64,000 bases of DNA from a candidate division WWE3 bacterium (GTDB lineage: Bacteria > Patescibacteriota > 4484-211 > GCA-002791395). The notes below the pieces were generated by a model. It was not told the origin of the DNA. It worked only from the letters and a program-made list of their open reading frames with translations, and ran no database searches. Within the stretch, counting starts at the first letter, position 1; the number at the start of each line of letters is the position of its first letter. The DNA lies in NCBI GenBank assembly GCA_013335095.1, contig JAAXWF010000001.1, positions 86,797 to 150,796 on the forward strand. The letters are read 5' to 3'. A program made the translations under genes and the position numbers. Below, piece after piece: positions 1 to 64,000 of the stretch.

Positions 1-470
1 GAATTGAGCAATCGGGGGGAAAGGATTACCAAATATCAATTAAATCAAAAAATATTGAATCGCAAATCAACAACGGCGTTGACCTTTCTACAAGTTCAAT
101 TGGATTCATTGATATCTTTACAGTTCTAGATAGGACACTATTTGCCCGTAATTATTGGAATACACCAACAGATTTTTTCGATCAACTTAAATCATTACAA
201 CTTAATCAACCTGAAGTCTTAGAAAGTGATTTAAGAATTAGATATGCGGAGTATACAAAAACAGCTGAAACGACCTTAAAAGGAAAAACATTTCTTACTT
301 TTTCGGTAAAACCCACCAAACAATCCGCCGTTGGTGCATATCCTAACTATTTTGCATACACTATGAATGGCGATAATTTAATTGTTTTATCGAATCAACA
401 GAATACCGATCTGGAACACAACCTTCCCTTATTCAAACAAATTGCGGCGACGTTTACTTTTGTTGAGTAA
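1..470 (+). CDS. 3' portion of a pilin-like surface protein, a paralog of the next gene (5' end outside window)
   Basis: An open frame runs to the window edge and ends at TAA 468-470. The last ~120 nt are nearly identical to 1099-1223 of the downstream gene, and the translated C-terminus ...NGDNLIVLSNQQNTDLEHNLPLFKQIAATFTFVE matches the downstream protein. Confidence 0.5.
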   Translation, partial: IEQSGGKDYQISIKSKNIESQINNGVDLSTSSIGFIDIFTVLDRTLFARNYWNTPTDFFDQLKSLQLNQPEVLESDLRIRYAEYTKTAETTLKGKTFLTFSVKPTKQSAVGAYPNYFAYTMNGDNLIVLSNQQNTDLEHNLPLFKQIAATFTFVE

Positions 471-497
471 AGGGAAAACCAGACTAACTTATAAATT

Positions 498-1223
498 ATG
501 GCAAATAAAAACGGATTTAGCGCAATCGAGATTTTAGCAATTATTTTAATCATTTCCCTCGTGGCTGGTGGTATTTATGTATTGAACTCCAGTAGAGATA
601 CTGTCATACCCATTCCTACTCAATCAGTAACTACAACAACTCCATCTGCAACAGTCGCTCCGACTGATGAATACAGCAATTGGGAAACATACACCAATCC
701 GACATTCGGATTTTCATTTAAATATCCCAAGGATGAAATATTTATGTTCGAGCAATCAAGTTCTATAGGCGGGAAAGACTATAACATAGCATTAATGTCA
801 AAAGAACTAGATAATAAAATAAAAAATGGAGTAGATTTAGCTTCCGCAGCGATCGCTAACATTGGAATCTATACCTCATTTGAAAGGAATGATATGGCAC
901 TTAAGAATTGGAAAACACCCAATGATTTTTTTGTAGCATTAACGTCGTTACAACTGAATATTCCAACGACGATCAAGAGTGACCTGGAACTTGAACCGAT
1001 ACAATATACAAAACTATCAGAAGATACCCTTAATAGCAGGAAAATCCTAACATTCTCGGCAAGCGTAATACCTGGTACACCGAGTGGTGCTTACTCAAAT
1101 TACTTTGTGTATACGCTGAATGGCGATAATTTAATTGTTTTATCGGACCAACCGAATACCGATCCGGAACACAACCTTTCCTTATTCAAACAAATTGCGG
1201 CAACGTTTACTTTTGTTGAGTAA
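498..1223 (+). CDS. type IV pilin/pseudopilin-like protein (prepilin N-terminal cleavage/methylation motif)
   Basis: The N-terminus MANKNGFSAIEILAIILIISLVAGG fits the class III signal pattern G|FxxxE followed by a hydrophobic helix. It is followed by a Thr/Pro-rich linker and a globular C-terminal domain. It is tandem with a paralog. Confidence 0.65.
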   Translation: MANKNGFSAIEILAIILIISLVAGGIYVLNSSRDTVIPIPTQSVTTTTPSATVAPTDEYSNWETYTNPTFGFSFKYPKDEIFMFEQSSSIGGKDYNIALMSKELDNKIKNGVDLASAAIANIGIYTSFERNDMALKNWKTPNDFFVALTSLQLNIPTTIKSDLELEPIQYTKLSEDTLNSRKILTFSASVIPGTPSGAYSNYFVYTLNGDNLIVLSDQPNTDPEHNLSLFKQIAATFTFVE

Positions 1224-1232
1224 AAAACGAAT

Positions 1233-2063
1233 TCATTCAGATGTATCAGCCAACGCTTTGAGGAAGTCCGTAATACGACCATGCCGATCAAAGTACGCTT
1301 TAACTCCGTCCGATATCACACGTTTAGTTCCGCCATCGATAGGAGTCGTCGACAACCATTCCGGCGTGGTTATGCAGTATTCAACTTCTAATCCTTTTTC
1401 ATAAAACACCCGAATCGCTTGTACCAATCCATAATCTTCTAACTGAGAACGAACAACAGGGCCAAACTTTGTTACCCAAGACTGATCGACGATAAAAAAC
1501 TGTGGATCTGTCGTAATAACCATCACGTCTACATCAGAATCGGACCGAGCTGTGCCACGGGCATGGGACCCGACAACCGCAATACATTCAACATGATCAA
1601 GTTTGCTCGCCCATTGAGTAAAAGCGGCAATAAAATCAGGATACTTATATGGTAAATGAGATTTATTAAACACCCGTCTCCACCTCAACACTAAGCTAAT
1701 AAACGTTACAAAACTAACACCAAGGCAAAATATGTCGACAACACCAAGTTGATCGGTTATCGATAACAGAGAATTACCAAAAGAAAGTACTACAGCACCT
1801 AAATAAATGATCTTAATGTTTCGCTTGATCCCCACATACCCAATCACGTATAAAACTGATTCTAAAAACAACAGCGACTGAATCAATCCATACCCCGATA
1901 AGTTAGGTGAAAGTAGCGCAAAAAGAATCGCAGCAATTAACCAAAACAACGCATTAAACCCGACTAAAAACAACGTTTTGTTTTCTAGAACTGTGCCAAT
2001 TCTTATAAATTGAGACTTCAACATCCCTGTATTATAAAAAATGTAAGACAAATCATGAAACAA
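1233..2063 (-). CDS. membrane-anchored nucleotidyltransferase-domain protein
   Basis: The N-terminal ~130 aa contain several hydrophobic helices. The C-terminal half has a pol-beta-type NTase signature, GSHARGTARSDSDVDVMVI (GS...DxD). An alternative start lies at 2024. Confidence 0.6.
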   Translation of the reverse strand: MFHDLSYIFYNTGMLKSQFIRIGTVLENKTLFLVGFNALFWLIAAILFALLSPNLSGYGLIQSLLFLESVLYVIGYVGIKRNIKIIYLGAVVLSFGNSLLSITDQLGVVDIFCLGVSFVTFISLVLRWRRVFNKSHLPYKYPDFIAAFTQWASKLDHVECIAVVGSHARGTARSDSDVDVMVITTDPQFFIVDQSWVTKFGPVVRSQLEDYGLVQAIRVFYEKGLEVEYCITTPEWLSTTPIDGGTKRVISDGVKAYFDRHGRITDFLKALADTSE

Positions 2064-2642
2064 TACCCTCCACTTTCACGTGAATTTTATGAACAAGAAA
2101 CAGTTGTCGTTGCTCAAATGCTACTAGGCAAAAACCTCGTAAGACAAACTGAGCAAGGCACAATGGTCACAAAAATCGTCGAAACCGAAGCATACTTAGG
2201 CGAAGATGATCCAGCATCACATGCTGCAGTTGGTAAAACATCTCGCACCCAAATATCATGGGGAGCGCCTGGCCACGCGTATGTATATTTAATTTATGGA
2301 ATGTATCATTGCCTGAATGTTGTTACACGGCCAGACGGGATATCAGGTTGTGTCTTAATTCGCGCACTTGAACCGATCATAGGAATAGATGTCATGCAAT
2401 CTTATCGTAGAGGAACATCAATACCTCAACTTACCAACGGTCCAGGAAAGTTGTGTCTGGCATTATCAATAACGCGACATCAAAACGGGGCTGATTTAAC
2501 AAATCCGCAGTCAGGACTATGGATAAGCGACCAACAGAACGAAACGTTTGTAATTGGTACAAGTGCCAGAATCGGTATAACAAAAGCCACCGATAAAGAA
2601 CTGCGTTTTTATATCCAACACAATTCTTTTGTGTCGAAGTAA
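2055..2642 (+). CDS. DNA-3-methyladenine glycosylase (MPG/AAG family)
   Basis: Motifs IVETEAYLGEDDPASHA, GHAYVYLIYGMYHCLNVV, VLIRALEPIIG and GPGKLCLAL are typical of the Mpg/AAG family. The start is chosen at MKQYPP (ATG 2055) rather than the ORF-track 2010. Confidence 0.8.
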   Translation: MKQYPPLSREFYEQETVVVAQMLLGKNLVRQTEQGTMVTKIVETEAYLGEDDPASHAAVGKTSRTQISWGAPGHAYVYLIYGMYHCLNVVTRPDGISGCVLIRALEPIIGIDVMQSYRRGTSIPQLTNGPGKLCLALSITRHQNGADLTNPQSGLWISDQQNETFVIGTSARIGITKATDKELRFYIQHNSFVSK

Positions 2643-2772
2643 TGGAATTTTTAAGTCGAAGTATCGGACTCATTTCGTGAAATAATTGCTTTTTGTTGAA
2701 AAATAAAACGTCAGCCGAGTGTGTCCCTAACACGTCCGAGTCGACCATTAGCGAGGATCGAATATATAGAGA

Positions 2773-3216
2773 TTATAACTTCTTTTCTGTCATAGCTTCT
2801 GGGCTTTTTTTATTTATATGAGGAATTCGAGGTATAACCACAACTGCAGCGGTAACGATTAATCCTATTGCATGGAAATTAAATCCAAATGCCATACCAA
2901 TTGCACCAGAGACCCAAATGCTTGCAGCTGTAGTAAGATTTCGAACATTCGATCCTTCTTTTAAAATCAAACCTGCACCCAAAAAACCAATTCCAGATAC
3001 AATTTGAGCCGCGATCCGAGACTTTGATGCAGGATCTACTACCGAGGATAAAAACGTAAATAGCATCGCTCCGGTTATCACCAGTGTATGGGTACTAATG
3101 CCGGCATCTTTTCCTCGAGCTTCCCTTTCTGAACCAATCGCAAAACCAGCCACAAGACTTAATAGTAAATCCTGAATTAGATGAATCTCATTTTGACCAA
3201 TGAATCCCGATAACAT
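2773..3216 (-). CDS. MgtC/SapB family membrane protein
   Basis: GFAIGSEREARGKDAGISTHTLV ... AAQIVSGIGFLGAGLI ... TTAASIWVSGAIGMAFG match the conserved MgtC core. Confidence 0.8.
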   Translation of the reverse strand: MLSGFIGQNEIHLIQDLLLSLVAGFAIGSEREARGKDAGISTHTLVITGAMLFTFLSSVVDPASKSRIAAQIVSGIGFLGAGLILKEGSNVRNLTTAASIWVSGAIGMAFGFNFHAIGLIVTAAVVVIPRIPHINKKSPEAMTEKKL

Positions 3217-3288
3217 GACCGTATTATACAGAAACAGTAACCGTTAGCAGCGAAAATCAATTTAGAATGAAATATGTCGAAAACAGGT

Positions 3289-3648
3289 TTATGATACAGA
3301 TTTTCGCAGTATCGCTTCCATCTTTTTTCCTTTGGCGAGTTCGTCGATGAGTTTATCGAGATAGCGGATCTCTTGCATAGTTGGTTCTTTGATCTCTTCG
3401 ACACGAATACCACAGATTGTTCCGGTTATAAGAGTTCGAGATGGGTTAAGCTGTGGCGCGTGAGCAAAAAAGGTTTCAAAGTCGGTCTGTTTTTCAAGCA
3501 ATTCATCAAGTTCTTGCTGACTATACCCGGTTAACCAACGGATGATCTCATCGACTTCGGCTTTACGTCGTCCTTTCTTTTCGACTTTGGCTATGTATAA
3601 AGGATATACTCTCGCAACGGACATGGTGTAGATTCGCGGTTTTGTCAT
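3289..3648 (-). CDS. DUF2200 family protein
   Basis: [42 protein letters not shown] resembles the DUF2200 N-terminal consensus. The start is preceded by an AGGAAGG RBS on the minus strand. Confidence 0.6.
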
Positions 3649-3732
3649 AGCACCTTCCTGTTTAGTAATTGTAGCATTTAGCACGTAAATGAGTTGCAAA
3701 GCTGAAAATGACAAGAATTAGCGTTTATTATT

Positions 3733-4236
3733 TTATTCGCCGGCTTTTCTGATGGTTTCGAGGTCGATCTTCTTCATTGGCATAAATGCAGCGGTTACGG
3801 CCTCGGCTTTTTGTGGGCTTTCTCTCATCATTTCATCCAAAATTCTTGGAACGATTTGCCACGTGACTCCAAATTTGTCGGTACACCATCCACATTGTTC
3901 CGCTTCTGGCACCGCTGAAAGTTTTTCCCAGAAAAAATCAATTTCTTCTTGTGTTTCGCACTCAACGATATAGGAAGTCGATCCATTTAGTTGGAATTGT
4001 TCAACCGGACCACCATTAAGAGCCATAAAGCTGATTCCATCGAGTTCGCATTCAGCGGTCAAAACAGATCCTTCGGGTCTACCGGATACTTCTTCGGATG
4101 CTTTAGGCGCTTTGGTGATATCGCCGATCTTAGCGTCATGATTACCTGGCGCTGATTTAAACGTGTCGATATAGTATTGAACGGCCTCTTCGCCATCGTT
4201 GTTGGCAAACCAAATGCAAGTAATAAGTCTACTCAT
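3733..4236 (-). CDS. VOC/glyoxalase-superfamily protein (PhnB / 3-demethylubiquinone-9 methyltransferase-like domain)
   Basis: N-terminal CIWFANNDGEEAVQYY and C-terminal CGWCTDKFGVTWQIVP match this domain family. Confidence 0.7.
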   Translation of the reverse strand: MSRLITCIWFANNDGEEAVQYYIDTFKSAPGNHDAKIGDITKAPKASEEVSGRPEGSVLTAECELDGISFMALNGGPVEQFQLNGSTSYIVECETQEEIDFFWEKLSAVPEAEQCGWCTDKFGVTWQIVPRILDEMMRESPQKAEAVTAAFMPMKKIDLETIRKAGE

Positions 4237-4355
4237 ATTTTTACTGTAACATATTGTGAGATTTTTTTAGTATTAATTTTGTAAGAATACGGACATTTAA
4301 TAATCAACGCATGAGGCTCTAGTCTAAACACCAAGAGAAATAATAAATAGGGATT

Positions 4356-4784
4356 TTATGTAGTTTCAGAATATTCGATGATCCACTCGATACCGTATTT
4401 GTCTCGGAACATACCTGCATACGATCCCCACGGACTTTCTCCGATAGGCCCCTCGACTTCGCCTCCAATTGAGAGTCCATTGAATAGTCGATCGGCCTCT
4501 TCTTTGCTATCGGTATTTACCAATATTTTGCTTCGATTTTCACGCTCATTTACGCGCCCCATGACTTCTGGAACATCATTGGCGATCAACAGAGCACCAT
4601 TACCAATCGGTAAAGCGATATACATTATTTTATCCTCTTCCTTTTCAGGCACCGAGAATTCATCACTCGCGAGATCTTTAAAGCGCACAACCTTGGTAAA
4701 CTCTCCCCCAAAAACGGATTTATAAAACATAAATGCTTCCTGCGCATTACCGTTGAAATTAATCCAAGGATTTAGTGTTGTCAT
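4356..4784 (-). CDS. VOC family protein (PhnB-like)
   Basis: INFNGNAQEAFMFYKSVFGG ... DKYGIEWII fit the same fold family as the adjacent gene; the two are tandem. Confidence 0.65.
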   Translation of the reverse strand: MTTLNPWINFNGNAQEAFMFYKSVFGGEFTKVVRFKDLASDEFSVPEKEEDKIMYIALPIGNGALLIANDVPEVMGRVNERENRSKILVNTDSKEEADRLFNGLSIGGEVEGPIGESPWGSYAGMFRDKYGIEWIIEYSETT

Positions 4785-4810
4785 ACGTTAATCATATCAA
4801 ATTAAAGAAT

Positions 4811-4858
4811 ATACACATGGGTCTGCGTGGTGAACGTAGTTAGAACTTATTTTAGCAC
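4811..4858. repeat. degenerate copy of the tRNA-Asn 3'-end/att-like repeat (distal island boundary)
   Basis: tgggtctgcgtggtgaacgtagttagaacttattttagcac aligns at about 32/40 with 9210-9250, tggctccgcgtgatagacgaagttagaactcttttaagcac. It also shares atacacatgg with 12651-12660. Confidence 0.4.
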
Positions 4859-4975
4859 TTCACCTCAAGTACCCACACAGAGTCATTAGTTGGCAGTTGA
4901 GAGCCGGGTACGTCGTCAAAACTACCTGGTTTTTCCATACATCCGACAATAATTAGTTTATAATTCATACCAGCT

Positions 4976-5443
4976 ATGATAAAAGACTTAACCGCTTCGA
5001 GAACTGACCGACAAAACATTCTTAATAATCATTTCGCTATAGAAATGATCCAAGATAATATCGGATATAGAGGAGTGCTCTTTGAGGGAGAATATCGCTA
5101 TACGAAAAGGCAACTGGCTCACTTCTTTGACGTAAGTATAGCCACTCTAGAACGTTATCTAGAGAAATATGAAAAGGAATTAAGGGAAAATGGGTATGAA
5201 GTGCTCACGGGGAAAAGGCTCAATGAAGCCAAGAAACACCATGTCACCCTCATCGGTGAGGGTGAGAAAAAAGCCCCTTCCTTAGGTGTGTTTAATTTTC
5301 GCGGATTTCTTAATTTAGCCATGTTATTAGTCGAAAGCGATAGAAAAAATAATACAGAACTATCCAGGCTATATCTATATCCCAGACTTAAGACCAAATT
5401 TCGCTCCAATTACCCTGGGAAAAATTTGTTAAAGTTGTTATGA
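4976..5443 (+). CDS. hypothetical protein, first gene of the island cassette (possible DNA-binding, ORF6N/KilA-N-like, low confidence)
   Basis: The segment YRGVLFEGEYRYTKRQLAHFFDVSIATLERYL is reminiscent of phage-associated DNA-binding domains. No strong RBS is present. Confidence 0.4.
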   Translation: MIKDLTASRTDRQNILNNHFAIEMIQDNIGYRGVLFEGEYRYTKRQLAHFFDVSIATLERYLEKYEKELRENGYEVLTGKRLNEAKKHHVTLIGEGEKKAPSLGVFNFRGFLNLAMLLVESDRKNNTELSRLYLYPRLKTKFRSNYPGKNLLKLL

Positions 5444-5462
5444 TTAGGTAGACGGTAAATAT

Positions 5463-6488
5463 ATGAGTACTCATGCAATCAACCAACAAATCAGAGACAG
5501 AATATTTAGGCTTAGTGGTAAAGAATTCCAACAATTAGTGTGGGATATTTTAATAAAAATTTATCCTGACCTTCAGACTCCAAAAATGAATCATGATCTA
5601 GGGAACGATGGTTACAGCATAAGCGAGAAAGCATTTTTTGCAGTTTATGCTCCAGAATTAGCTAAATACGATAATGAAACAACCAGAAAGAAGATTTCCA
5701 ATCCTACCCCTAATCAATCTGAAGAAGTCGGTGATTATGAGAAGTTTATAGCAAACTGGAAAGACAAGTTTGGATTTACCAAGTGGGCTTTCATTACAAA
5801 AGAAAACCTGATGGGAAATCCGCATCAGAAGATTGCCGAACTAAATCAAAACGGCGATGGTGTTGTTAAAGAGCATTGGGGCGTTGAGCAGCTAATTGAA
5901 AAGGTAATGGGGCTAGAGGAGAGTGTAATTCGTGGGCTGTTTGATTTGGAAGCCGATATCACTGTAAACCAGCTAAATCTAGGTATTGTTAATAACGGAA
6001 AGACACATGTCGAAAAACAAGCCCAAATGTATAATGAATACAACAATTACGGCACTAGTGAAGAAGATGAAAATACTGCAGTCGATGAGATTTTTGATTA
6101 CGTGATTTCCCAACTACCACAAACACCAACAATTACTCCAGCTGATGACAGACAAATGCAAGTTAAGGCTAAAATCAAGCTAAATTTCTCTGTCGAAAAA
6201 GAGCAACTCGAAGTCGAGAAATACTTTACCTCTGCTTATACGAAAACAAAATTGATTGAAAATAAACTACAAGCCTTGGACCCAACTATTCAGGGAGATA
6301 TACAACTACACATTTTGCAGAAATATAACGAGTTCAAAAGGAATAGCCAAACGAGTATTGAGATATTAGATAAACTATTCAGCTTTTTTACACCCAAGAA
6401 AAGAGAGAGAAATCCAACCTTTGCAGCAGTAATAAGGGCTTTCGTGCTTTTATATTTTGAAGACTGCTCAATTTTTGAGAAAGAATAA
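5463..6488 (+). CDS. candidate effector of a three-gene cassette (N-terminal restriction-endonuclease/Mrr-like region, alpha-helical C-terminus)
   Basis: FQQLVWDILIKIYPDL...DLGNDGYSISEKAFFAVYAPE resembles an Mrr-type nuclease core. Its stop is 1 nt before the next start. Confidence 0.5.
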   Translation: MSTHAINQQIRDRIFRLSGKEFQQLVWDILIKIYPDLQTPKMNHDLGNDGYSISEKAFFAVYAPELAKYDNETTRKKISNPTPNQSEEVGDYEKFIANWKDKFGFTKWAFITKENLMGNPHQKIAELNQNGDGVVKEHWGVEQLIEKVMGLEESVIRGLFDLEADITVNQLNLGIVNNGKTHVEKQAQMYNEYNNYGTSEEDENTAVDEIFDYVISQLPQTPTITPADDRQMQVKAKIKLNFSVEKEQLEVEKYFTSAYTKTKLIENKLQALDPTIQGDIQLHILQKYNEFKRNSQTSIEILDKLFSFFTPKKRERNPTFAAVIRAFVLLYFEDCSIFEKE

Positions 6489-6489
6489 A

Positions 6490-6714
6490 ATGATCATACC
6501 AACAAAACATGAGGACATCCAGAAAAGCTCTCTAGTTATTGGAGCTGAGGTTATAACTTATCTCAAGAAGAATGGCAGTGAAAATATCGAGAAGCTTTTT
6601 CAGTTATTCAAGAATAAAATTGGAATAGGCCTAAATCAATATCATAATGTTCTTACTGTGTTGTGGTTAGGTAAGATAATTACAATCAGGGAACATAGGA
6701 TTTATCTAGAATAA
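6490..6714 (+). CDS. small middle-component protein (~75 aa) of the three-gene cassette
   Basis: The start ATG 6490 lies 1 nt after the upstream stop, and the stop lies 1 nt before the ATPase start. Its size and position match the middle component of ABC-3C systems. Confidence 0.45.
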   Translation: MIIPTKHEDIQKSSLVIGAEVITYLKKNGSENIEKLFQLFKNKIGIGLNQYHNVLTVLWLGKIITIREHRIYLE

Positions 6715-6715
6715 T

Positions 6716-8476
6716 ATGTTATTAAAAAAATTGTATGCTGAACCAGCAGGATTGTTTGAACTAGTTGAATTCCGTGACGGCATTAACTTTATTTTTGGAG
6801 AGAAAAATGCAACCTCTGACCCTAAAGAATCATTAAACGGGATAGGTAAATCTACCTTGCTGGATCTTGTCGATTTTTGTCTTCTCTCTTCTTACACACA
6901 AAACCATAATCCGAGGCTGTTTTCAGCAAAAGATATCTTGGCAAGCCACCTTATTGTCTTAGAGTTCGAGGTAAATGACACAACCTACATCATAAAAAGG
7001 AGCGTTGAGACACCAAACTCTGTATTTTTTGGTACTACTGATTCCATAAAAGAATACTCGAGAAAAGAATTAGGCTCGATTCTTACAGACCTTGTGTTTA
7101 AAAAGGGAGACTATCCTGGAATTTATTCCGACAAATGGTGGAGAAAGTTAATCAACTTCTACCTCAAAGTTCAAAGTCAAAAGAAAGCGAAGTTTACAGA
7201 GCCAGTTAAATATATTGATGAACTAAGTGTTGCTGAATTAAATCAGTATCTCTTCTTCCTAATGGGATTGGACAACACCCTGGCATATAAAAATTTTGAC
7301 ATACAGTGGAATCTAAAAAAGCGTAATAAGGCGATAATAGAGGTAAAACAAATTGTAGAGGAAACTTATGGACTCAAAGATATCTCTGAAGCATCCAACC
7401 AAGTCGATAAACTAAGCCAAGAAGTTAAAGATATAGAAAACACTATCTCTCAGTTTAAGCTATCTACCCAGTATGAAGACGCTGAGAAACAAGCCAACAT
7501 ATTAACCGCGCAAATCAAAGAATTGTGGTTTCAAAACTTTTCAGACAGAAAGAAAACCGATGCATATAAGGACAGTTTAAAACTGGATGTTGATATTGAC
7601 ATAGCAAAGGTAAAAAGGGTCTATGAAGAGTTTAATCAACTCCTTGCAGATAAGGTGTCCGCAACCCTTGAACAAGCCATCCAGTTTAGAAAAAACCTGG
7701 TTAATTCAAGGAAGGACTTCATTAGTTCTGAGATAGAGTCGCTTGCCAAACAAATTAAAGACAGAGAGAGCAAAATTTCACAACTGGAAACAGACAGAGC
7801 CAAGCTGTTTTCGTTCTTATCCAACAAGGAGGCAATTAGTGATCTTTCAGACGCGTACTTGCATCTTAGTAGGAAAAAGGATCAGCAGGGAGAACTGACC
7901 GGTAAGGTTAGGCTATATAACGACCTACAGAAGGAAAAAGCAGATCTAAAAATTGAAGCAGCAAAAATTGAAAAATCAATGTATGACTTTATTGAAAAGA
8001 ATACGGATTCTGTTTCTGAGTTTAGAACAGTATTTCGAATGGTTTACAACGCTATATATCCAGATACCAAGGATGCTTCAATGTTCTCAATTGACATAAA
8101 GCCCAACACCGATGCAGTTATGAATATTGATATCACTTTTCCTGCAATGTATTCAAAAGGTAAAAATCAAGGAAGGACACTGGTTTTCGATTTAGCGGTT
8201 CTAGTAAACTCAATACAAAAGAGCCTACCTGGACCAAGGTTTGTGGTCCATGATGGCATTTTTGATGGCATGGACAAAGCACATTTTGTTTCACTGTATC
8301 AGTATCTAGAAGACCTTAAGACGAAAATGAGGTTTCAGTATATTGTTACGCTTAACGAAGAAGGTACTCTGAGCGAAAAATTCGGCGACGTGGATGAGCT
8401 AAGTCCTGAAAAAATTAAATCACATGCACTAATAGTGCTAACTCCAACGAGAAAACTCCTTAAAAGTGATTTCTAG
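6716..8476 (+). CDS. SMC-like ABC ATPase with central coiled coil (ABC-3C / Lamassu LmuB-like)
   Basis: The N-terminal P-loop is LNGIGKSTLLDLVDFCL. A coiled-coil region of ~220 aa follows. The C-terminus has Walker B/D-loop FVVHDGIFDGMD and an H-loop-like QYIVTLNEE. Confidence 0.75.
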   Translation: MLLKKLYAEPAGLFELVEFRDGINFIFGEKNATSDPKESLNGIGKSTLLDLVDFCLLSSYTQNHNPRLFSAKDILASHLIVLEFEVNDTTYIIKRSVETPNSVFFGTTDSIKEYSRKELGSILTDLVFKKGDYPGIYSDKWWRKLINFYLKVQSQKKAKFTEPVKYIDELSVAELNQYLFFLMGLDNTLAYKNFDIQWNLKKRNKAIIEVKQIVEETYGLKDISEASNQVDKLSQEVKDIENTISQFKLSTQYEDAEKQANILTAQIKELWFQNFSDRKKTDAYKDSLKLDVDIDIAKVKRVYEEFNQLLADKVSATLEQAIQFRKNLVNSRKDFISSEIESLAKQIKDRESKISQLETDRAKLFSFLSNKEAISDLSDAYLHLSRKKDQQGELTGKVRLYNDLQKEKADLKIEAAKIEKSMYDFIEKNTDSVSEFRTVFRMVYNAIYPDTKDASMFSIDIKPNTDAVMNIDITFPAMYSKGKNQGRTLVFDLAVLVNSIQKSLPGPRFVVHDGIFDGMDKAHFVSLYQYLEDLKTKMRFQYIVTLNEEGTLSEKFGDVDELSPEKIKSHALIVLTPTRKLLKSDF

Positions 8477-8664
8477 TCCCATGTGTTGGTTTGTGTGGCA
8501 CATTCGTGTCTGAAATGGCTAAGTCCACCGTTATTTAGCTTCAAACGGCTCGTTGAGGACGTTGTGAGCCGGTGTGAGCCAATGTCTTGAGTAGCTTCAC
8601 TTGGAGTTCAATAAACGCCACAAAAGACCGGAAAATAAAACGTTTGAGTGTTTTCATAGAAACC

Positions 8665-9156
8665 TTAACGCATGCGGGCCCTAGCGATGGGTCCTTCAAG
8701 CTCGTTGGAGAAGTTGATGAGTTGGCCACCGTTGGTAAAGGCAACACTCAGGCTAGGCTGCTCTGTGGATTCATAGACCTTGATACAAGGAACTCCATTA
8801 TCGTTAAGATATAAGGCAGGAGCGTTCTTGTCTAAGTCCTCACTACAAGTTTCGGTAGGTGGATCTAAATGGACAGTTCTGGCTTCTCCCTTCCAAATGA
8901 GGAAATAATTTACCCTACCACTTCCGCCATCTTTCTTGCCGGTCTCTAGTGTTAATTTTGAGAGATCGATGTTTCCCAAAGCCACTGAATGCTTGGTAAT
9001 AAAGTTACGACCCAACTGCTCGACTACTGCTTGGCTGTATTTGCCACTGTAGTCATATTGCTTTTGATCACTAAACCAACGTGAGCCATCGGCTTTATAT
9101 CCCCAGGTCCCAGGAGTCTCCTCAACCTTTATGATATGGTTTGTTACAGAATTCAC
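8665..9156 (-). CDS. hypothetical protein (island cargo)
   Basis: A 163-aa ORF with normal composition and no recognisable motifs. Confidence 0.5.
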   Translation of the reverse strand: MNSVTNHIIKVEETPGTWGYKADGSRWFSDQKQYDYSGKYSQAVVEQLGRNFITKHSVALGNIDLSKLTLETGKKDGGSGRVNYFLIWKGEARTVHLDPPTETCSEDLDKNAPALYLNDNGVPCIKVYESTEQPSLSVAFTNGGQLINFSNELEGPIARARMR

Positions 9157-9162
9157 AACAAA

Positions 9163-9219
9163 ATACGTAGAAAACTTTTTAATATGTTGGTAAATACAGA
9201 AGATAATAATGGCTCCGCG
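9163..9219. repeat. 57-bp perfect direct repeat copy 1 (contains the last 10 nt of tRNA-Asn plus 47 nt of its 3' flank): att-like junction
   Basis: It is identical to 12678-12734. It ends with tggctccgcg, which is the reverse complement of the tRNA-Asn 3' end including CCA. Confidence 0.8.
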
Positions 9220-9307
9220 TGATAGACGAAGTTAGAACTCTTTTAAGCACCGGCGACCCTAGGGATCGGACTTGAGTTTGATAGTTAGATAGCAGTATAA
9301 TTTTGGT

Positions 9308-9934
9308 ATGCGTTTGAAAGAAAACCGTGGAGACGTTAGCTTAGCCTTAATAATAGTTGTAGTAGTCCTTGTTTTGGGAGCAGGTGCATACTTATTCTTT
9401 AATGGAAGCCTTATAGATGGAAATGAAGTTACTCCTACACCAACAACCACTACCAACACCCCATCTCCCACAGTAAATAGCAATATGAAGCCCTACACTC
9501 AAGCTGGGGTAGATTTTAGTATTCCCACAGATTGGTATATTGCTAGTTTCTCCACAGACTCGCATCTATTTCTATATAGTTTTCCAGAGGATAAATCCAA
9601 TCCTGCACTCACATATGATAGTGTGCATCCCGCCCCTCAAGGAGAAGCTAAATTTGAGATACTAAATCGGTCAAAATCAAGCTCGATTGCTCTCGAAGAA
9701 TGGCTAAAAACTAGGGCGGATAATTATGACTATTTTGGGGATAGAAACTACTCAATATTTGAAAAAATCGAGATCGGAAATACATCAGGTTTCAAATTAG
9801 TTAGTAGCATGTCCAGCCAGCCTTTCTACGTTTTCCAAAATGGCTCAGGAGATAAGTACTTCATAATCTCAGGTAACGAAGATAGCGTATACAAACAGAC
9901 TCTAGAACAGCTTGTTTCTTCTGTAAAAGCTTAA
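9308..9934 (+). CDS. membrane-anchored secreted protein (signal anchor, Thr/Pro linker, globular domain)
   Basis: LALIIVVVVLVLGAGAYLF is followed by TPTPTTTTNTPSPT. The architecture parallels the 498-1223 protein but lacks the pilin G-F-x-x-x-E motif. Confidence 0.55.
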   Translation: MRLKENRGDVSLALIIVVVVLVLGAGAYLFFNGSLIDGNEVTPTPTTTTNTPSPTVNSNMKPYTQAGVDFSIPTDWYIASFSTDSHLFLYSFPEDKSNPALTYDSVHPAPQGEAKFEILNRSKSSSIALEEWLKTRADNYDYFGDRNYSIFEKIEIGNTSGFKLVSSMSSQPFYVFQNGSGDKYFIISGNEDSVYKQTLEQLVSSVKA

Positions 9935-10035
9935 GTAATTAATCTGTATTCTATATCATTGACTATAATCTGTTTATAGGTTAAGAAGATTAAGCGTAGT
10001 AGCAATCGGCATATTCACAATGGAAGAGGTGTATT

Positions 10036-12558
10036 ATGCGGGCATCGTATCGCAGGCGGTGGCAGCTGCTGTTTATACTCATGCTACTTTCTGCATGGGT
10101 ACCTTCAGCTGCACAGGCAACGGATCCTCCATCAAAGAGTTTTCGGTTTCCATGGACTGCTGGAGTGCCGTGGGTCTTCACAGGAGGGCCTCATGTTAGT
10201 GGCACTGGCAACACCATTCGCTCAGCTCTAGATTTTCAACCTAAAAACCAGGATCCCCGGGTACGCGCGGCGGATGGTGGAACTGTACTAAGCACGGATG
10301 ATGGTACTGGCAACATGTACATCGATCATGGAGGCGGATGGGTAACTTTTTACGCGCACATGGACAGCTTTACTGTCTCGGCTGGGAACCACGTCGATCG
10401 AGGCGATGTGGTTGGAGTGGCGGGTAGCAAAGGTACGAATAACATCCATTTGCACTTTGGCGTTCGTTACAACAGTCAGTGGCTAGAAATCGCTGGAGGT
10501 GGGGTCGATTTAGAAGGGTGGACGGTCGTAAAAGAGCCTGCAGTGTACTACGGATACCTCAAGAAAGGTTCCGCTCAGGTCTCAGCATGTTATGACTGTA
10601 CTCCCCTCCCTACTTTTGCGTCTGCGGAGTCGGATCCAGAGCAGGGTTACCCACGGTTAGACAGCACGGTGGAGCTTAGTCCCAATCCCGTAGTGGGGCA
10701 GGCTAACTTTTACCTGAGCTTCTGGCTGAAGAATGGCGGTGGTTCTGATTTTAGTGTCGGCGATGTAGTTATCTCTGGCACTTCGGCCAGCGGAGCGGCA
10801 TGGGATGCAGGTTGGAGTGGCACTCAAGTTATCGCTGCTGGTGATCGTAGATCGTTTCAACTCATCGGCACGGCGTATAACAATGACTTCGGAACGTGGT
10901 TGATTAAGAAGGAGATCAAGGTTAGAAGATCAGGATCTAACTCTTGGTACACGGCCTTACTGGGAAACTTCCCGTTCCCTGCAAGCTTCACTCACTCAGA
11001 TCCGACAGTACCACCTGTTCTAACGACCAACGTCCAGAACAGTCCAAGCAATCTGTGGGCTGGCGGTGAGCTGCAGTTCGCTTTCACTTTACAAAACCCT
11101 GGCTCAAGTGATTTTGATATCGAGGAGATCTTTATCAAAACCACTACTCCAGGCGGCGCGGAGTGGAAGTTTAACGCAACTCCAACTATCATCCCAGCAG
11201 GTCAGAGTCGTGACTTCGTGGCAAAGGCATCACTACCCAACGACTCACATGGCTGGTGGAACGTTACCAAGCGGATCGAGGTGAAAAAGCGTGGTGGTGG
11301 CTGGTACGGCATTGAGCAAGGACCGCATGCTTTCGCAGCAGAGTTCTATGTCAATCCGTACGACAGCACGGGACCAACGGTGTCCTTAACCCATCCCGTG
11401 GACAACTACTTCTACACCTACGAGATTCTGGCTACAGCCACTGCCTCAGATCAACAATCTGGGATCAAGCAGGTTGAGTTTCTCTTTAAGCTTGGTAACA
11501 CCTGGCAGACGCTGTGGGTCGACACGGATGGCACCGACGGATATAGCTTCAACTTCCCAGGGAACAGCTATGGCCCGCAATCTGATCTGTGGATTCTGGC
11601 CTATGCGGTTAACAACTCAGGAGTGCGAACGCAATCAGGTGCGGCGCGGTGGATAACCAACGTGGATACACAGAACCCTTCGGTGAGTGTCTACGGACCA
11701 TCGAGCGGCCAATCGTTTTCGGGTGACTACATCGACGTGTATGCTAATGCCAGCGATAACGTAGGAGTCGATCGTGTTACCTTCTACCTCGGCTATCCAG
11801 GCGGCGGCCCCGTCCCGATAACAGATGCCAATCCTGCTGACGGGTGGTCTGCTCGATTCGATATCCGTGACCTGCCCAATATGACCGGCATGTACGTCAA
11901 TGCCCATGCCTTTGACGCGAAGAACAACCGAGGCGATTCAGGCGCCATTAGCAGCTTGTCAATTGCTCGGTCGTGTCCTTGCTTCGAAGGTATTCGCACA
12001 GGGCAGGGATTTGGCAACACGATTGATGCTGTCTTAAACGTCCCGACCTCAGCAAACTGGGTAAACTTGTACCTGACCCCGCAAGGGCAAGGATTCAGAG
12101 GTGCTGGTGCTGTAAAGGGAGCTGACGGTAAGTGGCGAGCATCATGGAATGTGAGTGATTTGCCGGAAGGTGCAATACTCATGCTGGATGGTTGGATTGG
12201 TTATCCAAATGGCCAACAGCAGACACCAGTACTTACCGGTATGAAGATCGATCGGACAAATCCGACGATGCACCTTACGGGTCCAGGGTCTGGAGCGATC
12301 TTCAACAACACGGTTACGGTGACGGCTTCTGCAGAGGATCCGAACAACGGTAGCGGGGTCGAGAAGGTGGTATTCTACTTCGCATGGCCAGGGAATAGTC
12401 TCCCGGCAATTGTTGACTCGGACGGAAGTAACGGGTGGCAAGCGACCTTTGACACCTCAACGCTCGGACCGGGGAGCTACCGTCTCGATGCGTGGGTATA
12501 CGATAAAGCTGGAAAAGGAAGTCCATCACCTGAGGTCTGGTGGATAACTAAGAACTAG
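10036..12558 (+). CDS. secreted M23/LytM-family metallopeptidase with three C-terminal Ig-like (Big-type) domains
   Basis: The M23 core is HMDSFTVSAGNHVDRGDVVGVAGSKGTNNIHLHFGVRY, preceded by a signal peptide. Three repeated ~90-aa modules each contain ...P(S/T)(V/M)...G...SDxxSG(I/V)(K/E)xVxF(Y/L)... The region is visibly GC-rich. Confidence 0.8.
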   Translation: MRASYRRRWQLLFILMLLSAWVPSAAQATDPPSKSFRFPWTAGVPWVFTGGPHVSGTGNTIRSALDFQPKNQDPRVRAADGGTVLSTDDGTGNMYIDHGGGWVTFYAHMDSFTVSAGNHVDRGDVVGVAGSKGTNNIHLHFGVRYNSQWLEIAGGGVDLEGWTVVKEPAVYYGYLKKGSAQVSACYDCTPLPTFASAESDPEQGYPRLDSTVELSPNPVVGQANFYLSFWLKNGGGSDFSVGDVVISGTSASGAAWDAGWSGTQVIAAGDRRSFQLIGTAYNNDFGTWLIKKEIKVRRSGSNSWYTALLGNFPFPASFTHSDPTVPPVLTTNVQNSPSNLWAGGELQFAFTLQNPGSSDFDIEEIFIKTTTPGGAEWKFNATPTIIPAGQSRDFVAKASLPNDSHGWWNVTKRIEVKKRGGGWYGIEQGPHAFAAEFYVNPYDSTGPTVSLTHPVDNYFYTYEILATATASDQQSGIKQVEFLFKLGNTWQTLWVDTDGTDGYSFNFPGNSYGPQSDLWILAYAVNNSGVRTQSGAARWITNVDTQNPSVSVYGPSSGQSFSGDYIDVYANASDNVGVDRVTFYLGYPGGGPVPITDANPADGWSARFDIRDLPNMTGMYVNAHAFDAKNNRGDSGAISSLSIARSCPCFEGIRTGQGFGNTIDAVLNVPTSANWVNLYLTPQGQGFRGAGAVKGADGKWRASWNVSDLPEGAILMLDGWIGYPNGQQQTPVLTGMKIDRTNPTMHLTGPGSGAIFNNTVTVTASAEDPNNGSGVEKVVFYFAWPGNSLPAIVDSDGSNGWQATFDTSTLGPGSYRLDAWVYDKAGKGSPSPEVWWITKN

Positions 12559-12567
12559 ACCTACAGT

Positions 12568-12602
12568 GCGCTGATGATAGACCCCATCAGCGCTTTTTTA
12601 TT
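12568..12602 (+). terminator. rho-independent terminator after the M23 peptidase gene
   Basis: Hairpin gcgctgatg-atagacccc-catcagcgc followed by ttttttatttc. Confidence 0.6.
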
Positions 12603-12677
12603 TCTTGATAACCAATTTTCAATCATACAATTAAGTTAGTACTATTCAACATACACATGGATGGCAAAAAACTTTAT

Positions 12678-12734
12678 ATACGTAGAAAACTTTTTAATAT
12701 GTTGGTAAATACAGAAGATAATAATGGCTCCGCG
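12678..12734. repeat. 57-bp direct repeat copy 2 (overlaps the 3' end of intact tRNA-Asn)
   Basis: Identical to 9163-9219. Confidence 0.8.
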
Positions 12735-12800
12735 GGTAGGGCTCGAACCTACGACATCCTCGTTAACAGCGAGGCGCTCTACCGACTGAGCTACCGCGGA
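12725..12800 (-). tRNA. tRNA-Asn (anticodon GTT)
   Basis: The reverse complement folds as a cloverleaf: TCCGCGG acceptor stem, anticodon loop CTGTTAA, T-loop GGTTCGAGCC, and a 3' CCA. It closely resembles E. coli tRNA-Asn. Confidence 0.9.
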
Positions 12801-12946
12801 TCATTGAGAACAAAAACACTACTAAGTAGCGTCACGGGTATTGTATCACTCAAATGAAAGGCCTATCAAGGCGCTATGGCTACCAAACAAAAAAGGCCGG
12901 AAGGAAAACCCTCCGGCCCAATATTTACACCTTTTATTTTTTTAAA

Positions 12947-13474
12947 CTAACGCATCTTCTGCCGAATCCACGCGATAACCTCGCCCGGCACATCGCTCTC
13001 GGCATCGCATTCGAACGCATGTCCGAGCAATTCGCGGGCAATCGCAAGATCAAGCTCCATGCCATGCCCGACATCACCAACAACAAGCCCGGTCTCCGGA
13101 TCGCTAAACCGATATGCCGTAACAGTCGCATGGGACAGCCCCTTGGCATTGGGCTCACCCCATGTAATCTCCGGCTGAATCACCAGATACCCACGCATTG
13201 GCAAATAGCCATGCAATACATGGATACCATTGAACACCGGGTTACTGCTCACCCGATCACCAATACGGATTTGGTTGCGATGAACTGCAATCCAGTATTC
13301 GCCGACCATGATATCGGTTCGACGAGCTGCGACACCACGTTCACCACGCACAATCACTTCGCCGTGATGATACGACTGGATTAAGCTAGTCACGTCACCC
13401 GAGTGAAACCCGACAACCCGAAAAGTAGGACCCTCTAGCTGCACAGAATCCTGCGCTCCAACTGACGCGACCAT
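12947..13474 (-). CDS. hypothetical protein (GC-rich block)
   Basis: A 175-aa ORF with protein-like composition. The overlapping plus-strand ORF 12854-13384 is judged to be antisense. Confidence 0.45.
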   Translation of the reverse strand: MVASVGAQDSVQLEGPTFRVVGFHSGDVTSLIQSYHHGEVIVRGERGVAARRTDIMVGEYWIAVHRNQIRIGDRVSSNPVFNGIHVLHGYLPMRGYLVIQPEITWGEPNAKGLSHATVTAYRFSDPETGLVVGDVGHGMELDLAIARELLGHAFECDAESDVPGEVIAWIRQKMR

Positions 13475-13549
13475 AAAGCGCCTCCTGACTCATGGCCTAT
13501 AAAGCATCTCAATTATAAAATGAAAAAACAAAAGAATCAAACTATAGGA

Positions 13550-13768
13550 TTAGTAACCTAAATCGGTGCCTAATTGATTTGCTTTACGCTCTTCTAACTG
13601 AGTGAAAAAATCAGTCCGCAACGCCCCATCAAACGGTAATAACTGCTCTGGAGGCAATGCAATCGGCGTAGTATCAGCCTGGGTATGCATAACCTGAAAA
13701 ATAATAATTGCGACTAAGAAGACGCCTGTCGCAATCGATAAAATAAAGTAACGACTCTTTCCTTTCAT
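13550..13768 (-). CDS. small membrane protein, last gene of the pilN-pilO operon
   Basis: A single TM helix. Its start overlaps the upstream stop by 4 nt. Confidence 0.4.
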   Translation of the reverse strand: MKGKSRYFILSIATGVFLVAIIIFQVMHTQADTTPIALPPEQLLPFDGALRTDFFTQLEERKANQLGTDLGY

Positions 13769-14427
13769 TGTACGGTAGAACCTCCTTCATCAAAATAATA
13801 AAATGAACCTTCAACGACCAGCGTTAACTCTGAAGTTAAGTTACCACCATTATCCGAAGAATCTAGATTAATTGAAAGGGTATCAATCTTTGCGATACGT
13901 GGCATATTCTCCAAACGCTGAACAAAACCACGAACACCTGTATAATCTCCCATCAACTTTAAAGTAAACCCTAACGTCTTTTCACTACCCTTAGTTTTCG
14001 TTGTCGTAGTTGCAGTACTTTGCGACGATGTCGAACGAGTTTCGGTACGTGCAGATGCAATGCCACCGTAATCTAATGATTCAACGGTTAAATTATTCGT
14101 AGCAATCGCTAAATCGAGCTCATTAACAAAATTAACAGCTCGTCGGTCTCGCGGCACCGCGTTATCTGCTAACACCTGATTCGTGGTCTGTTGAGCTAAT
14201 GTCTGCTTGGCCTGTTCGATGGCAGCGACTTTTAGCTTTAATGCTTCTTCATTTTGGCGTGCTGTAGCAATCGCGGTCTGAGCACTCATCGCTCCACGAA
14301 AAGCCGGAACAAACCCAAGCCCAAACAACACCACAATCCACAATGCGGTAACACCAATACCAACATATCGTTGGCGCGGGTTCACACTTAACAATTCATC
14401 TCGGTAGCGATTTACGTATCCGTTCAT
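13765..14427 (-). CDS. pilO: type IV pilus assembly protein PilO-like
   Basis: N-terminal TM helix, a coiled-coil segment (ARQNEEALKLKVAAIEQAKQTLAQQ), then a C-terminal domain. Translationally coupled to pilN. Confidence 0.55.
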   Translation of the reverse strand: MNGYVNRYRDELLSVNPRQRYVGIGVTALWIVVLFGLGFVPAFRGAMSAQTAIATARQNEEALKLKVAAIEQAKQTLAQQTTNQVLADNAVPRDRRAVNFVNELDLAIATNNLTVESLDYGGIASARTETRSTSSQSTATTTTKTKGSEKTLGFTLKLMGDYTGVRGFVQRLENMPRIAKIDTLSINLDSSDNGGNLTSELTLVVEGSFYYFDEGGSTVQ

Positions 14428-15026
14428 TTCAAATTAATATCAAACGCAAACACGACCTGATCGGTCTGAAAATCATCGTTGGCATCCTGGGTTAAATTAC
14501 GTTCAACCTTTTTAAGTGTAACTGATTCCACTAAACTATGCTGTTCGAGAGACTTTTGCCATTGATTCACCGACAAATAATCATTGGTGAGTCCTTCAAC
14601 CGACATAACACCTTTTTCAATCGTTAAGCTTATTAAATTCGCTGGCTCGGGAATAGTTTGTTCAATCATTGCGAGCAGTTGATTACGTTCTTTATACCCA
14701 TCGAGCAATCCACCGATCGAAGAAAACTGTGATCGAACACTATCAAAGCTGGCAATAAACGCTTTATTTGATGCAACAACAGCCTGGTTATCCCGGATTG
14801 ATTTATTAATTTGTGAAAGCTGATATTCATTGAACCAACGGTACGCAAAAGCGCCAAGGACGGCAATATACGTGATAAATAAAAGATAAATTCCAGTTTG
14901 GAAGAACCAGAATACATATGGATTTTCAACGGTCTGCTTTAGCTCAGCTGACGGAATAAAGTTAATACCATTATTCTGTTGGGGCATGGTACTTACAGAG
15001 TAACACCGATCATAAAGCCGAGTCAA
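14424..15026 (-). CDS. pilN: type IV pilus assembly protein PilN
   Basis: Carries the conserved N-terminal INFIP (INLLP-like) motif followed by a TM helix. Confidence 0.65.
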   Translation of the reverse strand: MTRLYDRCYSVSTMPQQNNGINFIPSAELKQTVENPYVFWFFQTGIYLLFITYIAVLGAFAYRWFNEYQLSQINKSIRDNQAVVASNKAFIASFDSVRSQFSSIGGLLDGYKERNQLLAMIEQTIPEPANLISLTIEKGVMSVEGLTNDYLSVNQWQKSLEQHSLVESVTLKKVERNLTQDANDDFQTDQVVFAFDINLK

Positions 15027-15035
15027 GAAAAAAAA

Positions 15036-17573
15036 TTAATCAGATGAAGAGTTCGATAAATCAAACAGACTCACCTGCTGAGCCTTAACCGGTGCAATTA
15101 AACGAGCCTGGTGCGTAACATCTTTAAACACTTGTTCGGCTCTTTTAATCACATTTTTCGGAAGACCGGCAAACTTCGCCACTTGAATACCATAACTCTG
15201 TTGAGTTTTTCCGCGCTTTACTCGATACAAAAAGATTACATCATGACCTTCTTCGGCTACAGCTAAATGATAATTCACAACACCTGGATACATGGCTTCG
15301 AGTTCGGTTAACTCAAGATAATGCGTAGCAAACATAACCTTGGCATTACTCTGTTCAATCAGAAACTCAGAGATTGCCCAAGCGATTGATAATCCATCAT
15401 ACGTACTGGTACCACGTCCAACTTCATCCAAAATAACCAAGCTGCGATCGGTAACATTGTTTAAGATCGATGCAGTCTCGACCATTTCGACCATGAACGT
15501 CGAGAGTCCTTGGGCTAAATCATCCATCGCACCAATCCGCGTATGGATTTGATCAATAATACTAAGATTCATTGCCTGAGCGGGGACAAATGAACCCATC
15601 TGAGCCATGATTACCAGTAATGCGACCTGACGAATATACGTACTTTTACCAGCCATATTGGCTCCGGTCAAAACCATCAATCGCTCATCAGGGTTTAAAT
15701 TGATTGAGTTCGCAACAAACTGTGCATTCAAAATCCCTTCAATCACGGGGTGACGACCTTCTTCGATATGAAGCATATCTTCATCGATAAACAGGGGGCG
15801 GACATATCCTCGCTCACGCGCAACGCTCCCGAGTGAATTGAGTACATCAACCAAGGCCATCAGTGAAGCGACACGCTGATAGATCGTGACATCTTGCAAT
15901 ACCGTTGATACCACATTTCGGTATAACGAAAGCTCAAGCTGGACTGATTTTCCCTCTGAATCGAGCACCTGGTCTTCGTACTCTTTAAGGTCCGGAATTA
16001 TAAAACGTTCGGCATTGGCTAATGTTTGTCGACGAATATAATTATCGGGAACTTTTGATAACTGACTTTTCGAGATTTCAATGTAATATCCAAACACTTT
16101 GTTATAGCTAATCTTTAGATTTGAGATTCCAGTACGTTCTCGCTCACGCTGTTCTATCTGAACAAGAAACTGTTTCCCGCCATGACTGATCTGTCTTAAT
16201 CGATCAAGTTCAGCATTATAACCATCGCGAATATATCCCCCATCGGCAAATTGCAGTGGTGGTTCATCGACAATCGAATCTGAAATTAATCCACGAATCG
16301 CGCTGACCTGCTGCCAATTAATCTCGTTTAACGAATGAGTGATAATGTGCGGTAATTCAAGCTGACACAACATCGAATTAAGCATTTCGGCTTGCTCTAG
16401 GGTAGATCTAATACCAACTAAATCTCTAGGCGTGCCAATATTAATCGACAAACGACTCACATTCCGCTCGACATCAGACACCCGACGCAAAAGTGCTATT
16501 AGATTGGTGCTGAATTCAGTCTGATCTTTTATCCACGAGACCCCATCCAATCGATGATTAATTCGTTCAGGATTTAGAAGAGGTCGCAGCATCCACATCT
16601 TTAATAATCGAGCTCCCATCGACGTATTAGTCCGGTTTAGCACACCAAATAATGAAACATCATCGACACCGGTTCTCAGTGACGAAAATAATTCAAGATT
16701 TCGAATTGTTTGACCCGATAATGTTAAAAAGCCCTCGGGCAAGATTAACTGTGGCGGACGAATAAATCCAATCTCAGTTTTTTGAGTAGTACGGATATAA
16801 TCGAGCGCAGTCGCAAGTGCTACGACTCCAGCAGGTTTATCGTGCAAGCCATAGGCTTCGAGATTCAAAATACGATAATGAGTACGTACCATTTCCTGTG
16901 CATCCGTAAGTTTTGCATACGGTGTTTCATATCGAAACGGCATGGCCCCATTCCGGTGTAACACCCGTGGCCACTCCGAATCGTCATACCATTCAGGAGA
17001 TAGGAGAATTTCGGCAGGCTGGAAACGATTAATATATTCGATAATAATTCGCATCACTGATTCGGCATCGGATGCCTGTGACAATGATTCGGCCGCAACC
17101 AAGACTTCGCCAACTGATGCGGATAATAAGCAGATACCGAGAGACTTCCCGACAACGGAGAAAGTCATTAAATACGCAGTATTATTCGCCGTTTCATTTT
17201 CCTGGATTAATGTACTTGGAGTAACAACACGAATGACCTCTCGCTCTACAATAGTCTTGCCTTTTTGTGGTTCGGTCATTTGTTCAGCTATCGCAACTTT
17301 ATAACCACTCTTAACAAGTCGATTTAAATAACCTTCGGCGGCATGATACGGCACACCGGCCATTGGAGTTGCATTCGGTCCTTTATCACGAGACGTTAAA
17401 GTGATTCCCAAAATGCGGGCAGCAATTTCGGCGTCTTCTAAAAACATCTCATAAAAGTCTCCCATTCGGAAGAATAATATGGCATCCGGATGCTGTGCCT
17501 TGGCCTTCATATATTGTTGCATCATTGGGGTTAGCGATTCAGACGAATCAGACATAGAAGCATTATAAGGCAA
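15036..17573 (-). CDS. mutS: DNA mismatch repair protein MutS
   Basis: N-terminal TPMMQQYMKAKAQHPDAILFFRMGDFYEMF; Walker A GANMAGKSTY; about 845 aa. Confidence 0.95.
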   Translation of the reverse strand: MPYNASMSDSSESLTPMMQQYMKAKAQHPDAILFFRMGDFYEMFLEDAEIAARILGITLTSRDKGPNATPMAGVPYHAAEGYLNRLVKSGYKVAIAEQMTEPQKGKTIVEREVIRVVTPSTLIQENETANNTAYLMTFSVVGKSLGICLLSASVGEVLVAAESLSQASDAESVMRIIIEYINRFQPAEILLSPEWYDDSEWPRVLHRNGAMPFRYETPYAKLTDAQEMVRTHYRILNLEAYGLHDKPAGVVALATALDYIRTTQKTEIGFIRPPQLILPEGFLTLSGQTIRNLELFSSLRTGVDDVSLFGVLNRTNTSMGARLLKMWMLRPLLNPERINHRLDGVSWIKDQTEFSTNLIALLRRVSDVERNVSRLSINIGTPRDLVGIRSTLEQAEMLNSMLCQLELPHIITHSLNEINWQQVSAIRGLISDSIVDEPPLQFADGGYIRDGYNAELDRLRQISHGGKQFLVQIEQRERERTGISNLKISYNKVFGYYIEISKSQLSKVPDNYIRRQTLANAERFIIPDLKEYEDQVLDSEGKSVQLELSLYRNVVSTVLQDVTIYQRVASLMALVDVLNSLGSVARERGYVRPLFIDEDMLHIEEGRHPVIEGILNAQFVANSINLNPDERLMVLTGANMAGKSTYIRQVALLVIMAQMGSFVPAQAMNLSIIDQIHTRIGAMDDLAQGLSTFMVEMVETASILNNVTDRSLVILDEVGRGTSTYDGLSIAWAISEFLIEQSNAKVMFATHYLELTELEAMYPGVVNYHLAVAEEGHDVIFLYRVKRGKTQQSYGIQVAKFAGLPKNVIKRAEQVFKDVTHQARLIAPVKAQQVSLFDLSNSSSD

Positions 17574-17606
17574 CGAGGGAGGATGTGCTCCCCCGCTGCC
17601 CTGATC

Positions 17607-18086
17607 TTAGGCGATGTACACCACGAGAAACGGCGGCAGATTATGAGTGATCGACCAAATAATTGATTCGGTCGATAGGATCAAGATGCCGGCAACACCG
17701 ACCGACATACACATGGCCAGAATGCCCCAACCAATCAGCTGGAAATCCGCAATGGTTCGATTTGCCGACCGAGGGAGGACAAACCCCGGTGGGTTTGGCG
17801 GGAACAAACCTCGGTTTTGAAGTACCCGAATGCTGGTCATGGTCATGATGATTCCGACAATGCCAAGAATCAGCCGAACACCACACCACAGGATCCAGAA
17901 CCAACGTTGATCAACGCGATACAGCTGATCAACAGCATCGAGGATGTCGACCAAGAAGATCAATCCGATCAGATACGTACACCAAAGTAGGATGTACATA
18001 CAGATCATAAAGATTCCCCCTCCAATCCACGTTAAAAAGAAGAGCCAGAGCACTCGCTCCTCTTTTCCCGAAACTGGTACCGACAT
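17607..18086 (-). CDS. hypothetical integral membrane protein
   Basis: Four predicted TM helices. Confidence 0.45.
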   Translation of the reverse strand: MSVPVSGKEERVLWLFFLTWIGGGIFMICMYILLWCTYLIGLIFLVDILDAVDQLYRVDQRWFWILWCGVRLILGIVGIIMTMTSIRVLQNRGLFPPNPPGFVLPRSANRTIADFQLIGWGILAMCMSVGVAGILILSTESIIWSITHNLPPFLVVYIA

Positions 18087-18193
18087 TGCGTTACCTCCTT
18101 AAACGAAACACTCCGTTGCCACATCGGACATGATAATTATGCATAACGGTAAAAGCCCCATCTATATCTTTATTAATGCCGTATACTTGGTGT

Positions 18194-19495
18194 ATGCGGA
18201 TTGGAATCATCGGAGCCGGATTTACCGGGCTAGCTGCGGCAATCGAGGCACAAAAAAACGGGCATTCGGTAATCATATTTGAACAAAACAATTACGTTGG
18301 CGGTCTAGCCGCCGGAATGCGCGGACGAGTCGAAAACTATCCGACCGAATGGGAATGGGATTTAGAACAGTACTATCATCATTGGTTTACCAATGATGAA
18401 CACGTGTATGCTCTGGCCGAAGGGATTGGGGTAAAACACAAAATAATCATTAAGAATCCAGTTAGTTCAATTTTGTATAAGGATCAGATATATCCATTCG
18501 ATTCTCCATTTAATCTGTTAAGATTCCCTCACTTTAATCCGATCGAAAAAGCGCGAGTCTCATTTTTATTGGGAAAACTAAAATATCTTGAGAATGAAAC
18601 AACCAGTGCAAAGTTTGAAGCCGTCACTGCTCACGAATATATTCCACAGATCATCGGACAACGTCCGTATGAAGTGTTGTTTGAACCACTCCTGAAAGGA
18701 AAGTTTGGTCAACATTATCAAAAAATAACCATGCGTTGGTTCTGGGCGCGAATTTATAAACGGACATCGCAGCTGGCGTATTATCAAGGCGGATTTAGTG
18801 CCTTCGCTCAAGATTTGGCCAACTATATTGAAAGACATAATGGAAAAATACATGTTAGTACAGCAATAAAAAACATTGCATATAATCCCGATAAAACACT
18901 TACAATAACAATTGATCATTGTGTTGAGACTGTTGACCGGGTAATCGTCACGACCCCGCCCGCCGTTCTTCCAAAACTAATGCCATCATTGCCCACCGAG
19001 TATCTTGATTCACTCACCAAAGATCCTAGCTTGGCGGCGTATGTCGTTGTACTATCACTCCACCATCCGCTTATGGATAAAACATATTGGCTAAATATTA
19101 ATCAAGAAAACTGGCCATTTTTAGCGGCAGTCGAACATACCAACTTTATCGATAAAAAATACTACAATAACGAACACATACTTTATATCGGAAACTATGT
19201 TGAACCGAACCACCCCCATATGCACATGGACGTGAAAGATTTAGTTAAAGAATTTACTCCATTTATCAAAAGAATTAACCCACTGTTTTCCTCGGAATCG
19301 ATACGACGAATGTATCTGCTTAGAACAATACATGCTCAGCCGATTGTTACTAAAGAGTTTGCGAAACAAATTATACCGATAGATACTCCGATTCCAGAAC
19401 TCAAACTCGCTACAATGTCACAAGTATATCCTTGGGATCGCGGTACCAATTACGCAATCGAAATAGGACAGAAAGCGGTCCGTTCAATCATATAG
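18194..19495 (+). CDS. FAD/NAD(P)-dependent oxidoreductase (amine oxidase / phytoene desaturase-like)
   Basis: N-terminal Rossmann motif MRIGIIGAGFTGLAAA...FEQNNYVGG. Confidence 0.75.
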   Translation: MRIGIIGAGFTGLAAAIEAQKNGHSVIIFEQNNYVGGLAAGMRGRVENYPTEWEWDLEQYYHHWFTNDEHVYALAEGIGVKHKIIIKNPVSSILYKDQIYPFDSPFNLLRFPHFNPIEKARVSFLLGKLKYLENETTSAKFEAVTAHEYIPQIIGQRPYEVLFEPLLKGKFGQHYQKITMRWFWARIYKRTSQLAYYQGGFSAFAQDLANYIERHNGKIHVSTAIKNIAYNPDKTLTITIDHCVETVDRVIVTTPPAVLPKLMPSLPTEYLDSLTKDPSLAAYVVVLSLHHPLMDKTYWLNINQENWPFLAAVEHTNFIDKKYYNNEHILYIGNYVEPNHPHMHMDVKDLVKEFTPFIKRINPLFSSESIRRMYLLRTIHAQPIVTKEFAKQIIPIDTPIPELKLATMSQVYPWDRGTNYAIEIGQKAVRSII

Positions 19496-19507
19496 GGTGC
19501 ATGTACC

Positions 19508-19516
19508 TGATACAAT
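19508..19516 (+). promoter_or_regulatory. putative extended -10 element TGATACAAT
   Basis: The TGnTACAAT pattern lies ~45 nt upstream of ATG 19562, with a GGAGG RBS just before the start. Confidence 0.3.
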
Positions 19517-19561
19517 CAAGCGATACCCCCGACAACCGGAAATTCGATAAGGAGGCACACT

Positions 19562-20083
19562 ATGCCAAATCGGGACCTGAACGGGTTGTTCTTTTCTATT
19601 GCGTTTAACGACGCAGCGTTTGCCGGTCATATCCACGGCTGCTGCTTTGAAAGTAGTGGTCGCACAGTGGACGCGAAGATCGGCGTACCGCGTGAAGATG
19701 GGTTATATGACTATACCCCACTTTCGCAGACCGAAACCGACACCCCGTTTGATACCGGGATCAAAGGCGCAATCTTAATTGATCGCAAAGGTGGACACGA
19801 TCCTCGGGGAGTGGTCGTTGCTGCATCCGTCATCGCCGAAGCGCTCATCACCAAGCGTTTATCGCCGCGGCCATTCGCTGGAGCAATAGAGCGGGATGGG
19901 TATATCCAGATTCGGGTAACATTTGATCTGGATGTGCTTGTTGTTCGGATTTATCCGGACCATCACCCACTCATGTTGGGCGAAGTGCCCTTTAGTGAGA
20001 GGTGCCGCTGGTGGACCACCGATGCGGACTGGGTTCTCATCCCAAGCCCTTCGGAAGAAGAGCTCCGCAAGATGAGGTACTAG
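19562..20083 (+). CDS. hypothetical protein, tandem paralog A
   Basis: GVVVAASVIAEALITKRL ... RIYPDHHPLMLG parallels the downstream protein. Preceded by a strong RBS aaggagg. Confidence 0.55.
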   Translation: MPNRDLNGLFFSIAFNDAAFAGHIHGCCFESSGRTVDAKIGVPREDGLYDYTPLSQTETDTPFDTGIKGAILIDRKGGHDPRGVVVAASVIAEALITKRLSPRPFAGAIERDGYIQIRVTFDLDVLVVRIYPDHHPLMLGEVPFSERCRWWTTDADWVLIPSPSEEELRKMRY

Positions 20084-20162
20084 AACTTTATAGCCAAGTA
20101 CAATCTGGACGGCAGGGATCATTCTCTGCCGTCAATTCAACTCCAATCTTGAAACATTCACT

Positions 20163-20171
20163 TGATACAAT
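20163..20171 (+). promoter_or_regulatory. putative extended -10 element TGATACAAT (second copy)
   Basis: The same nonamer lies ~44 nt upstream of ATG 20215, with a GGGAGG RBS. Confidence 0.3.
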
Positions 20172-20214
20172 CTACATGGAAAAGTTGTTACGGCTGTATA
20201 ACGGGAGGCATCGT

Positions 20215-20757
20215 ATGCCAAGAACTAAAAGAGAATTATCCGGGAGGTATTTCTCGATAATTCGCGATGCAGGTGGTTTAGCAGGACGAATATTTGAGTG
20301 TCCGTTCGACATAAGCAGTCAGGCCGGTTGTAATCGATACGGGGAACCGCAAGAATCTGGTGATTACGAGTATTGCGACTATCGCCCTGGCTCAAGTACA
20401 ACATTCGAACACATAATTGCCGGAATAAGGGTGGATCGTCAAATCAGCGCGATTGAGCCATATGGGCTCATCATTGCGGCATCAGTAATTGCACAGGCGA
20501 TAGTCAGTCGTCAGCTAGATCCTGATGATTTCGCCGCCGCTGCAGAATGCCATGATTTCATTCTGTTGTGGCATTGGTTTGGCCAGATTAGGATGCCAAT
20601 TCGCATCTATTCCGACCATCATCACGCGATTGTACGCGGCGGATTATTTGCGCACCGAACCACCTGGGCTACGGTGAATTCGCAGTGGCAACGAATCCCG
20701 CCACCGGATGAAGAGAGGATGATCGTTTGTGGTAAAGCTGCCAGAGTTCCACAATAA
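20215..20757 (+). CDS. hypothetical protein, tandem paralog B
   Basis: It starts MPRTKREL, like paralog A's MPNRDL. It shares GLIIAASVIAQAIVSRQL ... RIYSDHHHAIVRG with paralog A. Confidence 0.55.
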   Translation: MPRTKRELSGRYFSIIRDAGGLAGRIFECPFDISSQAGCNRYGEPQESGDYEYCDYRPGSSTTFEHIIAGIRVDRQISAIEPYGLIIAASVIAQAIVSRQLDPDDFAAAAECHDFILLWHWFGQIRMPIRIYSDHHHAIVRGGLFAHRTTWATVNSQWQRIPPPDEERMIVCGKAARVPQ

Positions 20758-20807
20758 CGATAGGACATCATCGCGGTAGATATTTAAACTTTAGGGGCTA
20801 ATCGACA

Positions 20808-20841
20808 GGCCAGGAATATAAAAAATTCCTGGCCTTTTTAT
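20808..20841. terminator. bidirectional rho-independent terminator
   Basis: Hairpin ggccaggaat-ataaaaa-attcctggcc followed by tttttat. It sits between convergent genes. Confidence 0.65.
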
Positions 20842-20901
20842 ATTCATCATCGTCTAAAAATAATGCCAAGAGTTCCCCCTTGGCACATACAGATTGAGCG
20901 T

Positions 20902-21510
20902 CTAATTAACTGCGGGAACGATTGTCTGAGCAGAAACTGCCGTCGAGTCGACTCGAGGATCCTCCTCAAACAATGGCTGTCGTTTTTTGTCGAACAGTAC
21001 CCACTGCCGACCATTGGGTAGTGGATTGGATCGATCAGAAAAAACGATAACCGTAACGGTGCGCAGCTCATCCCGGGCAGGCAAAAGCGCCGCTAAGTCA
21101 ACTCGCATTAGCCATACCGTATCGTCATTCGGTGGTTCGCTTGCGTTAAGAAATGCATTTACGCTAATCGCCCCACAGGCGAGAAATCGTATCAAGGCAG
21201 ATGCGGATAGCATCATCACCGGCGGACGTTGAGCAAACTTCCGGAACGTTTGAACATATGCCCAAAAAGAGCGCCATTCTTCCTGGAATTGCGTCAGGTC
21301 TTCGACTGTGGCTTGAACATACTCATCCGAATCAGGATTCCAGACACCGACTATAACCTGATTCGGTGCAGTTTGGGTAAGGTCACATCCGAGTACCGAA
21401 ACGGTGAAAAGACCGTTTCGAGTGTCAAGTCTGTAGCGACTAAGTCGCCCAGTTAAAAATATCCGAGACACGGGGACCATAAACCCTCCGGTAAACATCC
21501 AATGCGACAA
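20902..21510 (-). CDS. hypothetical protein (GC-rich block)
   Basis: A 202-aa ORF with no motifs. Confidence 0.4.
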   Translation of the reverse strand: MSHWMFTGGFMVPVSRIFLTGRLSRYRLDTRNGLFTVSVLGCDLTQTAPNQVIVGVWNPDSDEYVQATVEDLTQFQEEWRSFWAYVQTFRKFAQRPPVMMLSASALIRFLACGAISVNAFLNASEPPNDDTVWLMRVDLAALLPARDELRTVTVIVFSDRSNPLPNGRQWVLFDKKRQPLFEEDPRVDSTAVSAQTIVPAVN

Positions 21511-21681
21511 TTACGTGAAACTGATTGTATCAAATCGAACAATTTGAGTGATGCAAGTGCGTACATTTATTCTAAAGCAAATATCTTTATCTCCGATAAG
21601 TCGAAGTATTGCTATTTCTGAGAGCCGAGATCCATAATTAGATCGTTGGTTTGAGAGTCACAAGACAATCAGCCGGCCAGA

Positions 21682-24618
21682 TTAATTACAAAATAGGGAG
21701 TACTCACATCCACGTTGGCAGAAAAATCCGTGATTACATTCAAAATTGCTGTTTTCAATGTGTTCACGAATACGTAATATTTCGGCTTTCGCTTCTTCGA
21801 TATCGGCTTGGGTTTTGGTTAGCGTTACCTTGTTACCCGTCTCAAGATAATAGAATGAAAACACCAGCTTATCGAGTGAAATATTCCAAAATTGCGGATG
21901 ATTAAGGGCAATCGCATAAATACACATTTGCAGACCTTTATCGCCTGTCTTTAATTCTCGATCCTCCGGCTGCTGGCCAGTCTTATAATCGAGAACCTCA
22001 TAACATCCATCAGCCATCAGATCAATTCGATCGATTCGTCCACCAAGTTGCAAATCTGGCGCGATTCGCACCGAAAATGGTTCTTCGAGTTTATGTATAG
22101 AAGGTGACATCGGCACATCTAAAGACAGCCACCGTTTCAACATCCCAAGCCCATCTTGGTATCGCTTTTGTTCATGAGCCTTGCTCGAATATCCGCTGCC
22201 GATCCAATTTTTCATAAACAATTCTTCCATTCGACCCATTATTTGATTTAAATCCTTTGAGACTTGTTCATTTTTTATGAGTGTATACACATCTCGAAGG
22301 GTGTTATGAACCGAATCGCCAAATGATAATGCAGCACTGGGGAGCTGGGGAATCTTTACAATATGAGAGAGTTTGTAGTGAAGCGGACATGTTTTGAAAG
22401 TCTCGATCTGGGAATAACTTAAATACGTAACCTTATGAGGCTCAATTACTTCGGTTGACATTGGAGAAATGGTTGGTTTGTATTGCAAGGAATACTGGCT
22501 AATATCGAACAAGCGATTTTCTTGAACAACTTCCCGACCGACAAGAAACTGCTCAATATTTTCACCTAATGCCTCCCGAACAAATGGACTTAACTTTTTT
22601 GGCCGTTTGGCATCATGATAAAATCTTGCGCCAGTTAAAAATAACTTTTTCCGGGCTCTGGTCATTCCGACATAAAAAAGTCGGCGTTCTTCACCAATGT
22701 GAGGATCTATAGTCGGTAACGGCTCATTCACTAAAGCTTCGGGAAGCGGAATCGTATCGGCACGGTTTACACTGGGAAATCGCAGATCGACCAAATTCAC
22801 CAAAAAAACATAATCAAATTCAAGTCCTTTAGAAGAATGCACGGTAAGAATACTGACGGCGTTTCCTCCCTGCCAATCAACTTCGGAAGCAACCGGAGCC
22901 TCACCGGCTTGAATAAGAAACTCAAGATAATTATTAAAATCACGTATTCGTGCATCGGTTCGTAATGTCTCAAATGCTTGGACTCTTTGGAAAAACGCAG
23001 AAATATTTTCGATCTGTTTAACATCGGCGTCATTTTGCGGATCTTTCATCAAGACAAGCATGCCGGTATCATTAAGATATTGGTACAAAACTTCCCCAGG
23101 AGTTGCATGTGGGACTAATTCTAAGTGTGCAAGGATCATCTCCAACAGCGATTGAATCTTTGATAATGATTCATCCGAAATCCCATGATCTTCAAAATCT
23201 TCACCATTAATCAACTTTTCCATCATCCGAAATACACTCGAGTTATCATGACGTGCTCGACCAACGATCATGTTAATTTCACGACCAGGAATACTAAATC
23301 GAGGATTCGAGATAACCTTATACATCGCCATGTCATTTTCGACGTTCTCCATTATTTTTAAGTACGCCATCAGTTCTCGAACTTCGGGTTGTTTGAATAA
23401 TCTTCCTGGCCCTAGAAATTGAAACGGAATCCCTTTACGACTAAGTGCCTGAGTAAACGCATCGGCGTGACTATTAGCGCGAATAAGAATCGCGACTTGA
23501 GAATACTCATCAAGGCTGAGTTGTTCGATTTGTTGTACCACACAATCAGCCTCATTTTCGACCGTATCTTCCCAAATTACACGAATTGGGTCGTTCACTG
23601 TTAACTCATCTGGACGTTGTGATAATAACTTTTTATTTACACCGGCTTTTGCCTCAAGCCGATCAGGATTATTGTTTTGGATTAACTGATACGACCTATC
23701 GAGAATGCGTTGATCCGATCGATAATTTCGAATCAGTGTCACGATTTTTGTCCCGGGAAAATGAGTCTGAAAATCCATCACGTTGTACACGGCAGCACCA
23801 CGCCAGCGATAAATTGACTGATCATCATCAGCAACCACGGTAATGTTTCTTTTTCCACCCGCAAGCATAATTGCTAACTGATTTTGGGCAAAGTTGGTAT
23901 CCTGGAATTCATCAATAAGAATATAGGGATGTTTTCGTTGGTAGCTTGATAATACATTTGGGCGCAATCGAAACAGTTTTAAAACGTTACTAATAAGATC
24001 CGCAAAATCCATTACCGATTCTTGAACTTTCAATTTCTCATAAAAATCATAAGCATAGGCTAACTCTTTATATTTATCGATTTCTTCCCGAGAATAATTT
24101 TGTTTTGATTCCAAGGTAGAAACCCACTCAATATATGCAGATGGAGAGATATCTTCATCTTTTAATCGCGAAAAGTGGGTCACAAGACCGGCTAAAAACT
24201 TAGTCGGATTTCCTTGAGGTCGATAATAGTTTAGATCAAATTCAAATAAGTGATCTCGAATTAATAATTGTGTTTCGGGTTCGGTCAGAATTTTAAAACC
24301 TGGATCGAGACCGATTTGTACCGCATCGGTTCGCAAGACTCGTTCACAAAAACCATGAAAGGTAAAAATACTCGTACTTGAATATCCCAAAGGCAAAGCA
24401 ACATCGACCCGGCTCTCCATTTCGGAAGCGGCCTTCTCGGTAAATGTAAGGGCAAGAATTTCTTCTGGTTTTACTCCATTTTCTTGAATCAACCACTTGA
24501 TTCGTTCAGTCACAACCGTAGTTTTACCGGTGCCAGCCCCCGCCACGATAAGTAGAGGCCCCCCCATATACGTAGCTGCTTCAAGTTGTTCTGGATTTAA
24601 ATTAACTGATGATCCCAT
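21682..24618 (-). CDS. UvrD/PcrA-like superfamily 1 helicase fused to a C-terminal RecB/Cas4-like PD-(D/E)xK nuclease with a Cys cluster
   Basis: Walker A AGAGTGKTTV at the N-terminus. Helicase motifs run through the body. The C-terminal nuclease region has LDYKTG and four Cys in CNHGFFCQRGCEYSLFC. Confidence 0.85.
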   Translation of the reverse strand: MGSSVNLNPEQLEAATYMGGPLLIVAGAGTGKTTVVTERIKWLIQENGVKPEEILALTFTEKAASEMESRVDVALPLGYSSTSIFTFHGFCERVLRTDAVQIGLDPGFKILTEPETQLLIRDHLFEFDLNYYRPQGNPTKFLAGLVTHFSRLKDEDISPSAYIEWVSTLESKQNYSREEIDKYKELAYAYDFYEKLKVQESVMDFADLISNVLKLFRLRPNVLSSYQRKHPYILIDEFQDTNFAQNQLAIMLAGGKRNITVVADDDQSIYRWRGAAVYNVMDFQTHFPGTKIVTLIRNYRSDQRILDRSYQLIQNNNPDRLEAKAGVNKKLLSQRPDELTVNDPIRVIWEDTVENEADCVVQQIEQLSLDEYSQVAILIRANSHADAFTQALSRKGIPFQFLGPGRLFKQPEVRELMAYLKIMENVENDMAMYKVISNPRFSIPGREINMIVGRARHDNSSVFRMMEKLINGEDFEDHGISDESLSKIQSLLEMILAHLELVPHATPGEVLYQYLNDTGMLVLMKDPQNDADVKQIENISAFFQRVQAFETLRTDARIRDFNNYLEFLIQAGEAPVASEVDWQGGNAVSILTVHSSKGLEFDYVFLVNLVDLRFPSVNRADTIPLPEALVNEPLPTIDPHIGEERRLFYVGMTRARKKLFLTGARFYHDAKRPKKLSPFVREALGENIEQFLVGREVVQENRLFDISQYSLQYKPTISPMSTEVIEPHKVTYLSYSQIETFKTCPLHYKLSHIVKIPQLPSAALSFGDSVHNTLRDVYTLIKNEQVSKDLNQIMGRMEELFMKNWIGSGYSSKAHEQKRYQDGLGMLKRWLSLDVPMSPSIHKLEEPFSVRIAPDLQLGGRIDRIDLMADGCYEVLDYKTGQQPEDRELKTGDKGLQMCIYAIALNHPQFWNISLDKLVFSFYYLETGNKVTLTKTQADIEEAKAEILRIREHIENSNFECNHGFFCQRGCEYSLFCN

Positions 24619-24660
24619 GCCGAATCATTGTACGAGAATTATTGATCCCAACAAGGTAGA

Positions 24661-24694
24661 CAAAAAAATAGGCGTAGCTTTTTAATGCTACGCC
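24661..24694 (-). terminator. rho-independent terminator (minus strand)
   Basis: On the minus strand, hairpin ggcgtagc-attaaaaa-gctacgcc is followed by tattttttt, just after the stop of 24719-25192. Confidence 0.55.
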
Positions 24695-24718
24695 CACAGC
24701 GATACATGCCGTCAATGA

Positions 24719-25192
24719 CTATTGAACTGGCGGATAGAATTTTGCTAGGATGGCCAGTCCCGCCATGATAGAACCGTTAAAGACATCATCGACCCAGCCG
24801 ATTTCGTCGGCTCGCCCCTCGGCAACGGCTTCAAGATAAACGATAGCCGAAGCGGCTGCCGCCATGAAGCTGATGCAAACGTGCCGTATTTCAGCGTTAT
24901 CTGGTTCTGATGCCTCAAGGAGACTCAGAAGTCGCTCCATATGACCGGTTGCTTCAAGCGTACGGTTAACCGCACGCCGACCGATCGTATCAGTACGCTG
25001 CCAATCCCAAGGGATATGCTCCGGTAGAGCAGCTATCGCGGCTCGAATAAGATTGGCATTCCCAAGCGAAATATCAGTGATCTCGACAAAACCCTGCCCA
25101 AGCAGCGTAAGCATACGGTGGGCTTCGACGAATAGCCCTGGATCAAAAACGACCAGATCCAGCGTTGCGACCGATGTGTCCGTGGTACTCAT
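24719..25192 (-). CDS. hypothetical protein (GC-rich block)
   Basis: A 157-aa ORF. Confidence 0.45.
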   Translation of the reverse strand: MSTTDTSVATLDLVVFDPGLFVEAHRMLTLLGQGFVEITDISLGNANLIRAAIAALPEHIPWDWQRTDTIGRRAVNRTLEATGHMERLLSLLEASEPDNAEIRHVCISFMAAAASAIVYLEAVAEGRADEIGWVDDVFNGSIMAGLAILAKFYPPVQ

Positions 25193-25337
25193 AATGGTGT
25201 ACCTCCAATTGGTAGTACCCAGCGGCGGATCAATTAGACTTCGTGATTATACCGAAATCCAACTATAGGCTCAAGCGTTCTTCGCCGTGCTATACTGGCA
25301 CTACGGTGTTGGCACAACGCAATAAAGTGAGGACGGT

Positions 25338-25817
25338 ATGGACCCGCAAGAAAAAGGAACCCAAGTAGATGGACAACAAGCGTTTGCAGTTGCCTCTTCA
25401 ACAGCGTTCTGCATCGTTTCGATAGCACTGGCGATAAGCGCCCTGGCCACATCCACGATGGTGTTTTGGCCAATTGTTGCGTTTTGTAATCTGATAATTG
25501 GAACTGCAGTATTGTTTGCAACAATACGATTTCCACTCTACGGTTACGCGTACATCAGTCTTAATATAGCGACCGGTGTTGCCGCGACGTTGCAACGGAT
25601 GCTGTACGATCTTCCACCGACATCTCCATACATGGTGATGCTCCAAGTGTTTGGAACCTGGGCGTTTTTAACGCTACTGTACTGCACGTTAATGGCGATC
25701 ACTCATCCCGGCTTCTGGCGAATGGAAGGTACAAAGCTCATTCAACGCCAACACACTATCCTACTGAGCTTTGCATTTGCGTCTATAGTGATCTTTGCAC
25801 TAACTGCATTGGTTTAA
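25338..25817 (+). CDS. hypothetical 159-aa integral membrane protein
   Basis: Four TM helices. Tandem with a same-sized membrane protein. Confidence 0.45.
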   Translation: MDPQEKGTQVDGQQAFAVASSTAFCIVSIALAISALATSTMVFWPIVAFCNLIIGTAVLFATIRFPLYGYAYISLNIATGVAATLQRMLYDLPPTSPYMVMLQVFGTWAFLTLLYCTLMAITHPGFWRMEGTKLIQRQHTILLSFAFASIVIFALTALV

Positions 25818-25935
25818 TACCCGGCCGCGGCAATACAAATCCGCGGCATTTTATTGGACACAGCATCGATTTCATCCTATAATAAATATATAGCACCTTA
25901 TCCGGATTATGTAGCTGAAAGGCAAGGAGGATCCG

Positions 25936-26415
25936 ATGGATCAGACGACACGCAAACTCACGGGGTTCGAGGCCATCTTTATGGTCGTGTTGCAGGCCCT
26001 AATGGCAGCGGCCTTCAACATCAACCTGGCACTGATCGCCGACCAGATTACCGGCAAAACGCCTGGAATCTTTATGGCGATCTTTATGATGGGCTTCTTC
26101 ATCGTCCCGGCGTTCCTGCTGATTGCGGCATTGCTGCCGCGCGGATGGGACGGGATGCTCATTCTGTTCGCAACAAGCGTGGTTGGCGTGTTCACGCTGA
26201 GATTTAGCGCATATGCGCACCTCAACGTAAATCCGAACGCCGTCGAGGCGGTGACGAAGAGCCTCACGCTCCTATTTGCGTGGGCCTTTATCGTCTACAT
26301 CTGCCTCCGCGGCTTCAGCTTCCTGCGGAACCGGATCGTCCGGTTTCCGCCGCGCTGGTACGACCCGATCGTCCTGATCGTAGGACTGATCGCGGTGTAC
26401 AGCACCCTGTGGTAA
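25936..26415 (+). CDS. hypothetical 159-aa integral membrane protein (possible paralog of the previous gene)
   Basis: Same length and topology as the upstream gene. Confidence 0.5.
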   Translation: MDQTTRKLTGFEAIFMVVLQALMAAAFNINLALIADQITGKTPGIFMAIFMMGFFIVPAFLLIAALLPRGWDGMLILFATSVVGVFTLRFSAYAHLNVNPNAVEAVTKSLTLLFAWAFIVYICLRGFSFLRNRIVRFPPRWYDPIVLIVGLIAVYSTLW

Positions 26416-26423
26416 GCGGCTAT

Positions 26424-26470
26424 GGCCGGGCTCTTCTCTCTTTCAGGGAGAGGACCCCGGCCCTTTTTGT
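26424..26470. terminator. bidirectional rho-independent terminator
   Basis: GC-rich imperfect hairpin ggccgggctcttctctc...gagaggaccccggcc followed by ctttttg. It sits between convergent genes. Confidence 0.6.
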
Positions 26471-26471
26471 A

Positions 26472-27641
26472 TTATTCCGAAAGAGAATTAATATCTATCG
26501 AGGTCTGGGTAGAAGCCGATTCTTGAATGGACTGAGTTTCTACAACCGTTTTTGACTCAATTTGTTCAACTTTCGCGCCGAATTTTCCTAGGAGTCGATT
26601 TGTATCTTCATATTTAGCAACCGCATTTGTTAAATGTTTTCCTAATACATCATAGGAATCACTAACTTTGGTGAAGTCAGTATTGAGTCGACTTAAATCA
26701 GCCAAAATTTCTTTAGCCCGCTCTTCTATTTGCATACCACGAAGACCTAATGCAACGGTCTGCAAATACACATACAAATTATTAGGTGATACGGGAATGA
26801 CCTTTTTCGAATATGCATATGAAAGGACGTCAAATTCCCCATCACCTTTGATAATCATCTCGTAATACACGTTTTCTGCTGGAATATACATTAAGGCAAA
26901 ATCCAAAGTTTTTTCGTCCGGCAAAATATATTTACTGGCAATTTCATCGATTCGTTTTTTTATGCTATTCAGAAACTCCTTTTTCGCAACTTTTCTCGCA
27001 GAATCATCTGAGGCATCGATCATTCGTTTAAAACTTTCTAAAGGAAATTTGGAATCGATAGAAACCATTAAGCTGTCACGTAAAAGTAATACAGCATCGA
27101 CGGTCTCCCCGCTTTTAAAGGTATATTGCATCTGGTATCGACTTGCTGGAAAAATTTGTCCTAATAAATCACCCAGAAAAAGTTCCCCCAAAGAACCACG
27201 TAATTTAGGCGCACGAAGGATTTCTTGTAAACTAGAGATGTCTTTACCTACTTCAAAAATTCGTTTATGAGCCTCCTCCATTTGGGCCAATTTTGCCGTA
27301 ACATCACGAATAGTTCGGGCATTATTCTCCATCGAATTTCGAATTTCATTTGAAGACTTCATCCACCCTTCATTATTGGTATGAAGTCGGGTATCTACTT
27401 GTTTCGTTGTTTCGTTTAGCTGTTTTAGAAGAGTGTCGGTTACCATCTGCAAATTTTCCCCGACATTACGGGTAAGATTATCGACCCGTTGGTTTAAATT
27501 TACGATTAAAGTATCTTGAGAATTATCTCTACCACGCTGGATTTCATCGAGTCGTTTAGAAAATGCCAGATAGAGGACATATCCGACGGCAGCGGTACTA
27601 ATAAGAGAAACTACTATGGTTAAAATTGTAGCGCTATCCAT
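26472..27641 (-). CDS. rmuC: DNA recombination protein RmuC
   Basis: N-terminal TM helix, a long coiled coil, and the conserved C-terminal segment GSLGELFLGDLL...MVSIDSKFPLESF...YIPAENVYYE. Confidence 0.8.
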   Translation of the reverse strand: MDSATILTIVVSLISTAAVGYVLYLAFSKRLDEIQRGRDNSQDTLIVNLNQRVDNLTRNVGENLQMVTDTLLKQLNETTKQVDTRLHTNNEGWMKSSNEIRNSMENNARTIRDVTAKLAQMEEAHKRIFEVGKDISSLQEILRAPKLRGSLGELFLGDLLGQIFPASRYQMQYTFKSGETVDAVLLLRDSLMVSIDSKFPLESFKRMIDASDDSARKVAKKEFLNSIKKRIDEIASKYILPDEKTLDFALMYIPAENVYYEMIIKGDGEFDVLSYAYSKKVIPVSPNNLYVYLQTVALGLRGMQIEERAKEILADLSRLNTDFTKVSDSYDVLGKHLTNAVAKYEDTNRLLGKFGAKVEQIESKTVVETQSIQESASTQTSIDINSLSE

Positions 27642-27671
27642 AAGAACTCATTTATACTTTAATATAGTATC

Positions 27672-28037
27672 ATGCGATATATTAACCTGCCCGCGATAAT
27701 TATTTCGTTATTAAGCATTTCCTTGCTTGGTTACTTAATTACTCATGTATCACCATATAACGGTAATGCCGTCCGATTAGAAATTCTGATCCTATTTTTT
27801 ATAAGCCTCATATTGGCGATATCCTCAAGCTTATTCACCATTTTATTCGCCTATCGCCGATGGAGATGGGAATTCATGCCGATAAAAGAAGCTGTGATGA
27901 TTAGCCTTCGCCAAGGTGTTATTTTCGCGCTATGCATCTGCACGTTAATGTCATTATCTCTAACCAGTACATTAAACATTTTGACCGGAATGCTCACAAT
28001 TGTTGTGTGTATCGCCCTCGAGCTAACGTTATCTTAA
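27672..28037 (+). CDS. hypothetical membrane protein
   Basis: Three to four TM helices. Confidence 0.4.
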   Translation: MRYINLPAIIISLLSISLLGYLITHVSPYNGNAVRLEILILFFISLILAISSSLFTILFAYRRWRWEFMPIKEAVMISLRQGVIFALCICTLMSLSLTSTLNILTGMLTIVVCIALELTLS

Positions 28038-28847
28038 TTGCTCTTGTAGTCGCGTCAGTTGATCTAAACTTAATTCGCCGGGTCGTGCAGTCGGTGTTAT
28101 TCCCGAGGCTATTAATATCTCTTGATCGAAAACGTACGAGATTTGCTTTCGAGGAAATTGAAACACCCGATGTAAAAAATCAGACCAGTTTTTCATCTCA
28201 TCTGCGGTACGATCTTGAGACCGAGTAACTCGAATAATACTCGAATCAACTCCGGGCATCGGCCAAAATGCATCTGGGCGAACAACACGCTGTAGTACTT
28301 CAACGTGGTATGCGAAATGAATAAAGTGATACCAATAATTGCCATGAGTTGGCCCCTGAACGATCTTCTCCATAACTTCTTTTTGCATCAGGAAAATACC
28401 TAAACTCCAATAATCATGGAAATCAATCATGAGCTTATGCAAAATTGGCGAAGTAATGCTATATGGCAGAGAGGCTATGATCTTATAGTTCCCTTCATCC
28501 ATCACATCCGCACCAGAAATTAAGTAATCGGCCTGCACGATAGTTATTTTTGACTCTAAGCCGATCTCTTTTATGAGTCCACTTAGGATGGGAGCCAATT
28601 TGGGATCAATTTCAAACACGGTCATAGCTCCAACATGCGGTGCGACTGCCAAAGTTATAGAACCGAGGCCGCCTCCGATTTCTATGACTCGATCATCTGC
28701 GGTAGGCATAAGTCCATCAACCATTAATTTTTTCATGGCAGGTTGAATAAGAAAATTTTGTCCCCACCGTTTACTTGGTCGAACATCAAACCGCTGAAAT
28801 AATGCTTTAATATCACCAACATTGAGCCGGTTGTATACGTTATCCAT
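28029..28847 (-). CDS. rsmA: 16S rRNA (adenine1518/1519-N6)-dimethyltransferase RsmA/KsgA
   Basis: Carries the GQNFL motif, then the SAM-binding IEIGGGLGSIT, and has KsgA length. Confidence 0.9.
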   Translation of the reverse strand: MDNVYNRLNVGDIKALFQRFDVRPSKRWGQNFLIQPAMKKLMVDGLMPTADDRVIEIGGGLGSITLAVAPHVGAMTVFEIDPKLAPILSGLIKEIGLESKITIVQADYLISGADVMDEGNYKIIASLPYSITSPILHKLMIDFHDYWSLGIFLMQKEVMEKIVQGPTHGNYWYHFIHFAYHVEVLQRVVRPDAFWPMPGVDSSIIRVTRSQDRTADEMKNWSDFLHRVFQFPRKQISYVFDQEILIASGITPTARPGELSLDQLTRLQEQLR

Positions 28848-28876
28848 GCTATAATTTTACCGTACCGAGTCTGACA

Positions 28877-29827
28877 ATGAACGCTTCAAATTGGGCCTTA
28901 ATACTGCCTCGCATTGCTATTATCACTACACTCGTTCTTTTTATAGTATCAACGACATCGATGCCCCGCATCATGATGAAGGACTCTGTACTCATCAATG
29001 GGAAAAGACTTTTTACCGAAAGAAACTCACTCAGTATTAATGATATTACTCCGATTGCCTACCCCATCTCTATAAGCACAGAAGAGGTCCCCTCAATAAA
29101 AGGTACGAATGCCATAGTTGTTGATATACCCTCACGAAGCATTCTGTATCAAAAGTCGGCAAATGAGCGACGATCCCCGGCCTCAACAACTAAAATAATT
29201 ACCGCTCTGGCCATACTATCTCAAACAAATATCGAAGAATGGGTAAAAGTTCCGTCAAATTTATACGAAAAGATAAGTGGAAGTATGATGAAATTAGCCC
29301 CGGGTGATGAGCTTAGCCGCAAAGATTTACTGTGGGGAATGTTGATAAATTCTGGAAATGATGCTGCATATACCTTGGCACAAACATATCCCAACGGAGA
29401 ACAAGCTTTACTATCTTCGATGAATTCAATCATGCAATCGCTCCATTTAAACGACTCAAACTTTACGAATCCCGTCGGGTTTGATGATCCCAATCATTAC
29501 ACCAGCGCTTTTGACCTTGCCCAAGTTACACTAGAAGCATTACATAATCCCCTTTTTCAACAAATAGTTGCGACTTCGCATATGAATATTGTGTCGCCTT
29601 CCCATCCTTCAATTAGCTACAACCTAACAAACACCAATGAATTACTCACCGACACTCCGGGGGTCTTAGGAGTAAAAACAGGTTGGACCGAAGAGGCCCA
29701 GGGGGTACTCGTAACTTTAATAAATCGAAGCGGGCATCCAATACTTGTGGTAGTGATGAACAGCCCCCAACGCGAAAAAGACTCACTAGCCTTATTGGAA
29801 TGGGTATATCGCACACATACTTGGTAA
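28877..29827 (+). CDS. D-alanyl-D-alanine carboxypeptidase (peptidase S11, PBP5-like)
   Basis: SxxK motif SPASTTKI, SGN motif NSGNDAA, and an N-terminal signal anchor. Confidence 0.85.
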   Translation: MNASNWALILPRIAIITTLVLFIVSTTSMPRIMMKDSVLINGKRLFTERNSLSINDITPIAYPISISTEEVPSIKGTNAIVVDIPSRSILYQKSANERRSPASTTKIITALAILSQTNIEEWVKVPSNLYEKISGSMMKLAPGDELSRKDLLWGMLINSGNDAAYTLAQTYPNGEQALLSSMNSIMQSLHLNDSNFTNPVGFDDPNHYTSAFDLAQVTLEALHNPLFQQIVATSHMNIVSPSHPSISYNLTNTNELLTDTPGVLGVKTGWTEEAQGVLVTLINRSGHPILVVVMNSPQREKDSLALLEWVYRTHTW

Positions 29828-29848
29828 CCTGAGTTACAATAAAACGTT

Positions 29849-30580
29849 ATGGTCCAAATCTTTATATCCTTTTTATATCAACCGTTTTTAAATATTCTCG
29901 TCATTATCTATTCATATATGAATCAATTTTTTGGCGACACCGATATGGGTGCTGCGGTAATCGCGTTTACTTTTTTAATACGCTTACTTTTATTCCCTTT
30001 AACGGTACTTTCAACTGAAAGTGAAAAAGAACGTATCGAGATACAACATTCGTTCGAACAAATTGTTAAAAACTATAATGGTGAACCAATACGGCTCCGA
30101 CAAGAAAAGAATCGACTGATTAAAAAACACCAAGGGACAATTCGATTTGAGCTATTAAACCTATTGATTCAGTTTTTTATTGCCCTTATTCTTTGGAGAA
30201 TATTCGGTCGAGGATTAAAAGGCGAAGATCTTTATCTACTCTACAGCTGGGTACCACATTTCCCCATGCCGATTGATCTCATGTTCATGGATCGAATAAA
30301 TTTAGCCGAACCCAATGTAACGATGAATGTGTTAAGTGCCGTACTTTTATTTATAGTGGAAACGCTAACACTAACTTTCTCGGTGCTACCAGCGTCTCAC
30401 CAAGATCGGATTATTCAATTTATCCTTCCGATCGCTGCATATCTATATATGTCATCGATGCCTGCTGGAAAGGCACTATTTTTAATTACCACATTAAGTA
30501 TTAGTGTCGTTATTATTTTAACGATAGAAATAAGTCGACTTTTAACGATGATGAATAGGAAAAATGCCCCGACGACCTAA
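29849..30580 (+). CDS. YidC/Oxa1-family membrane protein insertase (short form)
   Basis: The PFLNILVIIY...GAAVIAFTFLIRLLLFPL pattern and its position next to cell-envelope genes suggest this. Moderate confidence. Confidence 0.5.
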   Translation: MVQIFISFLYQPFLNILVIIYSYMNQFFGDTDMGAAVIAFTFLIRLLLFPLTVLSTESEKERIEIQHSFEQIVKNYNGEPIRLRQEKNRLIKKHQGTIRFELLNLLIQFFIALILWRIFGRGLKGEDLYLLYSWVPHFPMPIDLMFMDRINLAEPNVTMNVLSAVLLFIVETLTLTFSVLPASHQDRIIQFILPIAAYLYMSSMPAGKALFLITTLSISVVIILTIEISRLLTMMNRKNAPTT

Positions 30581-30595
30581 ATAAGTAAACCTCTT

Positions 30596-31330
30596 TTAAT
30601 CAATTAGCAGATACACGTCGGTATAACGCGCACTCCACCAACCTGATTTGACGTTTTCAAATCCTAAATCAATTTTGTTACCTTTTATCGCTCCACCGGT
30701 ATCTTCGGCATGGCATTCACCATATCCCGGGATATAAAGCCGTGAACCGAGTGGAATTACGCGAGGATCAACTGCGCATACGCCGAATTTAACGGATGTC
30801 CCAGTAGCGGTTCTGCCAGAACAACCGACACAGTTCCCATCATAGCTTGTTGCCCACATTCGAAACGACTGAGAATATAAAATAGCACCATTAGGTGTAT
30901 TCAACTGGTCTATCTTAATTTTAGTTCCAACTCGAACGACACGATTGACGGGCTCGGTCTGACGCGAAGTAATCAAAGTTCGTTCGTATTCGGTGCTATT
31001 CCATGATGAAACCCTATATTCTTTTGTAAGAACACCATTTTCACCTTCGCGAACGACTTGTTGTTCTCCAACATATAAATCATCCGTGAGTTCTTCCTGG
31101 GTTTCGTACGGAATTGACTCCTGCACTTGGTCGATTATTTCGGTAAAAGGAGATGCGGTTAACGGCGAACGCTCAGTGTTTGAAAATTCCAAGATAAGAT
31201 CAGATCCTTGCACAAAATCAGATACGCCCATCACACTCGGGGAAGCTAAGGAACGATCCGGCATAATAACATATGACGCCAGAATAATTGTAATTAATGC
31301 ACAGAATCCAACGGTATGTGGTCGTTGCAT
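30596..31330 (-). CDS. G5 domain + 3D domain protein (YabE/RpfB-like cell-wall protein)
   Basis: The C-terminal 3D domain reads ATSYDGNCVGCSGRTATGTSVKFGVCAVDPRVIPLGSRLYIPGYGECHAEDTGGAIKGNKIDL. The central G5-like segment is GEQQVVREGENGVLTKEY. The start is chosen at MQRPH to avoid overlap with rnpB. Confidence 0.75.
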   Translation of the reverse strand: MQRPHTVGFCALITIILASYVIMPDRSLASPSVMGVSDFVQGSDLILEFSNTERSPLTASPFTEIIDQVQESIPYETQEELTDDLYVGEQQVVREGENGVLTKEYRVSSWNSTEYERTLITSRQTEPVNRVVRVGTKIKIDQLNTPNGAILYSQSFRMWATSYDGNCVGCSGRTATGTSVKFGVCAVDPRVIPLGSRLYIPGYGECHAEDTGGAIKGNKIDLGFENVKSGWWSARYTDVYLLID

Positions 31331-31338
31331 AAATGGTT

Positions 31339-31815
31339 GGCATTGACTGGTAGGCAAGTAATAAGCCAAATTCTGTTACCCCTTGAGCCATCAATGATGG
31401 CTACAAAAGTTGGTAATCATCTATCTATGCCTTCTCTTGTGAACGCTTCATTCTATCCATGGGGTTACCATGGGAAAAATGAATCGGCTGGGAAACCTGA
31501 TGGCGTCCGATTCGGAAGTTGCTCCAGGTGGGATTCCCACCTAAATCTTGCTAGGCAAAATTTAGTCGATGTTAATTCATCGCGTTTCATACCCCAGTCA
31601 TGCATAAAGCGAAAACCGGAGATCGTCTCTGTGGGTCTCAAGAGAAGTCGATTCTTCCCTTGTTTCCGGTACTTTTCAGTACGGAACACCAGCGCTTCCT
31701 GACCTTGGTTTATAAAAACAAAGTCGAGTACACGTCGGGGCTTACACCCCGTCCCCTTCCCTGTGGAGTTTGGACTTTCCTCCCATTTACATGGGCGATT
31801 ACCTGCTTACCTACC
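31339..31815 (-). ncRNA. rnpB: RNase P RNA (bacterial type)
   Basis: The minus strand reads ...GGGAGGAAAGUCCAAACUCCACAGGG..., which is the P4 5' strand with the conserved bulged U. The complementary 3' strand is ACAGAAUUUGGCUUA, showing AAA/UUU covariation relative to E. coli GGG/CCC. It also has GGUGGGAAUCCCACCUGGAGCAAC (E. coli: GGUAAACUCCACCCGGAGCAAG) and a 10-bp P1 between GGUAGGUAAG and CUUGCCUACC. Length is about 477 nt. Confidence 0.8.
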
Positions 31816-31903
31816 AGATATGAGACTAATTATACCTTTTGGCGTAAATTCAAACAAATAAACATAAGCCCGATACAGAGCCGATGTCGTATACTAAGAG
31901 CAC

Positions 31904-33589
31904 ATGCACGGTTACATTAACAAACTACACCAACGACACGTTATTATTCTTTTAACACTTATCGGAATTGGTGCGGTTCTGAGATTTCATAATATCCTTT
32001 GGGATGAGGGCTATTTTTTCCACCCCGATGAACGCAATATTGGATACGCAATTAGTAAGCTTAATTTTTCTACTAAAGAATTTAATCCACAATTCTGGGC
32101 ATATGGCTCCCTCCCAATCTACACAATTTATCTGATTGCCGCCTCATTTGAATTCCTTACTCATACCGCGTGGTTGCGGTTTGAATCATACCTGACAATT
32201 GGCCGGTATATATCGGCGCTGTGCTCTGTCATGTTGATTCCGCTGACATATTTAATTACCCGCTGGATCTCGAAAAAAAACGATTGGTCTATTTCGGCCT
32301 CGCTCATAGCGGCGTTATGGGTAACGTTTTTGCCGGGTATGATCCAGTTCGCCCACTTTACTACGTTTGAAACATTTCTAACCTTACAGTATGTGCTGCT
32401 ACTGTATCTATGTTTTGAAATCGCCAGATCAGGGAAACGCCAGTTTTATATCTTGGCTGGAATCGTTCTAGGATTAAGTGTCGGCACAAAGATTATCTCA
32501 GCTATGTTAGCTCCGATGATTATACTCAGCCACTTCTTTGCGACATATCACAAAAATAATAGCTCGTTCAAATTAGTACAACTATTCTCAATTAATCTGA
32601 TTATTGCAGGCGTTGTAACAATTCTTGCCGCAGTTGGATCATCTCCTTTTCATGTCCTCGATTGGGAGGGATTTAAAAATTCAATGGAGTATGAAGGAGG
32701 CGTTGCCAATGGCACACTTCAAGTGTTTTATACGCAACAGTTCATTGGCACTATACCTGGATTGTATCAACTATTGCATGTATTCCCTTACATCTTAACC
32801 ATACCGTTAACTATTATCAGTTTCATCGCAATAAGCTATTGGGGAATTAAATTGACACCTAAGTTATTTTTGGTAGTCAAACAGAAAAAGACAATTTCGC
32901 CATTCGATCAGCGAATCGTATTAACAATCCTACTCATAGTCCTCTATCTCGCATTTAATTTGTCATTATTCGTAAAATGGACCCGCTATATGGTTCCGTT
33001 ACTCCCGTTCCTCGTAATCCTTTCGAGCATTTTCATATTTACCTTAAAAATTACCTCCGTTTACTACAAAAAATTATTACTAGCCATCACATCTGGGTGG
33101 GTAATTTTAGCTGGTCTAAGTTTTTGGCAAATCTATTCGAGGCCCGATCCAAGAACAACCGCCGCTGACTGGGTATCGCAGCACATTGATCCATCGACTT
33201 CAATAACATCTGAAATCTATGACCTTGGCATCACCGCATTTTCAAGCATCCCTCAATCGAGTATCTATTTAGCTCCCCTCTATGATCTAGAAAATGTACC
33301 CAACAGAGACACCATAATCAAACAAATTAATCAGTCTGATTATTTTATTATTCTCAGTGAGCGGTTATGGCGCAATCGACTTGAGCATGAAGATCGATAC
33401 CCGTACGGCTCATATTTGTATCGATTATTACTTCAATCCGACCAATGGAAAACGCTCTTTGCATCACATACCAGGAACGTAGATTGTGGATTATGGACCC
33501 TGTATTGTATGGGCGGTAACATTCTTCCAGATGAAACCTTTTTCGTTTTTGACCACCCATCCTTGTATATTTTGCAAAACCGTTTTTAA
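31904..33589 (+). CDS. GT-C-type polytopic membrane glycosyltransferase-like protein (GT39/ArnT-like)
   Basis: About 12 TM helices. The first extracytoplasmic loop carries LRFHNILWDEGYFFHPDERN (a DE motif). Confidence 0.6.
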   Translation: MHGYINKLHQRHVIILLTLIGIGAVLRFHNILWDEGYFFHPDERNIGYAISKLNFSTKEFNPQFWAYGSLPIYTIYLIAASFEFLTHTAWLRFESYLTIGRYISALCSVMLIPLTYLITRWISKKNDWSISASLIAALWVTFLPGMIQFAHFTTFETFLTLQYVLLLYLCFEIARSGKRQFYILAGIVLGLSVGTKIISAMLAPMIILSHFFATYHKNNSSFKLVQLFSINLIIAGVVTILAAVGSSPFHVLDWEGFKNSMEYEGGVANGTLQVFYTQQFIGTIPGLYQLLHVFPYILTIPLTIISFIAISYWGIKLTPKLFLVVKQKKTISPFDQRIVLTILLIVLYLAFNLSLFVKWTRYMVPLLPFLVILSSIFIFTLKITSVYYKKLLLAITSGWVILAGLSFWQIYSRPDPRTTAADWVSQHIDPSTSITSEIYDLGITAFSSIPQSSIYLAPLYDLENVPNRDTIIKQINQSDYFIILSERLWRNRLEHEDRYPYGSYLYRLLLQSDQWKTLFASHTRNVDCGLWTLYCMGGNILPDETFFVFDHPSLYILQNRF

Positions 33590-33592
33590 TGA

Positions 33593-35272
33593 TTAATTGC
33601 TAAATATTCTACGGAGCGTTTCAGAAGTAGATATTTTTTGATTTTTTTGAAAGATCAGTACCGGAGGATGGTCGTAGCTTTGGAATGATTCGTCTGCAGA
33701 ATCGGTGTTTAATTGGTGTTTTGCAATACCTGGATATTGGGTAAATGAAGCGACAAGCTGATAACCAAGATTACCAGCAAAGAGTTGCTGATAAAATTGC
33801 ACCGTCACTGGGTAAAGTTCAGGATTTCGCAAAATAGAATAGTACACCCGACGACTCGATAAAACGATATAATCGGCATTTTCTAATTGTGTACCGATCT
33901 TTTCCCACTTAGCTTGAGATTCAGGATTATAGACCTCCATTTGTTCGACCGAACGCGATTCATGAAAATCTTTAAGCATTAATGGCAACGGGTCGTCCCA
34001 GTGTTCTCCGAGAATAAGTGATGACCGTGGAACGTGTTGATAAATCCATTCTGAGGCTCGAATTCGTGTATGTTCTCCCTGGTAAATTCGCATAAAAGCC
34101 ACGGCGAATAAAAATTGAATAAACAGAACCCCAACAATAATCGAACGTTGGGATGTTTCCTTATATTGTTTAATAAATTCTAAAAGTGTAATGCTTCCGA
34201 GTAATGCAAAGTATGGCAGCAGGGGTATCAAATATCGACTAAATTTAGCATACCAGGCCCCACTTACGGCAAAATATGCAGTAGGCCAAATTAGTATCAT
34301 GAAGAAGAAATAAGATCTTCTTTTCCAAGCAAGATAGGCAACATATCCCCAACTAAATAAAAGAAATGGGGCGATAACAAATGAAGTTTGCCACGGTAAT
34401 ATCGAGGTTAAATAGTATAAATACTTTGTGGTTCCTTCATAAATTATGACAAAAGGCGGCTTAGTATCGCCCTTTATTACTGCTTGCATATAGGATTGTT
34501 GTTGCCAGAACTCTTCTCTCGCTATCAGACTATATGGAGAGATAGCAACATAGGTTAAAACAATAACAAGGCCAAGAAGCACACCAACACCCACCCAAGT
34601 GAAAAAACTTTTATATTTGTACCCTCGCCACGTCGACCATAAGGCCGGAATCAACGCCACGGCTGGTATAACGGCGTATGAGATGCCGACAATCTTAGTT
34701 GCAGCAGCGCATCCGACTAAAATCGCCGAGATAACGAACCAAAACCAATTAAACTTTCGATACAATTGCAGCGAAGAAAATAATATGGCAGAACTAAAAA
34801 ACAGTAGGAAAGATTCAGTCGTGTTGAAATGGGCAACTTGAATTGCTCCTGGGAAAAAAGCCAATAACCCAACCGCAAGCAGTGCTGTTTTACGATCAAA
34901 AAATACATACGCAAGTCGGGCCAACAATATTAATGAAAAAATATTAAATAGCGCTGAGGTAAACCGTGAAGTTAATAACAGAGATGAAGCCGTACCGTAT
35001 GCATGGATCGTGGTAACTATCCAATCCATAAATTTATACATGTATAAAGGAAATGTTCCGTAATAAAACATGTGCGGATTTAGCGGCGAATTAGGAGATA
35101 AAAGGGATTCTAGAGATTTTGGCCAAGAGATATTCGACGCATTGATATATAAACGTTCATCTGGATGCAAAAAATATCCCTGATCCCAATCTAAATGAGA
35201 TATCCGAAATAATGCGCCGATGATTATGAGGGCGCTTAACCAATAAAACCAATGTTTGTGCTGATTTTTCAT
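33593..35272 (-). CDS. GT-C-type polytopic membrane glycosyltransferase-like protein, paralog of 31904-33589
   Basis: The same N-terminal motif FRISHLDWDQGYFLHPDERL. The two genes are convergent, with 3 nt between their stops. Confidence 0.6.
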   Translation of the reverse strand: MKNQHKHWFYWLSALIIIGALFRISHLDWDQGYFLHPDERLYINASNISWPKSLESLLSPNSPLNPHMFYYGTFPLYMYKFMDWIVTTIHAYGTASSLLLTSRFTSALFNIFSLILLARLAYVFFDRKTALLAVGLLAFFPGAIQVAHFNTTESFLLFFSSAILFSSLQLYRKFNWFWFVISAILVGCAAATKIVGISYAVIPAVALIPALWSTWRGYKYKSFFTWVGVGVLLGLVIVLTYVAISPYSLIAREEFWQQQSYMQAVIKGDTKPPFVIIYEGTTKYLYYLTSILPWQTSFVIAPFLLFSWGYVAYLAWKRRSYFFFMILIWPTAYFAVSGAWYAKFSRYLIPLLPYFALLGSITLLEFIKQYKETSQRSIIVGVLFIQFLFAVAFMRIYQGEHTRIRASEWIYQHVPRSSLILGEHWDDPLPLMLKDFHESRSVEQMEVYNPESQAKWEKIGTQLENADYIVLSSRRVYYSILRNPELYPVTVQFYQQLFAGNLGYQLVASFTQYPGIAKHQLNTDSADESFQSYDHPPVLIFQKNQKISTSETLRRIFSN

Positions 35273-35877
35273 GACTTAACCCCCACTATCGTAACATGGG
35301 GATACGGTCTCCATGTAGGATGGGGATGGATGCTCACCGATAAACCACGAGATTGTAAAATACTAGCCCATTCTCCAGATGATCGATACAGTAACCGATC
35401 ACCACGGGTCATAACATAATCATGCAAAAAATTAAACCAATATTTCCACGAAGGTCGCAAATCAATCTCTTTTAGGATAATCACTCCTTTGGGGGCTAAA
35501 TGCTCGATATAGGATTCAATCACCGGTATTTGCTGCTGCGGATTTATATGATGAAGAACGTCAAAAAAAATGATTGCATCTGATGATGGAACAACGCCAG
35601 GAGTTTCGGCAGTCCCAACTCTAAACTCCAAATTGGGAAATGAATAACGTTTTTTTGCAGCGAGGACACGATCAGGTTCAGGCTCAATACCGATAATATG
35701 AAGATCGGGATATCGAGTCGCCAGACTATATGTCATCTGTCCAAATCCACATCCAACATCAACGAGTACTCCGCGTGCTGGAATATATGGATCAATTTGG
35801 TGAAAATCAGCAATCAGTTCACGCAAAAAATTATATAGTTTAGTCGGAATTACTAAATGACGATCGCCCCGTGTCAT
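35269..35877 (-). CDS. class I SAM-dependent methyltransferase
   Basis: Motif I VLVDVGCGFGQMT. Its stop overlaps the upstream gene start by 4 nt. Confidence 0.75.
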   Translation of the reverse strand: MTRGDRHLVIPTKLYNFLRELIADFHQIDPYIPARGVLVDVGCGFGQMTYSLATRYPDLHIIGIEPEPDRVLAAKKRYSFPNLEFRVGTAETPGVVPSSDAIIFFDVLHHINPQQQIPVIESYIEHLAPKGVIILKEIDLRPSWKYWFNFLHDYVMTRGDRLLYRSSGEWASILQSRGLSVSIHPHPTWRPYPHVTIVGVKS

Positions 35878-35936
35878 AGCTGTTAGAATTGAAGTATACC
35901 ACTGATACTAACGAGAAAAAGGGATAGTATGCTAAA

Positions 35937-38252
35937 ATGTGGGATAATTTGGCTTCCGTTTTAGCTACATGTATGACCGATATAACAGCGAGTATTTACT
36001 ACCTACTGACAATAGAACTTTTGGGACTGATGGCTTGGCCATTTGCCCGTAGAATTTTAAAGGATCTTCCAGATCAGGGCTGGGCATTTGCCAAAATTTT
36101 AGGAATCCTCATGGTTTCGTGGTTAATGTGGTTACTCGCTTCACTCCATGTGCTAAGTTTTTCATACACAAATTTAGTTGTAGTAACACTGGCGGTTGCC
36201 CTCTTTTCTATATTCATAGGTAACACAAAAATAACATTTGGGGATGTACGAAAAGTATGGGCGTGGCTTCTAATCGAAGAAATTTTATTTATCACAATGT
36301 TTGGCCTATGGACATATGTGAGAGGATTTAGTCCAGCGATAAACGGCTTAGAAAAGTTCATGGATTATGGATTTATGGTTTCAGCGTATAGATCTGAATA
36401 CTTTCCACCGCTAGATCACTTTTTAGCCCGGGAGACAATAAATTATTACTACTTTGGTCATTATATTGCGGCGATGCTCTCAAAATTATCACGAGTACCA
36501 ACTGAGTTCGCCTACAACTTACAAATGTCTGCAATTATGGCATTAACGTTAATTCAGGCGTTTGCCCTGGCTGCGAGCCTATTCTGGTTCAATATGACCG
36601 ACGAGTTCAAACGAATCCCGTGGAGAAGTTGGTTCAGTGGAATCATAGCCGCAATCGCAGTCACCTTATTTGGAAACCTGCATGCAGCATTTTATCTTTA
36701 TCAGCAAGGTGAAAAATATTGGTATCCCGATGCTACCAGATTCATCGAATACACTATCCATGAATTTCCAATCTACAGTTTTATTGTTAATGATCTTCAC
36801 GGACATGTTAGTGATATCCCAACCGTTCTGCTCGTTTTAGCCTTACTTCTGGTCATGTTTCGCCATTTATTTGATTCTATTGCGGAACGACGAAAGAACA
36901 ACCAGGAAACTCTTCTACAGCTAATCACCATGAATATGCCAGTAGCTTTCATCACATTGGCTTGGCTAATTGGTACAACGTATACGACAAATGCTTGGGA
37001 CTTTGCCATATATCTTGTGGTATCGGGTTGCCTGATATGGGGATGGAGAGCGAGTGAACTTAAGCAACCTCAAAATTTATTCTCACGTCTGTTTCAGGTG
37101 GACGTTCTTATGAAGACTGCTATAAATTCAATCTTTTTGATGTCGTTCGCGATTCTCTTGTACTTACCTTTTTGGCGGCATTTAGTTCCGATTAGTCAAG
37201 GTATTGGAATTGTTCCACCAAATGGACGATCACCACTATGGCAACTTGGAATATTATGGGGAGTACATCTGCCTATCGTACTTATATTTTTATTATGGTT
37301 GTTTGAAATACGCCTTGAAAAAATAAAATTCACCGAAAAGATCGTTGCATTTTTTGCAAATATTCTCCAGGTAAAAATAACAATAGAAAAAGAGAAAACC
37401 ACGGAGCACATCCATACGACGAACCCACACCTCATAACGTTATTAGGTAAAGAACTGACATCTACCGATTTCATAATCTTAATTATGATCCTGGTAAGTC
37501 TGTTGTTAATTATTGCACCTGAATTTATTTTTATACGGGATATTTATCCACAGCATTACCGGGCCAATACAATGTTTAAGTTTTACTATCAGGCATGGAT
37601 AATGCTCGGGACGGTGTTTGGATTCGCAATAATTCGTTTATGGGCACATTTTAATAGGCATCCGAGCATTTATGGTTACTTGTTTAAATTACTGAGCCTT
37701 GTACTTATCTACTCAGCGTTAATGTATCCGTATAAAGCTATCAACCAAGGGTTCTCGCTCAAAACACCACGCTTATCAATAAACGGAATAACGTATTTAA
37801 CGATGAATCACTATGGCGATTCTCTAGCGATTAAATGGATTAATGAGCACATAAAAGGTCAACCGACTATGCTTGAGGGCGTTGGTGATAGCTATACAGA
37901 CTATGCCCGTATTGCATCTAACACTGGATTACCAACCGTAATGGGATGGCCGGTCCATGAATGGTTGTGGCGTGGAACATATGGTGAATCAATTGTTCCC
38001 AAAACTTATATAGAGAAAAAAACAGGTCAGGTAGACACGGTTGGTAATCGAGTAGATCAAGTAAAGCTAATCTATGAGGGCACAGACCTGAATGAAACAC
38101 GGCAATTACTCGGCAAATACGAAGTAAATTATGTATATGTTGGTGACTTGGAAAGGCAAAAATATCCATCAATGAATGAAAATAAATTCAGCGAAATGGG
38201 TTTACCGGTAGTATATGATAAAGAAAATGTTAAAATTTATTTAGTCCAATGA
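35937..38252 (+). CDS. large polytopic membrane protein (DUF2298 / YYY-type, GT-C-associated)
   Basis: 771 aa with about 15 TM helices and a large C-terminal extracytoplasmic domain. The family assignment is tentative. Confidence 0.45.
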   Translation: MWDNLASVLATCMTDITASIYYLLTIELLGLMAWPFARRILKDLPDQGWAFAKILGILMVSWLMWLLASLHVLSFSYTNLVVVTLAVALFSIFIGNTKITFGDVRKVWAWLLIEEILFITMFGLWTYVRGFSPAINGLEKFMDYGFMVSAYRSEYFPPLDHFLARETINYYYFGHYIAAMLSKLSRVPTEFAYNLQMSAIMALTLIQAFALAASLFWFNMTDEFKRIPWRSWFSGIIAAIAVTLFGNLHAAFYLYQQGEKYWYPDATRFIEYTIHEFPIYSFIVNDLHGHVSDIPTVLLVLALLLVMFRHLFDSIAERRKNNQETLLQLITMNMPVAFITLAWLIGTTYTTNAWDFAIYLVVSGCLIWGWRASELKQPQNLFSRLFQVDVLMKTAINSIFLMSFAILLYLPFWRHLVPISQGIGIVPPNGRSPLWQLGILWGVHLPIVLIFLLWLFEIRLEKIKFTEKIVAFFANILQVKITIEKEKTTEHIHTTNPHLITLLGKELTSTDFIILIMILVSLLLIIAPEFIFIRDIYPQHYRANTMFKFYYQAWIMLGTVFGFAIIRLWAHFNRHPSIYGYLFKLLSLVLIYSALMYPYKAINQGFSLKTPRLSINGITYLTMNHYGDSLAIKWINEHIKGQPTMLEGVGDSYTDYARIASNTGLPTVMGWPVHEWLWRGTYGESIVPKTYIEKKTGQVDTVGNRVDQVKLIYEGTDLNETRQLLGKYEVNYVYVGDLERQKYPSMNENKFSEMGLPVVYDKENVKIYLVQ

Positions 38253-38668
38253 GATTTCAATTTAATACCGCTCTTATTATCAGGTTTTTTACTATTTTAT
38301 CGGCCATTTCAATGATTATATCCCCAGTTGCGTCAGCCAATGCATTTGGCGTTGCGTGTCCAAAAGAATCTGAGGTTTATATTGCTCTATTTGATTCATG
38401 TTTAAGCTTTGGTCCAGCGATAAGCCTGACAATTAGTTGGTCGCTTGCTATTGGTACGGTACTCGCGTTAGCCAAGCTTGCCATTGGAGCAATTCAATTT
38501 TCATTCTCTACTGGGGAACCAGGTAAATTGGCAAATGCTCGAGCTACCTTAACCGATGCCTTCCTCGGCATCATTTTGATTGCATCAGCATGGATTATCT
38601 TTCGATTTATTTCCGGCTCACTTCCGGATCAATGGGATATTGATCTTCTCTTTTTCGATTTAAGTTAA
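38249..38668 (+). CDS. two-helix pilin-like protein (VirB2/TrbC-like domain), paralog 1
   Basis: A signal peptide, then hydrophobic helix 1, loop STGEPGKLANARATLTD, and helix 2 AFLGIILIASAWIIFRFISG. Its start overlaps the stop of the 771-aa gene. Confidence 0.5.
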   Translation: MRFQFNTALIIRFFTILSAISMIISPVASANAFGVACPKESEVYIALFDSCLSFGPAISLTISWSLAIGTVLALAKLAIGAIQFSFSTGEPGKLANARATLTDAFLGIILIASAWIIFRFISGSLPDQWDIDLLFFDLS

Positions 38669-38677
38669 TCGTTACCG

Positions 38678-39748
38678 ATGAAAAATATTAGTCATTTATT
38701 TATACCAGTTAAACATAACGATCATAGGCCGTACTTAACCCGCCATCCGGCATTAGCGCTATTTCTTCTTTTAATAATGACAGTTCAAACAACACTTAAT
38801 ATATTTACCTCAACAAGACCTCAGATCCTTGGATTTGCGACAAGTATCTATCAACAAGAGATCATCAGCTATACAAATCAGGAAAGAGAAAAAGATGGTT
38901 TGCCTGCATTAGTACATAACGCAAAGCTTGATGAAGCGGCAAAATTAAAAGCCCAAGATATGTTTGCCAAAAACTATTGGGCTCATGTTTCGCCAGATGG
39001 TATTGATCCGTGGCATTGGTTTGCCATGGTAAATTATGACTATACATCGGCTGGAGAGAATTTAGCCCAAGGTTTTGATACTTCGCGCGGAGTTATAAGT
39101 GGATGGATGGCTTCCCCATCACACCGAGAAAACATCTTATATAACAAATTTACTGAAATAGGAGTTGCGATCTTAAACGGCAATTTAGAAGGTGAAGATA
39201 CAACGTTGGTAGTTCAATTATTCGGAACCCCACCTGCTACAGCACCCGCCGTCGTCGCCCAAGCCCAACCGACAATAAAACCTACTGTAATAGCAACAAA
39301 AGCGCCTACACAAAAACCAGCTCCTACCGTTCAACTAATTCCGACAGATATCCCAGCATCCCCTACCGCAACGAGTACACCGTCCTCTCTGCAACAAGAG
39401 CTAGCAGTCCAGCCGACCAATTTACCGACACAAATAACTACAATAACAGACAACACACCAACCCCGAATCCAGAAGTCATAGTTGGCCCAAGTGGTGACT
39501 TCACGAATACTCCCCCCTCAAGACTGACAATGGTAATGGCGGCTGTAAGCGATTTACGAAACCTCAGTCCTGCCCGAATTTTTACCATAATAATGATTTC
39601 GTTTATTGTTATTCTTTTTCTGATAGATTCTATCGTGCTGTGGTACAAAAAAGTACACCGCCAAAATGCACACCGATTAATTTACGCCAGTATTCTGGTA
39701 ATCGCACTAATTAATATTATTTATTCGTCGGTTGGACTAGTATTGTAA
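38678..39748 (+). CDS. CAP (SCP/PR-1, YkwD-like) domain protein with Pro/Thr linker and C-terminal TM anchor
   Basis: EREKDGLPALVHNAKLDEAAKLKAQDMFAKNYWAHVSPDG...GENLAQGF...GWMASPSHRENIL matches the CAP domain. Confidence 0.75.
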   Translation: MKNISHLFIPVKHNDHRPYLTRHPALALFLLLIMTVQTTLNIFTSTRPQILGFATSIYQQEIISYTNQEREKDGLPALVHNAKLDEAAKLKAQDMFAKNYWAHVSPDGIDPWHWFAMVNYDYTSAGENLAQGFDTSRGVISGWMASPSHRENILYNKFTEIGVAILNGNLEGEDTTLVVQLFGTPPATAPAVVAQAQPTIKPTVIATKAPTQKPAPTVQLIPTDIPASPTATSTPSSLQQELAVQPTNLPTQITTITDNTPTPNPEVIVGPSGDFTNTPPSRLTMVMAAVSDLRNLSPARIFTIIMISFIVILFLIDSIVLWYKKVHRQNAHRLIYASILVIALINIIYSSVGLVL

Positions 39749-39749
39749 T

Positions 39750-40004
39750 ATGTATCATTTTATAAAACACCATATTTTTCAATACGCCATAATATTATTA
39801 TTATTCAGTGTCACTGTTACAAGTTTGTCGTCTAATATTGCTATTGGATATAAATTCCTGTTCTCTGGTATTGCGGTTGGAGTCTATTTCTTTTGGGCAA
39901 TATGGCATCACTGGGAGGATCATAAACTATCTTCAAAGACAATTCTAGAATATGCACTTTTGGTAACCCTCCTTCTTTGGCTGCTTTTGAATCTAGCAGT
40001 TTAA
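39750..40004 (+). CDS. small hypothetical membrane protein
   Basis: Two TM helices. Confidence 0.35.
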   Translation: MYHFIKHHIFQYAIILLLFSVTVTSLSSNIAIGYKFLFSGIAVGVYFFWAIWHHWEDHKLSSKTILEYALLVTLLLWLLLNLAV

Positions 40005-41212
40005 TCAACCGATAACGAAGATCTATCAAGATGTTCTAAATACTTACGTAATACAAACCCAGCCGCAAGTATGCTCATACCAAAGACAACCTGAAATAGT
40101 TGAGCAATTAACTTGTTATTTGAACCGATTCCAGTCTCTGGGAGCCGCTGAGCATCAGTACCTAATACAGCTGGCTTAATCAGGTTAGCGGGTGTTGAAA
40201 CAGCCGCTAGGACTTTTTCTGTCAATGTCTGTAGCGGTTGAATAATAGATTCTTGAAGTACTGTATTGTTATCACGTTCCTCAGATTCATTTTGCCGTCC
40301 TCCAATAGGTACCGAAGTTGGATAAACACTAATTCCAGGGTTTGGAGTAGGGCTTACAATGGCATTTGAGCTAACGTTATTTTCAACACGTGTCACCGCA
40401 GAGATCGAACCAGTTCTAATCATGCAACCCACATTATCGTTACAGTGATTATTTCCGGTATTTTGTATTTTATTAATCTGATTGGAAATTTCGATATTAT
40501 TAGTTTGATAAGCGGTTATAGAGCTCGACAGATTAACAAGAATGTTATTATTACTGCCATTCCCATTATTACTATTTGCCATATTCAATACTCCGTCTTC
40601 AAAACTTATAGGCAATGCCACATTTCTGCCCATATCATTGGTGACACTAACCTCATCGTAAATATTCCCTGTTGATATAACAACGTCACCTGAACTCCAC
40701 AAAGCACTATTATTACCCGTATTTGCATCGATATCCAGTGCATTACTTACAATTGAATTATTTGACTGCCCCCAATAGGGCTCGTTGTTAATATCGGCAC
40801 TAATAATATTTGTCGAAAAAGAACCATTATTGTCATTAGTAGAAGCAATATTACCTGCGTTATTATTTGTAACCTGGAGAGTATTAACATCACCCTCAGA
40901 ATTAACCAGAACAGAAGAATTAATATCTCCAGTTTCGAGTTTATTTTGACCATTATTATTTTGGATCACATTATCACCGGAGTTCAATAATTGATTGATA
41001 TCATTATTAATCGTCGTAGTATTTGATTGTAAAGCGCTCTGACTGCTTGTAATACTTACACTAGCACCATTAACACTATCAAGGCTATTAGAACTATTCG
41101 AGATAATTACGTTAGCATAAATAGGATTAACATATATAAGAGAAGATAAGGTCATACAGACCAACAGCTTCGGGGCAGTGACAGTCGTAGTAATCATTGA
41201 CCGACACTTCAT
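40001..41212 (-). CDS. N/S/T-rich secreted surface protein with LPxTG sortase sorting signal
   Basis: Signal peptide, low-complexity N/S/T-rich body with ANTGNN and NTGNNH repeats. The C-terminus is RLPETGIGS followed by a hydrophobic stretch and an RKYLEH tail. Confidence 0.7.
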   Translation of the reverse strand: MKCRSMITTTVTAPKLLVCMTLSSLIYVNPIYANVIISNSSNSLDSVNGASVSITSSQSALQSNTTTINNDINQLLNSGDNVIQNNNGQNKLETGDINSSVLVNSEGDVNTLQVTNNNAGNIASTNDNNGSFSTNIISADINNEPYWGQSNNSIVSNALDIDANTGNNSALWSSGDVVISTGNIYDEVSVTNDMGRNVALPISFEDGVLNMANSNNGNGSNNNILVNLSSSITAYQTNNIEISNQINKIQNTGNNHCNDNVGCMIRTGSISAVTRVENNVSSNAIVSPTPNPGISVYPTSVPIGGRQNESEERDNNTVLQESIIQPLQTLTEKVLAAVSTPANLIKPAVLGTDAQRLPETGIGSNNKLIAQLFQVVFGMSILAAGFVLRKYLEHLDRSSLSVD

Positions 41213-43512
41213 ATTGAGAGTAAAAACTTTTTTCGGATTACAAAGAATCCAGCAACCAATAAACTACTTATTAATATACCGACCTTCCACGGATTCAATT
41301 TTGGCCACTCAACTCGAGCACCCGCAACCTGAATATCAGAAGAACTATCATCTGTTGAAGAAGTCGCAGCGATCCGTTTAACTTTTAGTTTATCCGAAGT
41401 ATTACTGTTATCATTGTTAGAATCATTCTTAACAGACGCTCCTAATACAGATACTATAGACTTGCGAGAAGTGCCATTTATCGAGCTATTCTTACCCGTT
41501 GCATTTCGTTCAGGAGCCTTCACTGCATCATTATCTAGCACGGGGTGATTAGAAGAAGACTCAGTAGTACCAATTACTTCTAAAGCGATTGGCGTTGGGA
41601 AGGCTTGCACTTCTGAAGAAGAGTCCACAGCAACTTCGACAGAGACTTGCTGCTGATTTCCGATATTTTCATTGTTTGTATTGTTATCGTTATTCTCATG
41701 AGCGACTTCCTGCGCTTTATTAGTAAATTTACCCGTCCATTTCCCAAACAAATCATTGACTATGGTAAATACAACTCGTCCTCCTGCAAAATTGTTATTC
41801 AAAAAGTTCGTTATTGAGCTAACGATATTTACATCACCGGTGTTAATGCTTGTACTACCATCAAGATTATCCGCAATCTTGTTACCTCCAGTATTCGCAT
41901 TAATATTTATCGTATTATTAACGACAGCTTCATTAACTTGATTAATTGTGGTTGAATCTTCACGATTTACTACACCAGCATTCTCCGAATCTGTACCGTT
42001 ATTTGAATTATTAACATCAGATGAAATCTCGACAAGATCACCCGCACGATTTATATAATACGCTTTCAACTGTCCCCCTTGATTTAAGAATATTACATTC
42101 AAATCATCGCCAATAAAGTTTTGATTAGCAACAGTATTAACCTCGGCCGAAGTATTAACAGCTCCTGTTGTTATCGAATTTCCTTGCCCATCTCCATTAA
42201 TGTTATCTGATAATTTGTTTGACCCAGTGTTTGCGTCAATAACTAAAGTATTATTTATTGTGGCATTATTCTGTTGGTTGATTAATGTGTTTGATGAATC
42301 AGAGATTGTTCCATTATTAATTGAATTAGAGCCGTTACCTGAGTTATTAATTGCATAACTAGGATCAGCACTCTTTAATGGACTTTGATCAGGTAATACT
42401 ATATTGCCAGCAAAATCACCTAAAATATTTACGGTATTCACAACTAAGTCCGTGAGTGCAACAAAACTATTGTTGAGAAAATTAAATATATTCGCAACGA
42501 CGTTTGCATTACCAGTATTAATACTTGAATCACCAACGCTATCGGAAATCGTATTGGATCCTGTTTCTACGTCAATATTAATACTATTATCTACCTGTGA
42601 AAAATTATCAGTAGTAATAAATAAATTATTTCCACTTTGTATAATTCCAGAATTCACGCTGGATGATCCATTATTATCATTATTCACGCTTGCATCACCA
42701 TCACACGGGTTTATAGCGCTACAATTACTTGAGCCTGCGCTCAAAATAATATCTCCTGATTGATCGTCGGCTACATTAAACTCACTAGAAGAGATATCTG
42801 CACCCGTTAAATTAGTATTCGCAAAGTTGAAAATATTAACCGCACTTGTTACGTCTCCTGAATTAATAGTGCTACTACCACCTAGGTTATCGTGTATCTT
42901 ATTATCTCCAGTAACATAATCAACATTCACGCTGTTGTTAATATCTGTTTGATTCAATACATCGACAGTAGTGTCCGAAGCACCAGTTATGCTGCCGTTA
43001 TTCTCTGAACTCGCCTCATTTTGGATATTTGATACGCTAGTGTCTCCTCCATTTGAACCATCAAACAAACTCTGATTGTTATTCACATCATTATTGGTAT
43101 TAATAGATCCGTCAATAGAGCCGCTGTCGATTAAAGCGCTTCCTGAAAGATTATCATTATTATTCTGACCGCCATTAATTTGAGAATCGGGGTTATTCTG
43201 ACCACTATTTACAACTGTTGGAATTGGAGTCGGAGTTTTTGTTGGCTTTGGAGTCTTGGTTGGGATTGGTGTGTTAGAAATCTGGGTAACAGTAGGAACA
43301 CTTTGTGGCGTTGCCGTTGGTTGAATTGCTTGAGTCGGGGTTTGTGGAGGAGTCGGCATAGTCCAAACCGTAGTTGGCATAGCTGGTGGAGTAGGTATTG
43401 TTAAGGCTGGTGTTGGAGAAACATTAGTAACAGCGAAAGATAGTACTGGATTTACGATACTATATGCAATTTGTATTGTTATAAATGATTTTATTAATGT
43501 TTTGTTCATCAT
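41209..43512 (-). CDS. large N/T/S/G-rich secreted surface protein with Pro/Thr N-terminal linker and C-terminal TM anchor
   Basis: Signal peptide, PT-rich region, and repeated IDANTGSNKLSDN / INANTGGNKIADN motifs. ATGA overlaps the downstream gene. Confidence 0.6.
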   Translation of the reverse strand: MMNKTLIKSFITIQIAYSIVNPVLSFAVTNVSPTPALTIPTPPAMPTTVWTMPTPPQTPTQAIQPTATPQSVPTVTQISNTPIPTKTPKPTKTPTPIPTVVNSGQNNPDSQINGGQNNNDNLSGSALIDSGSIDGSINTNNDVNNNQSLFDGSNGGDTSVSNIQNEASSENNGSITGASDTTVDVLNQTDINNSVNVDYVTGDNKIHDNLGGSSTINSGDVTSAVNIFNFANTNLTGADISSSEFNVADDQSGDIILSAGSSNCSAINPCDGDASVNNDNNGSSSVNSGIIQSGNNLFITTDNFSQVDNSINIDVETGSNTISDSVGDSSINTGNANVVANIFNFLNNSFVALTDLVVNTVNILGDFAGNIVLPDQSPLKSADPSYAINNSGNGSNSINNGTISDSSNTLINQQNNATINNTLVIDANTGSNKLSDNINGDGQGNSITTGAVNTSAEVNTVANQNFIGDDLNVIFLNQGGQLKAYYINRAGDLVEISSDVNNSNNGTDSENAGVVNREDSTTINQVNEAVVNNTININANTGGNKIADNLDGSTSINTGDVNIVSSITNFLNNNFAGGRVVFTIVNDLFGKWTGKFTNKAQEVAHENNDNNTNNENIGNQQQVSVEVAVDSSSEVQAFPTPIALEVIGTTESSSNHPVLDNDAVKAPERNATGKNSSINGTSRKSIVSVLGASVKNDSNNDNSNTSDKLKVKRIAATSSTDDSSSDIQVAGARVEWPKLNPWKVGILISSLLVAGFFVIRKKFLLSI

Positions 43513-43593
43513 ATTTTTTCCTTCTACAAAAGGGTTTACCGCAGGAGAGAATAACTCCTCTCCTGACGGAAAACGCTCTTGCTTCTTTGCACA

Positions 43594-44799
43594 CTAACTG
43601 AGGAGATGCATTAGCATCATTAAAATGCTTGCACCATTCCAATCACCACTTAAATCATGAAGATCTGAGGTGGTGTCACCAATCACGTTTTGTCCTGCGG
43701 TATTATGTACCTCGACATCTGAATCTACGTCACCGGTATTCATATCATCTGAATTGTTATCAGAGATTTGATTATCTCCAGTGGCACCGTGTTGGTCTGC
43801 ATTATTATCGAAGGAGAGTTCATCATTGAACTGTTGGAACAGATCAGCAAAAGATAGTTCGAGACCAGCTTCGTTTTCTGTATCACGACCATTCTTTTCA
43901 TTAAGAACCTCAACATCGACATCACACATACAATCTCCTGCTGCAAGTACATTAGCACCAGCAGTATTGGCAATCTTGGCAGTCTGATCGACTGAGCCAG
44001 TTTCGGCAGCAGCTCCGCCTAGGTTATCCTTTGCGTCGTTGTCACCAGTGTTTGCATGTTGATCTAAATTGTTATCAACATCAACTTCATTTGATTGCAC
44101 CGCAACATTGGAGTGATTCACATTAGCGAAAACGCTATTTTCTGAATCTCGACCATTTGTTGAATTGGTTAAGGAGAATGAGCTAGATCCACCATTTCGT
44201 GAACCTAAGACAGCATGATTACCACCTGAGAGTGTTTCAACACTAGCATCTTGGTCAACATCTCCTGTTTGTACCGAGACTTCGGTATCAGAATTGTTGT
44301 CTTTCAAAGCATTATCGCCAGTATTAGCGTTTTGCTTAAGCTTGTTATTTACATCGACATTATTGGTTTGCATTAATGAAGATGCTTGTGTAGCGTTAAA
44401 TGCTGCAGTGTTTTCTGAATCTCGACCATTCTTTTCGTTAACGATCTCAACATCATAATCACAATCGCATTGTTGTAATTGCGCGACATTTTCACCAGCA
44501 TTGTTTACAACGCTTGCTTCCTGGTTTACATCACCAGTTTTAACATCGACACCTCCCAAATTGTCTTGTACTTTATTATCACCTGTATTAGCGTTTTGAT
44601 TGATATTGTTATCAATCTGAACATTATTAGTCTGATATACGCTAGATTCACGATTAATTTGAATCGTGCCTGAATTCTGGCTATCTCGACCGTTGGTGGA
44701 ATTCGTAATAGTATAAGTCGCAGCAAAAGCTGGTTGGGCCATTTGGAGCAGTAAAGCTCCGGTAGCTACTCCGGTTGCAATTTTTTGTGTTATTTTCAT
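43594..44799 (-). CDS. secreted repeat protein (four ~95-aa repeats with CDCD motifs)
   Basis: Signal peptide MKITQKIATGVATGALLLQMAQPAFA. The repeats contain NSTNGRDSQNS ... QNANTGDNKVQDN ... KTGDV ... CDCDYDVEIVNEKNGRDSEN. An AGGAGG RBS precedes the start. Confidence 0.6.
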   Translation of the reverse strand: MKITQKIATGVATGALLLQMAQPAFAATYTITNSTNGRDSQNSGTIQINRESSVYQTNNVQIDNNINQNANTGDNKVQDNLGGVDVKTGDVNQEASVVNNAGENVAQLQQCDCDYDVEIVNEKNGRDSENTAAFNATQASSLMQTNNVDVNNKLKQNANTGDNALKDNNSDTEVSVQTGDVDQDASVETLSGGNHAVLGSRNGGSSSFSLTNSTNGRDSENSVFANVNHSNVAVQSNEVDVDNNLDQHANTGDNDAKDNLGGAAAETGSVDQTAKIANTAGANVLAAGDCMCDVDVEVLNEKNGRDTENEAGLELSFADLFQQFNDELSFDNNADQHGATGDNQISDNNSDDMNTGDVDSDVEVHNTAGQNVIGDTTSDLHDLSGDWNGASILMMLMHLLS

Positions 44800-44861
44800 T
44801 CTATTCACCTCCTTTCGCAATTAGTCCCTTGTATAAGTGTTATCTTTATTTAACTAGGGCT

Positions 44862-45443
44862 TTAAAACTTAACTGATAAATTATCTTTATTTCCATCGAG
44901 CTCTCCAATTTGAATTGCAAAATCTTTAGCATCGTGCTCTACAATAAACCCAAAGTTACTCTTTTTAGTTGACTGAGGACGGACCTCGACATTACCTTGA
45001 TGAACTTGAGGTGCAACTTTGCCACCATCAGATTCAACAAGTCTCACTAAATCAAGAGGATTAAGATAGAGCACTTGATTACTGTCGTTCTTCAATGAAA
45101 CTTCAAATATTAAAAAAGCTTTACCATTTCTTGCTGTTGCACGATTACCTTTTACTAAAACTTCTTCCTGTTTTTGAACCGTAGTAATTTTTAGGTTTAT
45201 ATTTGCATCAGTAAAGTAGCCTTGTGCATCTCGAGCGATAAAATTATATTCTTTATTCAGAGTCTTTGAAGCTATGACACCTTCGGCATCATTTGTTTTT
45301 GATTTTGAAATAAAATAACTTCGAATACCTATCCCCATACCCACGACGACAATTATCATAACTAGCAAAAATATTTTATTTGAGATGAGTGATTTCATGA
45401 GTGGTTTTGACTGATTTGTTGTTTTCATATTTTTTGTATTCAT
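44862..45443 (-). CDS. membrane-anchored DUF4352-like protein
   Basis: N-terminal TM helix followed by a beta-rich domain. Confidence 0.4.
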   Translation of the reverse strand: MNTKNMKTTNQSKPLMKSLISNKIFLLVMIIVVVGMGIGIRSYFISKSKTNDAEGVIASKTLNKEYNFIARDAQGYFTDANINLKITTVQKQEEVLVKGNRATARNGKAFLIFEVSLKNDSNQVLYLNPLDLVRLVESDGGKVAPQVHQGNVEVRPQSTKKSNFGFIVEHDAKDFAIQIGELDGNKDNLSVKF

Positions 45444-45444
45444 A

Positions 45445-45498
45445 TCAAAAAAGGCACGGAATATTTAACAAATAAGTAGTTGTTAAATATTCCGTGCC
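45445..45498 (-). terminator. rho-independent terminator with a perfect 19-bp stem
   Basis: ggcacggaatatttaacaa-ataagtag-ttgttaaatattccgtgcc. On the minus strand it is followed by ttttttga, just downstream of the YezD-like gene. Confidence 0.6.
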
Positions 45499-45574
45499 TC
45501 CGATTGCGGTCAGCTTTGTTTGTTAGATTGTTTACATAATTTAACAATCCCAATTCCTAATGTCAATAACTATT

Positions 45575-45781
45575 TCATTTACTATCGGTAGATTGCCTTT
45601 TATCCGGCAAAACACCACTATTGGGATCTAGTTTTTTTATTGTTCGCTCAGTAATTTGGGTAACCTGATAATCTTGTATATAGATTTCAACACTCCCATA
45701 AGATTTATTCTTAATAGCATCAGTGATTGCCTCAAGCAGCTCAGAGCTAATACTCTTGGTTGAAAAATTATATTTAGCCAT
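45575..45781 (-). CDS. YezD/DUF2292 family small protein
   Basis: AITDAIKNKSYGSVEIYIQDYQVTQITERTIKKL matches the GSVEIxIxDxxVVQI core. Confidence 0.55.
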   Translation of the reverse strand: MAKYNFSTKSISSELLEAITDAIKNKSYGSVEIYIQDYQVTQITERTIKKLDPNSGVLPDKRQSTDSK

Positions 45782-45944
45782 AGCTATATTAAAAAACAAT
45801 GGTCAGTGAGGAAAATCGCAGCCTTGAGTTGTAGGCTGTTCACAATTATAGGGAGAGCTTATTTAGTGTCAATAGGATCGTCAATTAATCCCTTTGTAGA
45901 AGTTCAAATTGACATCAATACTTTTTGGCCGTATTATTCGCTTT

Positions 45945-47111
45945 ATGTCGAGACGAACAAATATCCAATACAAGAAAGCATTCGTTACGCTTTTTTTAAC
46001 AATGGTATTCTCTACTAAATTTGCAACTCATGTTACGGCAGCAACCTTTATAGCTGAAAATGCTCCTAAATTAAATAAAGAAGAAACCGTCGATGGGAAC
46101 TTCTATTCCCGTGGCAATCTAGTATCTGTCAATGGCACAATCCACGGAAATGCATATATAGCAGGCCAAACAGTAACAATTACTGGAAAAATCGATAAAG
46201 ACTTAACCGTTGCGGGACAAAACATCATACTTGATGAAGCATCAATATCAGGTGATGTGCGTTTATTTGGTGGCGAGGTCACGATACGAAAATCAGAAAT
46301 AGGAGACGAAGTAATTGTAGCTGCGGCAAAATTAAATATAGGTAAGGATACAAAAATTAACGGAACTACCATGGTAGCATCTGGAGAGTCCGTTATTGAT
46401 GCAAGCATTGGCGAGGATCTTATTACGGCATCAGGGTCACTTTCAAGTTCGGCAATTATTAACGGATCAGTATACATTGGAGGACGAAGTATTTCATTGT
46501 CTCCTGAAGCCCAGGTTCAAGGAGATATTTTCTACTCCTCAGACAACAAAGCACAAATAGATCCATCCACGAAGATTACGGGACAAGTCCACCAATTTCC
46601 ACCACTTCAAAGCGCACCTTCCAATAATCACATTCGCCTCACTATTTGGGGAATATTAACGTCACTAGTTTTAGGCTTTACCATCATTAGCCTTTTTTAC
46701 CATAAAACTTATGAACTATCCCAAATACTTATAGAGAGGACTTGGAGTTCATTTGGATGGGGGTTTGCAACGATTATACTTACTCCGATAATTAGTGTGT
46801 TATTAATCACTACGTTAATAGGATTACCATTAGGTATTATTACATTATTTTTCTATATACTTGCCATTTATATCAGTCGCATTTTTATGGCATATACACT
46901 AGGTCGATTATTTATCGGTCGTGGCAACACCGATACTTCACAGAGACGATGGTATACTCTCGGTGCTGGTATTCTCGCGTACTTCATAATCACCTCTATT
47001 CCATTTATAGGGCCTATATTCACCCTGTTTAGTATTACATTAGTCTTAGGGGCGATGTTTATTGAAGGTCGCCATTGGTTTATTTCTAGAAATGTCAAAG
47101 AAAACAACTAA
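45945..47111 (+). CDS. secreted beta-helical repeat protein (YvlB/DUF4097 or bactofilin-like repeats) with C-terminal multi-TM anchor
   Basis: Repetitive G-x-hydrophobic periodicity (VNGTIHGNAYIAGQTVTITGKIDKDLTVAGQNIILD...), then four TM helices. Confidence 0.45.
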   Translation: MSRRTNIQYKKAFVTLFLTMVFSTKFATHVTAATFIAENAPKLNKEETVDGNFYSRGNLVSVNGTIHGNAYIAGQTVTITGKIDKDLTVAGQNIILDEASISGDVRLFGGEVTIRKSEIGDEVIVAAAKLNIGKDTKINGTTMVASGESVIDASIGEDLITASGSLSSSAIINGSVYIGGRSISLSPEAQVQGDIFYSSDNKAQIDPSTKITGQVHQFPPLQSAPSNNHIRLTIWGILTSLVLGFTIISLFYHKTYELSQILIERTWSSFGWGFATIILTPIISVLLITTLIGLPLGIITLFFYILAIYISRIFMAYTLGRLFIGRGNTDTSQRRWYTLGAGILAYFIITSIPFIGPIFTLFSITLVLGAMFIEGRHWFISRNVKENN

Positions 47112-48180
47112 AATCACAACCGAAGCACTTCCCACTCAACCCCAATCACAACATGCACTTTCTGTGTATATATTCTGCGGCAGCCTAACACTCATTTCTA
47201 GTCTCGGTTTTTGGTTAGGTCTCAACGCTTCACTAAAATATCCATATGTCGCTATTCAAGGATCGTCTAATTTTTATTGGAATGATATTGGATTAATGGC
47301 AATTTCGTATCTAACTATTTTTACCATGATTGTATTCATATCTGGGTTGGTAAAAAATCCACTAGTCCGTCGTAGCCTTCTGGCAATTATCCCACTTACA
47401 ATATCTATATTTGCAATGAGGTTTATATTTACTCTAGGCTTAACATTTCTTCTCCTTCTTGTCATCCTAGCAGTAGATTATTTCAGCCATAAAGATATTA
47501 GTAACCAGGTTATCCCTAATCTACGACAGATTTACATGACTCGCCTATCCTGGATAAGCACAGTGTTTGCATTAATAATCGCAATACTAGTTTATTATAG
47601 TGGACCATCAAACCTAGATAAAATTCATTTATCTGTCCCGTCTTCGTTCTTTGACCAAGCAGCAAACGTATCGCGACCACTCTTAGAAGAACAGATTAAG
47701 CAACAACAGAACAAATTAATAGATAAAATAATTCTTCAGCTCGAAACGCAGTTCCCTGGATTAAAAGAGGTTAATTATCAGGATAAAGTCGAATTGCTTT
47801 CGGGTACAATTACGCCAGAAGTTCGTAAGGCGCTCTCTTCACAAGGATTTTCAGACAACCAAATAGAACAGATTGCGACGCAACTAAAGGAAAACATGCC
47901 TCAAGAAACATCACAGCCACAAGTAAACATCATTAATGAAACCATTGATCAGGCTAAAAAAGATCTCCAAAGTATTGTCAATAATTTCATTGATCAAAAT
48001 ATCAACATGGTACCTGGTATTTTATCTGCGACAATTTTCCTATTTTTCAATTTTATTGGAATACTATTTAACTTAGTTGCAGTTGGGCTGGCAATAATTT
48101 TTATAAGAATTCTCAAGAGATTTGGCTGGATAAGAATTGAAACCAAGCAGATTGATGCGCAGACCTATACAATAGCCTGA
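47092..48180 (+). CDS. hypothetical polytopic membrane protein
   Basis: Multiple TM helices flanking a central hydrophilic region. Confidence 0.45.
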   Translation: MSKKTTKITTEALPTQPQSQHALSVYIFCGSLTLISSLGFWLGLNASLKYPYVAIQGSSNFYWNDIGLMAISYLTIFTMIVFISGLVKNPLVRRSLLAIIPLTISIFAMRFIFTLGLTFLLLLVILAVDYFSHKDISNQVIPNLRQIYMTRLSWISTVFALIIAILVYYSGPSNLDKIHLSVPSSFFDQAANVSRPLLEEQIKQQQNKLIDKIILQLETQFPGLKEVNYQDKVELLSGTITPEVRKALSSQGFSDNQIEQIATQLKENMPQETSQPQVNIINETIDQAKKDLQSIVNNFIDQNINMVPGILSATIFLFFNFIGILFNLVAVGLAIIFIRILKRFGWIRIETKQIDAQTYTIA

Positions 48181-48190
48181 AAACAATCAC

Positions 48191-48430
48191 ATGATTTGGT
48201 TACCCATCAGACATCGGCTACAATCAGAACTTATAAAAAGAGGATATTGTGTCGGATGTGCACATTCCCTGGCTAATGAACTCCGCGAGGAACATCCTCA
48301 AAAAACTAATATGCACATAGTGTATTGTAATTGTGGAAGAATATATTTATACGATCTACGGATAAACCAATACCGGCGTGCATTACCAGAAGAAGTTCCA
48401 ACAAATAGTCCCCAAAAACATGGTGAATAA
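48191..48430 (+). CDS. small zinc-ribbon-like protein (uncertain)
   Basis: Two Cys pairs, CVGC...CNCG. It overlaps the truB start. Confidence 0.3.
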   Translation: MIWLPIRHRLQSELIKRGYCVGCAHSLANELREEHPQKTNMHIVYCNCGRIYLYDLRINQYRRALPEEVPTNSPQKHGE

Positions 48431-49145
48431 CGGCATTCTACTAATAGATAAACCAAGCGGTATAACAAGTCATGATGTAGTTGATCGTATCCGTAAGATA
48501 ACAAACGAGAAAAAGGTTGGACACGCAGGTACACTAGATCCACTAGCTACCGGACTCCTAATAATTTTAGTCGGTAAGCAAGCAACTCGATTAAGCCAAA
48601 AATTAATTGGCTATGATAAACGATACTTGATTACAACTGCACTTGGTTTTACAACAAATACACTTGATACAGAAGGAATAATGACGGATCAGTTGGATCC
48701 TATGTCTGATCGAATCAAAACGGCAGCCCGCAAATTTAAAGAGGCAGCACATTCGTTCATTGGAAAGTACGAACAGGAAGTGCCCTCATTTAGTGCTGTC
48801 AAAATAGGTGGTAACAAACTATACGATCTAGCTCGAAAAAAACCAGAAGAATTACAAAAAATCACATTACCTAAGCGAGAAGTAACTATTTACGCAATTG
48901 AAACGACATCTTCTCCACCTACGCAAGAAGGTTATCCCCAAGTAATAATAGACTGTACAGTCAGCAGCGGGACATACACCCGCGCCTTAGTTCGTGATAT
49001 ATCTCAAAAGCTTGAAATACCAATGGTCCAGACAGCCTTACGTCGAATTCGTATTGGAAATTTTGATATATCTCAAGCCAAAACCCTAGAAGATGTAACT
49101 CCAAGTGACATCATTCCCCTTTCGTCTTTGCAGATTAACGACTAA
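48420..49145 (+). CDS. truB: tRNA pseudouridine(55) synthase TruB
   Basis: GILLIDKPSGITSHDVVDRIRKI...KVGHAGTLDPLATGLLIILVGKQATRL includes the catalytic Asp motif. Confidence 0.9.
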   Translation: MVNNGILLIDKPSGITSHDVVDRIRKITNEKKVGHAGTLDPLATGLLIILVGKQATRLSQKLIGYDKRYLITTALGFTTNTLDTEGIMTDQLDPMSDRIKTAARKFKEAAHSFIGKYEQEVPSFSAVKIGGNKLYDLARKKPEELQKITLPKREVTIYAIETTSSPPTQEGYPQVIIDCTVSSGTYTRALVRDISQKLEIPMVQTALRRIRIGNFDISQAKTLEDVTPSDIIPLSSLQIND

Positions 49146-49217
49146 AGTACCGATAGTATCTGTCCTTGTCGATACAACTCTACTGAGTTATAATACTCAC
49201 GCATACAAACCCATTAA

Positions 49218-49293
49218 GGCGGGTTCGTCTAGGGGACCAGGACGGCGGGTTCTCAGTCCGCAAACACGGGTTCGAATCCCGTACCCGCTACCA
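49218..49293 (+). tRNA. tRNA-Glu (anticodon CTC)
   Basis: GGCGGGTTCGTCTAGGGGACCAGGACGGCGGGTTCTCAGTCCGCAAACACGGGTTCGAATCCCGTACCCGCTACCA folds as a cloverleaf and resembles E. coli tRNA-Glu. Anticodon loop TTCTCAG. Confidence 0.85.
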
Positions 49294-49402
49294 TACACAA
49301 AAAATATGGAAACAGAAATTGTTACAAAATACTTAAAAAAGGATCTAACTCGGCTAGCGATAGCAACGGCCCTAAATTTTTTAATCTTGGGGTTACTCTT
49401 CT

Positions 49403-50236
49403 TTAAAGTGATACCGCTTTAATTAATTCTCCGACAGCAATATAACGTTGATGATCAAATCCCGGTGGTATACAAGTCATAAGCGTTAACATTTTCTTAT
49501 TCGACGGTTGATTCGTAATAAATACATCCTTTGGAGTAACAACGCCAGTTTGGCTAATCTGATAAGTATACTCGGTTCCCATATAAATAACGCGTACGAC
49601 ATCGCCTGCCTTTATTTTTGGTAAATCAGTAAAAATAGATTCATAGTCATTTGATGCCAGTAGGGGTAACTTAGAGTGACCAAATAGGAATGAGTTCCCA
49701 TTTTGGCCCGGTAATGCAGATCCTTTTAGATGGGCGACGGCTCGAGTTAGTACCCGATCATAAATGTGTTCGTCTGTCCCATTCACATTCAGCTCAACTT
49801 TACGATTGTCGATTCCTAGCGCCGGGACAGATACGAAGACTTCACTATCAATCTTTTCTGAAAGTACGCTTCCAAGTGGTGATGAATCTTGCCGAAGAAT
49901 CGAAAGAGAGGAACCCGGGGTTGGTGAAGGTATCATTTTTGTCGGTGAAGGTGTTGATTTATTGGGGTTTAATAATAAATTTCCAAAGCCGGTACGAATA
50001 TCTATTGTTGTGCCATCCTCCGAATTCATCTGGACAGCAGAAATCACAGACGGAGTATCGACGGTAAATAACGCGGTGTTATCGAATTTCGGTAATGTAT
50101 TGCTCCATATGAAATAGATCCAACCCAAATATACTAATCCAACTCCCCCTACAGTTATCAGGGCAGCTCCTATCAAACGGGGAAAATGATATCTGTATTC
50201 AAGGACGATCGGTTCCATTCTGTTCGTCGTTTCCAC
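49403..50236 (-). CDS. sortase family transpeptidase
   Basis: N-terminal TM anchor. Catalytic His in FLFGHS. Cys in the TLxTC motif LTLMTCIPPG, followed by a conserved Arg. Confidence 0.8.
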   Translation of the reverse strand: METTNRMEPIVLEYRYHFPRLIGAALITVGGVGLVYLGWIYFIWSNTLPKFDNTALFTVDTPSVISAVQMNSEDGTTIDIRTGFGNLLLNPNKSTPSPTKMIPSPTPGSSLSILRQDSSPLGSVLSEKIDSEVFVSVPALGIDNRKVELNVNGTDEHIYDRVLTRAVAHLKGSALPGQNGNSFLFGHSKLPLLASNDYESIFTDLPKIKAGDVVRVIYMGTEYTYQISQTGVVTPKDVFITNQPSNKKMLTLMTCIPPGFDHQRYIAVGELIKAVSL

Positions 50237-51146
50237 GGATCTGTCGGCGAACTAAGCTCCGCATTTCTTGATGCTTACGCCATTGATTTATTTTCTGAAT
50301 TACTATGTATGCTAATGCACTAAAAAATGCTACGACACCGACAATCAACAAATAAATCCAAATAGTTGTAGCCTGTTTTAAATAGACATCAACAGCAACC
50401 GAGGCATTTTTTATTTCAACGACATCTGTAACCTGTTTATAATAACCAACTTTATTAATTTCAACATAATATTGACCCGCGGGTACAAAAAACTGATATT
50501 GGCCAAAGACATCTGAGGTGTATGGGTTTCTCTGGTTATCAAATGTTTGAGCCGGCCAGACCTCCCAACGGCCATTGTTTAGCCAATACAAGGTAACTTC
50601 AACCCCTGCTAATATAGTATGTTCACTTAACGTTCTAACTTTACCCGAAAGCTGAACTAATGAATTGGGATCAACAGTGGCTGTTGTAGCAACCGTTGGA
50701 GTCGGGACCTCTTGAGTGCTTTGTTCTTGGGCATATACGCTGGTGGGCTTAAAATACGAAAAGATATCAATATTAAACGGCTGGGTAAAGGTTCGAAGTA
50801 ATATATATGCGCTTCCTGCAAGAATTAAACCAAAAATACTATATGTGATAGTTGCCCGGGCTTGTTCTTGTTGCCGTGTATCATCCTGAGCGGTGACATA
50901 CAGATATCCAGCATAAATCATAAATGCCAACGATGCTATAACGGCTGTTATAACTGACATATTAAACATATAAATTGCTAAAACGGGTAGTTGGCGAACC
51001 GCACACGATGGAACTAAAAGAGGATTCGCTAGTGAATCACAGGGTATACGAGTTGGATACGGCGTGGTTGCATGAACATGAGCAGGTACGACCAAAAATA
51101 CGGCTAAAATAACAAAGATAAAAATAGAATGCTTAATAAATCTCAT
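50199..51146 (-). CDS. two-helix pilin-like domain (paralog 2) fused to a carboxypeptidase-regulatory-like beta-sandwich domain and C-terminal TM
   Basis: Signal peptide; hydrophobic helix 1 VITAVIASLAFMIYAGYLYV; loop TAQDDTRQQEQARATITYS; helix 2 IFGLILAGSAYILLRTF. Then VEVTLYW...FVPAGQYYVEINKVGYY. Its 3' end overlaps the sortase gene by 38 nt. Confidence 0.5.
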   Translation of the reverse strand: MRFIKHSIFIFVILAVFLVVPAHVHATTPYPTRIPCDSLANPLLVPSCAVRQLPVLAIYMFNMSVITAVIASLAFMIYAGYLYVTAQDDTRQQEQARATITYSIFGLILAGSAYILLRTFTQPFNIDIFSYFKPTSVYAQEQSTQEVPTPTVATTATVDPNSLVQLSGKVRTLSEHTILAGVEVTLYWLNNGRWEVWPAQTFDNQRNPYTSDVFGQYQFFVPAGQYYVEINKVGYYKQVTDVVEIKNASVAVDVYLKQATTIWIYLLIVGVVAFFSALAYIVIQKINQWRKHQEMRSLVRRQIRGNDEQNGTDRP

Positions 51147-51253
51147 AGTACGTCAAAATGCCCTATTACCACAAATACAATCCTAACATTGACAAATACG
51201 ACTGTCAACGGAATTTCCTGATAATATAAAGAAAATCCGATATTATTATTAAC

Positions 51254-51931
51254 ATGTCCTATGTAAAAACAACATTACTTATATTTGGTTGTGTCTCAAT
51301 AATAGCATTCACCTATCCCCATAATGTGAATGCGCTAGTCAATAGTAGTATCGAACCCGCACAGGCAACAGTACCTACAGATTCGCTATCTTCATTTAAA
51401 TTATCAATTATTCCAGAATACGAGTCGATTAATCGGATCTATTTGTTACTTCATTATTCTCCTACCTTAGTGGAAATTCAAAGCATTCAAACGGACAATA
51501 GCTTTATTGACTTTTGGTATCAAATACAAGTAAACAAGGTGGATGGCATAATTATTCTTGAGGGTGGTAAAGGACAGAGTAATCAAACTAAGTCCCCATA
51601 TCCAATCGCACAGTTCAACTTTATTCCTAAAAAAGAGGGTAAAATAGAATTTTCAATATCTCACACCAGTAAGATGTACGCTCAAAACGGAGATGAGCTT
51701 GGCGTAAGTTTTGATACGAAGGCTCTATATGCAGCAATAAAGCAAGAGATACTCACGCCAAGAATAAAAAACTCAGTGCAACCGACTAAATTAATAGAAA
51801 AAGTAGAGCCAAATATCTACCAGATTGAGAAACCCGTTGATTTTGCCCAATCGAACCTACACTATAGAAGTATTCTTTATACAGGCATAGTCGCATTCTT
51901 GATTGGATTGTTTATACTGAAAAAGACATGA
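51254..51931 (+). CDS. hypothetical secreted protein with C-terminal TM anchor
   Basis: Signal peptide and C-terminal hydrophobic helix. Confidence 0.4.
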   Translation: MSYVKTTLLIFGCVSIIAFTYPHNVNALVNSSIEPAQATVPTDSLSSFKLSIIPEYESINRIYLLLHYSPTLVEIQSIQTDNSFIDFWYQIQVNKVDGIIILEGGKGQSNQTKSPYPIAQFNFIPKKEGKIEFSISHTSKMYAQNGDELGVSFDTKALYAAIKQEILTPRIKNSVQPTKLIEKVEPNIYQIEKPVDFAQSNLHYRSILYTGIVAFLIGLFILKKT

Positions 51932-52338
51932 AAATCACATATAAAATTTTATTATCCTTTATTGCCCTAATATGTATTATCACCATGCCCATGCTGGTAT
52001 ATAGATCTAAATCAAATAAACAAACCCAAATCAGTGAACCTACATCGACCCCGTCACCCACACCAACGCCTCCATATTTATCCTATTTAGAGAGACAAGC
52101 AGATTATACAGGAACAGTAGAATCAGTTAAGCTGCCTAATGAAATCACACTAGCGGCTTTAAACCAAAGCAAGTTGGAACTTCAACTAGAACCCAATATT
52201 CCTATTTATATATCTAAAGAAATGTCCAGCGGTTCCCATGACATCACAGTAACAACAGTAAATGATATACAGATTGGGATGACTTTAAGCGTATACACGA
52301 AAGATCATAATATATTAGCGATCTTTATTACTAAATAA
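51928..52338 (+). CDS. hypothetical membrane-anchored protein
   Basis: N-terminal TM and a PTSTPSPTPTPP linker. ATGA overlaps the upstream gene. Confidence 0.4.
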   Translation: MKITYKILLSFIALICIITMPMLVYRSKSNKQTQISEPTSTPSPTPTPPYLSYLERQADYTGTVESVKLPNEITLAALNQSKLELQLEPNIPIYISKEMSSGSHDITVTTVNDIQIGMTLSVYTKDHNILAIFITK

Positions 52339-52341
52339 TCT

Positions 52342-53220
52342 ATGGAAAATTTATCGGTGTGTATTGAAAAAACGTTAATATATTTTCGATTATTTAATTT
52401 TGCGCCTACGATAAACCAACTTTTTCGTTATCTCATAACTTCCCAACCGATACCCGAACAACTTCTTATTAGCAATCTACCTGCGTGCAGTAATGTCATT
52501 ACACAAGACAAGAGATATTACCTTAGCCGAAATAATATGGGGAATGAGATGCAAAACGAAACCAGATCATGGGAGCTCATAGCGTGCGCCCAGTCACAAA
52601 TGAAGACGATCTTTAACCTTATGCCTTTTATACATACTATCGCAATATCAGGTAGCACAGCGGCTTTAAATGCTGATGAATCAAGCGATATAGACATAAT
52701 GATTATTTGCCGTCCTGACGCAGGTTGGATTACCCGATTACTCTTAATACTAATCTTAACTATTCGTGGTCAAAGAATTCATTTAGGTGAAGATGGCAAT
52801 CGAAATTTGGGAAAGTATTGTGTTAATTTAATCATTGAAGATAATCCCATTACGTTATTAGCTGACCATCAAGATTTATACACGGCAAGCGAAATTGCCC
52901 ACCTTAAGGTGATAGCAAATCGAAATAATGGCTTTGAACACTTTTTATATGCGAATAGTTGGATGCAACAATATTTAGGAAATTCTTGGTCGCAACTTTC
53001 AAGTGAATGGGAATCCCCGAAAATAAAAGAAATAACGTCAAGATCTTTATTTCTTAAAACAATAAATAAACTATCACTTCTAATCCAACAACACATGTAT
53101 CAGGCAAAACATAAACGTCCTCTAACACTCTCAAAGACTTGGACAATTGACTATCGCACTAAAACATTACAGCTATTTGAAGATTCGTGGGAAATATGGG
53201 TTGATCAACGCCCAGCTTGA
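52342..53220 (+). CDS. nucleotidyltransferase-domain protein
   Basis: GS...DxD NTase signature IAISGSTAALNADESSDIDIMII. Confidence 0.6.
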   Translation: MENLSVCIEKTLIYFRLFNFAPTINQLFRYLITSQPIPEQLLISNLPACSNVITQDKRYYLSRNNMGNEMQNETRSWELIACAQSQMKTIFNLMPFIHTIAISGSTAALNADESSDIDIMIICRPDAGWITRLLLILILTIRGQRIHLGEDGNRNLGKYCVNLIIEDNPITLLADHQDLYTASEIAHLKVIANRNNGFEHFLYANSWMQQYLGNSWSQLSSEWESPKIKEITSRSLFLKTINKLSLLIQQHMYQAKHKRPLTLSKTWTIDYRTKTLQLFEDSWEIWVDQRPA

Positions 53221-54563
53221 TCCAAAACTTGTTGAACAATACCCGCAGCCTGGTCCAATTCCTTCTGTACATCGGCACCCTTTGCTACGTTTTCGACCAT
53301 AGTCGAAAATGCCGATACGATTCTTTCATTTAACTCAGTATTATACGTACCCGATGCTAGATACCAGGTAGTGTAGCTATCGCCTTGGTTAACATAAGGC
53401 TGAGTGTAGGTCTCACCGGTCAACGTTGATGCTAAGTCCTTACGAGAATACGGCTCACCAAAAGGTCTAACCTGACTGGCCGCACGATATGCACTAGTCA
53501 TCTGCTCCTTATCAGATAACCATTTTAGGAATTTCCATGCCTCTTTTGAATTCGGAGATATCTTGGAAACTGATTCTACCCAATAATTTGCCCAATTCAC
53601 GCTCTCACTTGCAGAACTAACACTCGGAAGCTGCGGTGCTTCAGCAACACCAATTTGGAATTTTGGGTTCTTAGACAAGACTTCCAGAATACGGTGATTT
53701 GGTAAAAGTACCATACCTACATTTCCGGCGGCAAATTCAATGGTACTATTGCCAAATGTTGGATTCCAACTCTTCTCTGAAGTACCAAAGAGTGCATAAA
53801 AACTCGCCGCTTCAACACCTAAATTGCGGCCTTCTGGGGATATCGATTTATTAAAATTGACTTTACCTTTATCGTCTACAAATTTAACTCCATTCTGAGC
53901 GAACATTAAACCTAAAATATCAGCAAAGTAATCTATATTTGTCGCATACCCGAGTGCGGCGCCTGCTTGAGTTATCTCGCCCGAAGAGTTCTTTTTCGTG
54001 ATTCGACCGGCTATATCTCGAAATTCATTCCATGTTTTTGGCGGGGATGCAATACCTTCTTTATTAAAGATATCTTGGTTGTACACCAGAGCCACGCCAT
54101 CTACCATGAATGGGATGCCATAATAGCTATCTTTTTGCTTAAGGAATACTTTATTAACAGGATAGAACGTCTGTTCATACTGATCAGTAGTCATAACATC
54201 CTTCGGAATAGGTGCTAAGTTGTTCACCAGATACGGCAACCAACTCGCATGAATACGGATAATATCTGGAGCGCCTTCACTTCCGAGACGCGACTTAACT
54301 GTCTGGTAATGATTTTCTGGACTACGCTGCTGATACTCAATCGTTATATTAGGATTTTGACGTTGATATTCATCCAATAACGGCTGAATTACTTCCCGAG
54401 GCTCCCACATACCCCAGTATGTTAATGTTACTTGGCCATTATTGCTTCCACCCAAGAAGGGTAAGCGTTGAATAATATCTGACCTGACATTGGGAAATAT
54501 AAACCACCCTGCAACTCCAAGTAAAATAAGTCCTAGAGCCGCAAAAAGTACGATTTTGCGCAT
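53205..54563 (-). CDS. ABC transporter extracellular solute-binding protein (family 1, sugar type)
   Basis: Signal anchor, then TLTYWGMWEPREVIQPLLDEYQRQNPNITI... with SBP-like length and composition. Confidence 0.75.
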   Translation of the reverse strand: MRKIVLFAALGLILLGVAGWFIFPNVRSDIIQRLPFLGGSNNGQVTLTYWGMWEPREVIQPLLDEYQRQNPNITIEYQQRSPENHYQTVKSRLGSEGAPDIIRIHASWLPYLVNNLAPIPKDVMTTDQYEQTFYPVNKVFLKQKDSYYGIPFMVDGVALVYNQDIFNKEGIASPPKTWNEFRDIAGRITKKNSSGEITQAGAALGYATNIDYFADILGLMFAQNGVKFVDDKGKVNFNKSISPEGRNLGVEAASFYALFGTSEKSWNPTFGNSTIEFAAGNVGMVLLPNHRILEVLSKNPKFQIGVAEAPQLPSVSSASESVNWANYWVESVSKISPNSKEAWKFLKWLSDKEQMTSAYRAASQVRPFGEPYSRKDLASTLTGETYTQPYVNQGDSYTTWYLASGTYNTELNERIVSAFSTMVENVAKGADVQKELDQAAGIVQQVLDQAGR

Positions 54564-54634
54564 ACCTGCAATAGTAGCACTATAACCTATATATGGTCAA
54601 TAAAATCCTCCATTAGTACGATACAATAAGAAAC

Positions 54635-55696
54635 ATGCATATTTTTACTACAGACCAAATTGTACCTTTTATAATAAGTTTTCTAATCTCATTATCATTC
54701 ACACCAATAATCAGATCTTTGGCAATTAGATTTAGCCTCGTCGATATGCCAGCACGCCCACACCCTGCGGTACTGCACTCTACACCAATACCTCGAGCAG
54801 GTGGCGTTGCTATGTACTTGTCATTTTTGATTTGCGCCCTATTATTTGCACGCTTTGATGCTTTATTAATTGGAATATTACTTGGAGGTGGGTTAAATGT
54901 CTTCGTCGGAACACTTGATGATAAATATGATATCTCTCCCTACATCCGACTAGGAACCCAAATAGTATCGGCAATCATTGCCATTATTGCTGGAGTATCA
55001 ATCTTCACGACAAACCCGTTTGGTCAAGGGATCTGGTATTTTGATCAAATAAAATTAGCATTTCCGTATATCGCAGGAGGAGAGATTGTGATTCCAGCAG
55101 ATATTATTCTTATATTTTGGATAGTCTGGCTCATGAATACCGCAAATTGGACAAAAGGAGTTAGCCAATTACCTGGAGTTGCGGTCATAGCCTTTCTCAC
55201 CATAACTGGCGTTGCGCTAACTTATCAAAGCGGAAACCCATATCAATTACAGACCGCCCTTTTATCTGCGATCTCGGCAGGTGCAGTATTAGCTTTCGTA
55301 CCATTCAACTTTCCGCCAGAAAAGATGTTCCCAGGATTTGGAGCGAGCACATGGATCGGATTTAATTTAGCCGTATTTTCAGTATTATCCGGAGGGAAAG
55401 TAATTGCACTTCTCATTGTATTGGCAATTCCTATCATTGATGCGCTACTCGTTGGATGCAAACGAATTTTAACCGGTCATAATCCATTCATTCATGATAG
55501 AGAGCATCTGTATCATTTTTTGCTTGATTCAGGATTTAGTAAACGACAAATTATATATTTCTATTGGATAACTGCAGCTATATTTGGTTTCGCAGCGGTC
55601 GCATTCTCTAGACCAGTTAAATACTTTACGATACTGCTTCTTACAATAATAATCTCAGTTTTCTTTGTATTCCTATATTACAAAAATAAAAAATAA
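54635..55696 (+). CDS. glycosyltransferase family 4 polyprenyl-phosphate sugar-1-phosphate transferase (WecA/TagO/MraY-like)
   Basis: About 10 TM helices. Cytoplasmic loop FVGTLDDKYDISP (the DDxxD-type motif). Confidence 0.75.
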   Translation: MHIFTTDQIVPFIISFLISLSFTPIIRSLAIRFSLVDMPARPHPAVLHSTPIPRAGGVAMYLSFLICALLFARFDALLIGILLGGGLNVFVGTLDDKYDISPYIRLGTQIVSAIIAIIAGVSIFTTNPFGQGIWYFDQIKLAFPYIAGGEIVIPADIILIFWIVWLMNTANWTKGVSQLPGVAVIAFLTITGVALTYQSGNPYQLQTALLSAISAGAVLAFVPFNFPPEKMFPGFGASTWIGFNLAVFSVLSGGKVIALLIVLAIPIIDALLVGCKRILTGHNPFIHDREHLYHFLLDSGFSKRQIIYFYWITAAIFGFAAVAFSRPVKYFTILLLTIIISVFFVFLYYKNKK

Positions 55697-55901
55697 AATA
55701 GGCGTTCAAAATCAATCCTTATACTAAATAATTCATCAAACTGAATTTCCTTAAATTAAGTATATCTTCACGCCAGAAGGTTACTTTTTATCTTTAATAG
55801 AATTAGAAGGTACAGTTGAAAAGATACTTTAAATTTCTTTAGGATTTAGCTTAAAAACACGCGCTCTATTAATGCCTGCATACGTCTCGAGATGATTATG
55901 A

Positions 55902-58900
55902 TCAATCGTCATCAAGCGCCTTATACTTTCGAGCCTCACGTAATATACCTGCCCGTTGTTCAGGATCAAGAGTATCTAGTCGGCGCAGGAACTCTGGCAA
56001 GCTGACTTTCTTTCCGGATGTGTTATCAGTTATTAAGTCCTTCAATGTGGCATCTCCAGCTTGACCATCAAGATGCTCCAAACCTGTACGTTTCTGGCCT
56101 GTCCTCTTATCGATCGCCAAATCTTGCTTGGATATCTTCTGATTCTGCATGTCAAAGATAGGTAGTGTTTGTGGCATTTGATCATGTACTGTTTCTGCCT
56201 TAGGTAGGTCAGCAAAATTAACATTTTTAATCTCAGGATGTTTATTGAGCCAGAGTCGGAATCTCTCGGCTTGTGCTTTTCGACGACCAATAACTGTAGT
56301 CTTATCTTGTGCTTTACGCTGAAGCATGCGCATACCTTCCTTACTACCAGCCTTAGAACCTCTCTTACCCGCTTCAAGGGCTTTATCTCGTGCAGTTTTA
56401 GCATCCTCAGCGGCCATTTGGAACTGCTCTGTCATAGCACCACCAGCTCCAAGAGTCGCAACACTAAATGCACGGCTACCGAAGTTTGATACTCCACGGC
56501 GCATTTTCTCTAATCGAGATGGAGGTACTAATTTATCCTGAGCATCTTGTTCGGCAGATTTTCGTGTTCGATAAGCTAAGCTGGCATTACGACGAGCAGC
56601 GGTATCCTTACTAAACTTAGCTGCAGCATTTGCTAATCCGGCCGCAGATGTCGGAATTGCCAAACCATCAACGTTTATCATCTTTTGAGGTAATTTGACA
56701 CCAAACCAAAGTGTAATCATCGCAATCAATGACGAGCCAAATCCAGCAAACATTGATTTTTCGTCAGCACCAATAGTTAGAAGTAATATGCCGACACAAA
56801 GAACAGCAGCAACAGCAGTCTGAACAAATGTTATACCAACGATAGCACTAAACCATTTAGAACGGAGACCATCAAACCAGGGCATGACACTGAATGCAAA
56901 TATTGCAGGGGCAACAATTACTGCGAGCCAAATAATCGCATATCGGGCAAAGAATAGTAATAGTAATAACATAACCTGCATAAAGATGATTCCGATGAAT
57001 ATGACCGCGAACAAAATAATACCGATCAGAGCGCCACCACCAGTTGCTGCAACTAATGACATGAGGCCCATGACTGCGGTAACAGCCGCTGAGGCAAAAC
57101 TACCCATAACCGCAACACCAGCACCTACACCAGCTACGCCCACGACAGCCTTATTTCCTGCAGCAGTAAATGACTGCTGTAAAATTTCTTGAGTGAATTG
57201 GAATAGAGCCATTGAGAGGAAGTTGTTTATATCCAATAATGCTTGGACGATTATCAAGCTGAAGTTAGCCAATACAACACCCATCAATAACTGAGGTAAT
57301 ATTACCGAAATATGCCACTGTTCAGGTTGATATCGCAATATCGTCATTACTCCGATAACGACAAAGATTAGAACAAATAATACGTTTACTACATTTCTAA
57401 TGATGTCGTAGATACTGATAATTGCTTGATCTTGTGTTAAAGCTCGTGTCTGAAGACCGTACTTGAAGATAGCACTCATGACACCAGGAACATGCTTAGC
57501 AAACTGATCACCAACGGCACAAGCTGCACCAGCAGCAAGTCCATTAATTTGAGCACCTATATCTAAATTTAGATTGATATCATTAGAGCTACCACCACCA
57601 GGAACCGCAATCGTGACCATCTTACCACTCTGATCATTAGCAACTTTGCGAGCAAATGCTTCACAATTAAACTCAAGGTCAATGGTTACCTGAGGAGGAC
57701 TGACAGTACCAGACGAGTCAATTGAAATACGACGCGATTGATTAACAGGCTGCCCATCGATATCTCCCTCAACTACTATTTCATAAGTATTTGTAGCAAT
57801 ACCAATATCGGTTAATGCATCACAATATATCGGAGCACCCGAAGCATCTGTACAGATTTGGCCGACCTGTGAGCCATCAACAGGAGCAGGCAAAGATACG
57901 ATAAAACTTCCAGATGCAGGAACAACACCTAATTGCCCATCCACTGTAGGTTCATCTGACAATAGATCCGTTCCATTTGATTGGAATAATATGCAGTCGT
58001 TTACGATGTCACATTGTACGGCAACATCATTAGTGACCTGATAAACATTGACATTAACACGTCCATCCACTTGAGACTGACCTGGGATCTTAACGGTAAC
58101 GCCCACTGGTGAGCGTAATCCAGGAGTCGCCGCAAGTGCACTTTGGGGAGTTGCAGCGTCTTTAATCCAGTTCAATAGTGCAAGATTATATGTATCGGGC
58201 CCCTTAGATGCAGTTTGCAGACCGCCGACATTCACGCGATGGAAAGAACCTTGAGCGTAATCAACAGATTCTAAGCCGGCATATTGGTTATATCGAACAA
58301 GTACATTGAGCCCTAGGTTACCACTTGCAGCAGCAGGCGCTCCAGGTCTCGTAATAGGCCGCAAGTCAGCAGGAGGAATGTGGACTTGCCCAATACGGTT
58401 TGTATAGTAGAGATTATTTTCTGCAGGGACATCGATGCCCTCAGACCCAACTTCAGCAACTGTTACCCGAGCACCTGGTGCATATTGTGTACCACCAGGA
58501 CCAGGCACATTAATTAACAAACCCTCATCAAATCCTTCATTACCGGTTGCAGATTCATGCGCAACAACATCGATTCGACGAGGTCCATCAGTCGATCTAA
58601 ACAATCCAGTCCCTGACGCTGCCCGGTCAAATCGAGATAGATCAGCAACACTATTATCTAATATAACAGTAACATCATCACTACGAGCGACAGTACCACT
58701 ACCTGCAACCATATTTGAACCGAATTGATAAATACCCCGAACAGCAATACCTTGATTTCCTGTACCTGTTGAAGGTAAGTATACATATCTAACATTTTGA
58801 TCATCATTATTTGAACCTGAATAATCAATGCCCAGATCACTTTCAACTAATAACCGAGCATTAGGCATACGAACAAGACTTGGGCCAGAAACCGTCAATT

Positions 58901-60143
58901 GTCGCGAGCTTAATAAACTACCAAATTCATTTGTAATAGTACCCCATACAATTAAACGATTATCAGGATATATAATTTGATACGAAGTTACTGGTGGAAC
59001 ATCTATATTCAACATTCGACGCCAGTCCGACGATTGTTCAAATGACATATCGTTCTCAACAACCCATACCTGTCCGACTCCATGGCTATGCGAATTCAAT
59101 GCAGACTGTCCATCCCAGTCAGAATATGAAGGGCTACTACTTTCACGTCTCCACACAATTATTTCATAAAATCCTTCTGGAGCAAAAGCCTGAAAAGAAA
59201 ATGTACTAGTTGTACTGCCATTTGCCGGATCTACAGATTCAACATTCCGGATTGCTCGTCCTTTGATAATTGGAAAGTCTAATACCCCAGCTAATTGCCC
59301 CGAAGCCGGGCCTGTAGTTGCCAGAGTCCGAGTTACCCGTTGAGCCCAGATTTCGTACTGACTACCACTAGGTTCCTTAGCACTAATACTTATACGAAGC
59401 GTGTCGTTTGGAACGACAGGAAATGTGTTTATGTTATTACTAATATCAAGTTCATTACGTGTTGTAACAAAGGCATGACGGACTGCTATTTGTTCAAAAT
59501 TGCGGCTAGCTCCAGTAACTTCGACCTGAGAATCTACAACCTTTACTTGACTATCGGGCAAATAGTTTGCTTTATAGGAGAACACATCTAGAATTTTATC
59601 GTCGTTCTCAGGCATTCTAAATGACCAATCGCGTTGTATCCCGCTAGAAGTACGGCAAGGATTTGTGGGTGTATCGGTAGTATCGTTTGCAGCGGGCGCA
59701 AATGAAGCGCTGGTACATTCGACACGGCTGACAGTACCGCCATTTAAAATAAAGGGAAAGTAAACACCATAATATGAACCAGCTGGCAATCCCTGGACTT
59801 GGAAACTGCCGTCTGTTCTAATCTGAGTACGTACCGCTAAGTTTGAATTTATCCAAGATTCACTCGTAAATACACCTTGCTCGTTAAACCCAGCCCAAAA
59901 GTCAAAGGTGAAAACGTATACAGGAAGCCCAGCCAGCTCAGCAAACGCCTGAGTAGGATCGTACGCTTCGCCAATGAAGGCAGGGATTATTCTTCCAGTG
60001 AAGATATCCGCATTGGTTGGTCGGTTTACCGCCTCGGCTGCCGGGGCTTGACTAAGTAGTACACAGGCTACTAATGCAATAGTCAAGGACCCCCCGACAA
60101 ACCTTAGCATTTTTCGTATATTCATCTTTCTCAACTCGCTCAT
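55902..60143 (-). CDS. giant (1413 aa) surface protein: signal peptide, ~880-aa extracellular region, VirB6/TrbL-like polytopic domain, basic cytoplasmic tail
   Basis: Signal peptide ...ALVACVLLSQAPAAEA. A 6-8 TM bundle spans aa ~905-1155. A ~260-aa Lys/Arg-rich tail follows. This architecture is typical of VirB6-like proteins in monoderm type IV secretion systems. Confidence 0.5.
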   Translation of the reverse strand: MSELRKMNIRKMLRFVGGSLTIALVACVLLSQAPAAEAVNRPTNADIFTGRIIPAFIGEAYDPTQAFAELAGLPVYVFTFDFWAGFNEQGVFTSESWINSNLAVRTQIRTDGSFQVQGLPAGSYYGVYFPFILNGGTVSRVECTSASFAPAANDTTDTPTNPCRTSSGIQRDWSFRMPENDDKILDVFSYKANYLPDSQVKVVDSQVEVTGASRNFEQIAVRHAFVTTRNELDISNNINTFPVVPNDTLRISISAKEPSGSQYEIWAQRVTRTLATTGPASGQLAGVLDFPIIKGRAIRNVESVDPANGSTTSTFSFQAFAPEGFYEIIVWRRESSSPSYSDWDGQSALNSHSHGVGQVWVVENDMSFEQSSDWRRMLNIDVPPVTSYQIIYPDNRLIVWGTITNEFGSLLSSRQLTVSGPSLVRMPNARLLVESDLGIDYSGSNNDDQNVRYVYLPSTGTGNQGIAVRGIYQFGSNMVAGSGTVARSDDVTVILDNSVADLSRFDRAASGTGLFRSTDGPRRIDVVAHESATGNEGFDEGLLINVPGPGGTQYAPGARVTVAEVGSEGIDVPAENNLYYTNRIGQVHIPPADLRPITRPGAPAAASGNLGLNVLVRYNQYAGLESVDYAQGSFHRVNVGGLQTASKGPDTYNLALLNWIKDAATPQSALAATPGLRSPVGVTVKIPGQSQVDGRVNVNVYQVTNDVAVQCDIVNDCILFQSNGTDLLSDEPTVDGQLGVVPASGSFIVSLPAPVDGSQVGQICTDASGAPIYCDALTDIGIATNTYEIVVEGDIDGQPVNQSRRISIDSSGTVSPPQVTIDLEFNCEAFARKVANDQSGKMVTIAVPGGGSSNDINLNLDIGAQINGLAAGAACAVGDQFAKHVPGVMSAIFKYGLQTRALTQDQAIISIYDIIRNVVNVLFVLIFVVIGVMTILRYQPEQWHISVILPQLLMGVVLANFSLIIVQALLDINNFLSMALFQFTQEILQQSFTAAGNKAVVGVAGVGAGVAVMGSFASAAVTAVMGLMSLVAATGGGALIGIILFAVIFIGIIFMQVMLLLLLFFARYAIIWLAVIVAPAIFAFSVMPWFDGLRSKWFSAIVGITFVQTAVAAVLCVGILLLTIGADEKSMFAGFGSSLIAMITLWFGVKLPQKMINVDGLAIPTSAAGLANAAAKFSKDTAARRNASLAYRTRKSAEQDAQDKLVPPSRLEKMRRGVSNFGSRAFSVATLGAGGAMTEQFQMAAEDAKTARDKALEAGKRGSKAGSKEGMRMLQRKAQDKTTVIGRRKAQAERFRLWLNKHPEIKNVNFADLPKAETVHDQMPQTLPIFDMQNQKISKQDLAIDKRTGQKRTGLEHLDGQAGDATLKDLITDNTSGKKVSLPEFLRRLDTLDPEQRAGILREARKYKALDDD

Positions 60144-60170
60144 TCCAAACTAAATCAACTACCCGTTTAT

Positions 60171-60506
60171 TTAGAAGCCGAAAACGGCGCCCACATTTAA
60201 CAGGCCAGCTAATAATCGGAAGATAACGAATGCTGATGCGATAATAATCAACCCAATAACTGCGTTTGTAATAGTGCCACGAGCACCTTCAGCTTTACCG
60301 GAGTCATCACCAGCGGTAACGTAGTTAAAACCACCGATCAGAATAAAGATCAAACAAACTAATGCACCTAAAGCGATAGCCCAGTTAATTAACGTTGCGA
60401 CTAATTCTCCAAAATTACCAGTAAAACCTGCCGTTGGAGTTGGAACGACTAGACTAGAGGGCAAGGGTTGCTGTGCTTGAACTTTATTTACTAAAAAATT
60501 AAGCAT
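60171..60506 (-). CDS. two-helix pilin-like protein (VirB2/TrbC-like), paralog 3
   Basis: Signal sequence; helix 1 LINWAIALGALVCLIFILIGGFNYV; loop TAGDDSGKAEGARGTITN; helix 2 AVIGLIIIASAFVIFRLLAG. A strong AGGAGG RBS precedes it. It lies immediately upstream of the giant VirB6-like gene. Confidence 0.55.
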   Translation of the reverse strand: MLNFLVNKVQAQQPLPSSLVVPTPTAGFTGNFGELVATLINWAIALGALVCLIFILIGGFNYVTAGDDSGKAEGARGTITNAVIGLIIIASAFVIFRLLAGLLNVGAVFGF

Positions 60507-60693
60507 ACTATTTGCTCACCTCCTTAAAAAATAATGTAGATGTTGTTAAACTCATTTTAAATCAGTTTATCTTTCAATGATCACTGAAATACCGATATGT
60601 ATAAGTAAATCATACACGCATAATCAATGTCAAGAGTAGTCTGCGATCACTTTTTAACAGGACATTATATCAGACTTTAGTAACGATCCCACC

Positions 60694-62250
60694 CTACTTT
60701 AGTCTCCAAACACCATTCAACTTACTGATCTCTTCAGAGTCGTTTTCTTTTGACGAAAGAGATGTAACACGGATATAATTTGTTGATAGATATTCATTAA
60801 AAACAGTTAACTGCTGTTCGGGCAGTGGTTTATACGTAGGGGTGTAAAAGACTGTTTCAATAGAACGATCTTTTAACGTATTAATCAATTCGTTTTCGTA
60901 TTTCGGGTCAAGAAACTCTGGCCCCGTAGATATCATTTTTGTTGGATTTGATAAATCGAACCAAAAATATACTTCTCCAAGCCACGGACCAATATACAAG
61001 GATTGAACTAACAAAGGTTCTTCGTCTAATATGTTTTTAAGTTCGTTGATATTATTACCCCACTCCTTATCGACCCAGACTCCACCCCTTGGAGTAGTTA
61101 TTCTTATCGTATCTATAAAATAGTAATACTTAATCTTGCTTAATAAACAAATGAATAACAATAAACCGCAAAAGATCAACACCATCGATAGAAATAAATT
61201 GCTGCTTAGGTTTTTAAAAGAGCTCCAATCAAATCGGCCCTTTTTAATAACACTATCCTTAATGGTATTGAGCCAATCGACTCTACGTATCACAGAATAG
61301 AATACATTTGAGTTAAAGGCAAAAGTAAGTCCTACGTGACCTAATGTTGGTGACATCAAGGTAAACAGCAAAAATACCGTACCGAAAATTGATACAACAA
61401 ACAAATCATCTTGCTTGCGGCCTTCATGCCACCATTGCTTCCAAAATACGATTAAGACTATAAAGGTGGCTACCCACAAAGGGCTTAAAAGCTGTAATCC
61501 GTTTCCCGGTAAATAATGGTAAAAGGGGAAAAGGATCGTAGACGATAAAAAATCAAAGAGCCGGCCATTAAAAAGAAAAAAAGCGACCCAAGCCAATGGG
61601 ACAAGGATAGACCCAACGGTTAGTATGAACGATAGATATAGTGATCTTCGGCTAAATCTGTAATTTGTCCAAATTAATATTATTAATGATACAAAGACGG
61701 CCGCCCCCTGCCATAAAATAATACTGGCAACGATTCCGGTTAATGTCCCAATAATGAGCCAACCCAATTCGGTGTTAGTAAACCTTTTATAATAAAGAAT
61801 TACCCATACAACAATTACCGATGCCAGTATTCCGGTCCAATTATGGTTATACATAGACGTAATACTGACACAATTATAAATGAGTAAAGAGATAGATGCA
61901 GAAAAGACTGATTTAAGACATTTGTACGATATTAAGAATACGAGAACTCCAGACAACAGGGTGATAATTGTGACGAGCGTAGCAAACGCAGTTGTTGTCA
62001 CGCCCCAAATACTAAACCAAACTAACAATAAATAATAATTTACTGGCATCCAGAATTGATAAAAATCTACATATAACTTGCCTCCTTTTAACATTTGCTG
62101 TACAGCTCCAATCGCCACGTCACCATCTCCATGCCAATCGACTTTAATACCTAATAGAAGAGTTAACCAAAGCACGAATAATAGGACTGCGATAGAAAAT
62201 AAGGTTCGTATGAATATAGCGGTAGAAAAAAAAGATCGCATAAAATACAA
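60694..62250 (-). CDS. hypothetical polytopic membrane protein
   Basis: About 10 TM helices and a soluble C-terminal domain. Confidence 0.45.
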   Translation of the reverse strand: MYFMRSFFSTAIFIRTLFSIAVLLFVLWLTLLLGIKVDWHGDGDVAIGAVQQMLKGGKLYVDFYQFWMPVNYYLLLVWFSIWGVTTTAFATLVTIITLLSGVLVFLISYKCLKSVFSASISLLIYNCVSITSMYNHNWTGILASVIVVWVILYYKRFTNTELGWLIIGTLTGIVASIILWQGAAVFVSLIILIWTNYRFSRRSLYLSFILTVGSILVPLAWVAFFLFNGRLFDFLSSTILFPFYHYLPGNGLQLLSPLWVATFIVLIVFWKQWWHEGRKQDDLFVVSIFGTVFLLFTLMSPTLGHVGLTFAFNSNVFYSVIRRVDWLNTIKDSVIKKGRFDWSSFKNLSSNLFLSMVLIFCGLLLFICLLSKIKYYYFIDTIRITTPRGGVWVDKEWGNNINELKNILDEEPLLVQSLYIGPWLGEVYFWFDLSNPTKMISTGPEFLDPKYENELINTLKDRSIETVFYTPTYKPLPEQQLTVFNEYLSTNYIRVTSLSSKENDSEEISKLNGVWRLK

Positions 62251-62299
62251 TACACTCCAAGCTTTAGAAAAAAGCTACAACTAGTTATAATTATTACAT

Positions 62300-62647
62300 A
62301 TGATTAAAAAAAGTATATTTTTACTCCTCGCACTAATAATCTACTTCCTGTTCTTAGGTGGATTCGCTTTGTTAGGGTATGGAATATCATTGTTCTTTAC
62401 GTCGATGAGTTTGAATGGAACAGTACCACAACTATTTTTTGAAAAGCTAGTCCTATTTGATCGGATAACGTGGTCAGTACTGTGTGCGCCTATTTCATTT
62501 CTATTCAGTTACCCACTCAATGGGTTTATCGGCCATAAACTAGATCAACGGGACTGGGATCTGGGTAGCTACTCAAACAGCCTGCTGACAATTATTGCGT
62601 TACCGCTCATTCCCCTATTAGTTGTGATGCTTTTAAGACTTATTTAA
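62300..62647 (+). CDS. small hypothetical membrane protein
   Basis: Three TM helices. Confidence 0.35.
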   Translation: MIKKSIFLLLALIIYFLFLGGFALLGYGISLFFTSMSLNGTVPQLFFEKLVLFDRITWSVLCAPISFLFSYPLNGFIGHKLDQRDWDLGSYSNSLLTIIALPLIPLLVVMLLRLI

Positions 62648-62877
62648 ACCGACACATCAACCTATAGCATTGACTTTCGCCTTTACATATGATAAGTTTA
62701 TCGCATAATAATAGCCCAAATTCTGGGCTATTCTGTTCTTTAACAATCTAATTGTAGAACTAAAAGTCTTTCTCCACACAATCAACTCAATCGCAATGCA
62801 TGAGGTACCGGTACAAGCTAAACGGTACCGGTGTCTCAGCCATCGCGGTTGAGATAGCTTGATATGAGGAGGACCGT

Positions 62878-63825
62878 ATGAATCTGCCAGGAGGTGGACT
62901 CGGCCGTGTAGGCGCCGTCGCAATATTTGCGGCGGTCGTTGCACTAATGCTGGCATTTATCTGGCCAGCAGTGCAACAGTACGCACTGTTTGGAACAGCG
63001 ATCCTGATCCTATTCGCATTGGCGGGCGTCGCTGCCTGGCAAAGCAAAATGGGATGGGCGGCAACACTTGCCGTAGCTGGGATTGTCCTGTGGTGGGCCC
63101 TTTCGCAAGGAACCATCAATCTCGGTATTTGGACAGGAGAATCAACCGTAGGCAGTCCGGCACAAATGCTGACCGCCGATGGAAAGGTTGAGAATGCGCG
63201 ACGACCCGGGTGGGTTGCCGTTCAATACGACAAAAGAGTGAACGGCCAATCCTTCCAACCCATACGCATCATCGGCAACAACCTAGGAACTGCGCAACTT
63301 GTTCTGCTACGCGCAAATCGGCAGGGTAGCCTTCTGCTGGACGGTGGACGCCCAGTACAAGTGTATTCCTGCCTCGGTACGACATCTCTGATCGACAGAG
63401 CAAAGGCACTGGGGCAACTCATTGCAGCTGCTGGTGATACCACATGGCAGTGCTCGACACTCATCGGCGGAGGGTACGCAAATCGCTATGCGATGTACCT
63501 AGTATTGGGCGACGGACGCCGAATGCATGTAGGCTACTTCGACATCCTCGGCTACGGTGGCACGGATCCATCTATGGAATCGCTTCCGGCCGCAAAGCCG
63601 GGCGAAACGGTTGACGGTTGGCCAGCAGCGGTGCTACCTACCCATATCCCCGAAATGCCCAAGTTTGAGGCTAAGCCAGGAGCACTACCGCCAGAATACT
63701 CCACAGGAGTTCTTGACGGTAGCAGCACCGCGGCTACGGTTGGCCCAACAACGGGAGCACCGGGAAGCATCTTCCAAGTGACGCCCACTGTCACACTGAC
63801 TGCAACTCCGACCTCTGGCGATTAG
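62878..63825 (+). CDS. hypothetical membrane-anchored protein (GC-rich block)
   Basis: Three N-terminal TM helices, a globular domain, and a Thr/Pro-rich C-terminus. Confidence 0.45.
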   Translation: MNLPGGGLGRVGAVAIFAAVVALMLAFIWPAVQQYALFGTAILILFALAGVAAWQSKMGWAATLAVAGIVLWWALSQGTINLGIWTGESTVGSPAQMLTADGKVENARRPGWVAVQYDKRVNGQSFQPIRIIGNNLGTAQLVLLRANRQGSLLLDGGRPVQVYSCLGTTSLIDRAKALGQLIAAAGDTTWQCSTLIGGGYANRYAMYLVLGDGRRMHVGYFDILGYGGTDPSMESLPAAKPGETVDGWPAAVLPTHIPEMPKFEAKPGALPPEYSTGVLDGSSTAATVGPTTGAPGSIFQVTPTVTLTATPTSGD

Positions 63826-64000
63826 AGGTAATACGCCGTCAGGTCCGGGCAAAGTAACCCGGACCTGGCTAGCTTATATGGAGCATGTACTATGGATGAA
63901 TTCCTAGCAAGGTTCTTTCTACTCTTCGTCTGTATCTTTGTCGGGGCACTAGCTTTCGCAGCTAGTACCGGATCACTGACCGGCACGAGAAGGTCCATAA

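Follow-up and report, generated by a model that had tools for sequence, protein, structure and literature searches.

Three consecutive minus-strand genes of an uncultivated, ultra-small CPR bacterium of candidate division WWE3, here called A, B, and C, encode secreted paralogues that share an unnamed, Asn/Gly/Thr-rich repeat of about 89 residues, present in four, four, and three copies, respectively. They lie within the 64-kb stretch of DNA that was analyzed as a whole (the window), and their features are listed in Table 1. We judge the chances to be roughly even that the three serve as structural proteins in a cell-surface assembly specific to Patescibacteria, in which A would co-assemble with the anchored B and C into a fiber or coat. 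The repeat domain is new, in that it has no name, solved structure, or significant structural neighbor. Because the cassette that contains these genes occurs in most of the genomes sampled, is restricted to Patescibacteria within the reach of our searches, has its own sortase, and is built on an unnamed domain, we regard it as a leading candidate for a major structure of the cell envelope. Microgenomatia and their relatives make up a large uncultivated share of bacterial diversity and are believed to grow attached to other cells. Of their surface structures, only type IV pili and the recently reported Pam pili are molecularly known so far.

Table 1. Features of the repeat-protein locus and its neighbors (positions counted from the first letter of the window).
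Feature	Position	Strand	Description and basis
Sortase	49403..50236	minus	277 aa, N-terminal TM helix; PF04203, E 5.8e-22
Sigma-70-like promoter upstream of DUF2292 gene	45845..45872	minus	consensus scan, 12/12 TTGACA-16-TATAAT; pattern match only
DUF2292 (YezD-like) small cytoplasmic protein	45575..45799	minus	74 aa; PF10055, 28.8 bits, cut-off 22
Terminator-like element between DUF2292 and DUF4352 genes	45442..45499	minus	terminator scan: 20-bp stem, 8-nt loop, T-run
DUF4352 membrane-anchored protein	44862..45443	minus	193 aa; PF11611, E 6.5e-6, 26.9 bits, cut-off 25.9
Shine-Dalgarno of gene A	44806..44814	minus	AAGGAGGTG, strong; from sequence
Gene A	43594-44799	minus	401 aa (401/408 by start choice), secreted, unanchored; signal peptide, 4 repeats, C-terminal tail
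A repeat 1	44461..44724	minus	CDCD at end; repeat HMM 76.7 bits
A repeat 2	44194..44460	minus	repeat HMM 60.4 bits
A repeat 3	43924..44187	minus	CMCD at end; repeat HMM 72.1 bits
A repeat 4	43663..43923	minus	repeat HMM 48.1 bits
A C-terminal tail	43597..43662	minus	..DLHDLSGDWNGASILMMLMHLLS, acidic/hydrophobic; orthologue alignment, family tails
Stable RNA hairpin in A-B spacer	43526..43582	minus	MFE -32.5 kcal/mol (z -5.87); equal stability in 0/200 shuffles
Gene B	41209-43512	minus	767 aa; signal peptide, Pro/Thr-rich segment, 4 repeats, stalk, TM helix, RKK
B repeat 1	42784..43050	minus	repeat HMM 51.8 bits
B repeat 2	42442..42702	minus	repeat HMM 43.3 bits
B repeat 3	42097..42366	minus	repeat HMM 49.1 bits
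B repeat 4	41770..42030	minus	repeat HMM 56.1 bits
B C-terminal anchor	41212..41313	minus	VEWPKLNPW (window variant of NLAW), TM helix VGILISSLLVAGFFVI, RKK; sequence and family comparison
ATGA overlap, B stop/C start codons	41209..41212	minus	translational coupling, from sequence
Gene C	40001-41212	minus	403 aa; signal peptide, 3 repeats, linker, LPETG sorting signal
C repeat 1	40856..41119	minus	degenerate, NSGDN replacing NTGxN; repeat HMM 36.8 bits
C repeat 2	40610..40855	minus	repeat HMM 49.4 bits
C repeat 3	40343..40597	minus	repeat HMM 49.7 bits
C cell-wall sorting signal	40004..40144	minus	LPETG, hydrophobic segment, charged tail

An earlier note, made from this DNA alone, had drawn attention to a short motif shared by the three proteins. 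The conserved unit is far longer than the 13 residues of that motif, with the consensus IxISGNGxDSxN...VxQxNxAxVxNxVxxxANTGxNxAxxNTGGxVxIxTGDAxxxVxVxNxANxNxAxV. An HMM of the single repeat, trained on 1817 instances, scored the individual repeats of A, B, and C at 37–77 bits. The motif core is common to all three proteins, as the earlier note had said, but the first repeat of C is degenerate. Its repeat length of about 95 residues, given for A, was an overestimate: the period is 87–91 aa in A and C. In B it is 112–116 aa, because a hydrophobic insert of about 25 aa follows every repeat. The paired CDCD/CMCD cysteines are indeed present in A, but they are confined to the junctions of repeats 1 and 2 and of repeats 3 and 4 rather than recurring in each repeat, which makes A a 2 × 2 duplication. 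The suspicion that this is not a named domain was borne out by Pfam, NCBIfam, and PDB, none of which has a matching entry; for A, B, and C, no Pfam model covers the repeat at E ≤ 1.

Asparagine accounts for 15–16% of the residues and the HMMER bias terms are large, so one might take the repeats for an artefact of low-complexity composition, the product of an AT-rich genome and not a defined domain. The probability of this is close to nil, and it is refuted by shuffle scores, invariant alignment positions, and covariation. The best real domains reach 77 bits in A, 56 in B, and 49 in C, while none of 900 shuffled copies scored above 8.9 bits. An alignment of 34 divergent orthologues has invariant Q, N, and G residues at corresponding sites of all repeats, the covariation within the repeat is structured, and conservation persists down to 30–40% identity across thousands of proteins (3352 cluster representatives in metagenomes at E ≤ 1e-3). 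The motif itself is also above chance: A and B each contain TG[DGSN]N four times and C contains it twice, compared with 0.15, 0.36, and 0.13 times in shuffled A, B, and C, and the real count was matched by 0/2000 residue shuffles for A, 0/2000 for B, and 13/2000 for C. BLASTP with composition-based statistics detected mutual homology between A and C (1e-27), A and B (2e-17), and B and C (9e-10). The earlier note had named two findings that would speak against its proposal, a motif frequency expected from composition and a lack of mutual homology, and given these shuffles and alignments neither refutes it.

The gene calls of 403, 767, and 401 aa were reproduced as ORFs of 403, 767, and 401/408 aa, and the B/C overlap on which translational coupling had been proposed is real. 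All three proteins had been described as secreted, and each has a Sec-type signal peptide by direct reading of its sequence; in C, for example, the hydrophobic N-terminus ends in ..NPIYA|NVI. The gene A product matches [quoted passage not shown] at 100% identity. Its start is most likely the ATG at 44799, since the Shine-Dalgarno sequence AAGGAGGTG lies 6 nt upstream. Among relatives, a Shine-Dalgarno match of at least 5/6 precedes A in 64/67 loci vs B in 5/67. The A protein is acidic (pI ~4) with a mass of about 40 kDa, and gives a secreted object for expression and imaging. Its C-terminal tail (family consensus WPDFDFxFSFDLxDLLDxLGL) is too acidic and too short for a TM anchor and is modeled by AlphaFold as a helix with low confidence; an LPxTG-like match was found in just 1 of 80 A-type proteins. 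The proteins are very polar and acidic, a property that would suit a hydrated coat or an adhesin no less than a fiber.

B and C appear to be held at the cell surface by different means. In C, the LPETG reported earlier sits at aa 357–361 and is followed by a hydrophobic stretch and a charged tail (RKYLEH..), which makes C the only LPxTG-type substrate among the ORFs of the window. C-type tails have the form LP[AVI]TG, TM segment, and YLRLRSGRSPN in 37/54 proteins and a GLSxTS variant in 11 more, so that 48/54 have one signal or the other. Given a canonical LPETG and a sortase that belongs to the conserved cassette, C is expected to be a sortase substrate covalently linked to peptidoglycan. The sortase itself reaches the cut-off of none of the NCBIfam classes (best, class C, 68 bits vs 160). 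It lies about 3.6 kb upstream of the cassette in the window and directly after C in most relatives (41/50 loci); that it does not adjoin C in the window counts against the fiber reading. A sortase has previously been noted as nearly ubiquitous in Microgenomates, in a study that does not discuss known substrates (PMC6744442). In B, a low-complexity stalk leads from the repeats and their hydrophobic inserts to a C-terminal TM helix. B-type proteins show (I/V)NLAW before this helix in 56/67 cases and LPxTG in 0/67. By the conserved juxtamembrane motif, the helix, and the basic residues after it, B is membrane-held on its long stalk. The cassette offers two objects for study here, a substrate of the LPxTG type and, in NLAW, a second putative sorting signal.

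The spacer between A and B is strongly structured in 66/67 loci (mean z -6.1). In relatives, a covarying hairpin motif follows gene A, with compensatory changes in 16/18 pairs and 89.7% of cells paired vs 69.4% in shuffled alignments. The hairpin in the window occupies the same position; the window copy was not matched by the hairpin model (R1). Against Rfam covariance models the best E was 0.48, and all scores were far below the gathering score, so the cassette also yields a covarying RNA hairpin with no Rfam family. The hairpin lacks a U-tail in 63/67 loci, and for this reason an effect on expression is put forward as a candidate function only.

While the three genes form one expression unit, as the earlier description of an operon implied, the conserved cassette is larger and comprises 6–7 genes. 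Its order in relatives, visible for example in loci L002 and L003, is DUF4352, DUF2292, A, B, C, and sortase, often followed by a basic two-repeat paralogue. A search of other genomes, which the earlier note had recommended, found the cassette in about 80 Patescibacteria genomes, mostly Microgenomatia. A DUF4352 homologue (a TM helix at the N-terminus plus an extracytoplasmic domain) is upstream of A in 73/76 loci and a DUF2292 homologue just upstream of it in 67/76; B is present in 67/75 loci, C in 54/62, and the two-repeat paralogue, with a pI of 7.7–9.2 in most cases, in 25/38. This last paralogue was not found in the window. Free paralogues with one or two repeats also exist, and forms with one, two, three, and four repeats co-occur. 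A is the most conserved member and has a fixed four-repeat design.

The earlier note had proposed to test for a beta-solenoid or beta-roll with AlphaFold, and the models support this in part. They are all-beta (pLDDT 78 for A and 64.5 for B), with strands of up to 31 residues, although for A only one of five models was confident and the other four had pLDDT values of 43–54. Foldseek returned no significant PDB neighbors for A or B (best E 0.05, TM-scores < 0.1), and the weak ones are nearly all parallel beta-helices, RTX proteins, curli CsgA (8c50), and FapC (9u4u). An RTX beta-roll found no support: a regex search for the nonapeptide GGxGxDxUx and a Pfam search were both negative for A, B, and C. 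DCA indicated an antiparallel zipper that joins two segments inside each repeat, with scores of 1.3–3.8, inward-facing odd positions only, and two partners each; the outward positions are highly variable and have no contacts. An inward zipper of this kind seems to fit stacked beta-arches better than a simple hairpin. Neither tandem-repeat DCA nor same-column MI separates stacking from shared ancestry. From the models and the zipper, a beta-solenoid-like fold is favored for the repeat, and the signs of stacked layers are indirect.

The closest parallel in architecture is found in the chaplins of Streptomyces (ChpA-C long, ChpD-H short; PF03777), where, as here, secreted proteins without an anchor share their domain with multi-domain proteins that a sortase anchors. 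The long chaplins combine chaplin domains with a signal for sortase, and their presumed role is to tether a layer of short chaplins; conserved cysteine pairs occur in chaplins (PMC5618241) as in our proteins. The likeness is one of architecture only. PF03777/DUF320 is not matched here, nor is any other Pfam model at E ≤ 1; the repeat is about 89 aa long, very polar, and acidic, in contrast to a hydrophobic chaplin domain of about 55 aa; the free form, A, has four repeats; and B adds a further paralogue that is anchored in the membrane. Curli CsgA/CsgB and Fap resemble the cassette in their imperfect Asn/Gln/Gly-rich repeats with conserved residues at the same positions and in pairing a major secreted subunit with a surface-tethered paralogue, a possible nucleator. 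CsgA and FapC are also among the top weak structural neighbors (E ≥ 0.05, TM-scores < 0.1). However, the curlin repeat (PF07012; Sx5QxGxGNxAx3Q) gave no Pfam match at E ≤ 1 in A, B, or C, and hhalign against E. coli CsgA gave a probability of 0.8%, so that no sequence homology to curlin was found. CsgA repeats are 19–23 aa long compared with about 89 aa here, and anchoring in our system is by sortase or TM helix in a cell without an outer membrane.

In its signal peptide, LPETG, hydrophobic segment, and charged tail, and in the sortase of its cassette, C resembles LPXTG wall-anchored surface proteins of Gram-positive bacteria. It differs from them in that its passenger domain is the unnamed repeat, the sortase falls under every curated class threshold, and the substrate is set in a fixed multi-paralogue cassette. 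Pam pili (PamA/PamB) resemble the proposed system as CPR-restricted surface filaments that are also reported in Microgenomatia, with Sec-exported subunits and paired cysteines. Each of their pilins has a beta-sandwich domain at the N-terminus and, at the C-terminus, an open Ig-like domain that a donor strand completes, so that subunits are joined by donor-strand exchange; the paper on Pam makes no connection between the pam operon and a sortase, and its text contains none of the words “repeat,” “LPXTG,” and “asparagine” (bioRxiv 10.64898/2026.03.03.709456). The proteins here are instead made of three or four equal tandem repeats of about 89 aa, a distinction drawn from the published description of Pam. 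Parallel beta-helices and RTX beta-rolls share with our models an all-beta character and long regular strands, they make up almost all of the weak neighbors, and Asn ladders are plausible. On the other hand, there is no significant structural or sequence match and no GGxGxD nonapeptide, a normal rung is several times shorter than the period of about 89 aa, and covariation indicates a long antiparallel zipper within each repeat.

An unanchored, strongly translated paralogue beside wall-anchored and membrane-anchored ones makes the fiber, sheath, or S-layer-like structure envisaged in the earlier note plausible. In the assembly that we propose, A would be made in large excess and would dock, by repeat-to-repeat beta contacts, on the homologous repeat domains of the anchored C and B, which may act as tethers or nucleators; from these anchors A could extend as a fiber, sheath, or coat over the cell wall. 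Each repeat would most likely form one wide beta-arch layer, and Asn/Gln/Gly ladders might stack repeat on repeat into a cross-beta or beta-solenoid-like plank that could run on from molecule to molecule. The DUF4352 membrane protein, the DUF2292 protein, and the basic two-repeat paralogue may serve as accessory factors. The logic would be that of the chaplins, with anchored long and free short forms of the same domain, and of curli CsgB/CsgA.

Other explanations for these genes have to be weighed. B and C could be monomeric surface adhesins that show a beta-helix-like binding module on stalks and do not polymerize, with A soluble or loosely wall-associated. We find this possible but doubtful, and we are equally reserved about the idea that the module binds host-cell surface polymers, as might be expected of episymbiotic CPR bacteria. 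In the way they are anchored, B and C look like ordinary surface proteins of Gram-positive bacteria, the weak structural neighbors include many carbohydrate-binding or -cleaving beta-helices, the adhesins SRRP, tapirin, and Ag43, and phage tailspikes, and cell–cell interaction has been proposed for CPR-enriched families (PMC6744442). However, adhesins would leave unexplained why conservation is highest in the unanchored four-repeat A, which also has the strongest signals for translation and a 3' hairpin of its own, and why paralogues with one, two, three, and four repeats co-occur; searches of Pfam and NCBIfam also detected no catalytic or lectin domain.

A two-dimensional lattice of the S-layer type, with A as the lattice protein held non-covalently at the wall by B and C (and elsewhere by the basic two-repeat paralogue), is unlikely in our estimation. 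Such layers have been reported on some Patescibacteria (PMC13293708), A has a suitable profile (acidic, unanchored, about 40 kDa, and abundant judging by its expression signals), and the basic paralogue could connect a lattice of acidic subunits with the wall. Yet the window is without that paralogue, Pfam and NCBIfam revealed no SLH or other known anchoring module, solved S-layer proteins show no similarity, and the data fit a one-dimensional fiber and a two-dimensional lattice equally. Far less probable still is a Gram-positive-type pilus of pilins A, B, and C covalently joined by the sortase. A sortase does adjoin three structural genes, and its best NCBIfam match is to class C, albeit below threshold, but a sorting signal is found only in C and is missing from A and B in the window as well as from 79/80 A-type and 67/67 B-type proteins, which largely refutes a sortase-assembled pilus. 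A regex search of A, B, and C found no YPK pilin motif or E-box (the sole [YFW]PK is the WPK before the TM helix of B), the Pfam search revealed neither CnaA nor CnaB nor any other pilin domain of the Ig-like kind, and the AlphaFold models are not Ig-like and have no Ig-like Foldseek neighbors.

A more ambitious version of the co-assembly reading would treat the repeat as a new fold class and a stacked amyloid-like plank, templated on C and B, as the main surface fiber or sheath of Microgenomatia and WWE3, with the hairpin setting subunit stoichiometry; we offer it tentatively, as a minority view. In this version, A would contain four covalently linked serpentine beta-arch layers with in-register Asn/Gln ladders. 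The hairpin, a new cis-acting element with a conserved GCACUUC loop, would set the proportions of the subunits and might be recognized by another product of the cassette, for example the DUF2292 protein. A stacked cross-beta structure, if correct, would widen the range of natural beta-solenoid or functional-amyloid architectures.

The repeat shared by A, B and C, the proteins of three consecutive minus-strand genes, is a real unit of about 89 residues that goes beyond composition. A, B and C contain 4, 4 and 2 copies of the short motif described in the earlier note, counted as TG[DGSN]N, against shuffle means of 0.15, 0.36 and 0.13, and residue shuffles equalled the observed count in 0/2000 cases for A, 0/2000 for B and 13/2000 for C. 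This motif is the best-conserved part of the longer unit, whose consensus reads IxISGNGxDSxN..VxQxNxAxVxNxVxxxANTGxNxAxxNTGGxVxIxTGDAxxxVxVxNxANxNxAxV, then CxC. An HMM of the single repeat, for which 1817 instances served as training set, detects four repeats in A (48-77 bits), four in B (43-56) and three in C (37-50), with the first repeat of C being degenerate. Mutual homology was also borne out by BLASTP with composition correction (A-C 1e-27, A-B 2e-17, B-C 9e-10). We give practically no credence to the repeats being merely an artefact of composition, which is excluded by the scores of shuffled A, B and C (at most 8.9 bits among 900 copies), by positions that are invariant across 34 divergent orthologues and by covariation. 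The proposed period of ~95 residues needs correction: it measures 87-91 aa in A and C, and a hydrophobic insert of ~25 aa behind each B repeat brings it to 112-116 aa in that protein. The paired CxC cysteines reported for A are present, but they are confined to the junctions R1/R2 and R3/R4 between its successive repeat copies (R1-R4).

Open reading frames, predicted Sec-type signal peptides at all three N-termini and composition (Asn 15-16%, acidic pI of 4.0-4.4) agree with the original observation of three consecutive secreted, Asn-rich repeat proteins. The ATGA overlap claimed as translational coupling of B and C is there (41209-41212), and C does end with LPETG, then a hydrophobic segment and a charged tail. 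Among the ORFs of the 64-kb window, C is the sole LPxTG-type sortase substrate. The ATG of A sits 6 nt past a strong Shine-Dalgarno (SD) sequence, AAGGAGGTG, while the TTG at 44820 is merely the mechanical first start. Database entries identical to A and B are, respectively, HGA91_00705, a hypothetical protein of a candidate division WWE3 bacterium, and HGA91_00700.

The earlier note had not recognised the repeat as a named domain, and our searches concur: Pfam and NCBIfam scans of the three proteins gave nothing above threshold, and PDB chains gave no match by sequence or by profile search. The homologues that carry names are all hypothetical proteins from Patescibacteria, with a stray label ("PPE family protein, nonfunctional") on one homologue of B. 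An exhaustive profile search returned 3352 cluster representatives at E <= 1e-3 (1053 of them at E <= 1e-30). Consequently, as far as we have seen, the family appears to be large, unannotated and restricted to CPR. A single-repeat profile search for relatives beyond CPR found just 30 small one-repeat proteins, of which the named ones are from CPR. Méheust and colleagues reported sortase to be near-ubiquitous in Microgenomates and listed, without characterisation, 35 Microgenomates-enriched families, mostly hypothetical (PMC6744442). Judged by the libraries and literature searched, the repeat domain, its gene cassette and the RNA motif within it are undescribed. In three distant matches of the B search (P0290, P0293 and P0296; ~750-1200 aa), the repeat occurs together with DUF11 (PF01345) and further surface-repeat domains, so it may serve other surface proteins of CPR as a mobile module.

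A, B and C do form a consecutive unit, as the earlier note held, but this unit is part of a larger cassette. A scan of GTDB species representatives yielded 80 loci from Daviesbacteria, Levybacteria, Gottesmanbacteria, Woesebacteria, Roizmanbacteria, Curtissbacteria, Chisholmbacteria, Microgenomates and Doudnabacteria. ORF maps show an almost fixed gene order across these loci: a DUF4352 membrane protein, a small DUF2292 protein, A, B, C, a sortase and, past the sortase, a divergent two-repeat paralogue. The paralogue is Lys-rich, with AKTGKNKA in place of ANTGDNDA, and of eight copies checked most are basic (pI 7.7-9.2). The single-repeat search also turned up one-repeat paralogues of ~110-120 aa; the window has neither kind. 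In several loci, a second sortase lies upstream (L007, L017, L018, L049, L050, L066, L076, L081). The same cassette occurs in many MAGs titled "uncultured Gammaproteobacteria bacterium" (L004, L010, L013-L017 and others) and, at L073, "Candidatus Nanoarchaeia archaeon"; these are probably placeholder or wrong organism names. In the window, the DUF2292 gene is preceded by a perfect sigma-70 consensus promoter and followed by a perfect hairpin with a T-run, and may therefore form a short transcription unit by itself.

Features of the window and of related loci. Occurrence is given as loci with the gene out of testable loci; as ORFs were called crudely, the counts are minimum values.
Feature	Position	Strand	Properties	Occurrence
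DUF4352 membrane protein	44862-45443	minus		73/76
DUF2292 small protein	45575-45799	minus	PF10055	67/76
Gene A	43594-44799	minus	401 aa from ATG at 44799; ~400-450 aa across loci	reference gene of locus comparison
Gene B	41209-43512	minus	767 aa; ~700-800 aa across loci	67/75
Gene C	40001-41212	minus	403 aa; ~370-400 aa across loci (~190-275 aa in some)	54/62
Sortase	49403-50236	minus	displaced from cassette in window	41/50
Two-repeat paralogue	L002:13954-14553, L006:15140-15742, L053:15255-15863 and others	minus	~200 aa; strand opposite to cassette	25/38
A C-terminal tail	43597-43662	minus		
B C-terminal signal, variant	41212-41313	minus	..KLNPW-TM-RKK; corresponding C-termini in L004-L083	
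A-B spacer hairpin, window	43526-43582	minus	MFE -32.5 kcal/mol, z -5.87	
A-B spacer hairpin, examples	L024:7097-7151, L061:5617-5671		from loci L002-L083	
Sigma-70 consensus promoter	45845-45872	minus	12/12, ahead of DUF2292 gene	
Hairpin with T-run	45442-45499	minus	20 bp, between DUF2292 and DUF4352 genes	
Bactofilin-like protein	45909-47111	plus	400 aa	
T4SS-pilin-like protein	38249-38668	plus	PF18895, 26.8 bits	
CAP-domain protein	38678-39748	plus		
G+C-rich stretch	10001-12000		G+C 0.53 vs ~0.38-0.44 elsewhere in window	
tRNA-Asn	12725-12800			

Because A, B and C differ in their C-terminal anchoring features, one domain is, judged from these features, presented in three modes: free (A), on a membrane-anchored stalk (B) and on a wall-anchored linker (C). 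An LPxTG-like match was found in 1/80 A-type proteins, which instead carry a conserved, very acidic and aromatic tail (..WPDFDFxFSFDLxDLLDxLGL) that could be a docking or assembly peptide. LPxTG is absent from all 67 B-type proteins; in 56 of them K-x-(I/V)-NLAW stands directly ahead of a TM helix and a basic cluster. This arrangement resembles that of protein-sorting signals but corresponds to no named one. In 37/54 C-type proteins, LP[AVI]TG is followed by a TM helix and "YLRLRSGRSPN"; 11 further proteins have a GLSxTS variant.

Expression signals set A apart from B. With an identical search, a strong SD (matching AGGAGG or GGAGGT in at least 5/6 positions) stands ahead of A in 64/67 loci and ahead of B in 5/67; B leaders are A/U-rich. 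In addition, the spacer between A and B is far more stable than its shuffles in 66/67 loci (mean z -6.1). A hairpin located 24-43 nt past the A stop codon is present in 55 loci (most Microgenomatia loci), with an outer stem GUAGGG/CCCUAC, an invariant CACUU and usually a GCACUUC loop; the window hairpin is divergent in sequence and equally stable. MAFFT alignment recovered only a fragment of the structure, and a covariance model was therefore built from 11 copies. It finds one site per locus, always in the A-B spacer, and nothing else better than E 0.03 over 1.37 Mb. Among 49 matches, 89.7% of cells pair, compared with 69.4% when shuffled and 38-49% for slid partners, and compensatory changes occur in 16/18 pairs, although an alignment fitted to the model favours pairing. 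No Rfam family matches the hairpin. A 19-base pattern derived from it matched 104 metagenome contigs, and a repeat-family ORF ends <=120 nt upstream in 61 of the 99 that were testable; the remaining matches resemble unrelated GC-rich sequence.

A T-rich tail follows just 4/67 hairpins, making a classic intrinsic terminator unlikely, and we infer that it instead stabilises the mRNA 3' end, marks a site of processing or binds a protein. Pairing of the GCACUUC loop with the B ribosome-binding site is unsupported, as GAAGUG occurs in none of the 55 B leaders examined. In many loci, two to three tandem direct repeats of 6-8 nt lie between the hairpin and the SD-less B start, in the 30 nt ahead of the latter (e.g., CGATTAA x3, AGTAACA x3 and AAAGTTT x3; loci including L006, L008, L011, L018-L021, L047, L058 and L071). 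Taken together, the SD contrast and the spacer hairpin suggest an excess of A over B and C in protein synthesis.

The AlphaFold model of A, from a 34-sequence alignment, is all-beta (pLDDT 78, pTM 0.68), with an identical predicted strand pattern in every repeat and strands of up to 31 residues; the other four models of A have pLDDT 43-54. Residues 105-600 of B (57 sequences; pLDDT 64.5) show the same pattern. A beta-solenoid or beta-roll, for which the earlier note proposed a test, is a favoured candidate fold. Foldseek against the PDB returned nothing significant with either model (best E 0.05, TM-scores <0.1); the weak matches are nearly all parallel beta-helices or solenoids, and include SufBD, pectate and alginate lyases, tailspikes, AlgE4, RTX, an SRRP adhesin, CsgA (8c50) and FapC (9u4u). 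Mean-field DCA of 1640 distinct repeats places columns 27-52 against 60-84 in clear antiparallel register (i+j ~112-114) around the NTGGD turn, so that the ANTGxN motif (columns 45-50) faces TGD (columns 63-66). The tip is contacted by the NGxDSxN loop at the N-terminal side. Couplings are confined to conserved inward-facing positions (1.3-3.8, >99th percentile, two partners each), with no cross-strand coupling at highly variable outward positions (entropy 3.0-3.5 bits), and Q, N and G are invariant at equivalent positions across all repeats. The models, the weak neighbours, the inward-only covariation and the invariant residues fit face-to-face beta-arches with putative stacking of repeat on repeat, as a solenoid or cross-beta plank with Asn/Gln ladders; a free two-stranded hairpin would fit them less well. 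A 22-residue sub-period (4 x 22 = 88) was rejected as the solenoid rung, since the contacts are antiparallel, with constant i+j, and show no constant offset. DCA of the tandem repeats is dominated by same-column couplings, which shared repeat ancestry also yields, and same-column mutual information does not differ between adjacent and non-adjacent repeats (R1-R4 head-to-tail included) beyond repeat identity.

We regard the chances as roughly even that A is the building block of a fibre, sheath or coat docked on B and C, and the interpretation of the earlier note is partly supported. As the abundant component, A would bind, through homotypic beta contacts, to the repeat domains of C (linked to the wall) and B (linked to the membrane) and extend from there, with DUF4352, DUF2292 and the basic two-repeat protein as accessory factors. 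The closest precedent in logic is the chaplins, in which anchored and free proteins share a domain: long chaplins have two chaplin domains and a sortase signal, and are thought to tether a layer of short free chaplins (PMC5618241). The pairing of CsgB and CsgA in curli would be similar to that of anchored B and C with A. The proteins belong to neither family: none of the Pfam models, those of chaplin and curlin among them, matched at E <= 1, and comparison of the A family with E. coli CsgA by hhalign gave a probability of 0.8%. The logic of a paralogue-tethered surface assembly is already known from chaplins and curli; the domain here is new as far as searched.

Other arrangements could account for the same proteins. 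Adhesins that do not polymerise would suit the beta-helix-like neighbours and the CPR lifestyle, but they leave a conserved, strongly expressed free paralogue unexplained, and we consider them unlikely. Still less probable is a two-dimensional S-layer: such layers have been reported for some Patescibacteria (review PMC13293708), and the present data do not separate a one-dimensional from a two-dimensional structure, but no known S-layer module is present. A pilus covalently polymerised by the sortase is rejected as very improbable, because A and B are without sorting signals and pilin motifs. The CPR Pam pili, in which Ig-like pilins are joined by donor-strand exchange, are a different system, and the pam operon was not linked to sortase in the source paper (bioRxiv 10.64898/2026.03.03.709456).

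Elsewhere in the window, the G+C-rich stretch contains no rRNA or other Rfam family, with only a tRNA-Asn nearby. A divergent gene adjoining the cassette encodes a bactofilin-like beta-helical segment (PF04519, 27.1 bits, slightly below the cut-off of 27.9) followed by several C-terminal TM helices. Just downstream of C, two genes on the other strand encode a small T4SS-pilin-like membrane protein and a CAP-domain protein that also has a Pro/Thr-rich linker and, at its C-terminus, a TM helix.

Follow-up and report, generated by a model that had tools for sequence, protein, structure and literature searches.

A sortase gene overlapped by a gene for a membrane protein

The window analysed here, a stretch of 64,000 nucleotides from a bacterium of candidate division WWE3 (CPR/Patescibacteria), holds one sortase gene only, and the start of this gene is overlapped by a gene encoding a membrane protein of fused domains (hereafter the fusion protein). 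The fusion gene occupies positions 50199..51146 of the minus strand and encodes 315 aa from an ATG, as delineated by its open reading frame, Pfam matches, an AlphaFold model and a family alignment. The sortase gene follows on the same strand at 49403..50218 and encodes 271 aa from an ATG at 50218. The longest sortase frame in the ORF list (49403-50236, minus strand) begins at a GTG at 50236 and encodes 277 aa; from this codon the two genes overlap by 38 nt, as an earlier note on this DNA had stated, whereas the ATG gives an overlap of 20 nt. On sequence grounds the ATG is the more likely start, as both the NCBI record and the ortholog of L001 begin with it. The earlier note had also raised the possibility that the overlap was an artefact of start-codon choice. 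It persists with the conservative ATG, and the next candidate, a TTG within 'RLIG', would cost the protein its N-terminal charges, so the overlap holds for every plausible sortase start. With the ATG, the overlap spans 50199..50218 (minus strand), from the fusion stop codon TGA at 50199-50201 to the sortase start codon at 50216-50218.

Upstream of the pair, a sigma-70-like sequence (TTGACA-17-TG-TAGGAT; 51180..51208, minus strand) lies 34 nt from the fusion ATG; it is a consensus match only, as the number of sites in the promoter scan was not above the shuffled expectation. The same scan found no sigma-70-like match between the fusion and sortase genes on the minus strand, and a terminator scan of the locus found none. 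The neighbours at the locus are the sortase gene, a cohesin gene, TruB and tRNA-Glu.

The fusion protein is laid out as a signal peptide, a VirB2-like two-helix hairpin, a transthyretin/CnaB-like sandwich, a third transmembrane (TM) helix and a basic tail, all encoded on the minus strand. The signal peptide (residues 1-26; 51069..51146) is predicted from the sequence to be cleaved at VHA|TT, and V-x-A| sites stand at the equivalent position in members of the family alignment. The hairpin (residues 36-130; 50757..51041; placed by Pfam, alignment and model) has invariant C36 and C48 ahead of TM1, a cytosolic TAQDD loop and then TM2, and its end, '...FNIDIFS', resembles that of stand-alone pilins, which end at 'NIDVFG'. 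With its signal peptide, hydrophobic two-helix hairpin and short cytosolic loop, the protein has the layout of a T4SS_pilin. The sandwich (residues 162-258; 50373..50663; placed by PF13620, pLDDT and Foldseek) contains invariant W194, W197 and Q205-R-N-P208. It is followed by the third TM helix (residues 262-284; 50295..50363; invariant W263 and G270 in the alignment, and a helix in the model) and by a basic cytosolic tail (residues 285-315; 50202..50294) with an invariant W289, the last codons of which overlap the sortase start.

PF18895 (T4SS_pilin) matched residues 64-119 at 26.5 bits against a cutoff of 26.6, and PF13620 (CarboxypepD_reg) matched residues 165-256 at 29.7 bits, below its cutoff of 32.3; both PF18895.6 and PF13620.13 are among the precomputed Pfam domains of the exact 315-aa protein. 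At 2.4e-21, a profile of the fusion family also picked up the window protein that has a clear PF18895 domain (45.3 bits in Pfam). The AlphaFold model placed the hairpin at H46-85/H90-121, the sandwich at 164-256 (pLDDT about 90) and a helix at 262-310. When searched with Foldseek, the sandwich matched carboxypeptidase D transthyretin-like domains, CnaB2 and Gram-positive pilin domains at E about 1e-5; it fits the seven-stranded transthyretin-like fold, with a TM-score of up to 0.83 (target-normalised) to carboxypeptidase D domains, and transthyretin itself was also matched. The near-cutoff Pfam scores, the precomputed domains and the model agree in supporting the hairpin, CarboxypepD_reg-like domain and C-terminal TM segment that the earlier note had read from the letters. 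A plasmid search with the fusion protein returned a sole match, to a sandwich repeat within an LRR protein of Streptococcus, which was judged irrelevant. T4SS Pfam domains were absent from the flanking ORFs examined, and the fusion gene has no VirB4/VirB6-type neighbours. Two further PF18895 genes are present in the window, distant from any sortase.

Between hairpin and sandwich, a disordered linker carries Y138-A139-Q140 (50727..50735, minus strand), an instance of the motif [VAI][YFW]A|[QNV]. This motif was found in 15/15 members of the family alignment, with A139 invariant; it also occurs after the hairpins in multi-hairpin proteins, and it resembles N-terminal cleavage sites. From these sequences, A139|Q140 is probably a processing site of the signal-peptidase-I type, at which the protein would be cleaved. 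The putative site lies about 18-20 residues past TM2, beyond the typical c-region distance of a signal peptide.

In 12 distinct loci of one WWE3 subclade, the fusion and sortase genes are neighbours on one strand, and their junctions range between an overlap of 29 nt and a gap of 15 nt. The sortase follows in every locus for which sequence is available downstream of the fusion gene, and the fusion gene was found solely directly upstream of this sortase (12/12 loci). A comparison of the junctions of nine loci showed that the ancestral junction ATGATTGA reads GTCCTTGA in the window, with a new ATG 12 nt upstream, and that several junctions are of the ATGA or ATGnnTGA type. Judged by this recurrence across genomes, the pair is not an annotation artefact. 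The earlier note had called the coupling of a sortase to a pilin-like partner without LPxTG unusual; it recurs in the 12 loci, and we found no description of such an arrangement in the literature searched. CPR genomes are compact and contain many short gene overlaps. The pair also sits within a general synteny block (SBP-Cpn10-Cpn60 ... TruB ... CAP-pilin-DUF2298), so its conservation is not independent evidence of a functional link. In a set of 1.84 billion proteins, about 14 cluster representatives have the full-length fusion architecture, which makes it rare, while PF18895 hairpins and the sandwich+TM module are common (13,672 matches at E<=0.001, in many architectures), the latter forming the C-terminal end of many other, unrelated large surface proteins.

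The sortase and its candidate substrates

The sortase scored 78.2 bits against PF04203 (cutoff 26.6) and 61.8 bits against TIGR01076 (cutoff 39.35). The FGHS histidine and TLMTC cysteine picked out in the earlier note (His181, codon 49676-49678; Cys249, codon 49472-49474) are invariant in 28 homologs, as is Arg258 (codon 49445-49447; minus strand, 271-aa numbering). Read from the sequence, the gene in the window is intact, with its catalytic His, Cys and Arg kept. A TM anchor (residues 15-38; 50105-50176, minus strand; from sequence and model) is followed by a disordered linker and by the catalytic barrel (49406-49825, minus strand; Pfam and model), which has eight strands, spans residues 127-270 of the model and was aligned by Foldseek with sortases of known structure (E about 1e-11). 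The model gives residues 53-123 as disordered, at a pLDDT below 50, and no lid of the class C type can be discerned in this region; there is no DPW-type lid motif, and a conserved '[VI]LG[DE]' lies upstream of strand 1.

The best sequence matches of the enzyme are class C sortases, at 28-33% identity, and it falls below the class C model NF033745 (68 bits against a cutoff of 160). It likewise falls below the models for class D (51-54 bits; cutoffs 140 and 165), class E (52.5; 160), class F (26.6; 166) and class GN (26.8; 158), and the NCBIfam models for classes A and B gave no match at E<=0.01. The fold search does not discriminate, as classes C, A, E and D were all matched at E about 1e-11. 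The sortase is a member of an unclassified CPR subfamily. Membership of a housekeeping class, which the earlier note had allowed for, was not borne out, since no class cutoff, housekeeping or other, was reached. Its suggestion of a pilus-assembly role fared poorly: the class C score is far below cutoff, the fold search is undiscriminating, and neither the fusion nor the cohesin family has an invariant Lys.

The TM and juxtamembrane region of the sortase contains G24-x-x-G27 and 'LPxF' motifs in 15/15 sequences of the fusion-linked clade, while G27 and LPxF are each found in 0/13 sortases outside it. Because these motifs and the presence of the fusion gene go back to a single evolutionary origin, their correlation is confounded by phylogeny.

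On the other side of the fusion gene lies a divergent gene of the cohesin family (51254..51931, plus strand; 225 aa), recognised by a family profile (E = 5e-87) and a C-terminal alignment. The earlier note, made from the sequence alone, had overlooked this conserved probable substrate. In each of the 12 lineages for which upstream sequence is available, whether or not the fusion gene is present, the divergent neighbour belongs to the cohesin family, and in 10/12 lineages its product ends in LPx[S/G/A]G (LPNSG, LPSSG, LPVSG, LPKGG, LPVGG, LPDAG) and a TM helix. Orthologs in L015 (37.9 bits) and L007 (28.6) pass the PF00963 gathering score of 24.1, and that in L010 scores 18.4; the window copy has no Pfam match and is assigned to the cohesins through the two orthologs above the cutoff. 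A search of the family profile against the PDB returned nothing. The alignments make the cohesin-family neighbour the probable ancestral cognate substrate of this sortase subfamily. The motif has been lost in this genome and in its closest relative: in the window 'SNLHYRS' replaces LPx[SGA]G, with the TM helix and a KKT tail retained. The other frames of 51750-51990 contained no hidden LPxxG; an 'LPNRT' in frame 0 of this segment was judged coincidental. A regex scan of the window and of the loci then collected found no dockerins. The sortase in L020 is preceded by a dockerin-like hydrolase.

Elsewhere in the window, an Asn/Ser/Thr-rich protein of 403 aa (40001..41212, minus strand) ends in LPETG (40130-40144), a TM helix and RKYLEH.... 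A six-frame scan of the window identified this as the sole C-terminal signal of the LPxTG/LPxxG type, in agreement with the earlier note. As the cohesin motif has decayed, the LPETG protein is the only candidate substrate seen, and since the cohesin copy would be a non-substrate in this genome, the logic of the locus is weaker here than in relatives.

Possible roles of the fusion protein

Dedicated substrates are usually encoded beside their sortase, and the sortases of L017 and L018 are directly preceded by large LPATG and LPVTG proteins. By this rule, the fusion protein could be a substrate with a noncanonical signal, composed of an 'LxxA[PST]xxW' segment, TM3 and the basic tail, as the earlier note had entertained. 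Its C-terminus is indeed a TM helix followed by a basic tail, and its ectodomain has the CnaB/transthyretin fold found in sortase-assembled pilins. We nevertheless regard this as very improbable. A regex scan of the 315-aa protein and inspection of 17 homologs revealed no LPxTG-type pentapeptide before the C-terminal hydrophobic segment. The segment preceding TM3 varies across the homologs (LKQAT, LKPGV in L021, LQEGR in L022, MTKSS in L006, LEPAP, LQTAP); it has neither Pro at P3 nor Gly at P1', whereas the neighbouring cohesin family keeps a strict LPxxG, and it corresponds to the last beta-strand, which is common to non-fusion modules ('IELKP'). The cytosolic tail, 31 aa here and 30-45 aa in the family, contains a conserved helix with W289, unlike the short tails of sorting signals. 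The absence of an invariant Lys from the family alignment also ruled out the idea of isopeptide or pilin-Lys chemistry in the sandwich. Lacking both a sorting pentapeptide and a conserved nucleophile, the fusion protein is, as far as its family's sequences can tell, most likely not a substrate of the sortase.

A different chemistry would follow if the fusion protein were a polyprotein, cut at A139|Q140, with the sortase acting on the products. Sortases are transpeptidases able to join a threonyl acyl-enzyme to an N-terminal amine, and conjugative VirB2/TrbC pilins have an enzyme of their own that processes and cyclises them. The N-terminus newly exposed on the membrane-anchored sandwich fragment might then serve as acceptor for LPxxG/LPETG proteins, a protein stalk replacing peptidoglycan, or the released VirB2-like pilin might be ligated or cyclised by the sortase. 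The Ala-Gln is invariant within an otherwise variable disordered linker, and in multi-hairpin proteins the motif stands behind the hairpins and agrees with the sites at which their N-terminal signals are cleaved. Nonetheless, nothing resembling LPxTG lies near the pilin C-terminus, an N-terminal Gln is prone to pyroglutamate cyclisation, which would block the nucleophile, and clades without the fusion gene keep the cohesin substrate and the sortase, so some acceptor besides the fusion protein must exist. We consider this polyprotein scheme improbable; if true, an episymbiotic CPR bacterium would provide a new acceptor, or a new role, for a sortase. A more serious contender, albeit still an unlikely one, is that the genes have no direct functional link and that the fusion protein is one more CPR surface protein of VirB2-like and anchor modules, sharing a promoter by chance. 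The whole neighbourhood is syntenic in the clade, PF18895 hairpins and sandwich+TM modules are very common building blocks, two more PF18895 genes of the window sit away from any sortase, and clades that lack the fusion gene have a sortase that presumably works with the cohesin substrate. Such a chance association is harder to reconcile with the rarity of the full-length architecture, its restriction to the position directly upstream of this sortase at 12/12 loci, the survival of start/stop coupling through a shift of the start codon, and the clade-specific motifs in the TM region of the sortase.

Sortases of sister clades (42% identity or less) have unrelated neighbourhoods in which the cohesin gene is kept and the fusion gene is missing; the basic reaction therefore does not need the fusion protein, which is an addition to the locus. 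Our preferred explanation, held with moderate confidence and by analogy with SafA, is that the fusion protein acts as a co-translated, non-substrate membrane partner of the sortase. The core of the locus across differing neighbourhoods would be a divergent pair, the genes for a cohesin surface protein and a sortase. The enzyme would presumably cleave the LPx[S/G/A]G signal that precedes the TM helix at the end of the single-cohesin protein and fix this protein to the envelope. In one WWE3 subclade, including the window, a third gene would have been inserted directly upstream of the sortase and become translationally coupled to it. Its three-TM product would run from a secreted, disulfide-bonded N-terminus through the VirB2-like hairpin and a flexible linker containing [VAI][YF]A|Q to a membrane-proximal sandwich on the outer face, and then to the third TM helix and a basic cytosolic helix. 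The fusion protein may thus sit next to the TM anchor of the sortase as a stoichiometric partner or accessory in the membrane, in physical contact with the enzyme. In this genome the intact sortase would act on LPETG-type proteins, such as that at 40001-41212.

SafA is a non-substrate TM partner encoded beside a sortase, a protein of 52 aa that has a single TM and carries an FPW motif on its exoplasmic side (PMC9282373). Its gene lies downstream of the class E housekeeping srtA in Actinobacteria (PMC9282373). In both systems a membrane protein gene adjoins the sortase gene; SafA is co-transcribed, is not a substrate and contacts the TM/juxtamembrane region of the sortase. The fusion protein differs in its length of 315 aa, its three TM helices, its hairpin and sandwich, the upstream position of its gene and its lack of an FPW motif or any sequence resemblance. 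The likeness that we draw is one of functional logic, not of ancestry. No AxA site is evident after the TM of the sortase, so protection from signal peptidase of the SafA type is not implied.

Relation to other systems and significance

A sortase beside one substrate with a variant motif, as the cohesin protein is here, is likewise found in SrtB-IsdC and in the class GN 'marine' sortase, which has a single adjacent target. The present system differs from such dedicated pairs in several respects: the sortase is below all class cutoffs, P1 is not Thr but Ser/Gly/Ala, the substrate and enzyme genes are separated by an additional non-substrate gene, and the substrate motif is lost in the window. 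The cohesin neighbour family recalls ScaE, the anchoring scaffoldin of Ruminococcus flavefaciens, which combines a single cohesin with LPXTG and is attached by sortase (PMC5301203); its members similarly consist of a signal peptide, one cohesin, a Pro/Thr-rich linker, a sortase motif and a TM. Unlike ScaE, the window's cohesin copy has no motif or Pfam match, and dockerin-bearing proteins were not found in the window.

The hairpin half of the fusion protein is related by profile to the VirB2/TrbC-like T4SS pilins of Patescibacteria (PF18895; bioRxiv 10.1101/2025.01.22.634366), with which it shares a signal peptide and two-helix hairpin. In contrast to these pilins, the fusion protein adds a sandwich and a third TM, and is linked to a sortase, not to VirB4/T4SS genes. 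The sandwich has in common with sortase-assembled Gram-positive pilins the CnaB/transthyretin-type ectodomain fold, but the fusion protein lacks their LPxTG, pilin-motif Lys and conserved isopeptide residues. The Pam pili of CPR (bioRxiv 10.64898/2026.03.03.709456), a donor-strand system without sortase, were considered and found to be unrelated.

Sortases are enriched in CPR bacteria (PMC6744442). The findings reported here do not overturn current understanding, and the fusion family is small (about 14 clusters); their value lies mainly in providing a lead for CPR envelope biology. At this locus a CPR sortase is probably paired with a dedicated substrate, a cohesin protein whose LPx[S/G/A]G motif is unusual, and the fusion protein is a candidate for a new sortase-associated membrane factor that combines a VirB2-like hairpin with a transthyretin-like domain. 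To judge from the conserved [VAI][YF]A|Q site, the 'pilin array' and hairpin-fusion proteins that abound in CPR may be polyproteins cut by signal peptidase. Finally, the cohesin substrate suggests that surface display in these bacteria, which are ultra-small and presumably attached to hosts, is based on cohesins.

Coupling of the fusion and sortase genes

The window belongs to the genome of a candidate division WWE3 (CPR/Patescibacteria) bacterium. Two overlapping reading frames, one pilin-like and one encoding a sortase, were reported in the earlier note, and both are present as claimed. The fusion gene (50199-51146, minus strand; 315 aa) is followed by a sortase gene whose longest reading frame (49403-50236, minus strand; 277 aa) begins at a GTG, giving the 38-nt overlap originally described. 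An in-frame ATG at 50218 gives a 271-aa sortase ('MEPIVLEY...', numbering used here) and a 20-nt overlap; because this ATG is the start in the NCBI record and in the gene call of the 71%-identical relative L001, 20 nt is more likely than 38 nt. With every plausible sortase start the overlap remains, so it is not an artefact of start-codon choice. A tRNA-Glu(CTC) gene (49218-49293, plus strand) lies between truB and the 3' end of the sortase gene, spanned by a spurious 105-aa reading frame (49105-49422, plus strand). Elsewhere in the window (45909-48180, plus strand), the gene for a 400-aa membrane protein, whose N-terminal domain weakly resembles bactofilin (27.1 bits, cutoff 27.9), precedes one for a 372-aa membrane protein; the longest reading frame of the latter overlaps the former by 50 nt, probably through start-codon over-extension. 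Local GC content rises to 0.53 at 10001-12000 (~0.39 elsewhere), over an 840-aa reading frame (10036-12558).

Searched exhaustively by profile, 1.84 billion cluster representatives yielded only ~14 members with the full-length fusion architecture. Genomic context was available for 12 distinct loci: the window and, from other genomes, L001/2, L003, L004/5, L006, L009, L010, L011, L012, L013, L021 and L022 (paired numbers count once). At all 12 the next same-strand gene after the fusion gene encodes an orthologous sortase (44-72% identity). The two genes overlap by 20 nt in the window, 26 nt in L001, 29 nt in L021, 8 nt in L003, L004 and L012, 4 nt in L022 and 1 nt in L010 and L011; gaps of 2 nt (L006, L013) or 15 nt (L009) separate the others. 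The junction common among the loci is 'ATGATTGA' and the window form is 'GTCCTTGA', in which a new ATG has arisen 12 nt upstream; coupling was therefore retained as the start codon moved. The fusion-sortase coupling is real and conserved, and the fusion-bearing system is confined to a small WWE3 subclade.

Architecture and putative processing of the fusion protein

Two Pfam families match the fusion protein below their cutoffs, PF18895 (T4SS_pilin) at residues 64-119 (26.5 bits, cutoff 26.6) and PF13620 (CarboxypepD_reg) at residues 165-256 (29.7 bits, cutoff 32.3). An AlphaFold model with 15 family members as input (mean pLDDT 76) comprises a signal helix, a hairpin (H46-85/H90-121), a disordered linker (129-157), a well-predicted sandwich (164-256) and a single long C-terminal helix (262-310). 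Using Foldseek, the sandwich grouped with transthyretin-like and CnaB folds (E ~1e-5), matching carboxypeptidase D transthyretin-like, CnaB2 and Gram-positive pilin domains; it is a generic stalk fold. Invariant positions in the family alignment include C36 and C48 before TM1, Ala139 in the linker, and W263 and G270 in TM3, while the cytosolic loop TAQDD, sandwich residues W194, W197 and QRNP205-208, and W289 flanking TM3 in a basic cytosolic helix are conserved. The alignment has no invariant Lys. A transthyretin-like domain ('DPYGYVY...WxxWPA..NQxNPQxTD..G.Y.F.VP.G.YY') is also found in proteins P0079-P0155, where, with a TM helix and basic tail directly behind it, it ends many large fn3/Big-rich surface proteins and looks like a generic membrane-anchoring stalk module.

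Ala139 lies within '[VAI][YFW]A↓[QNV]'. Positioned after the hairpin, '[VAI][YFW]A↓Q' fits the -3/-1 rule of signal peptidase cleavage and is similar to the cleavage sites at the N-termini of these proteins (VHA↓T, ASA↓Q, AHA↓Q, VFA↓Q). In proteins with several hairpins the motif recurs behind them (SAYA↓Q, SVYA↓V, QVFA↓A, SVYA↓A), and stand-alone pilins end just ahead of it ('...NIDVFG'). Cleavage at this putative processing site would yield a ~113-aa pilin and, as the second product, a type I membrane protein of 176 aa; we give the site roughly even odds because it sits ~18-20 residues past TM2, further than usual.

Pilins of the VirB2-like PF18895 type, and pilin arrays, have a wide distribution across Patescibacteria (bioRxiv 10.1101/2025.01.22.634366). 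Such hairpins also occur inside larger proteins (e.g. a subtilase) and as tandem arrays (P0053, P0075, P0080, P0160, P0164), each followed by an AxA-like '[SV][YF]A↓[QAV]', which suggests polyproteins cut by signal peptidase. In the window, a stand-alone PF18895 pilin (60171-60506; 45.3 bits) is flanked by 1413-aa and 518-aa reading frames, both without a Pfam match; these genes (55902-62250, minus strand) may form a divergent cluster of T4SS-like or surface type. A trio at 35937-39748 (plus strand) is kept in L004, L006 and L022; it encodes a membrane protein of the DUF2298 family, a PF18895 pilin of 139 aa and a CAP-domain protein whose C-terminus carries a TM helix.

The sortase and its candidate substrates

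Sortases show enrichment in CPR bacteria and occur in nearly all Microgenomates (PMC6744442). The window holds one sortase gene, whose product matches PF04203 (78.2 bits); the FGHS histidine (His181) and TLMTC cysteine (Cys249) recognized earlier are, with Arg258, invariant across 28 homologs. No NCBIfam class cutoff was reached, whether for class C (68 bits, cutoff 160), D (51-54 bits), E (52.5 bits), F (26.6 bits) or GN (26.8 bits), and classes A and B were not among the matches listed; assignment to a housekeeping class is thus not borne out. Among PDB sequences the best matches are enzymes of classes C and D (E ~1e-13), and the modelled barrel fits classes C, A, E and D equally well (E ~1e-11); linker 53-123, the region in which a lid would be sought, is disordered in this model. 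The sortase is a member of a distinct CPR lineage. Full-text literature searches returned no description of CPR sortase substrates, the fusion protein or a CPR cohesin-sortase pair.

Divergently transcribed from the fusion gene is a cohesin-family ortholog (51254-51931, plus strand; 225 aa). This family (215-241 aa) flanks the sortase locus in 12/12 lineages with upstream sequence, with two members scoring above the Pfam Cohesin gathering threshold (37.9 and 28.6 bits versus 24.1). Its layout of signal peptide, one cohesin domain, Pro/Thr linker, sortase motif and TM helix is that of ScaE, a sortase-anchored scaffoldin of Ruminococcus flavefaciens (PMC5301203). A scan of all loci for sorting signals found that members of this family end in LPSSG, LPNSG, LPVSG, LPKGG, LPVGG or LPDAG, with Pro and Gly strict, ahead of '[TI]xxPT', a TM helix and, in most, a basic tail. 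L007/8, L014, L015 and L016 have the cohesin neighbour and no fusion gene, in unrelated neighbourhoods and beside sortases ≤42% identical. Since the cohesin gene flanks the sortase even without the fusion gene, the divergent cohesin-sortase pair is the conserved core of the locus, and in one subclade the fusion gene was inserted between them. LPx[S/G/A]G is kept in 10/12 related lineages; it is gone from the window ('SNLHYRS') and L001/2 ('SGVNIYT'), where the TM helix and KKT tail are kept. No sorting motif was found in other frames of the window gene. Between the window and L001 the cohesin neighbour is 36% identical, compared with ~72% each for sortase and fusion protein. The cohesin substrate has therefore lost its sorting signal in the window genome.

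A six-frame scan confirmed that the LPETG protein (40001-41212; 403 aa) carries the only LPxTG/LPxxG-type C-terminal signal in the window. It is the last product of a four-gene island (40001-45443, minus strand) encoding a 193-aa DUF4352-like protein and Asn/Ser/Thr-rich proteins of 408, 767 and 403 aa, which have 'NTGDNxxxDNxGG...TGD' repeats and no Pfam match; the 767-aa protein has a C-terminal TM helix and RKK but no sorting motif. The window and L021 have at least the first two island genes in common (one at 81% identity); L004 and L006 lack the island. In L020 (681-5900), a distant sortase of the same subfamily (P0032) is preceded by a 1406-aa multi-hydrolase protein with two C-terminal dockerin-like repeats, DMNGDCIVTVVD and DLDNSGNIDVVD, which hints that cohesin-dockerin surface display is tied to sortases in CPR bacteria.

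Possible role of the fusion protein

The coupling recognized in the earlier note holds; its explanations, a noncanonical sorting signal or pilus assembly, are disfavoured. The segment before TM3, the last beta-strand of the sandwich, reads 'LxxA[PST]xxW' in some members and LKPGV, LQEGR or MTKSS in others, and its 'IELKP' form is found in hundreds of unrelated large surface proteins ending in sandwich and TM. Because this segment varies, is without the strict Pro and Gly of the cohesin-neighbour motif, and precedes a cytosolic tail that, unlike those of sorting signals, is long (30-45 aa) and kept as a helix, we consider a noncanonical signal unlikely. A pilus-assembly role finds no specific support, the class C score being far below its cutoff and the fold matches class-neutral. 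Recently described Pam pili involve no sortase. More novel readings, in which the fusion protein would serve as a protein acceptor or its pilin would be ligated or cyclised, have a low probability.

Our preferred explanation, to which we give even odds, is that the fusion protein would be translated together with the sortase and act as its membrane accessory or partner. SafA offers a precedent, being encoded next to a sortase of which it is a membrane partner and not a substrate (PMC9282373); both are sortase-adjacent membrane proteins, although they share no homology and the window sortase lacks an AxA site that would need protection. G24-x-x-G27 and a juxtamembrane 'LPxF' occur in the sortase membrane anchor of 15/15 fusion-linked clade sequences, while G27 and LPxF are each found in 0/13 sequences of other clades. 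Together with the invariant TM3 residues, this clade-specific anchor would fit a TM-TM contact, in which TM3 (W263, G270 and flanking W289) might meet the anchor; the reading is weakened because the correlation is confounded by phylogeny. The main rival, to which we assign a distinctly lower probability, is co-transcription without a direct link: the whole region from SBP-Cpn10-Cpn60 through TruB to CAP-pilin-DUF2298 is syntenic in the fusion-bearing clade, so that kept adjacency alone is no proof of a functional link. Taken together, the findings favour an accessory membrane protein inserted into a conserved cohesin-sortase locus and speak against both a cryptic sorting signal and pilus assembly.

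Follow-up and report, generated by a model that had tools for sequence, protein, structure and literature searches.

A pilin gene and a gene for an extended VirB6/TrbL-like protein in a WWE3 bacterium: a probable pair of T4SS subunits without adjoining ATPase genes

PF18895 pilins and VirB6 homologues belong to the T4SS of Patescibacteria, and VirB4 is carried by 2,417 of 3,035 genomes of this group (PMC12102498). In Southlakia epibionticum ML1, the 1088-aa protein SEML1_0013, which has a structural match to TrbL/VirB6, is encoded beside a pilin array (SEML1_0014-0019), and SEML1_0013-0019 were scored essential at the Tn-seq outgrowth time points (Wang et al. 2023, PMC10633639). Plasmid R388 (PDB 7o3v, 8rt9, 8rtd) encodes in one system TrwI/VirB6, with a polytopic helical core, and TrwL/VirB2, a two-helix-hairpin pilin. 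TcpH (pCW3, 832 aa) and PrgH (pCF10, 266 aa) belong to monoderm systems of the MPF_FATA type, the source of the Patescibacteria T4SS, and TcpH combines a polytopic domain with a long C-terminal extension. The extended VirB6 paralogues of the Rickettsiales fuse a core of at least five helices to very large hydrophilic domains, and their T4SS genes are scattered over the chromosome (PMC12857230, PMC7648143). Gram-positive TIE and sortase-pilin adhesins carry tandem Ig-like/CnaB-type beta-sandwiches (B. anthracis TIE 6fwv, Spy0128, BcpA, PitA; PrgB), and such adhesins assist conjugation in monoderms (PMC8092201).

We analysed a 64-kb stretch of DNA (the window) from a WWE3 bacterium (Patescibacteria, CPR), in which two minus-strand genes, at 60171-60506 and 55902-60143, are probably those for the pilin and for the membrane-platform subunit of a T4SS. 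The machine type is already described in ultra-small bacteria, and the pair is largely expected, minus the adjoining ATPase genes. It can be assigned to a known kind of T4SS because the essential Southlakia system has the same arrangement of pilin and ~1090-aa VirB6-like protein. The features of the pair are as follows.

60519..60524, minus strand: AGGAGG ribosome-binding site of the pilin gene, 12 nt 5' of its ATG (read from the sequence)
60171..60506, minus strand: gene for a probable VirB2-like T4SS pilin, 111 aa (Pfam PF18895)
60144..60170, minus strand: spacer of 27 nt from the pilin stop to the VirB6-like start (sequence reading)
55902..60143, minus strand: gene for a probable extended VirB6/TrbL-like protein, 1413 aa, HGA91_00775 (P0001) (translation)
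60030..60143, minus strand: signal peptide or N-terminal anchor, aa 1-38 (hydropathy scan and sequence reading)
57489..60029, minus strand: ectodomain, aa 39-885, with a predicted ~7-8 beta-sandwich modules (AF2, Foldseek, conservation profile)
56673..57428, minus strand: TrbL/VirB6-like polytopic core, aa 906-1157, with ~7 membrane spans (alignment A1, Pfam relatives, AF2, Foldseek)
55905..56672, minus strand: basic C-terminal tail, aa 1158-1413, presumed cytoplasmic (charge count)

The pilin stop codon lies at 60171-60173 and the ATG of the large gene at 60143. The two minus-strand ORFs, the 27-nt gap and the AGGAGG described in the first-pass annotation are confirmed, and its comparison with CPR bacteria suits the host, itself a member of the CPR. 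The NCBI annotation starts HGA91_00775 at Met7, giving 1407 aa. Since there is no terminator-like site in the spacer, the pilin and VirB6-like genes are likely to form an operon. The 1413-aa ORF has 29 homologues in the database at E 1e-48 or better and is therefore not a chance reading frame, and wherever a related locus includes upstream sequence, the order from pilin to large gene recurs in the same orientation, with one to four pilin genes directly upstream.

The large protein begins with a hydrophobic stretch (aa 11-36) followed by an AEA|V site, and the hydropathy scan found no hydrophobic segment between aa 36 and aa 907. The ectodomain, ~850 aa in size, was modelled by AF2 with a pLDDT of 79.7 and a pTM of 0.76. 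Foldseek searches of the PDB with this model returned the TIE adhesin 6fwv at E 5e-8, the pilins Spy0128, BcpA and PitA at probabilities of 0.92-1.0 (0.84 for one BcpA chain) and the Ig-like domains of PrgB at E 7e-6 with a probability of only 0.16, all with low global TM-scores (0.06-0.26). As modelled, the ectodomain is a beta-sandwich array like those of Gram-positive pilins and adhesins. Those adhesins are separate LPXTG-anchored polypeptides, whereas the array encoded here is fused to a T4SS membrane subunit, and a thioester or isopeptide motif is not established in it. The extra domains of the Rickettsiales proteins are central or C-proximal, whereas the main extension of the window protein is N-terminal, extracytoplasmic and of predicted beta-sandwich fold. 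In the conservation profile, no other part of this protein is as well conserved as its membrane-distal N-terminal domain (aa ~50-150). The N-terminal ectodomain is confined to the WWE3/CPR3 subfamily: of the 163 closest relatives, only 43 share it, which distinguishes it from the Southlakia protein. The extracellular domain had been called unusually large; inside the family it is ordinary, to judge by the best 150 of 25,416 profile hits, which are mostly 700-1700 aa long with the core in the middle, and by the 1088 aa of the characterised SEML1_0013. The tail carries 48 K+R against 33 D+E (aa 1160-1413), is poorly conserved (family members are 9-14% identical to the query there) and is matched by BLASTP in only 3 of 163 relatives. 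Hydropathy, AF2 and the charge count thus agree with the original description of a signal peptide, a large ectodomain, a bundle of 6-8 helices and a basic tail.

The hydrophobic segments of the core extend from aa 907 to 1149, and the AF2 model places helices at 906-936, 945-994, 1008-1034, 1037-1084, 1093-1125 and 1131-1157. We read the long modelled helix 1037-1084 as two spans, which would give seven in total and fit an N-out/C-in topology. Residues R916, N920, N960, S962, Q967, D971, R1067, P1079, P1088 and A1112 are invariant in the family (alignment A1). Pfam and NCBIfam gave no match to the 1413-aa protein. Among its relatives, P0011 exceeds the Pfam TrbL threshold (26.9 against 25.9), TrbL matches were obtained for 6 of the 24 cores of the subfamily and for 4 of 43 proteins of the wider family, and precomputed TrbL_3 hits exist for P0007, P0011, P0028 and P0052. 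Database-wide, the A1 core profile found the short proteins P0030-32 (342-358 aa) at E 1e-20 to 3e-16, in alignments that cover both core halves with low bias; P0031 passes the Pfam threshold for TrbL_4 and P0032 those for TrbL and TrbL_4, and P0030, with the Pfam copy used, falls below both. This transitive profile evidence supports the membership of the core in the TrbL/VirB6 superfamily, the assignment made at first pass. In the structural comparison, the top three Foldseek matches of the core model in the PDB were to TrwI/VirB6 of R388, but they were weak (E 0.2, TM 0.32-0.42), and profile comparison by hhalign with TrwI, TcpH and PrgH was not significant (E 0.039, 0.014 and 0.16), although the equivalent core part of TcpH and PrgH ('R..APl..lP..W') was aligned. 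TrwI (342 aa) differs in having neither a large ectodomain nor a long tail, and R388 encodes an MPF_T system of the diderm kind, whose VirB5 and VirB7-10 have no counterparts seen in the window. Neither TcpH nor PrgH has a large N-terminal ectodomain, and neither system has VirB2-like pilins.

The small gene had been described as pilin-like, and its product matches PF18895 (T4SS_pilin) at 9.4e-12 and 45.3 bits, well above the Pfam cut-off of 26.6; the NCBIfam model Mbov_0395 pilin-like scores 30 bits, under its cut-off of 40. The protein has two hydrophobic helices (aa ~35-63 and ~82-103) linked by the loop TAGDDSGKAEGARGTITN. At the sequence level, no resemblance to TrwL or to pilins of solved structure was detectable. 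An alignment with 12 neighbouring pilins from related loci revealed no hydrophobic signal-peptide core in this pilin or in the others of its clade.

Conservation of the pair extends through WWE3 and CPR3. L003, L005 and L027, the relatives examined, have it contiguous with genes for PrgI/VirB3, a TraC-like (TrsD-type) protein and VirB4, which makes the T4SS link drawn in the first-pass annotation much firmer than before. The order in L003 and L005 is two pilins, VirB6-like, p750, p338, hydrolase, PrgI, p429, TraC-like and VirB4; in L027 it is a six-pilin array, Hsp20, VirB6-like, PrgI, TraC-like and VirB4. L027 shares the Southlakia layout, and the core profile matches it at E 2e-32. Like Southlakia (SEML1_0013 being compared by description), the window has a giant polytopic TrbL/VirB6-like protein encoded directly beside PF18895 pilin gene(s), on a chromosome of the Patescibacteria and without a relaxase. 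It differs in having one adjoining pilin gene in the same orientation rather than six in divergent orientation, and in lacking adjacent genes for PrgI, a TrsD-like protein and VirB4.

In the clade of the window, the pair is parted from the ATPase module and stands alone, between a glycosyltransferase-4 (GT4) gene and the RecJ and SecDF genes, RecJ lying ~7.5 kb away in the window and relatives alike. L002, L006-L011 and the P0002 contig keep this isolated arrangement, with protein identities of 32-39%. The absence of VirB4/VirD4 within 10 kb that had been noted at first holds for the 64-kb window and 10 kb beyond: no such ATPase was present among the window ORFs of at least 450 aa, and tblastn with a CPR VirB4 (60-75% identical across CPR) found nothing in the window or the 10 kb past its 3' end (L001). 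PrgI, a TraC-like protein and a T4CP were likewise absent from this region, p750 and p338 homologues were absent from the 64-kb window, and no match among the 120 best for VirB4 fell on a contig of 536,166 bp. L026, a further giant member of the family, has no VirB4 within 10 kb either. Three further genes of the window are relevant here.

38249..38668, plus strand: second gene for a PF18895 pilin-like protein, 139 aa (Pfam score 27.2 bits, cut-off 26.6)
50199..51146, minus strand: third pilin-domain gene, 315 aa, with a PF18895-like hairpin, a CarboxypepD_reg beta-sandwich and a C-terminal membrane span
49403..50236, minus strand: sortase gene, next after the 315-aa pilin-domain gene

The start of 38249..38668 overlaps the stop of a DUF2298 gene by 4 nt, and, given the gene order shared with L003 and L012-L015, it seems to mark the left edge of an ancestral T4SS cluster (DUF2298, pilins and VirB6-like in relatives). 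The pilin-domain and sortase genes are conserved together in L002, L006, L010 and the P0002 contig, ~4-8 kb from the pilin-VirB6-like pair; in L011, only the pilin-domain gene is visible because the locus ends there.

Several points count against a T4SS: the window protein itself has no Pfam or NCBIfam match, its profile and fold similarity to TrwI, TcpH and PrgH is weak or not significant, the pilin resembles no solved pilin in sequence, VirB4, PrgI, TraC-like protein and T4CP are missing from the window and 10 kb more, the 120 best VirB4 matches include none on the 536,166-bp contig, and the pilins of the clade have no hydrophobic signal peptide. The pair might instead work without a VirB4-type ATPase, for example as a membrane-anchored adhesin or fibre via Sec/YidC and possibly the nearby sortase. 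At least eight loci of the clade conserve it on its own, with no ATPase anywhere near, which would fit such a module, as would the resemblance of the ectodomain to sortase pilins and adhesins, the conserved pilin-domain and sortase genes and the example of L026. We nevertheless consider it quite unlikely: the nearest relatives hold the pair within a full VirB4 cluster, the invariant core residues common to these cluster-embedded relatives are retained, and no VirB2 or VirB6 homologue is known to work without VirB4. VirB4 is the hallmark of all T4SSs, and T4SS genes are dispersed elsewhere too, as in Rickettsia (PMC12102498). Still less probable, indeed very unlikely, is that the pair is a leftover, outside secretion, of a cluster that broke up, even though the DUF2298-pilin edge and the pair are now ~17 kb apart on opposite strands and the window lacks homologues of p750, p338, PrgI and the TraC-like protein. 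Neither ORF is disrupted, and one spans 4.2 kb in a genome of perhaps only ~0.5 Mb (536-kb contig); the core and N-terminal domain keep at least 40 invariant positions; the pilin gene has a strong ribosome-binding site; and the maintenance of the arrangement at only 32-39% identity implies long-term purifying selection.

The first-pass annotation had suggested an apparatus for host interaction or DNA uptake, and published genetics speak against the second. DNA uptake (ComB/Ced-like) or conjugative transfer, in place of host interaction or a protein or metabolite conduit, seems unlikely to us. In its favour, comF, recG and radA are frequent neighbours of T4SS loci in the ABY1 class, the Patescibacteria VirB4 nests inside the conjugative MPF_FATA class (PMC12102498), and RecJ is near the pair. 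However, only 103 genomes out of 3,035 contain a relaxase, and linkage of coupling proteins to virB4 is rare (PMC12102498), and no relaxase or T4CP was found among the window ORFs scanned. In S. epibionticum, moreover, comEC is needed for competence yet dispensable, whereas the T4SS is essential (PMC12857230, PMC10633639).

We therefore regard it as quite likely that 60171-60506 encodes a VirB2-like pilin and 55902-60143 an extended VirB6/TrbL-like inner-membrane platform protein of a T4SS. Such a system would be powered by a VirB4 module elsewhere in the genome. By analogy with the TrwI pentamer of R388, the core may oligomerise in the membrane and, in a role borrowed from the same system, form the site where pilin subunits leave the membrane and polymerise. 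The basic tail may touch the cytoplasmic ATPase, and the fused ~850-aa ectodomain would cross the wall and provide a stalk or contact function, the job of VirB5 in diderms and of separate adhesins in monoderms. Its conserved N-terminal domain would have a conserved binding partner (the pilin, the wall or a further T4SS component) and not a variable receptor on the host. If Southlakia is a guide, the machine may serve host interaction and not conjugation.

The locus under study consists of two genes that the first-pass annotation had singled out:

60171-60506, minus strand, pilin gene encoding 111 aa
55902-60143, minus strand, VirB6-like gene encoding 1413 aa

Reading the two ORFs and their translations confirmed that both genes exist as claimed, together with the strong RBS assigned to the first (an AGGAGG motif lies 12 nt 5' of the pilin ATG) and the 27-nt spacing, which runs from the pilin stop codon to the ATG of the large gene. 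The proposed pilin-like nature of the small product also held, in that it passed the Pfam cut-off for PF18895 (T4SS_pilin) with 45.3 bits against a required 26.6 (E 9.4e-12; profile positions 2-71 of 71); the NCBIfam Mbov_0395 pilin-like conjugal transfer family was matched as well, at a score under its cut-off. The protein has two hydrophobic helices (~aa 35-63 and 82-103) joined by a short charged loop. When aligned with the products of 12 pilin genes adjoining large-gene homologues at other loci (about 12-13 sequences in all), it showed a kept GF..FG..L motif followed by helix 1, the loop Y.TAGDD...AR..ITN and helix 2.

The leader or signal peptide of characterised VirB2/TrbC pilins is missing from the 111-aa pilin. 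Throughout the clade in which the pair stands isolated (the window and related loci L002, L009, L010 and L011), the pilins carry ~10-12 nonhydrophobic residues before an AQ-like site and have no hydrophobic signal-peptide core; the pilins of more distant relatives, which are embedded in larger clusters, have a normal full signal peptide. Similarity to R388 TrwL was not shown by sequence (hhalign E 0.09, over 13 columns only), and a profile search of the PDB gave no match to any solved pilin. Our use of the term VirB2-like for this protein is based on its Pfam family, on its hairpin architecture and on how family members have been annotated from structure in the literature (PMC10633639 supplement).

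Promoter and terminator scans returned nothing exceeding chance; an extended −10-like sequence, TGATATAAT, at ~60667-60675 (minus strand) was spotted by eye only. Directly 5' of the pilin gene lies a gene (60694-62250, minus strand) whose product, a polytopic membrane protein of 518 aa, has no match in Pfam or NCBIfam and may be a GT-C-type glycosyltransferase like the products of the nearby PMT_2/DUF2298 genes. L018 and L020 contain ORFs weakly like it (tblastn E 2e-8 to 3e-11), at a distance of ~7-8 kb on the 5' side of the VirB6-like gene.

The product of the large gene is identical to NCBI entry HGA91_00775 (candidate division WWE3 bacterium, 536-kb contig), which starts at Met7. Its layout agreed with the earlier description throughout. 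A hydropathy scan placed a predicted signal peptide at hydrophobic aa 11-36, followed by AEA|V; the predicted ectodomain spans aa 39-885, with no hydrophobic segment between aa 36 and 907; a hydrophobic block at aa 907-1149 is predicted, from hydropathy and AF2 helices, to form ~7 spans, within the 6 to 8 helices proposed; and the C-terminal tail (aa 1160-1413, ~255 aa) is basic, with 48 K+R versus 33 D+E. A topology of at least five spans with an extracytoplasmic N terminus and a cytoplasmic C terminus is thus predicted, and the basic tail fits the latter. Conservation across the family is greatest in aa 51-150 (49-56% identity to the query), with the membrane core second (29-42%), and falls to low values (9-27%) over aa 350-900 and in the tail. 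Among the 163 closest relatives of the core, only 43 have the N-terminal domain in common and 3 the tail.

With a family alignment as input, the AF2 model of the ectodomain (aa 37-885) reached a pLDDT of 79.7 and a pTM of 0.76 and was nearly all beta strand, arranged in ~7-8 sandwich modules. Foldseek matched it to Gram-positive surface proteins with tandem Ig-like/CnaB-type domains, namely the Bacillus anthracis TIE adhesin (5e-8) and the PitA, Spy0128 and BcpA pilins, and to the Ig-like part of PrgB, an adhesin of conjugation (E 7e-6 but probability only 0.16); global TM-scores were low, so that only the fold class is established. Searches against viral models likewise included "cell wall surface anchor" and fibre proteins among the matches. 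A TIE-type thioester domain was unsupported: the region is nearly all beta strand, and its conserved cysteines resemble a disulphide pair.

The assignment of the core to the TrbL/VirB6 superfamily required an indirect route. Neither Pfam nor NCBIfam matched the whole 1413-aa protein, and the core alone (aa 845-1213) gave no TrbL match even at E up to 10. Its 29 homologues (978-1671 aa, E ≤1e-48) come from WWE3 or CPR3 where named, apart from one labelled Cloacimonetes; four have precomputed TrbL_3 or TrbL matches, and one homologue, P0011, passes Pfam TrbL (26.9 bits against a threshold of 25.9). Excising the core (aa 880-1175) of 24 members gave an alignment, A1, in which 6 of the 24 cores matched Pfam TrbL at E up to 1 (best, 8e-7). 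Against a database of 5.8 billion sequences, the A1 profile found three proteins of ordinary size (342-358 aa), P0030 to P0032, at E 1e-20 to 3e-16. P0032 passes both Pfam TrbL and TrbL_4, P0031 passes TrbL_4, and P0030 passes neither in local Pfam, having a precomputed TrbL_3 match only. Their alignments with A1 cover both core halves, and the N-terminal half is almost without compositional bias.

The AF2 model of the core is an all-helical bundle (pLDDT 74) for which the best match among 350,542 PDB chains was R388 TrwI/VirB6, a weak one (E 0.2, probability 0.85, TM 0.32-0.42). By hhalign, TrwI, TcpH and PrgH gave E values of 0.039, 0.014 and 0.16, which are not significant, with the equivalent R..AP..P..W region aligned; a PDB sequence search with the core profile found nothing meaningful. 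We accept the core as a member of the TrbL/VirB6 superfamily on the transitive profile evidence and the gene context.

That context was examined in related loci. At L003 and L005, two PF18895 pilin genes precede the VirB6-like gene, after which come, in this order, genes for proteins of 750 and 330 aa, for a wall hydrolase, for the VirB3-like PrgI, for a CarboxypepD_reg protein of 420 aa, for a TraC-like protein and for VirB4; the large proteins there have their N-terminal domain and core in common with the window protein at 32-34% identity. The member at L027 (1034 aa) is more distant; its gene is flanked by an array of six pilin genes on one side and by PrgI, TraC-like and VirB4 genes on the other. 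A scan of species-representative genomes added 16 loci, labelled WWE3, CPR3 or generic, and every locus with upstream sequence has one to four pilin genes directly 5' of the large gene. Two arrangements can be distinguished:

Type A: DUF2298 gene, pilins, VirB6-like gene, genes for the cluster proteins p750 and p338, onward to VirB4
Type B: pilin and VirB6-like gene alone, then a convergent GT4 gene, a solute-binding protein gene and GroES/EL (in relatives), with RecJ/SecDF on the opposite side

Type B is carried by the window, L002, L006 to L011 and the contig of homologue P0002. The window retains the left edge of type A, namely a DUF2298 gene (35937-38252) whose last 4 nt are shared with the PF18895 pilin-like gene that comes next (38249-38668), the second of its kind in the window, from which we infer that the T4SS cluster was split in this WWE3 clade. 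The reading of the pair as a T4SS-type module stands. A PF18895 pilin gene lies beside a large VirB6-like gene on a WWE3 chromosome, with housekeeping neighbours that are syntenic in relatives. The GC content of the VirB6-like gene (56001-60000) is 0.43-0.44 versus 0.38-0.39 in its flanks; recent transfer is nevertheless unlikely because relatives have the gene at a conserved, syntenic place on the chromosome. A tblastn search of 72,556 plasmids with the core gave no match, so that a recent plasmid or ICE origin is unsupported, in agreement with that synteny.

Several other genes in the window were noted:

38249-38668, plus strand, the second PF18895 pilin-like gene (139 aa), whose start overlaps the stop of the DUF2298 membrane-protein gene by 4 nt; in relatives, DUF2298 lies directly 5' of the pilin/VirB6-like/VirB4 cluster
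38678-39748, secreted protein with a CAP domain, a linker rich in Pro/Thr and a membrane span at the C terminus, 9 nt after the second pilin-like gene
40001-44820, minus strand, three consecutive genes (403, 767 and 408 aa) for Asn/Asp/Ser/Thr-rich repeat proteins with motifs like N.NTGDN...DN.GG..TGDV
49403-51146, minus strand, 315-aa protein in which a T4SS_pilin-like hairpin (26.5 bits, barely under the cut-off) is combined with a CarboxypepD_reg beta-sandwich and, at the C terminus, a membrane span; the end of its gene is overlapped by a sortase gene
498-1223, plus strand, protein with an N-terminal methylation motif, barely under the Pfam cut-off
13765-14427, minus strand, PilO-like protein
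14424-15026, minus strand, PilN-like protein
10036-12558, plus strand, 840-aa protein containing one Peptidase_M23 and three Big_7 Ig-like domains, encoded 43 kb away from the pair
6716-8476, plus strand, 586-aa protein with DUF2326 and a weak AAA_23 match

The pairing of the 315-aa pilin-domain gene with the sortase gene is kept in L002, L006, L010 and the P0002 contig, and L011 has the pilin-domain gene only, the locus ending there; fusion of a VirB2-type hairpin to a possible sortase substrate is unusual. All three repeat proteins have signal peptides, and the 403- and 767-aa proteins have C-terminal membrane anchors; Pfam gave no significant match for any of them, and they probably belong to a surface layer or coat. 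The PilO-like, PilN-like and methylation-motif proteins are type IV pilus parts, of a pilus system separate from the T4SS pilins, and the 586-aa protein is possibly a defence-type ATPase unrelated to the T4SS. In related T4SS clusters (L005), as in published ones, the place of VirB1 is taken by M23 hydrolases. On the clostridial conjugative plasmid pCW3, a stretch upstream of the tcp transfer genes (16290-22661) encodes a CAP-domain protein, a pilin-related protein of the SpaA type and a sortase of class D; the window has a similar set in the CAP, pilin-like and sortase genes that lie dispersed around its T4SS genes, which may be coincidence.

The annotation had seen no VirB4 or VirD4 near the pair, and we likewise found none in view, all ORFs of at least 450 aa in the 64-kb window being otherwise accounted for. 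A tblastn search with CPR VirB4 gave nothing in the window or 10 kb past its end, and phmmer and tblastn queries with PrgI, TraC-like, p750 and p338 proteins found no match over the same range. A nearby set of VirB4, PrgI/VirB3 and TrsD/TraC-like genes is therefore absent at the window and present in L003, L005 and L027. The 767-aa ORF (41209-43512) was rejected as a VirB4 or p750 homologue, as its product, a surface protein of N/D/S/T-rich repeats, showed no similarity to L003 or L005 genes. Searching with the VirB4 of a relative gave >8000 matches, CPR VirB4s being numerous and alike. In Patescibacteria, ksgA is typically near virB4 and near the replication origin (PMC12102498); the window holds KsgA (RrnaAD; 28029-28847, minus strand) and YidC (29849-30580, plus strand) genes but not virB4, and cumulative GC skew falls steadily across it with no switch.

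The pair is probably the pilin and VirB6-like platform unit of a Patescibacteria T4SS whose ATPase module is encoded elsewhere. Its family assignments, operon-like pairing, conservation and membership of a VirB4 cluster in relatives are shown. A surface module working independently of ATPases would suit a window devoid of VirB4, and we consider it unlikely alongside that cluster membership; an evolutionary relic, to which the split might equally be put down, is very unlikely for a pair conserved across so many loci. A DNA-transfer or DNA-uptake machine is a reading we hold to be rather unlikely: judging by Southlakia genetics, the role would be host interaction and not conjugation or ComEC-dependent DNA uptake.

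As for how a platform unit of this kind might operate, structural work on R388 has a VirB6 oligomer passing membrane pilin to the growing fibre. By analogy with R388 TrwI, the WWE3 core would oligomerise and pass membrane pilin to a growing fibre in the same way. The fold class and topology suggest that the fused ectodomain would span the wall, replacing VirB5 or a separate adhesin, and the conservation profile suggests that the distal N-terminal domain would bind a conserved partner. Since the best-conserved part of the fused domain is this membrane-distal one, a conserved partner such as the pilin is favoured over a host receptor.

One claim of the annotation did not survive, namely that the extracellular domain is unusually large. 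At E up to 1e-3, an exhaustive profile search with A1 retrieved 25,416 cluster representatives, of which 15,555 still qualified at 1e-10, and the best 150 of the 25,416 are mostly 700-1700 aa with the core in the middle, implying that a large N-terminal extension is the rule in the core family. Cluster look-up returned no names for this wider family, and 4 of 43 sampled members reached Pfam TrbL at E up to 1e-3. Standard TrbL/VirB6/PrgH models overlook most of the giant VirB6-like proteins, which may explain why a published survey counted only 480 VirB6 homologues in 3,035 Patescibacteria genomes, with few or none in Microgenomatia and Gracilibacteria, while finding VirB4 in 2,417 of the 3,035 and in 18 of 20 classes (PMC12102498). 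We tentatively raise the further idea, which is as yet doubtful, that the giant proteins are the "missing" VirB6 of much of Patescibacteria, with the stalk or contact function (VirB5 in diderms, separate adhesins in monoderms) fused N-terminally and, in the WWE3 clade, the envelope module uncoupled from the ATPase module.

Patescibacteria T4SSs with VirB2-like PF18895 pilins and VirB6 homologues have already been published (PMC10633639; PMC12102498; review PMC12857230), the chromosomal system of this group being MPF_FATA-derived (Wang 2023; Quinonero-Coronel 2025). In the closest characterised case, the essential T4SS of Southlakia epibionticum, SEML1_0013 (1088 aa), which matches TrbL/VirB6 in structure, lies next to the pilin array SEML1_0014-0019, a layout with which L027 agrees. 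The pairing of pilins with a giant VirB6-like protein is the same, so this kind of locus is already known, and our findings leave the current picture unchanged. What is new is modest: the split arrangement that a WWE3 clade has kept, the lack of a signal peptide in its pilins, the beta-sandwich N-terminal ectodomain and the failure of standard models to recognise this very large family. Extended VirB6 proteins described so far, of the Rickettsiales type, have large hydrophilic domains central or C-terminal to the core (PMC12857230), whereas the main extension of the window protein (aa 39-885) is N-terminal.

The locus provides a VirB6-like subunit with a confidently modelled beta-sandwich ectodomain, in which constraint is strongest on the distal domain, and one that standard domain models miss, so that surveys relying on them undercount VirB6. 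Structural studies of how a pilus could be built by a monoderm T4SS gain two concrete targets, a model of the pentamer with pilin and the partner of the N-terminal domain. The Patescibacteria T4SS is the sole T4SS known to be essential for the growth of its owner, and at this WWE3 locus the genes for the pilin and the VirB6-like protein make up a conserved unit of two that has outlasted separation from the ATPase genes.
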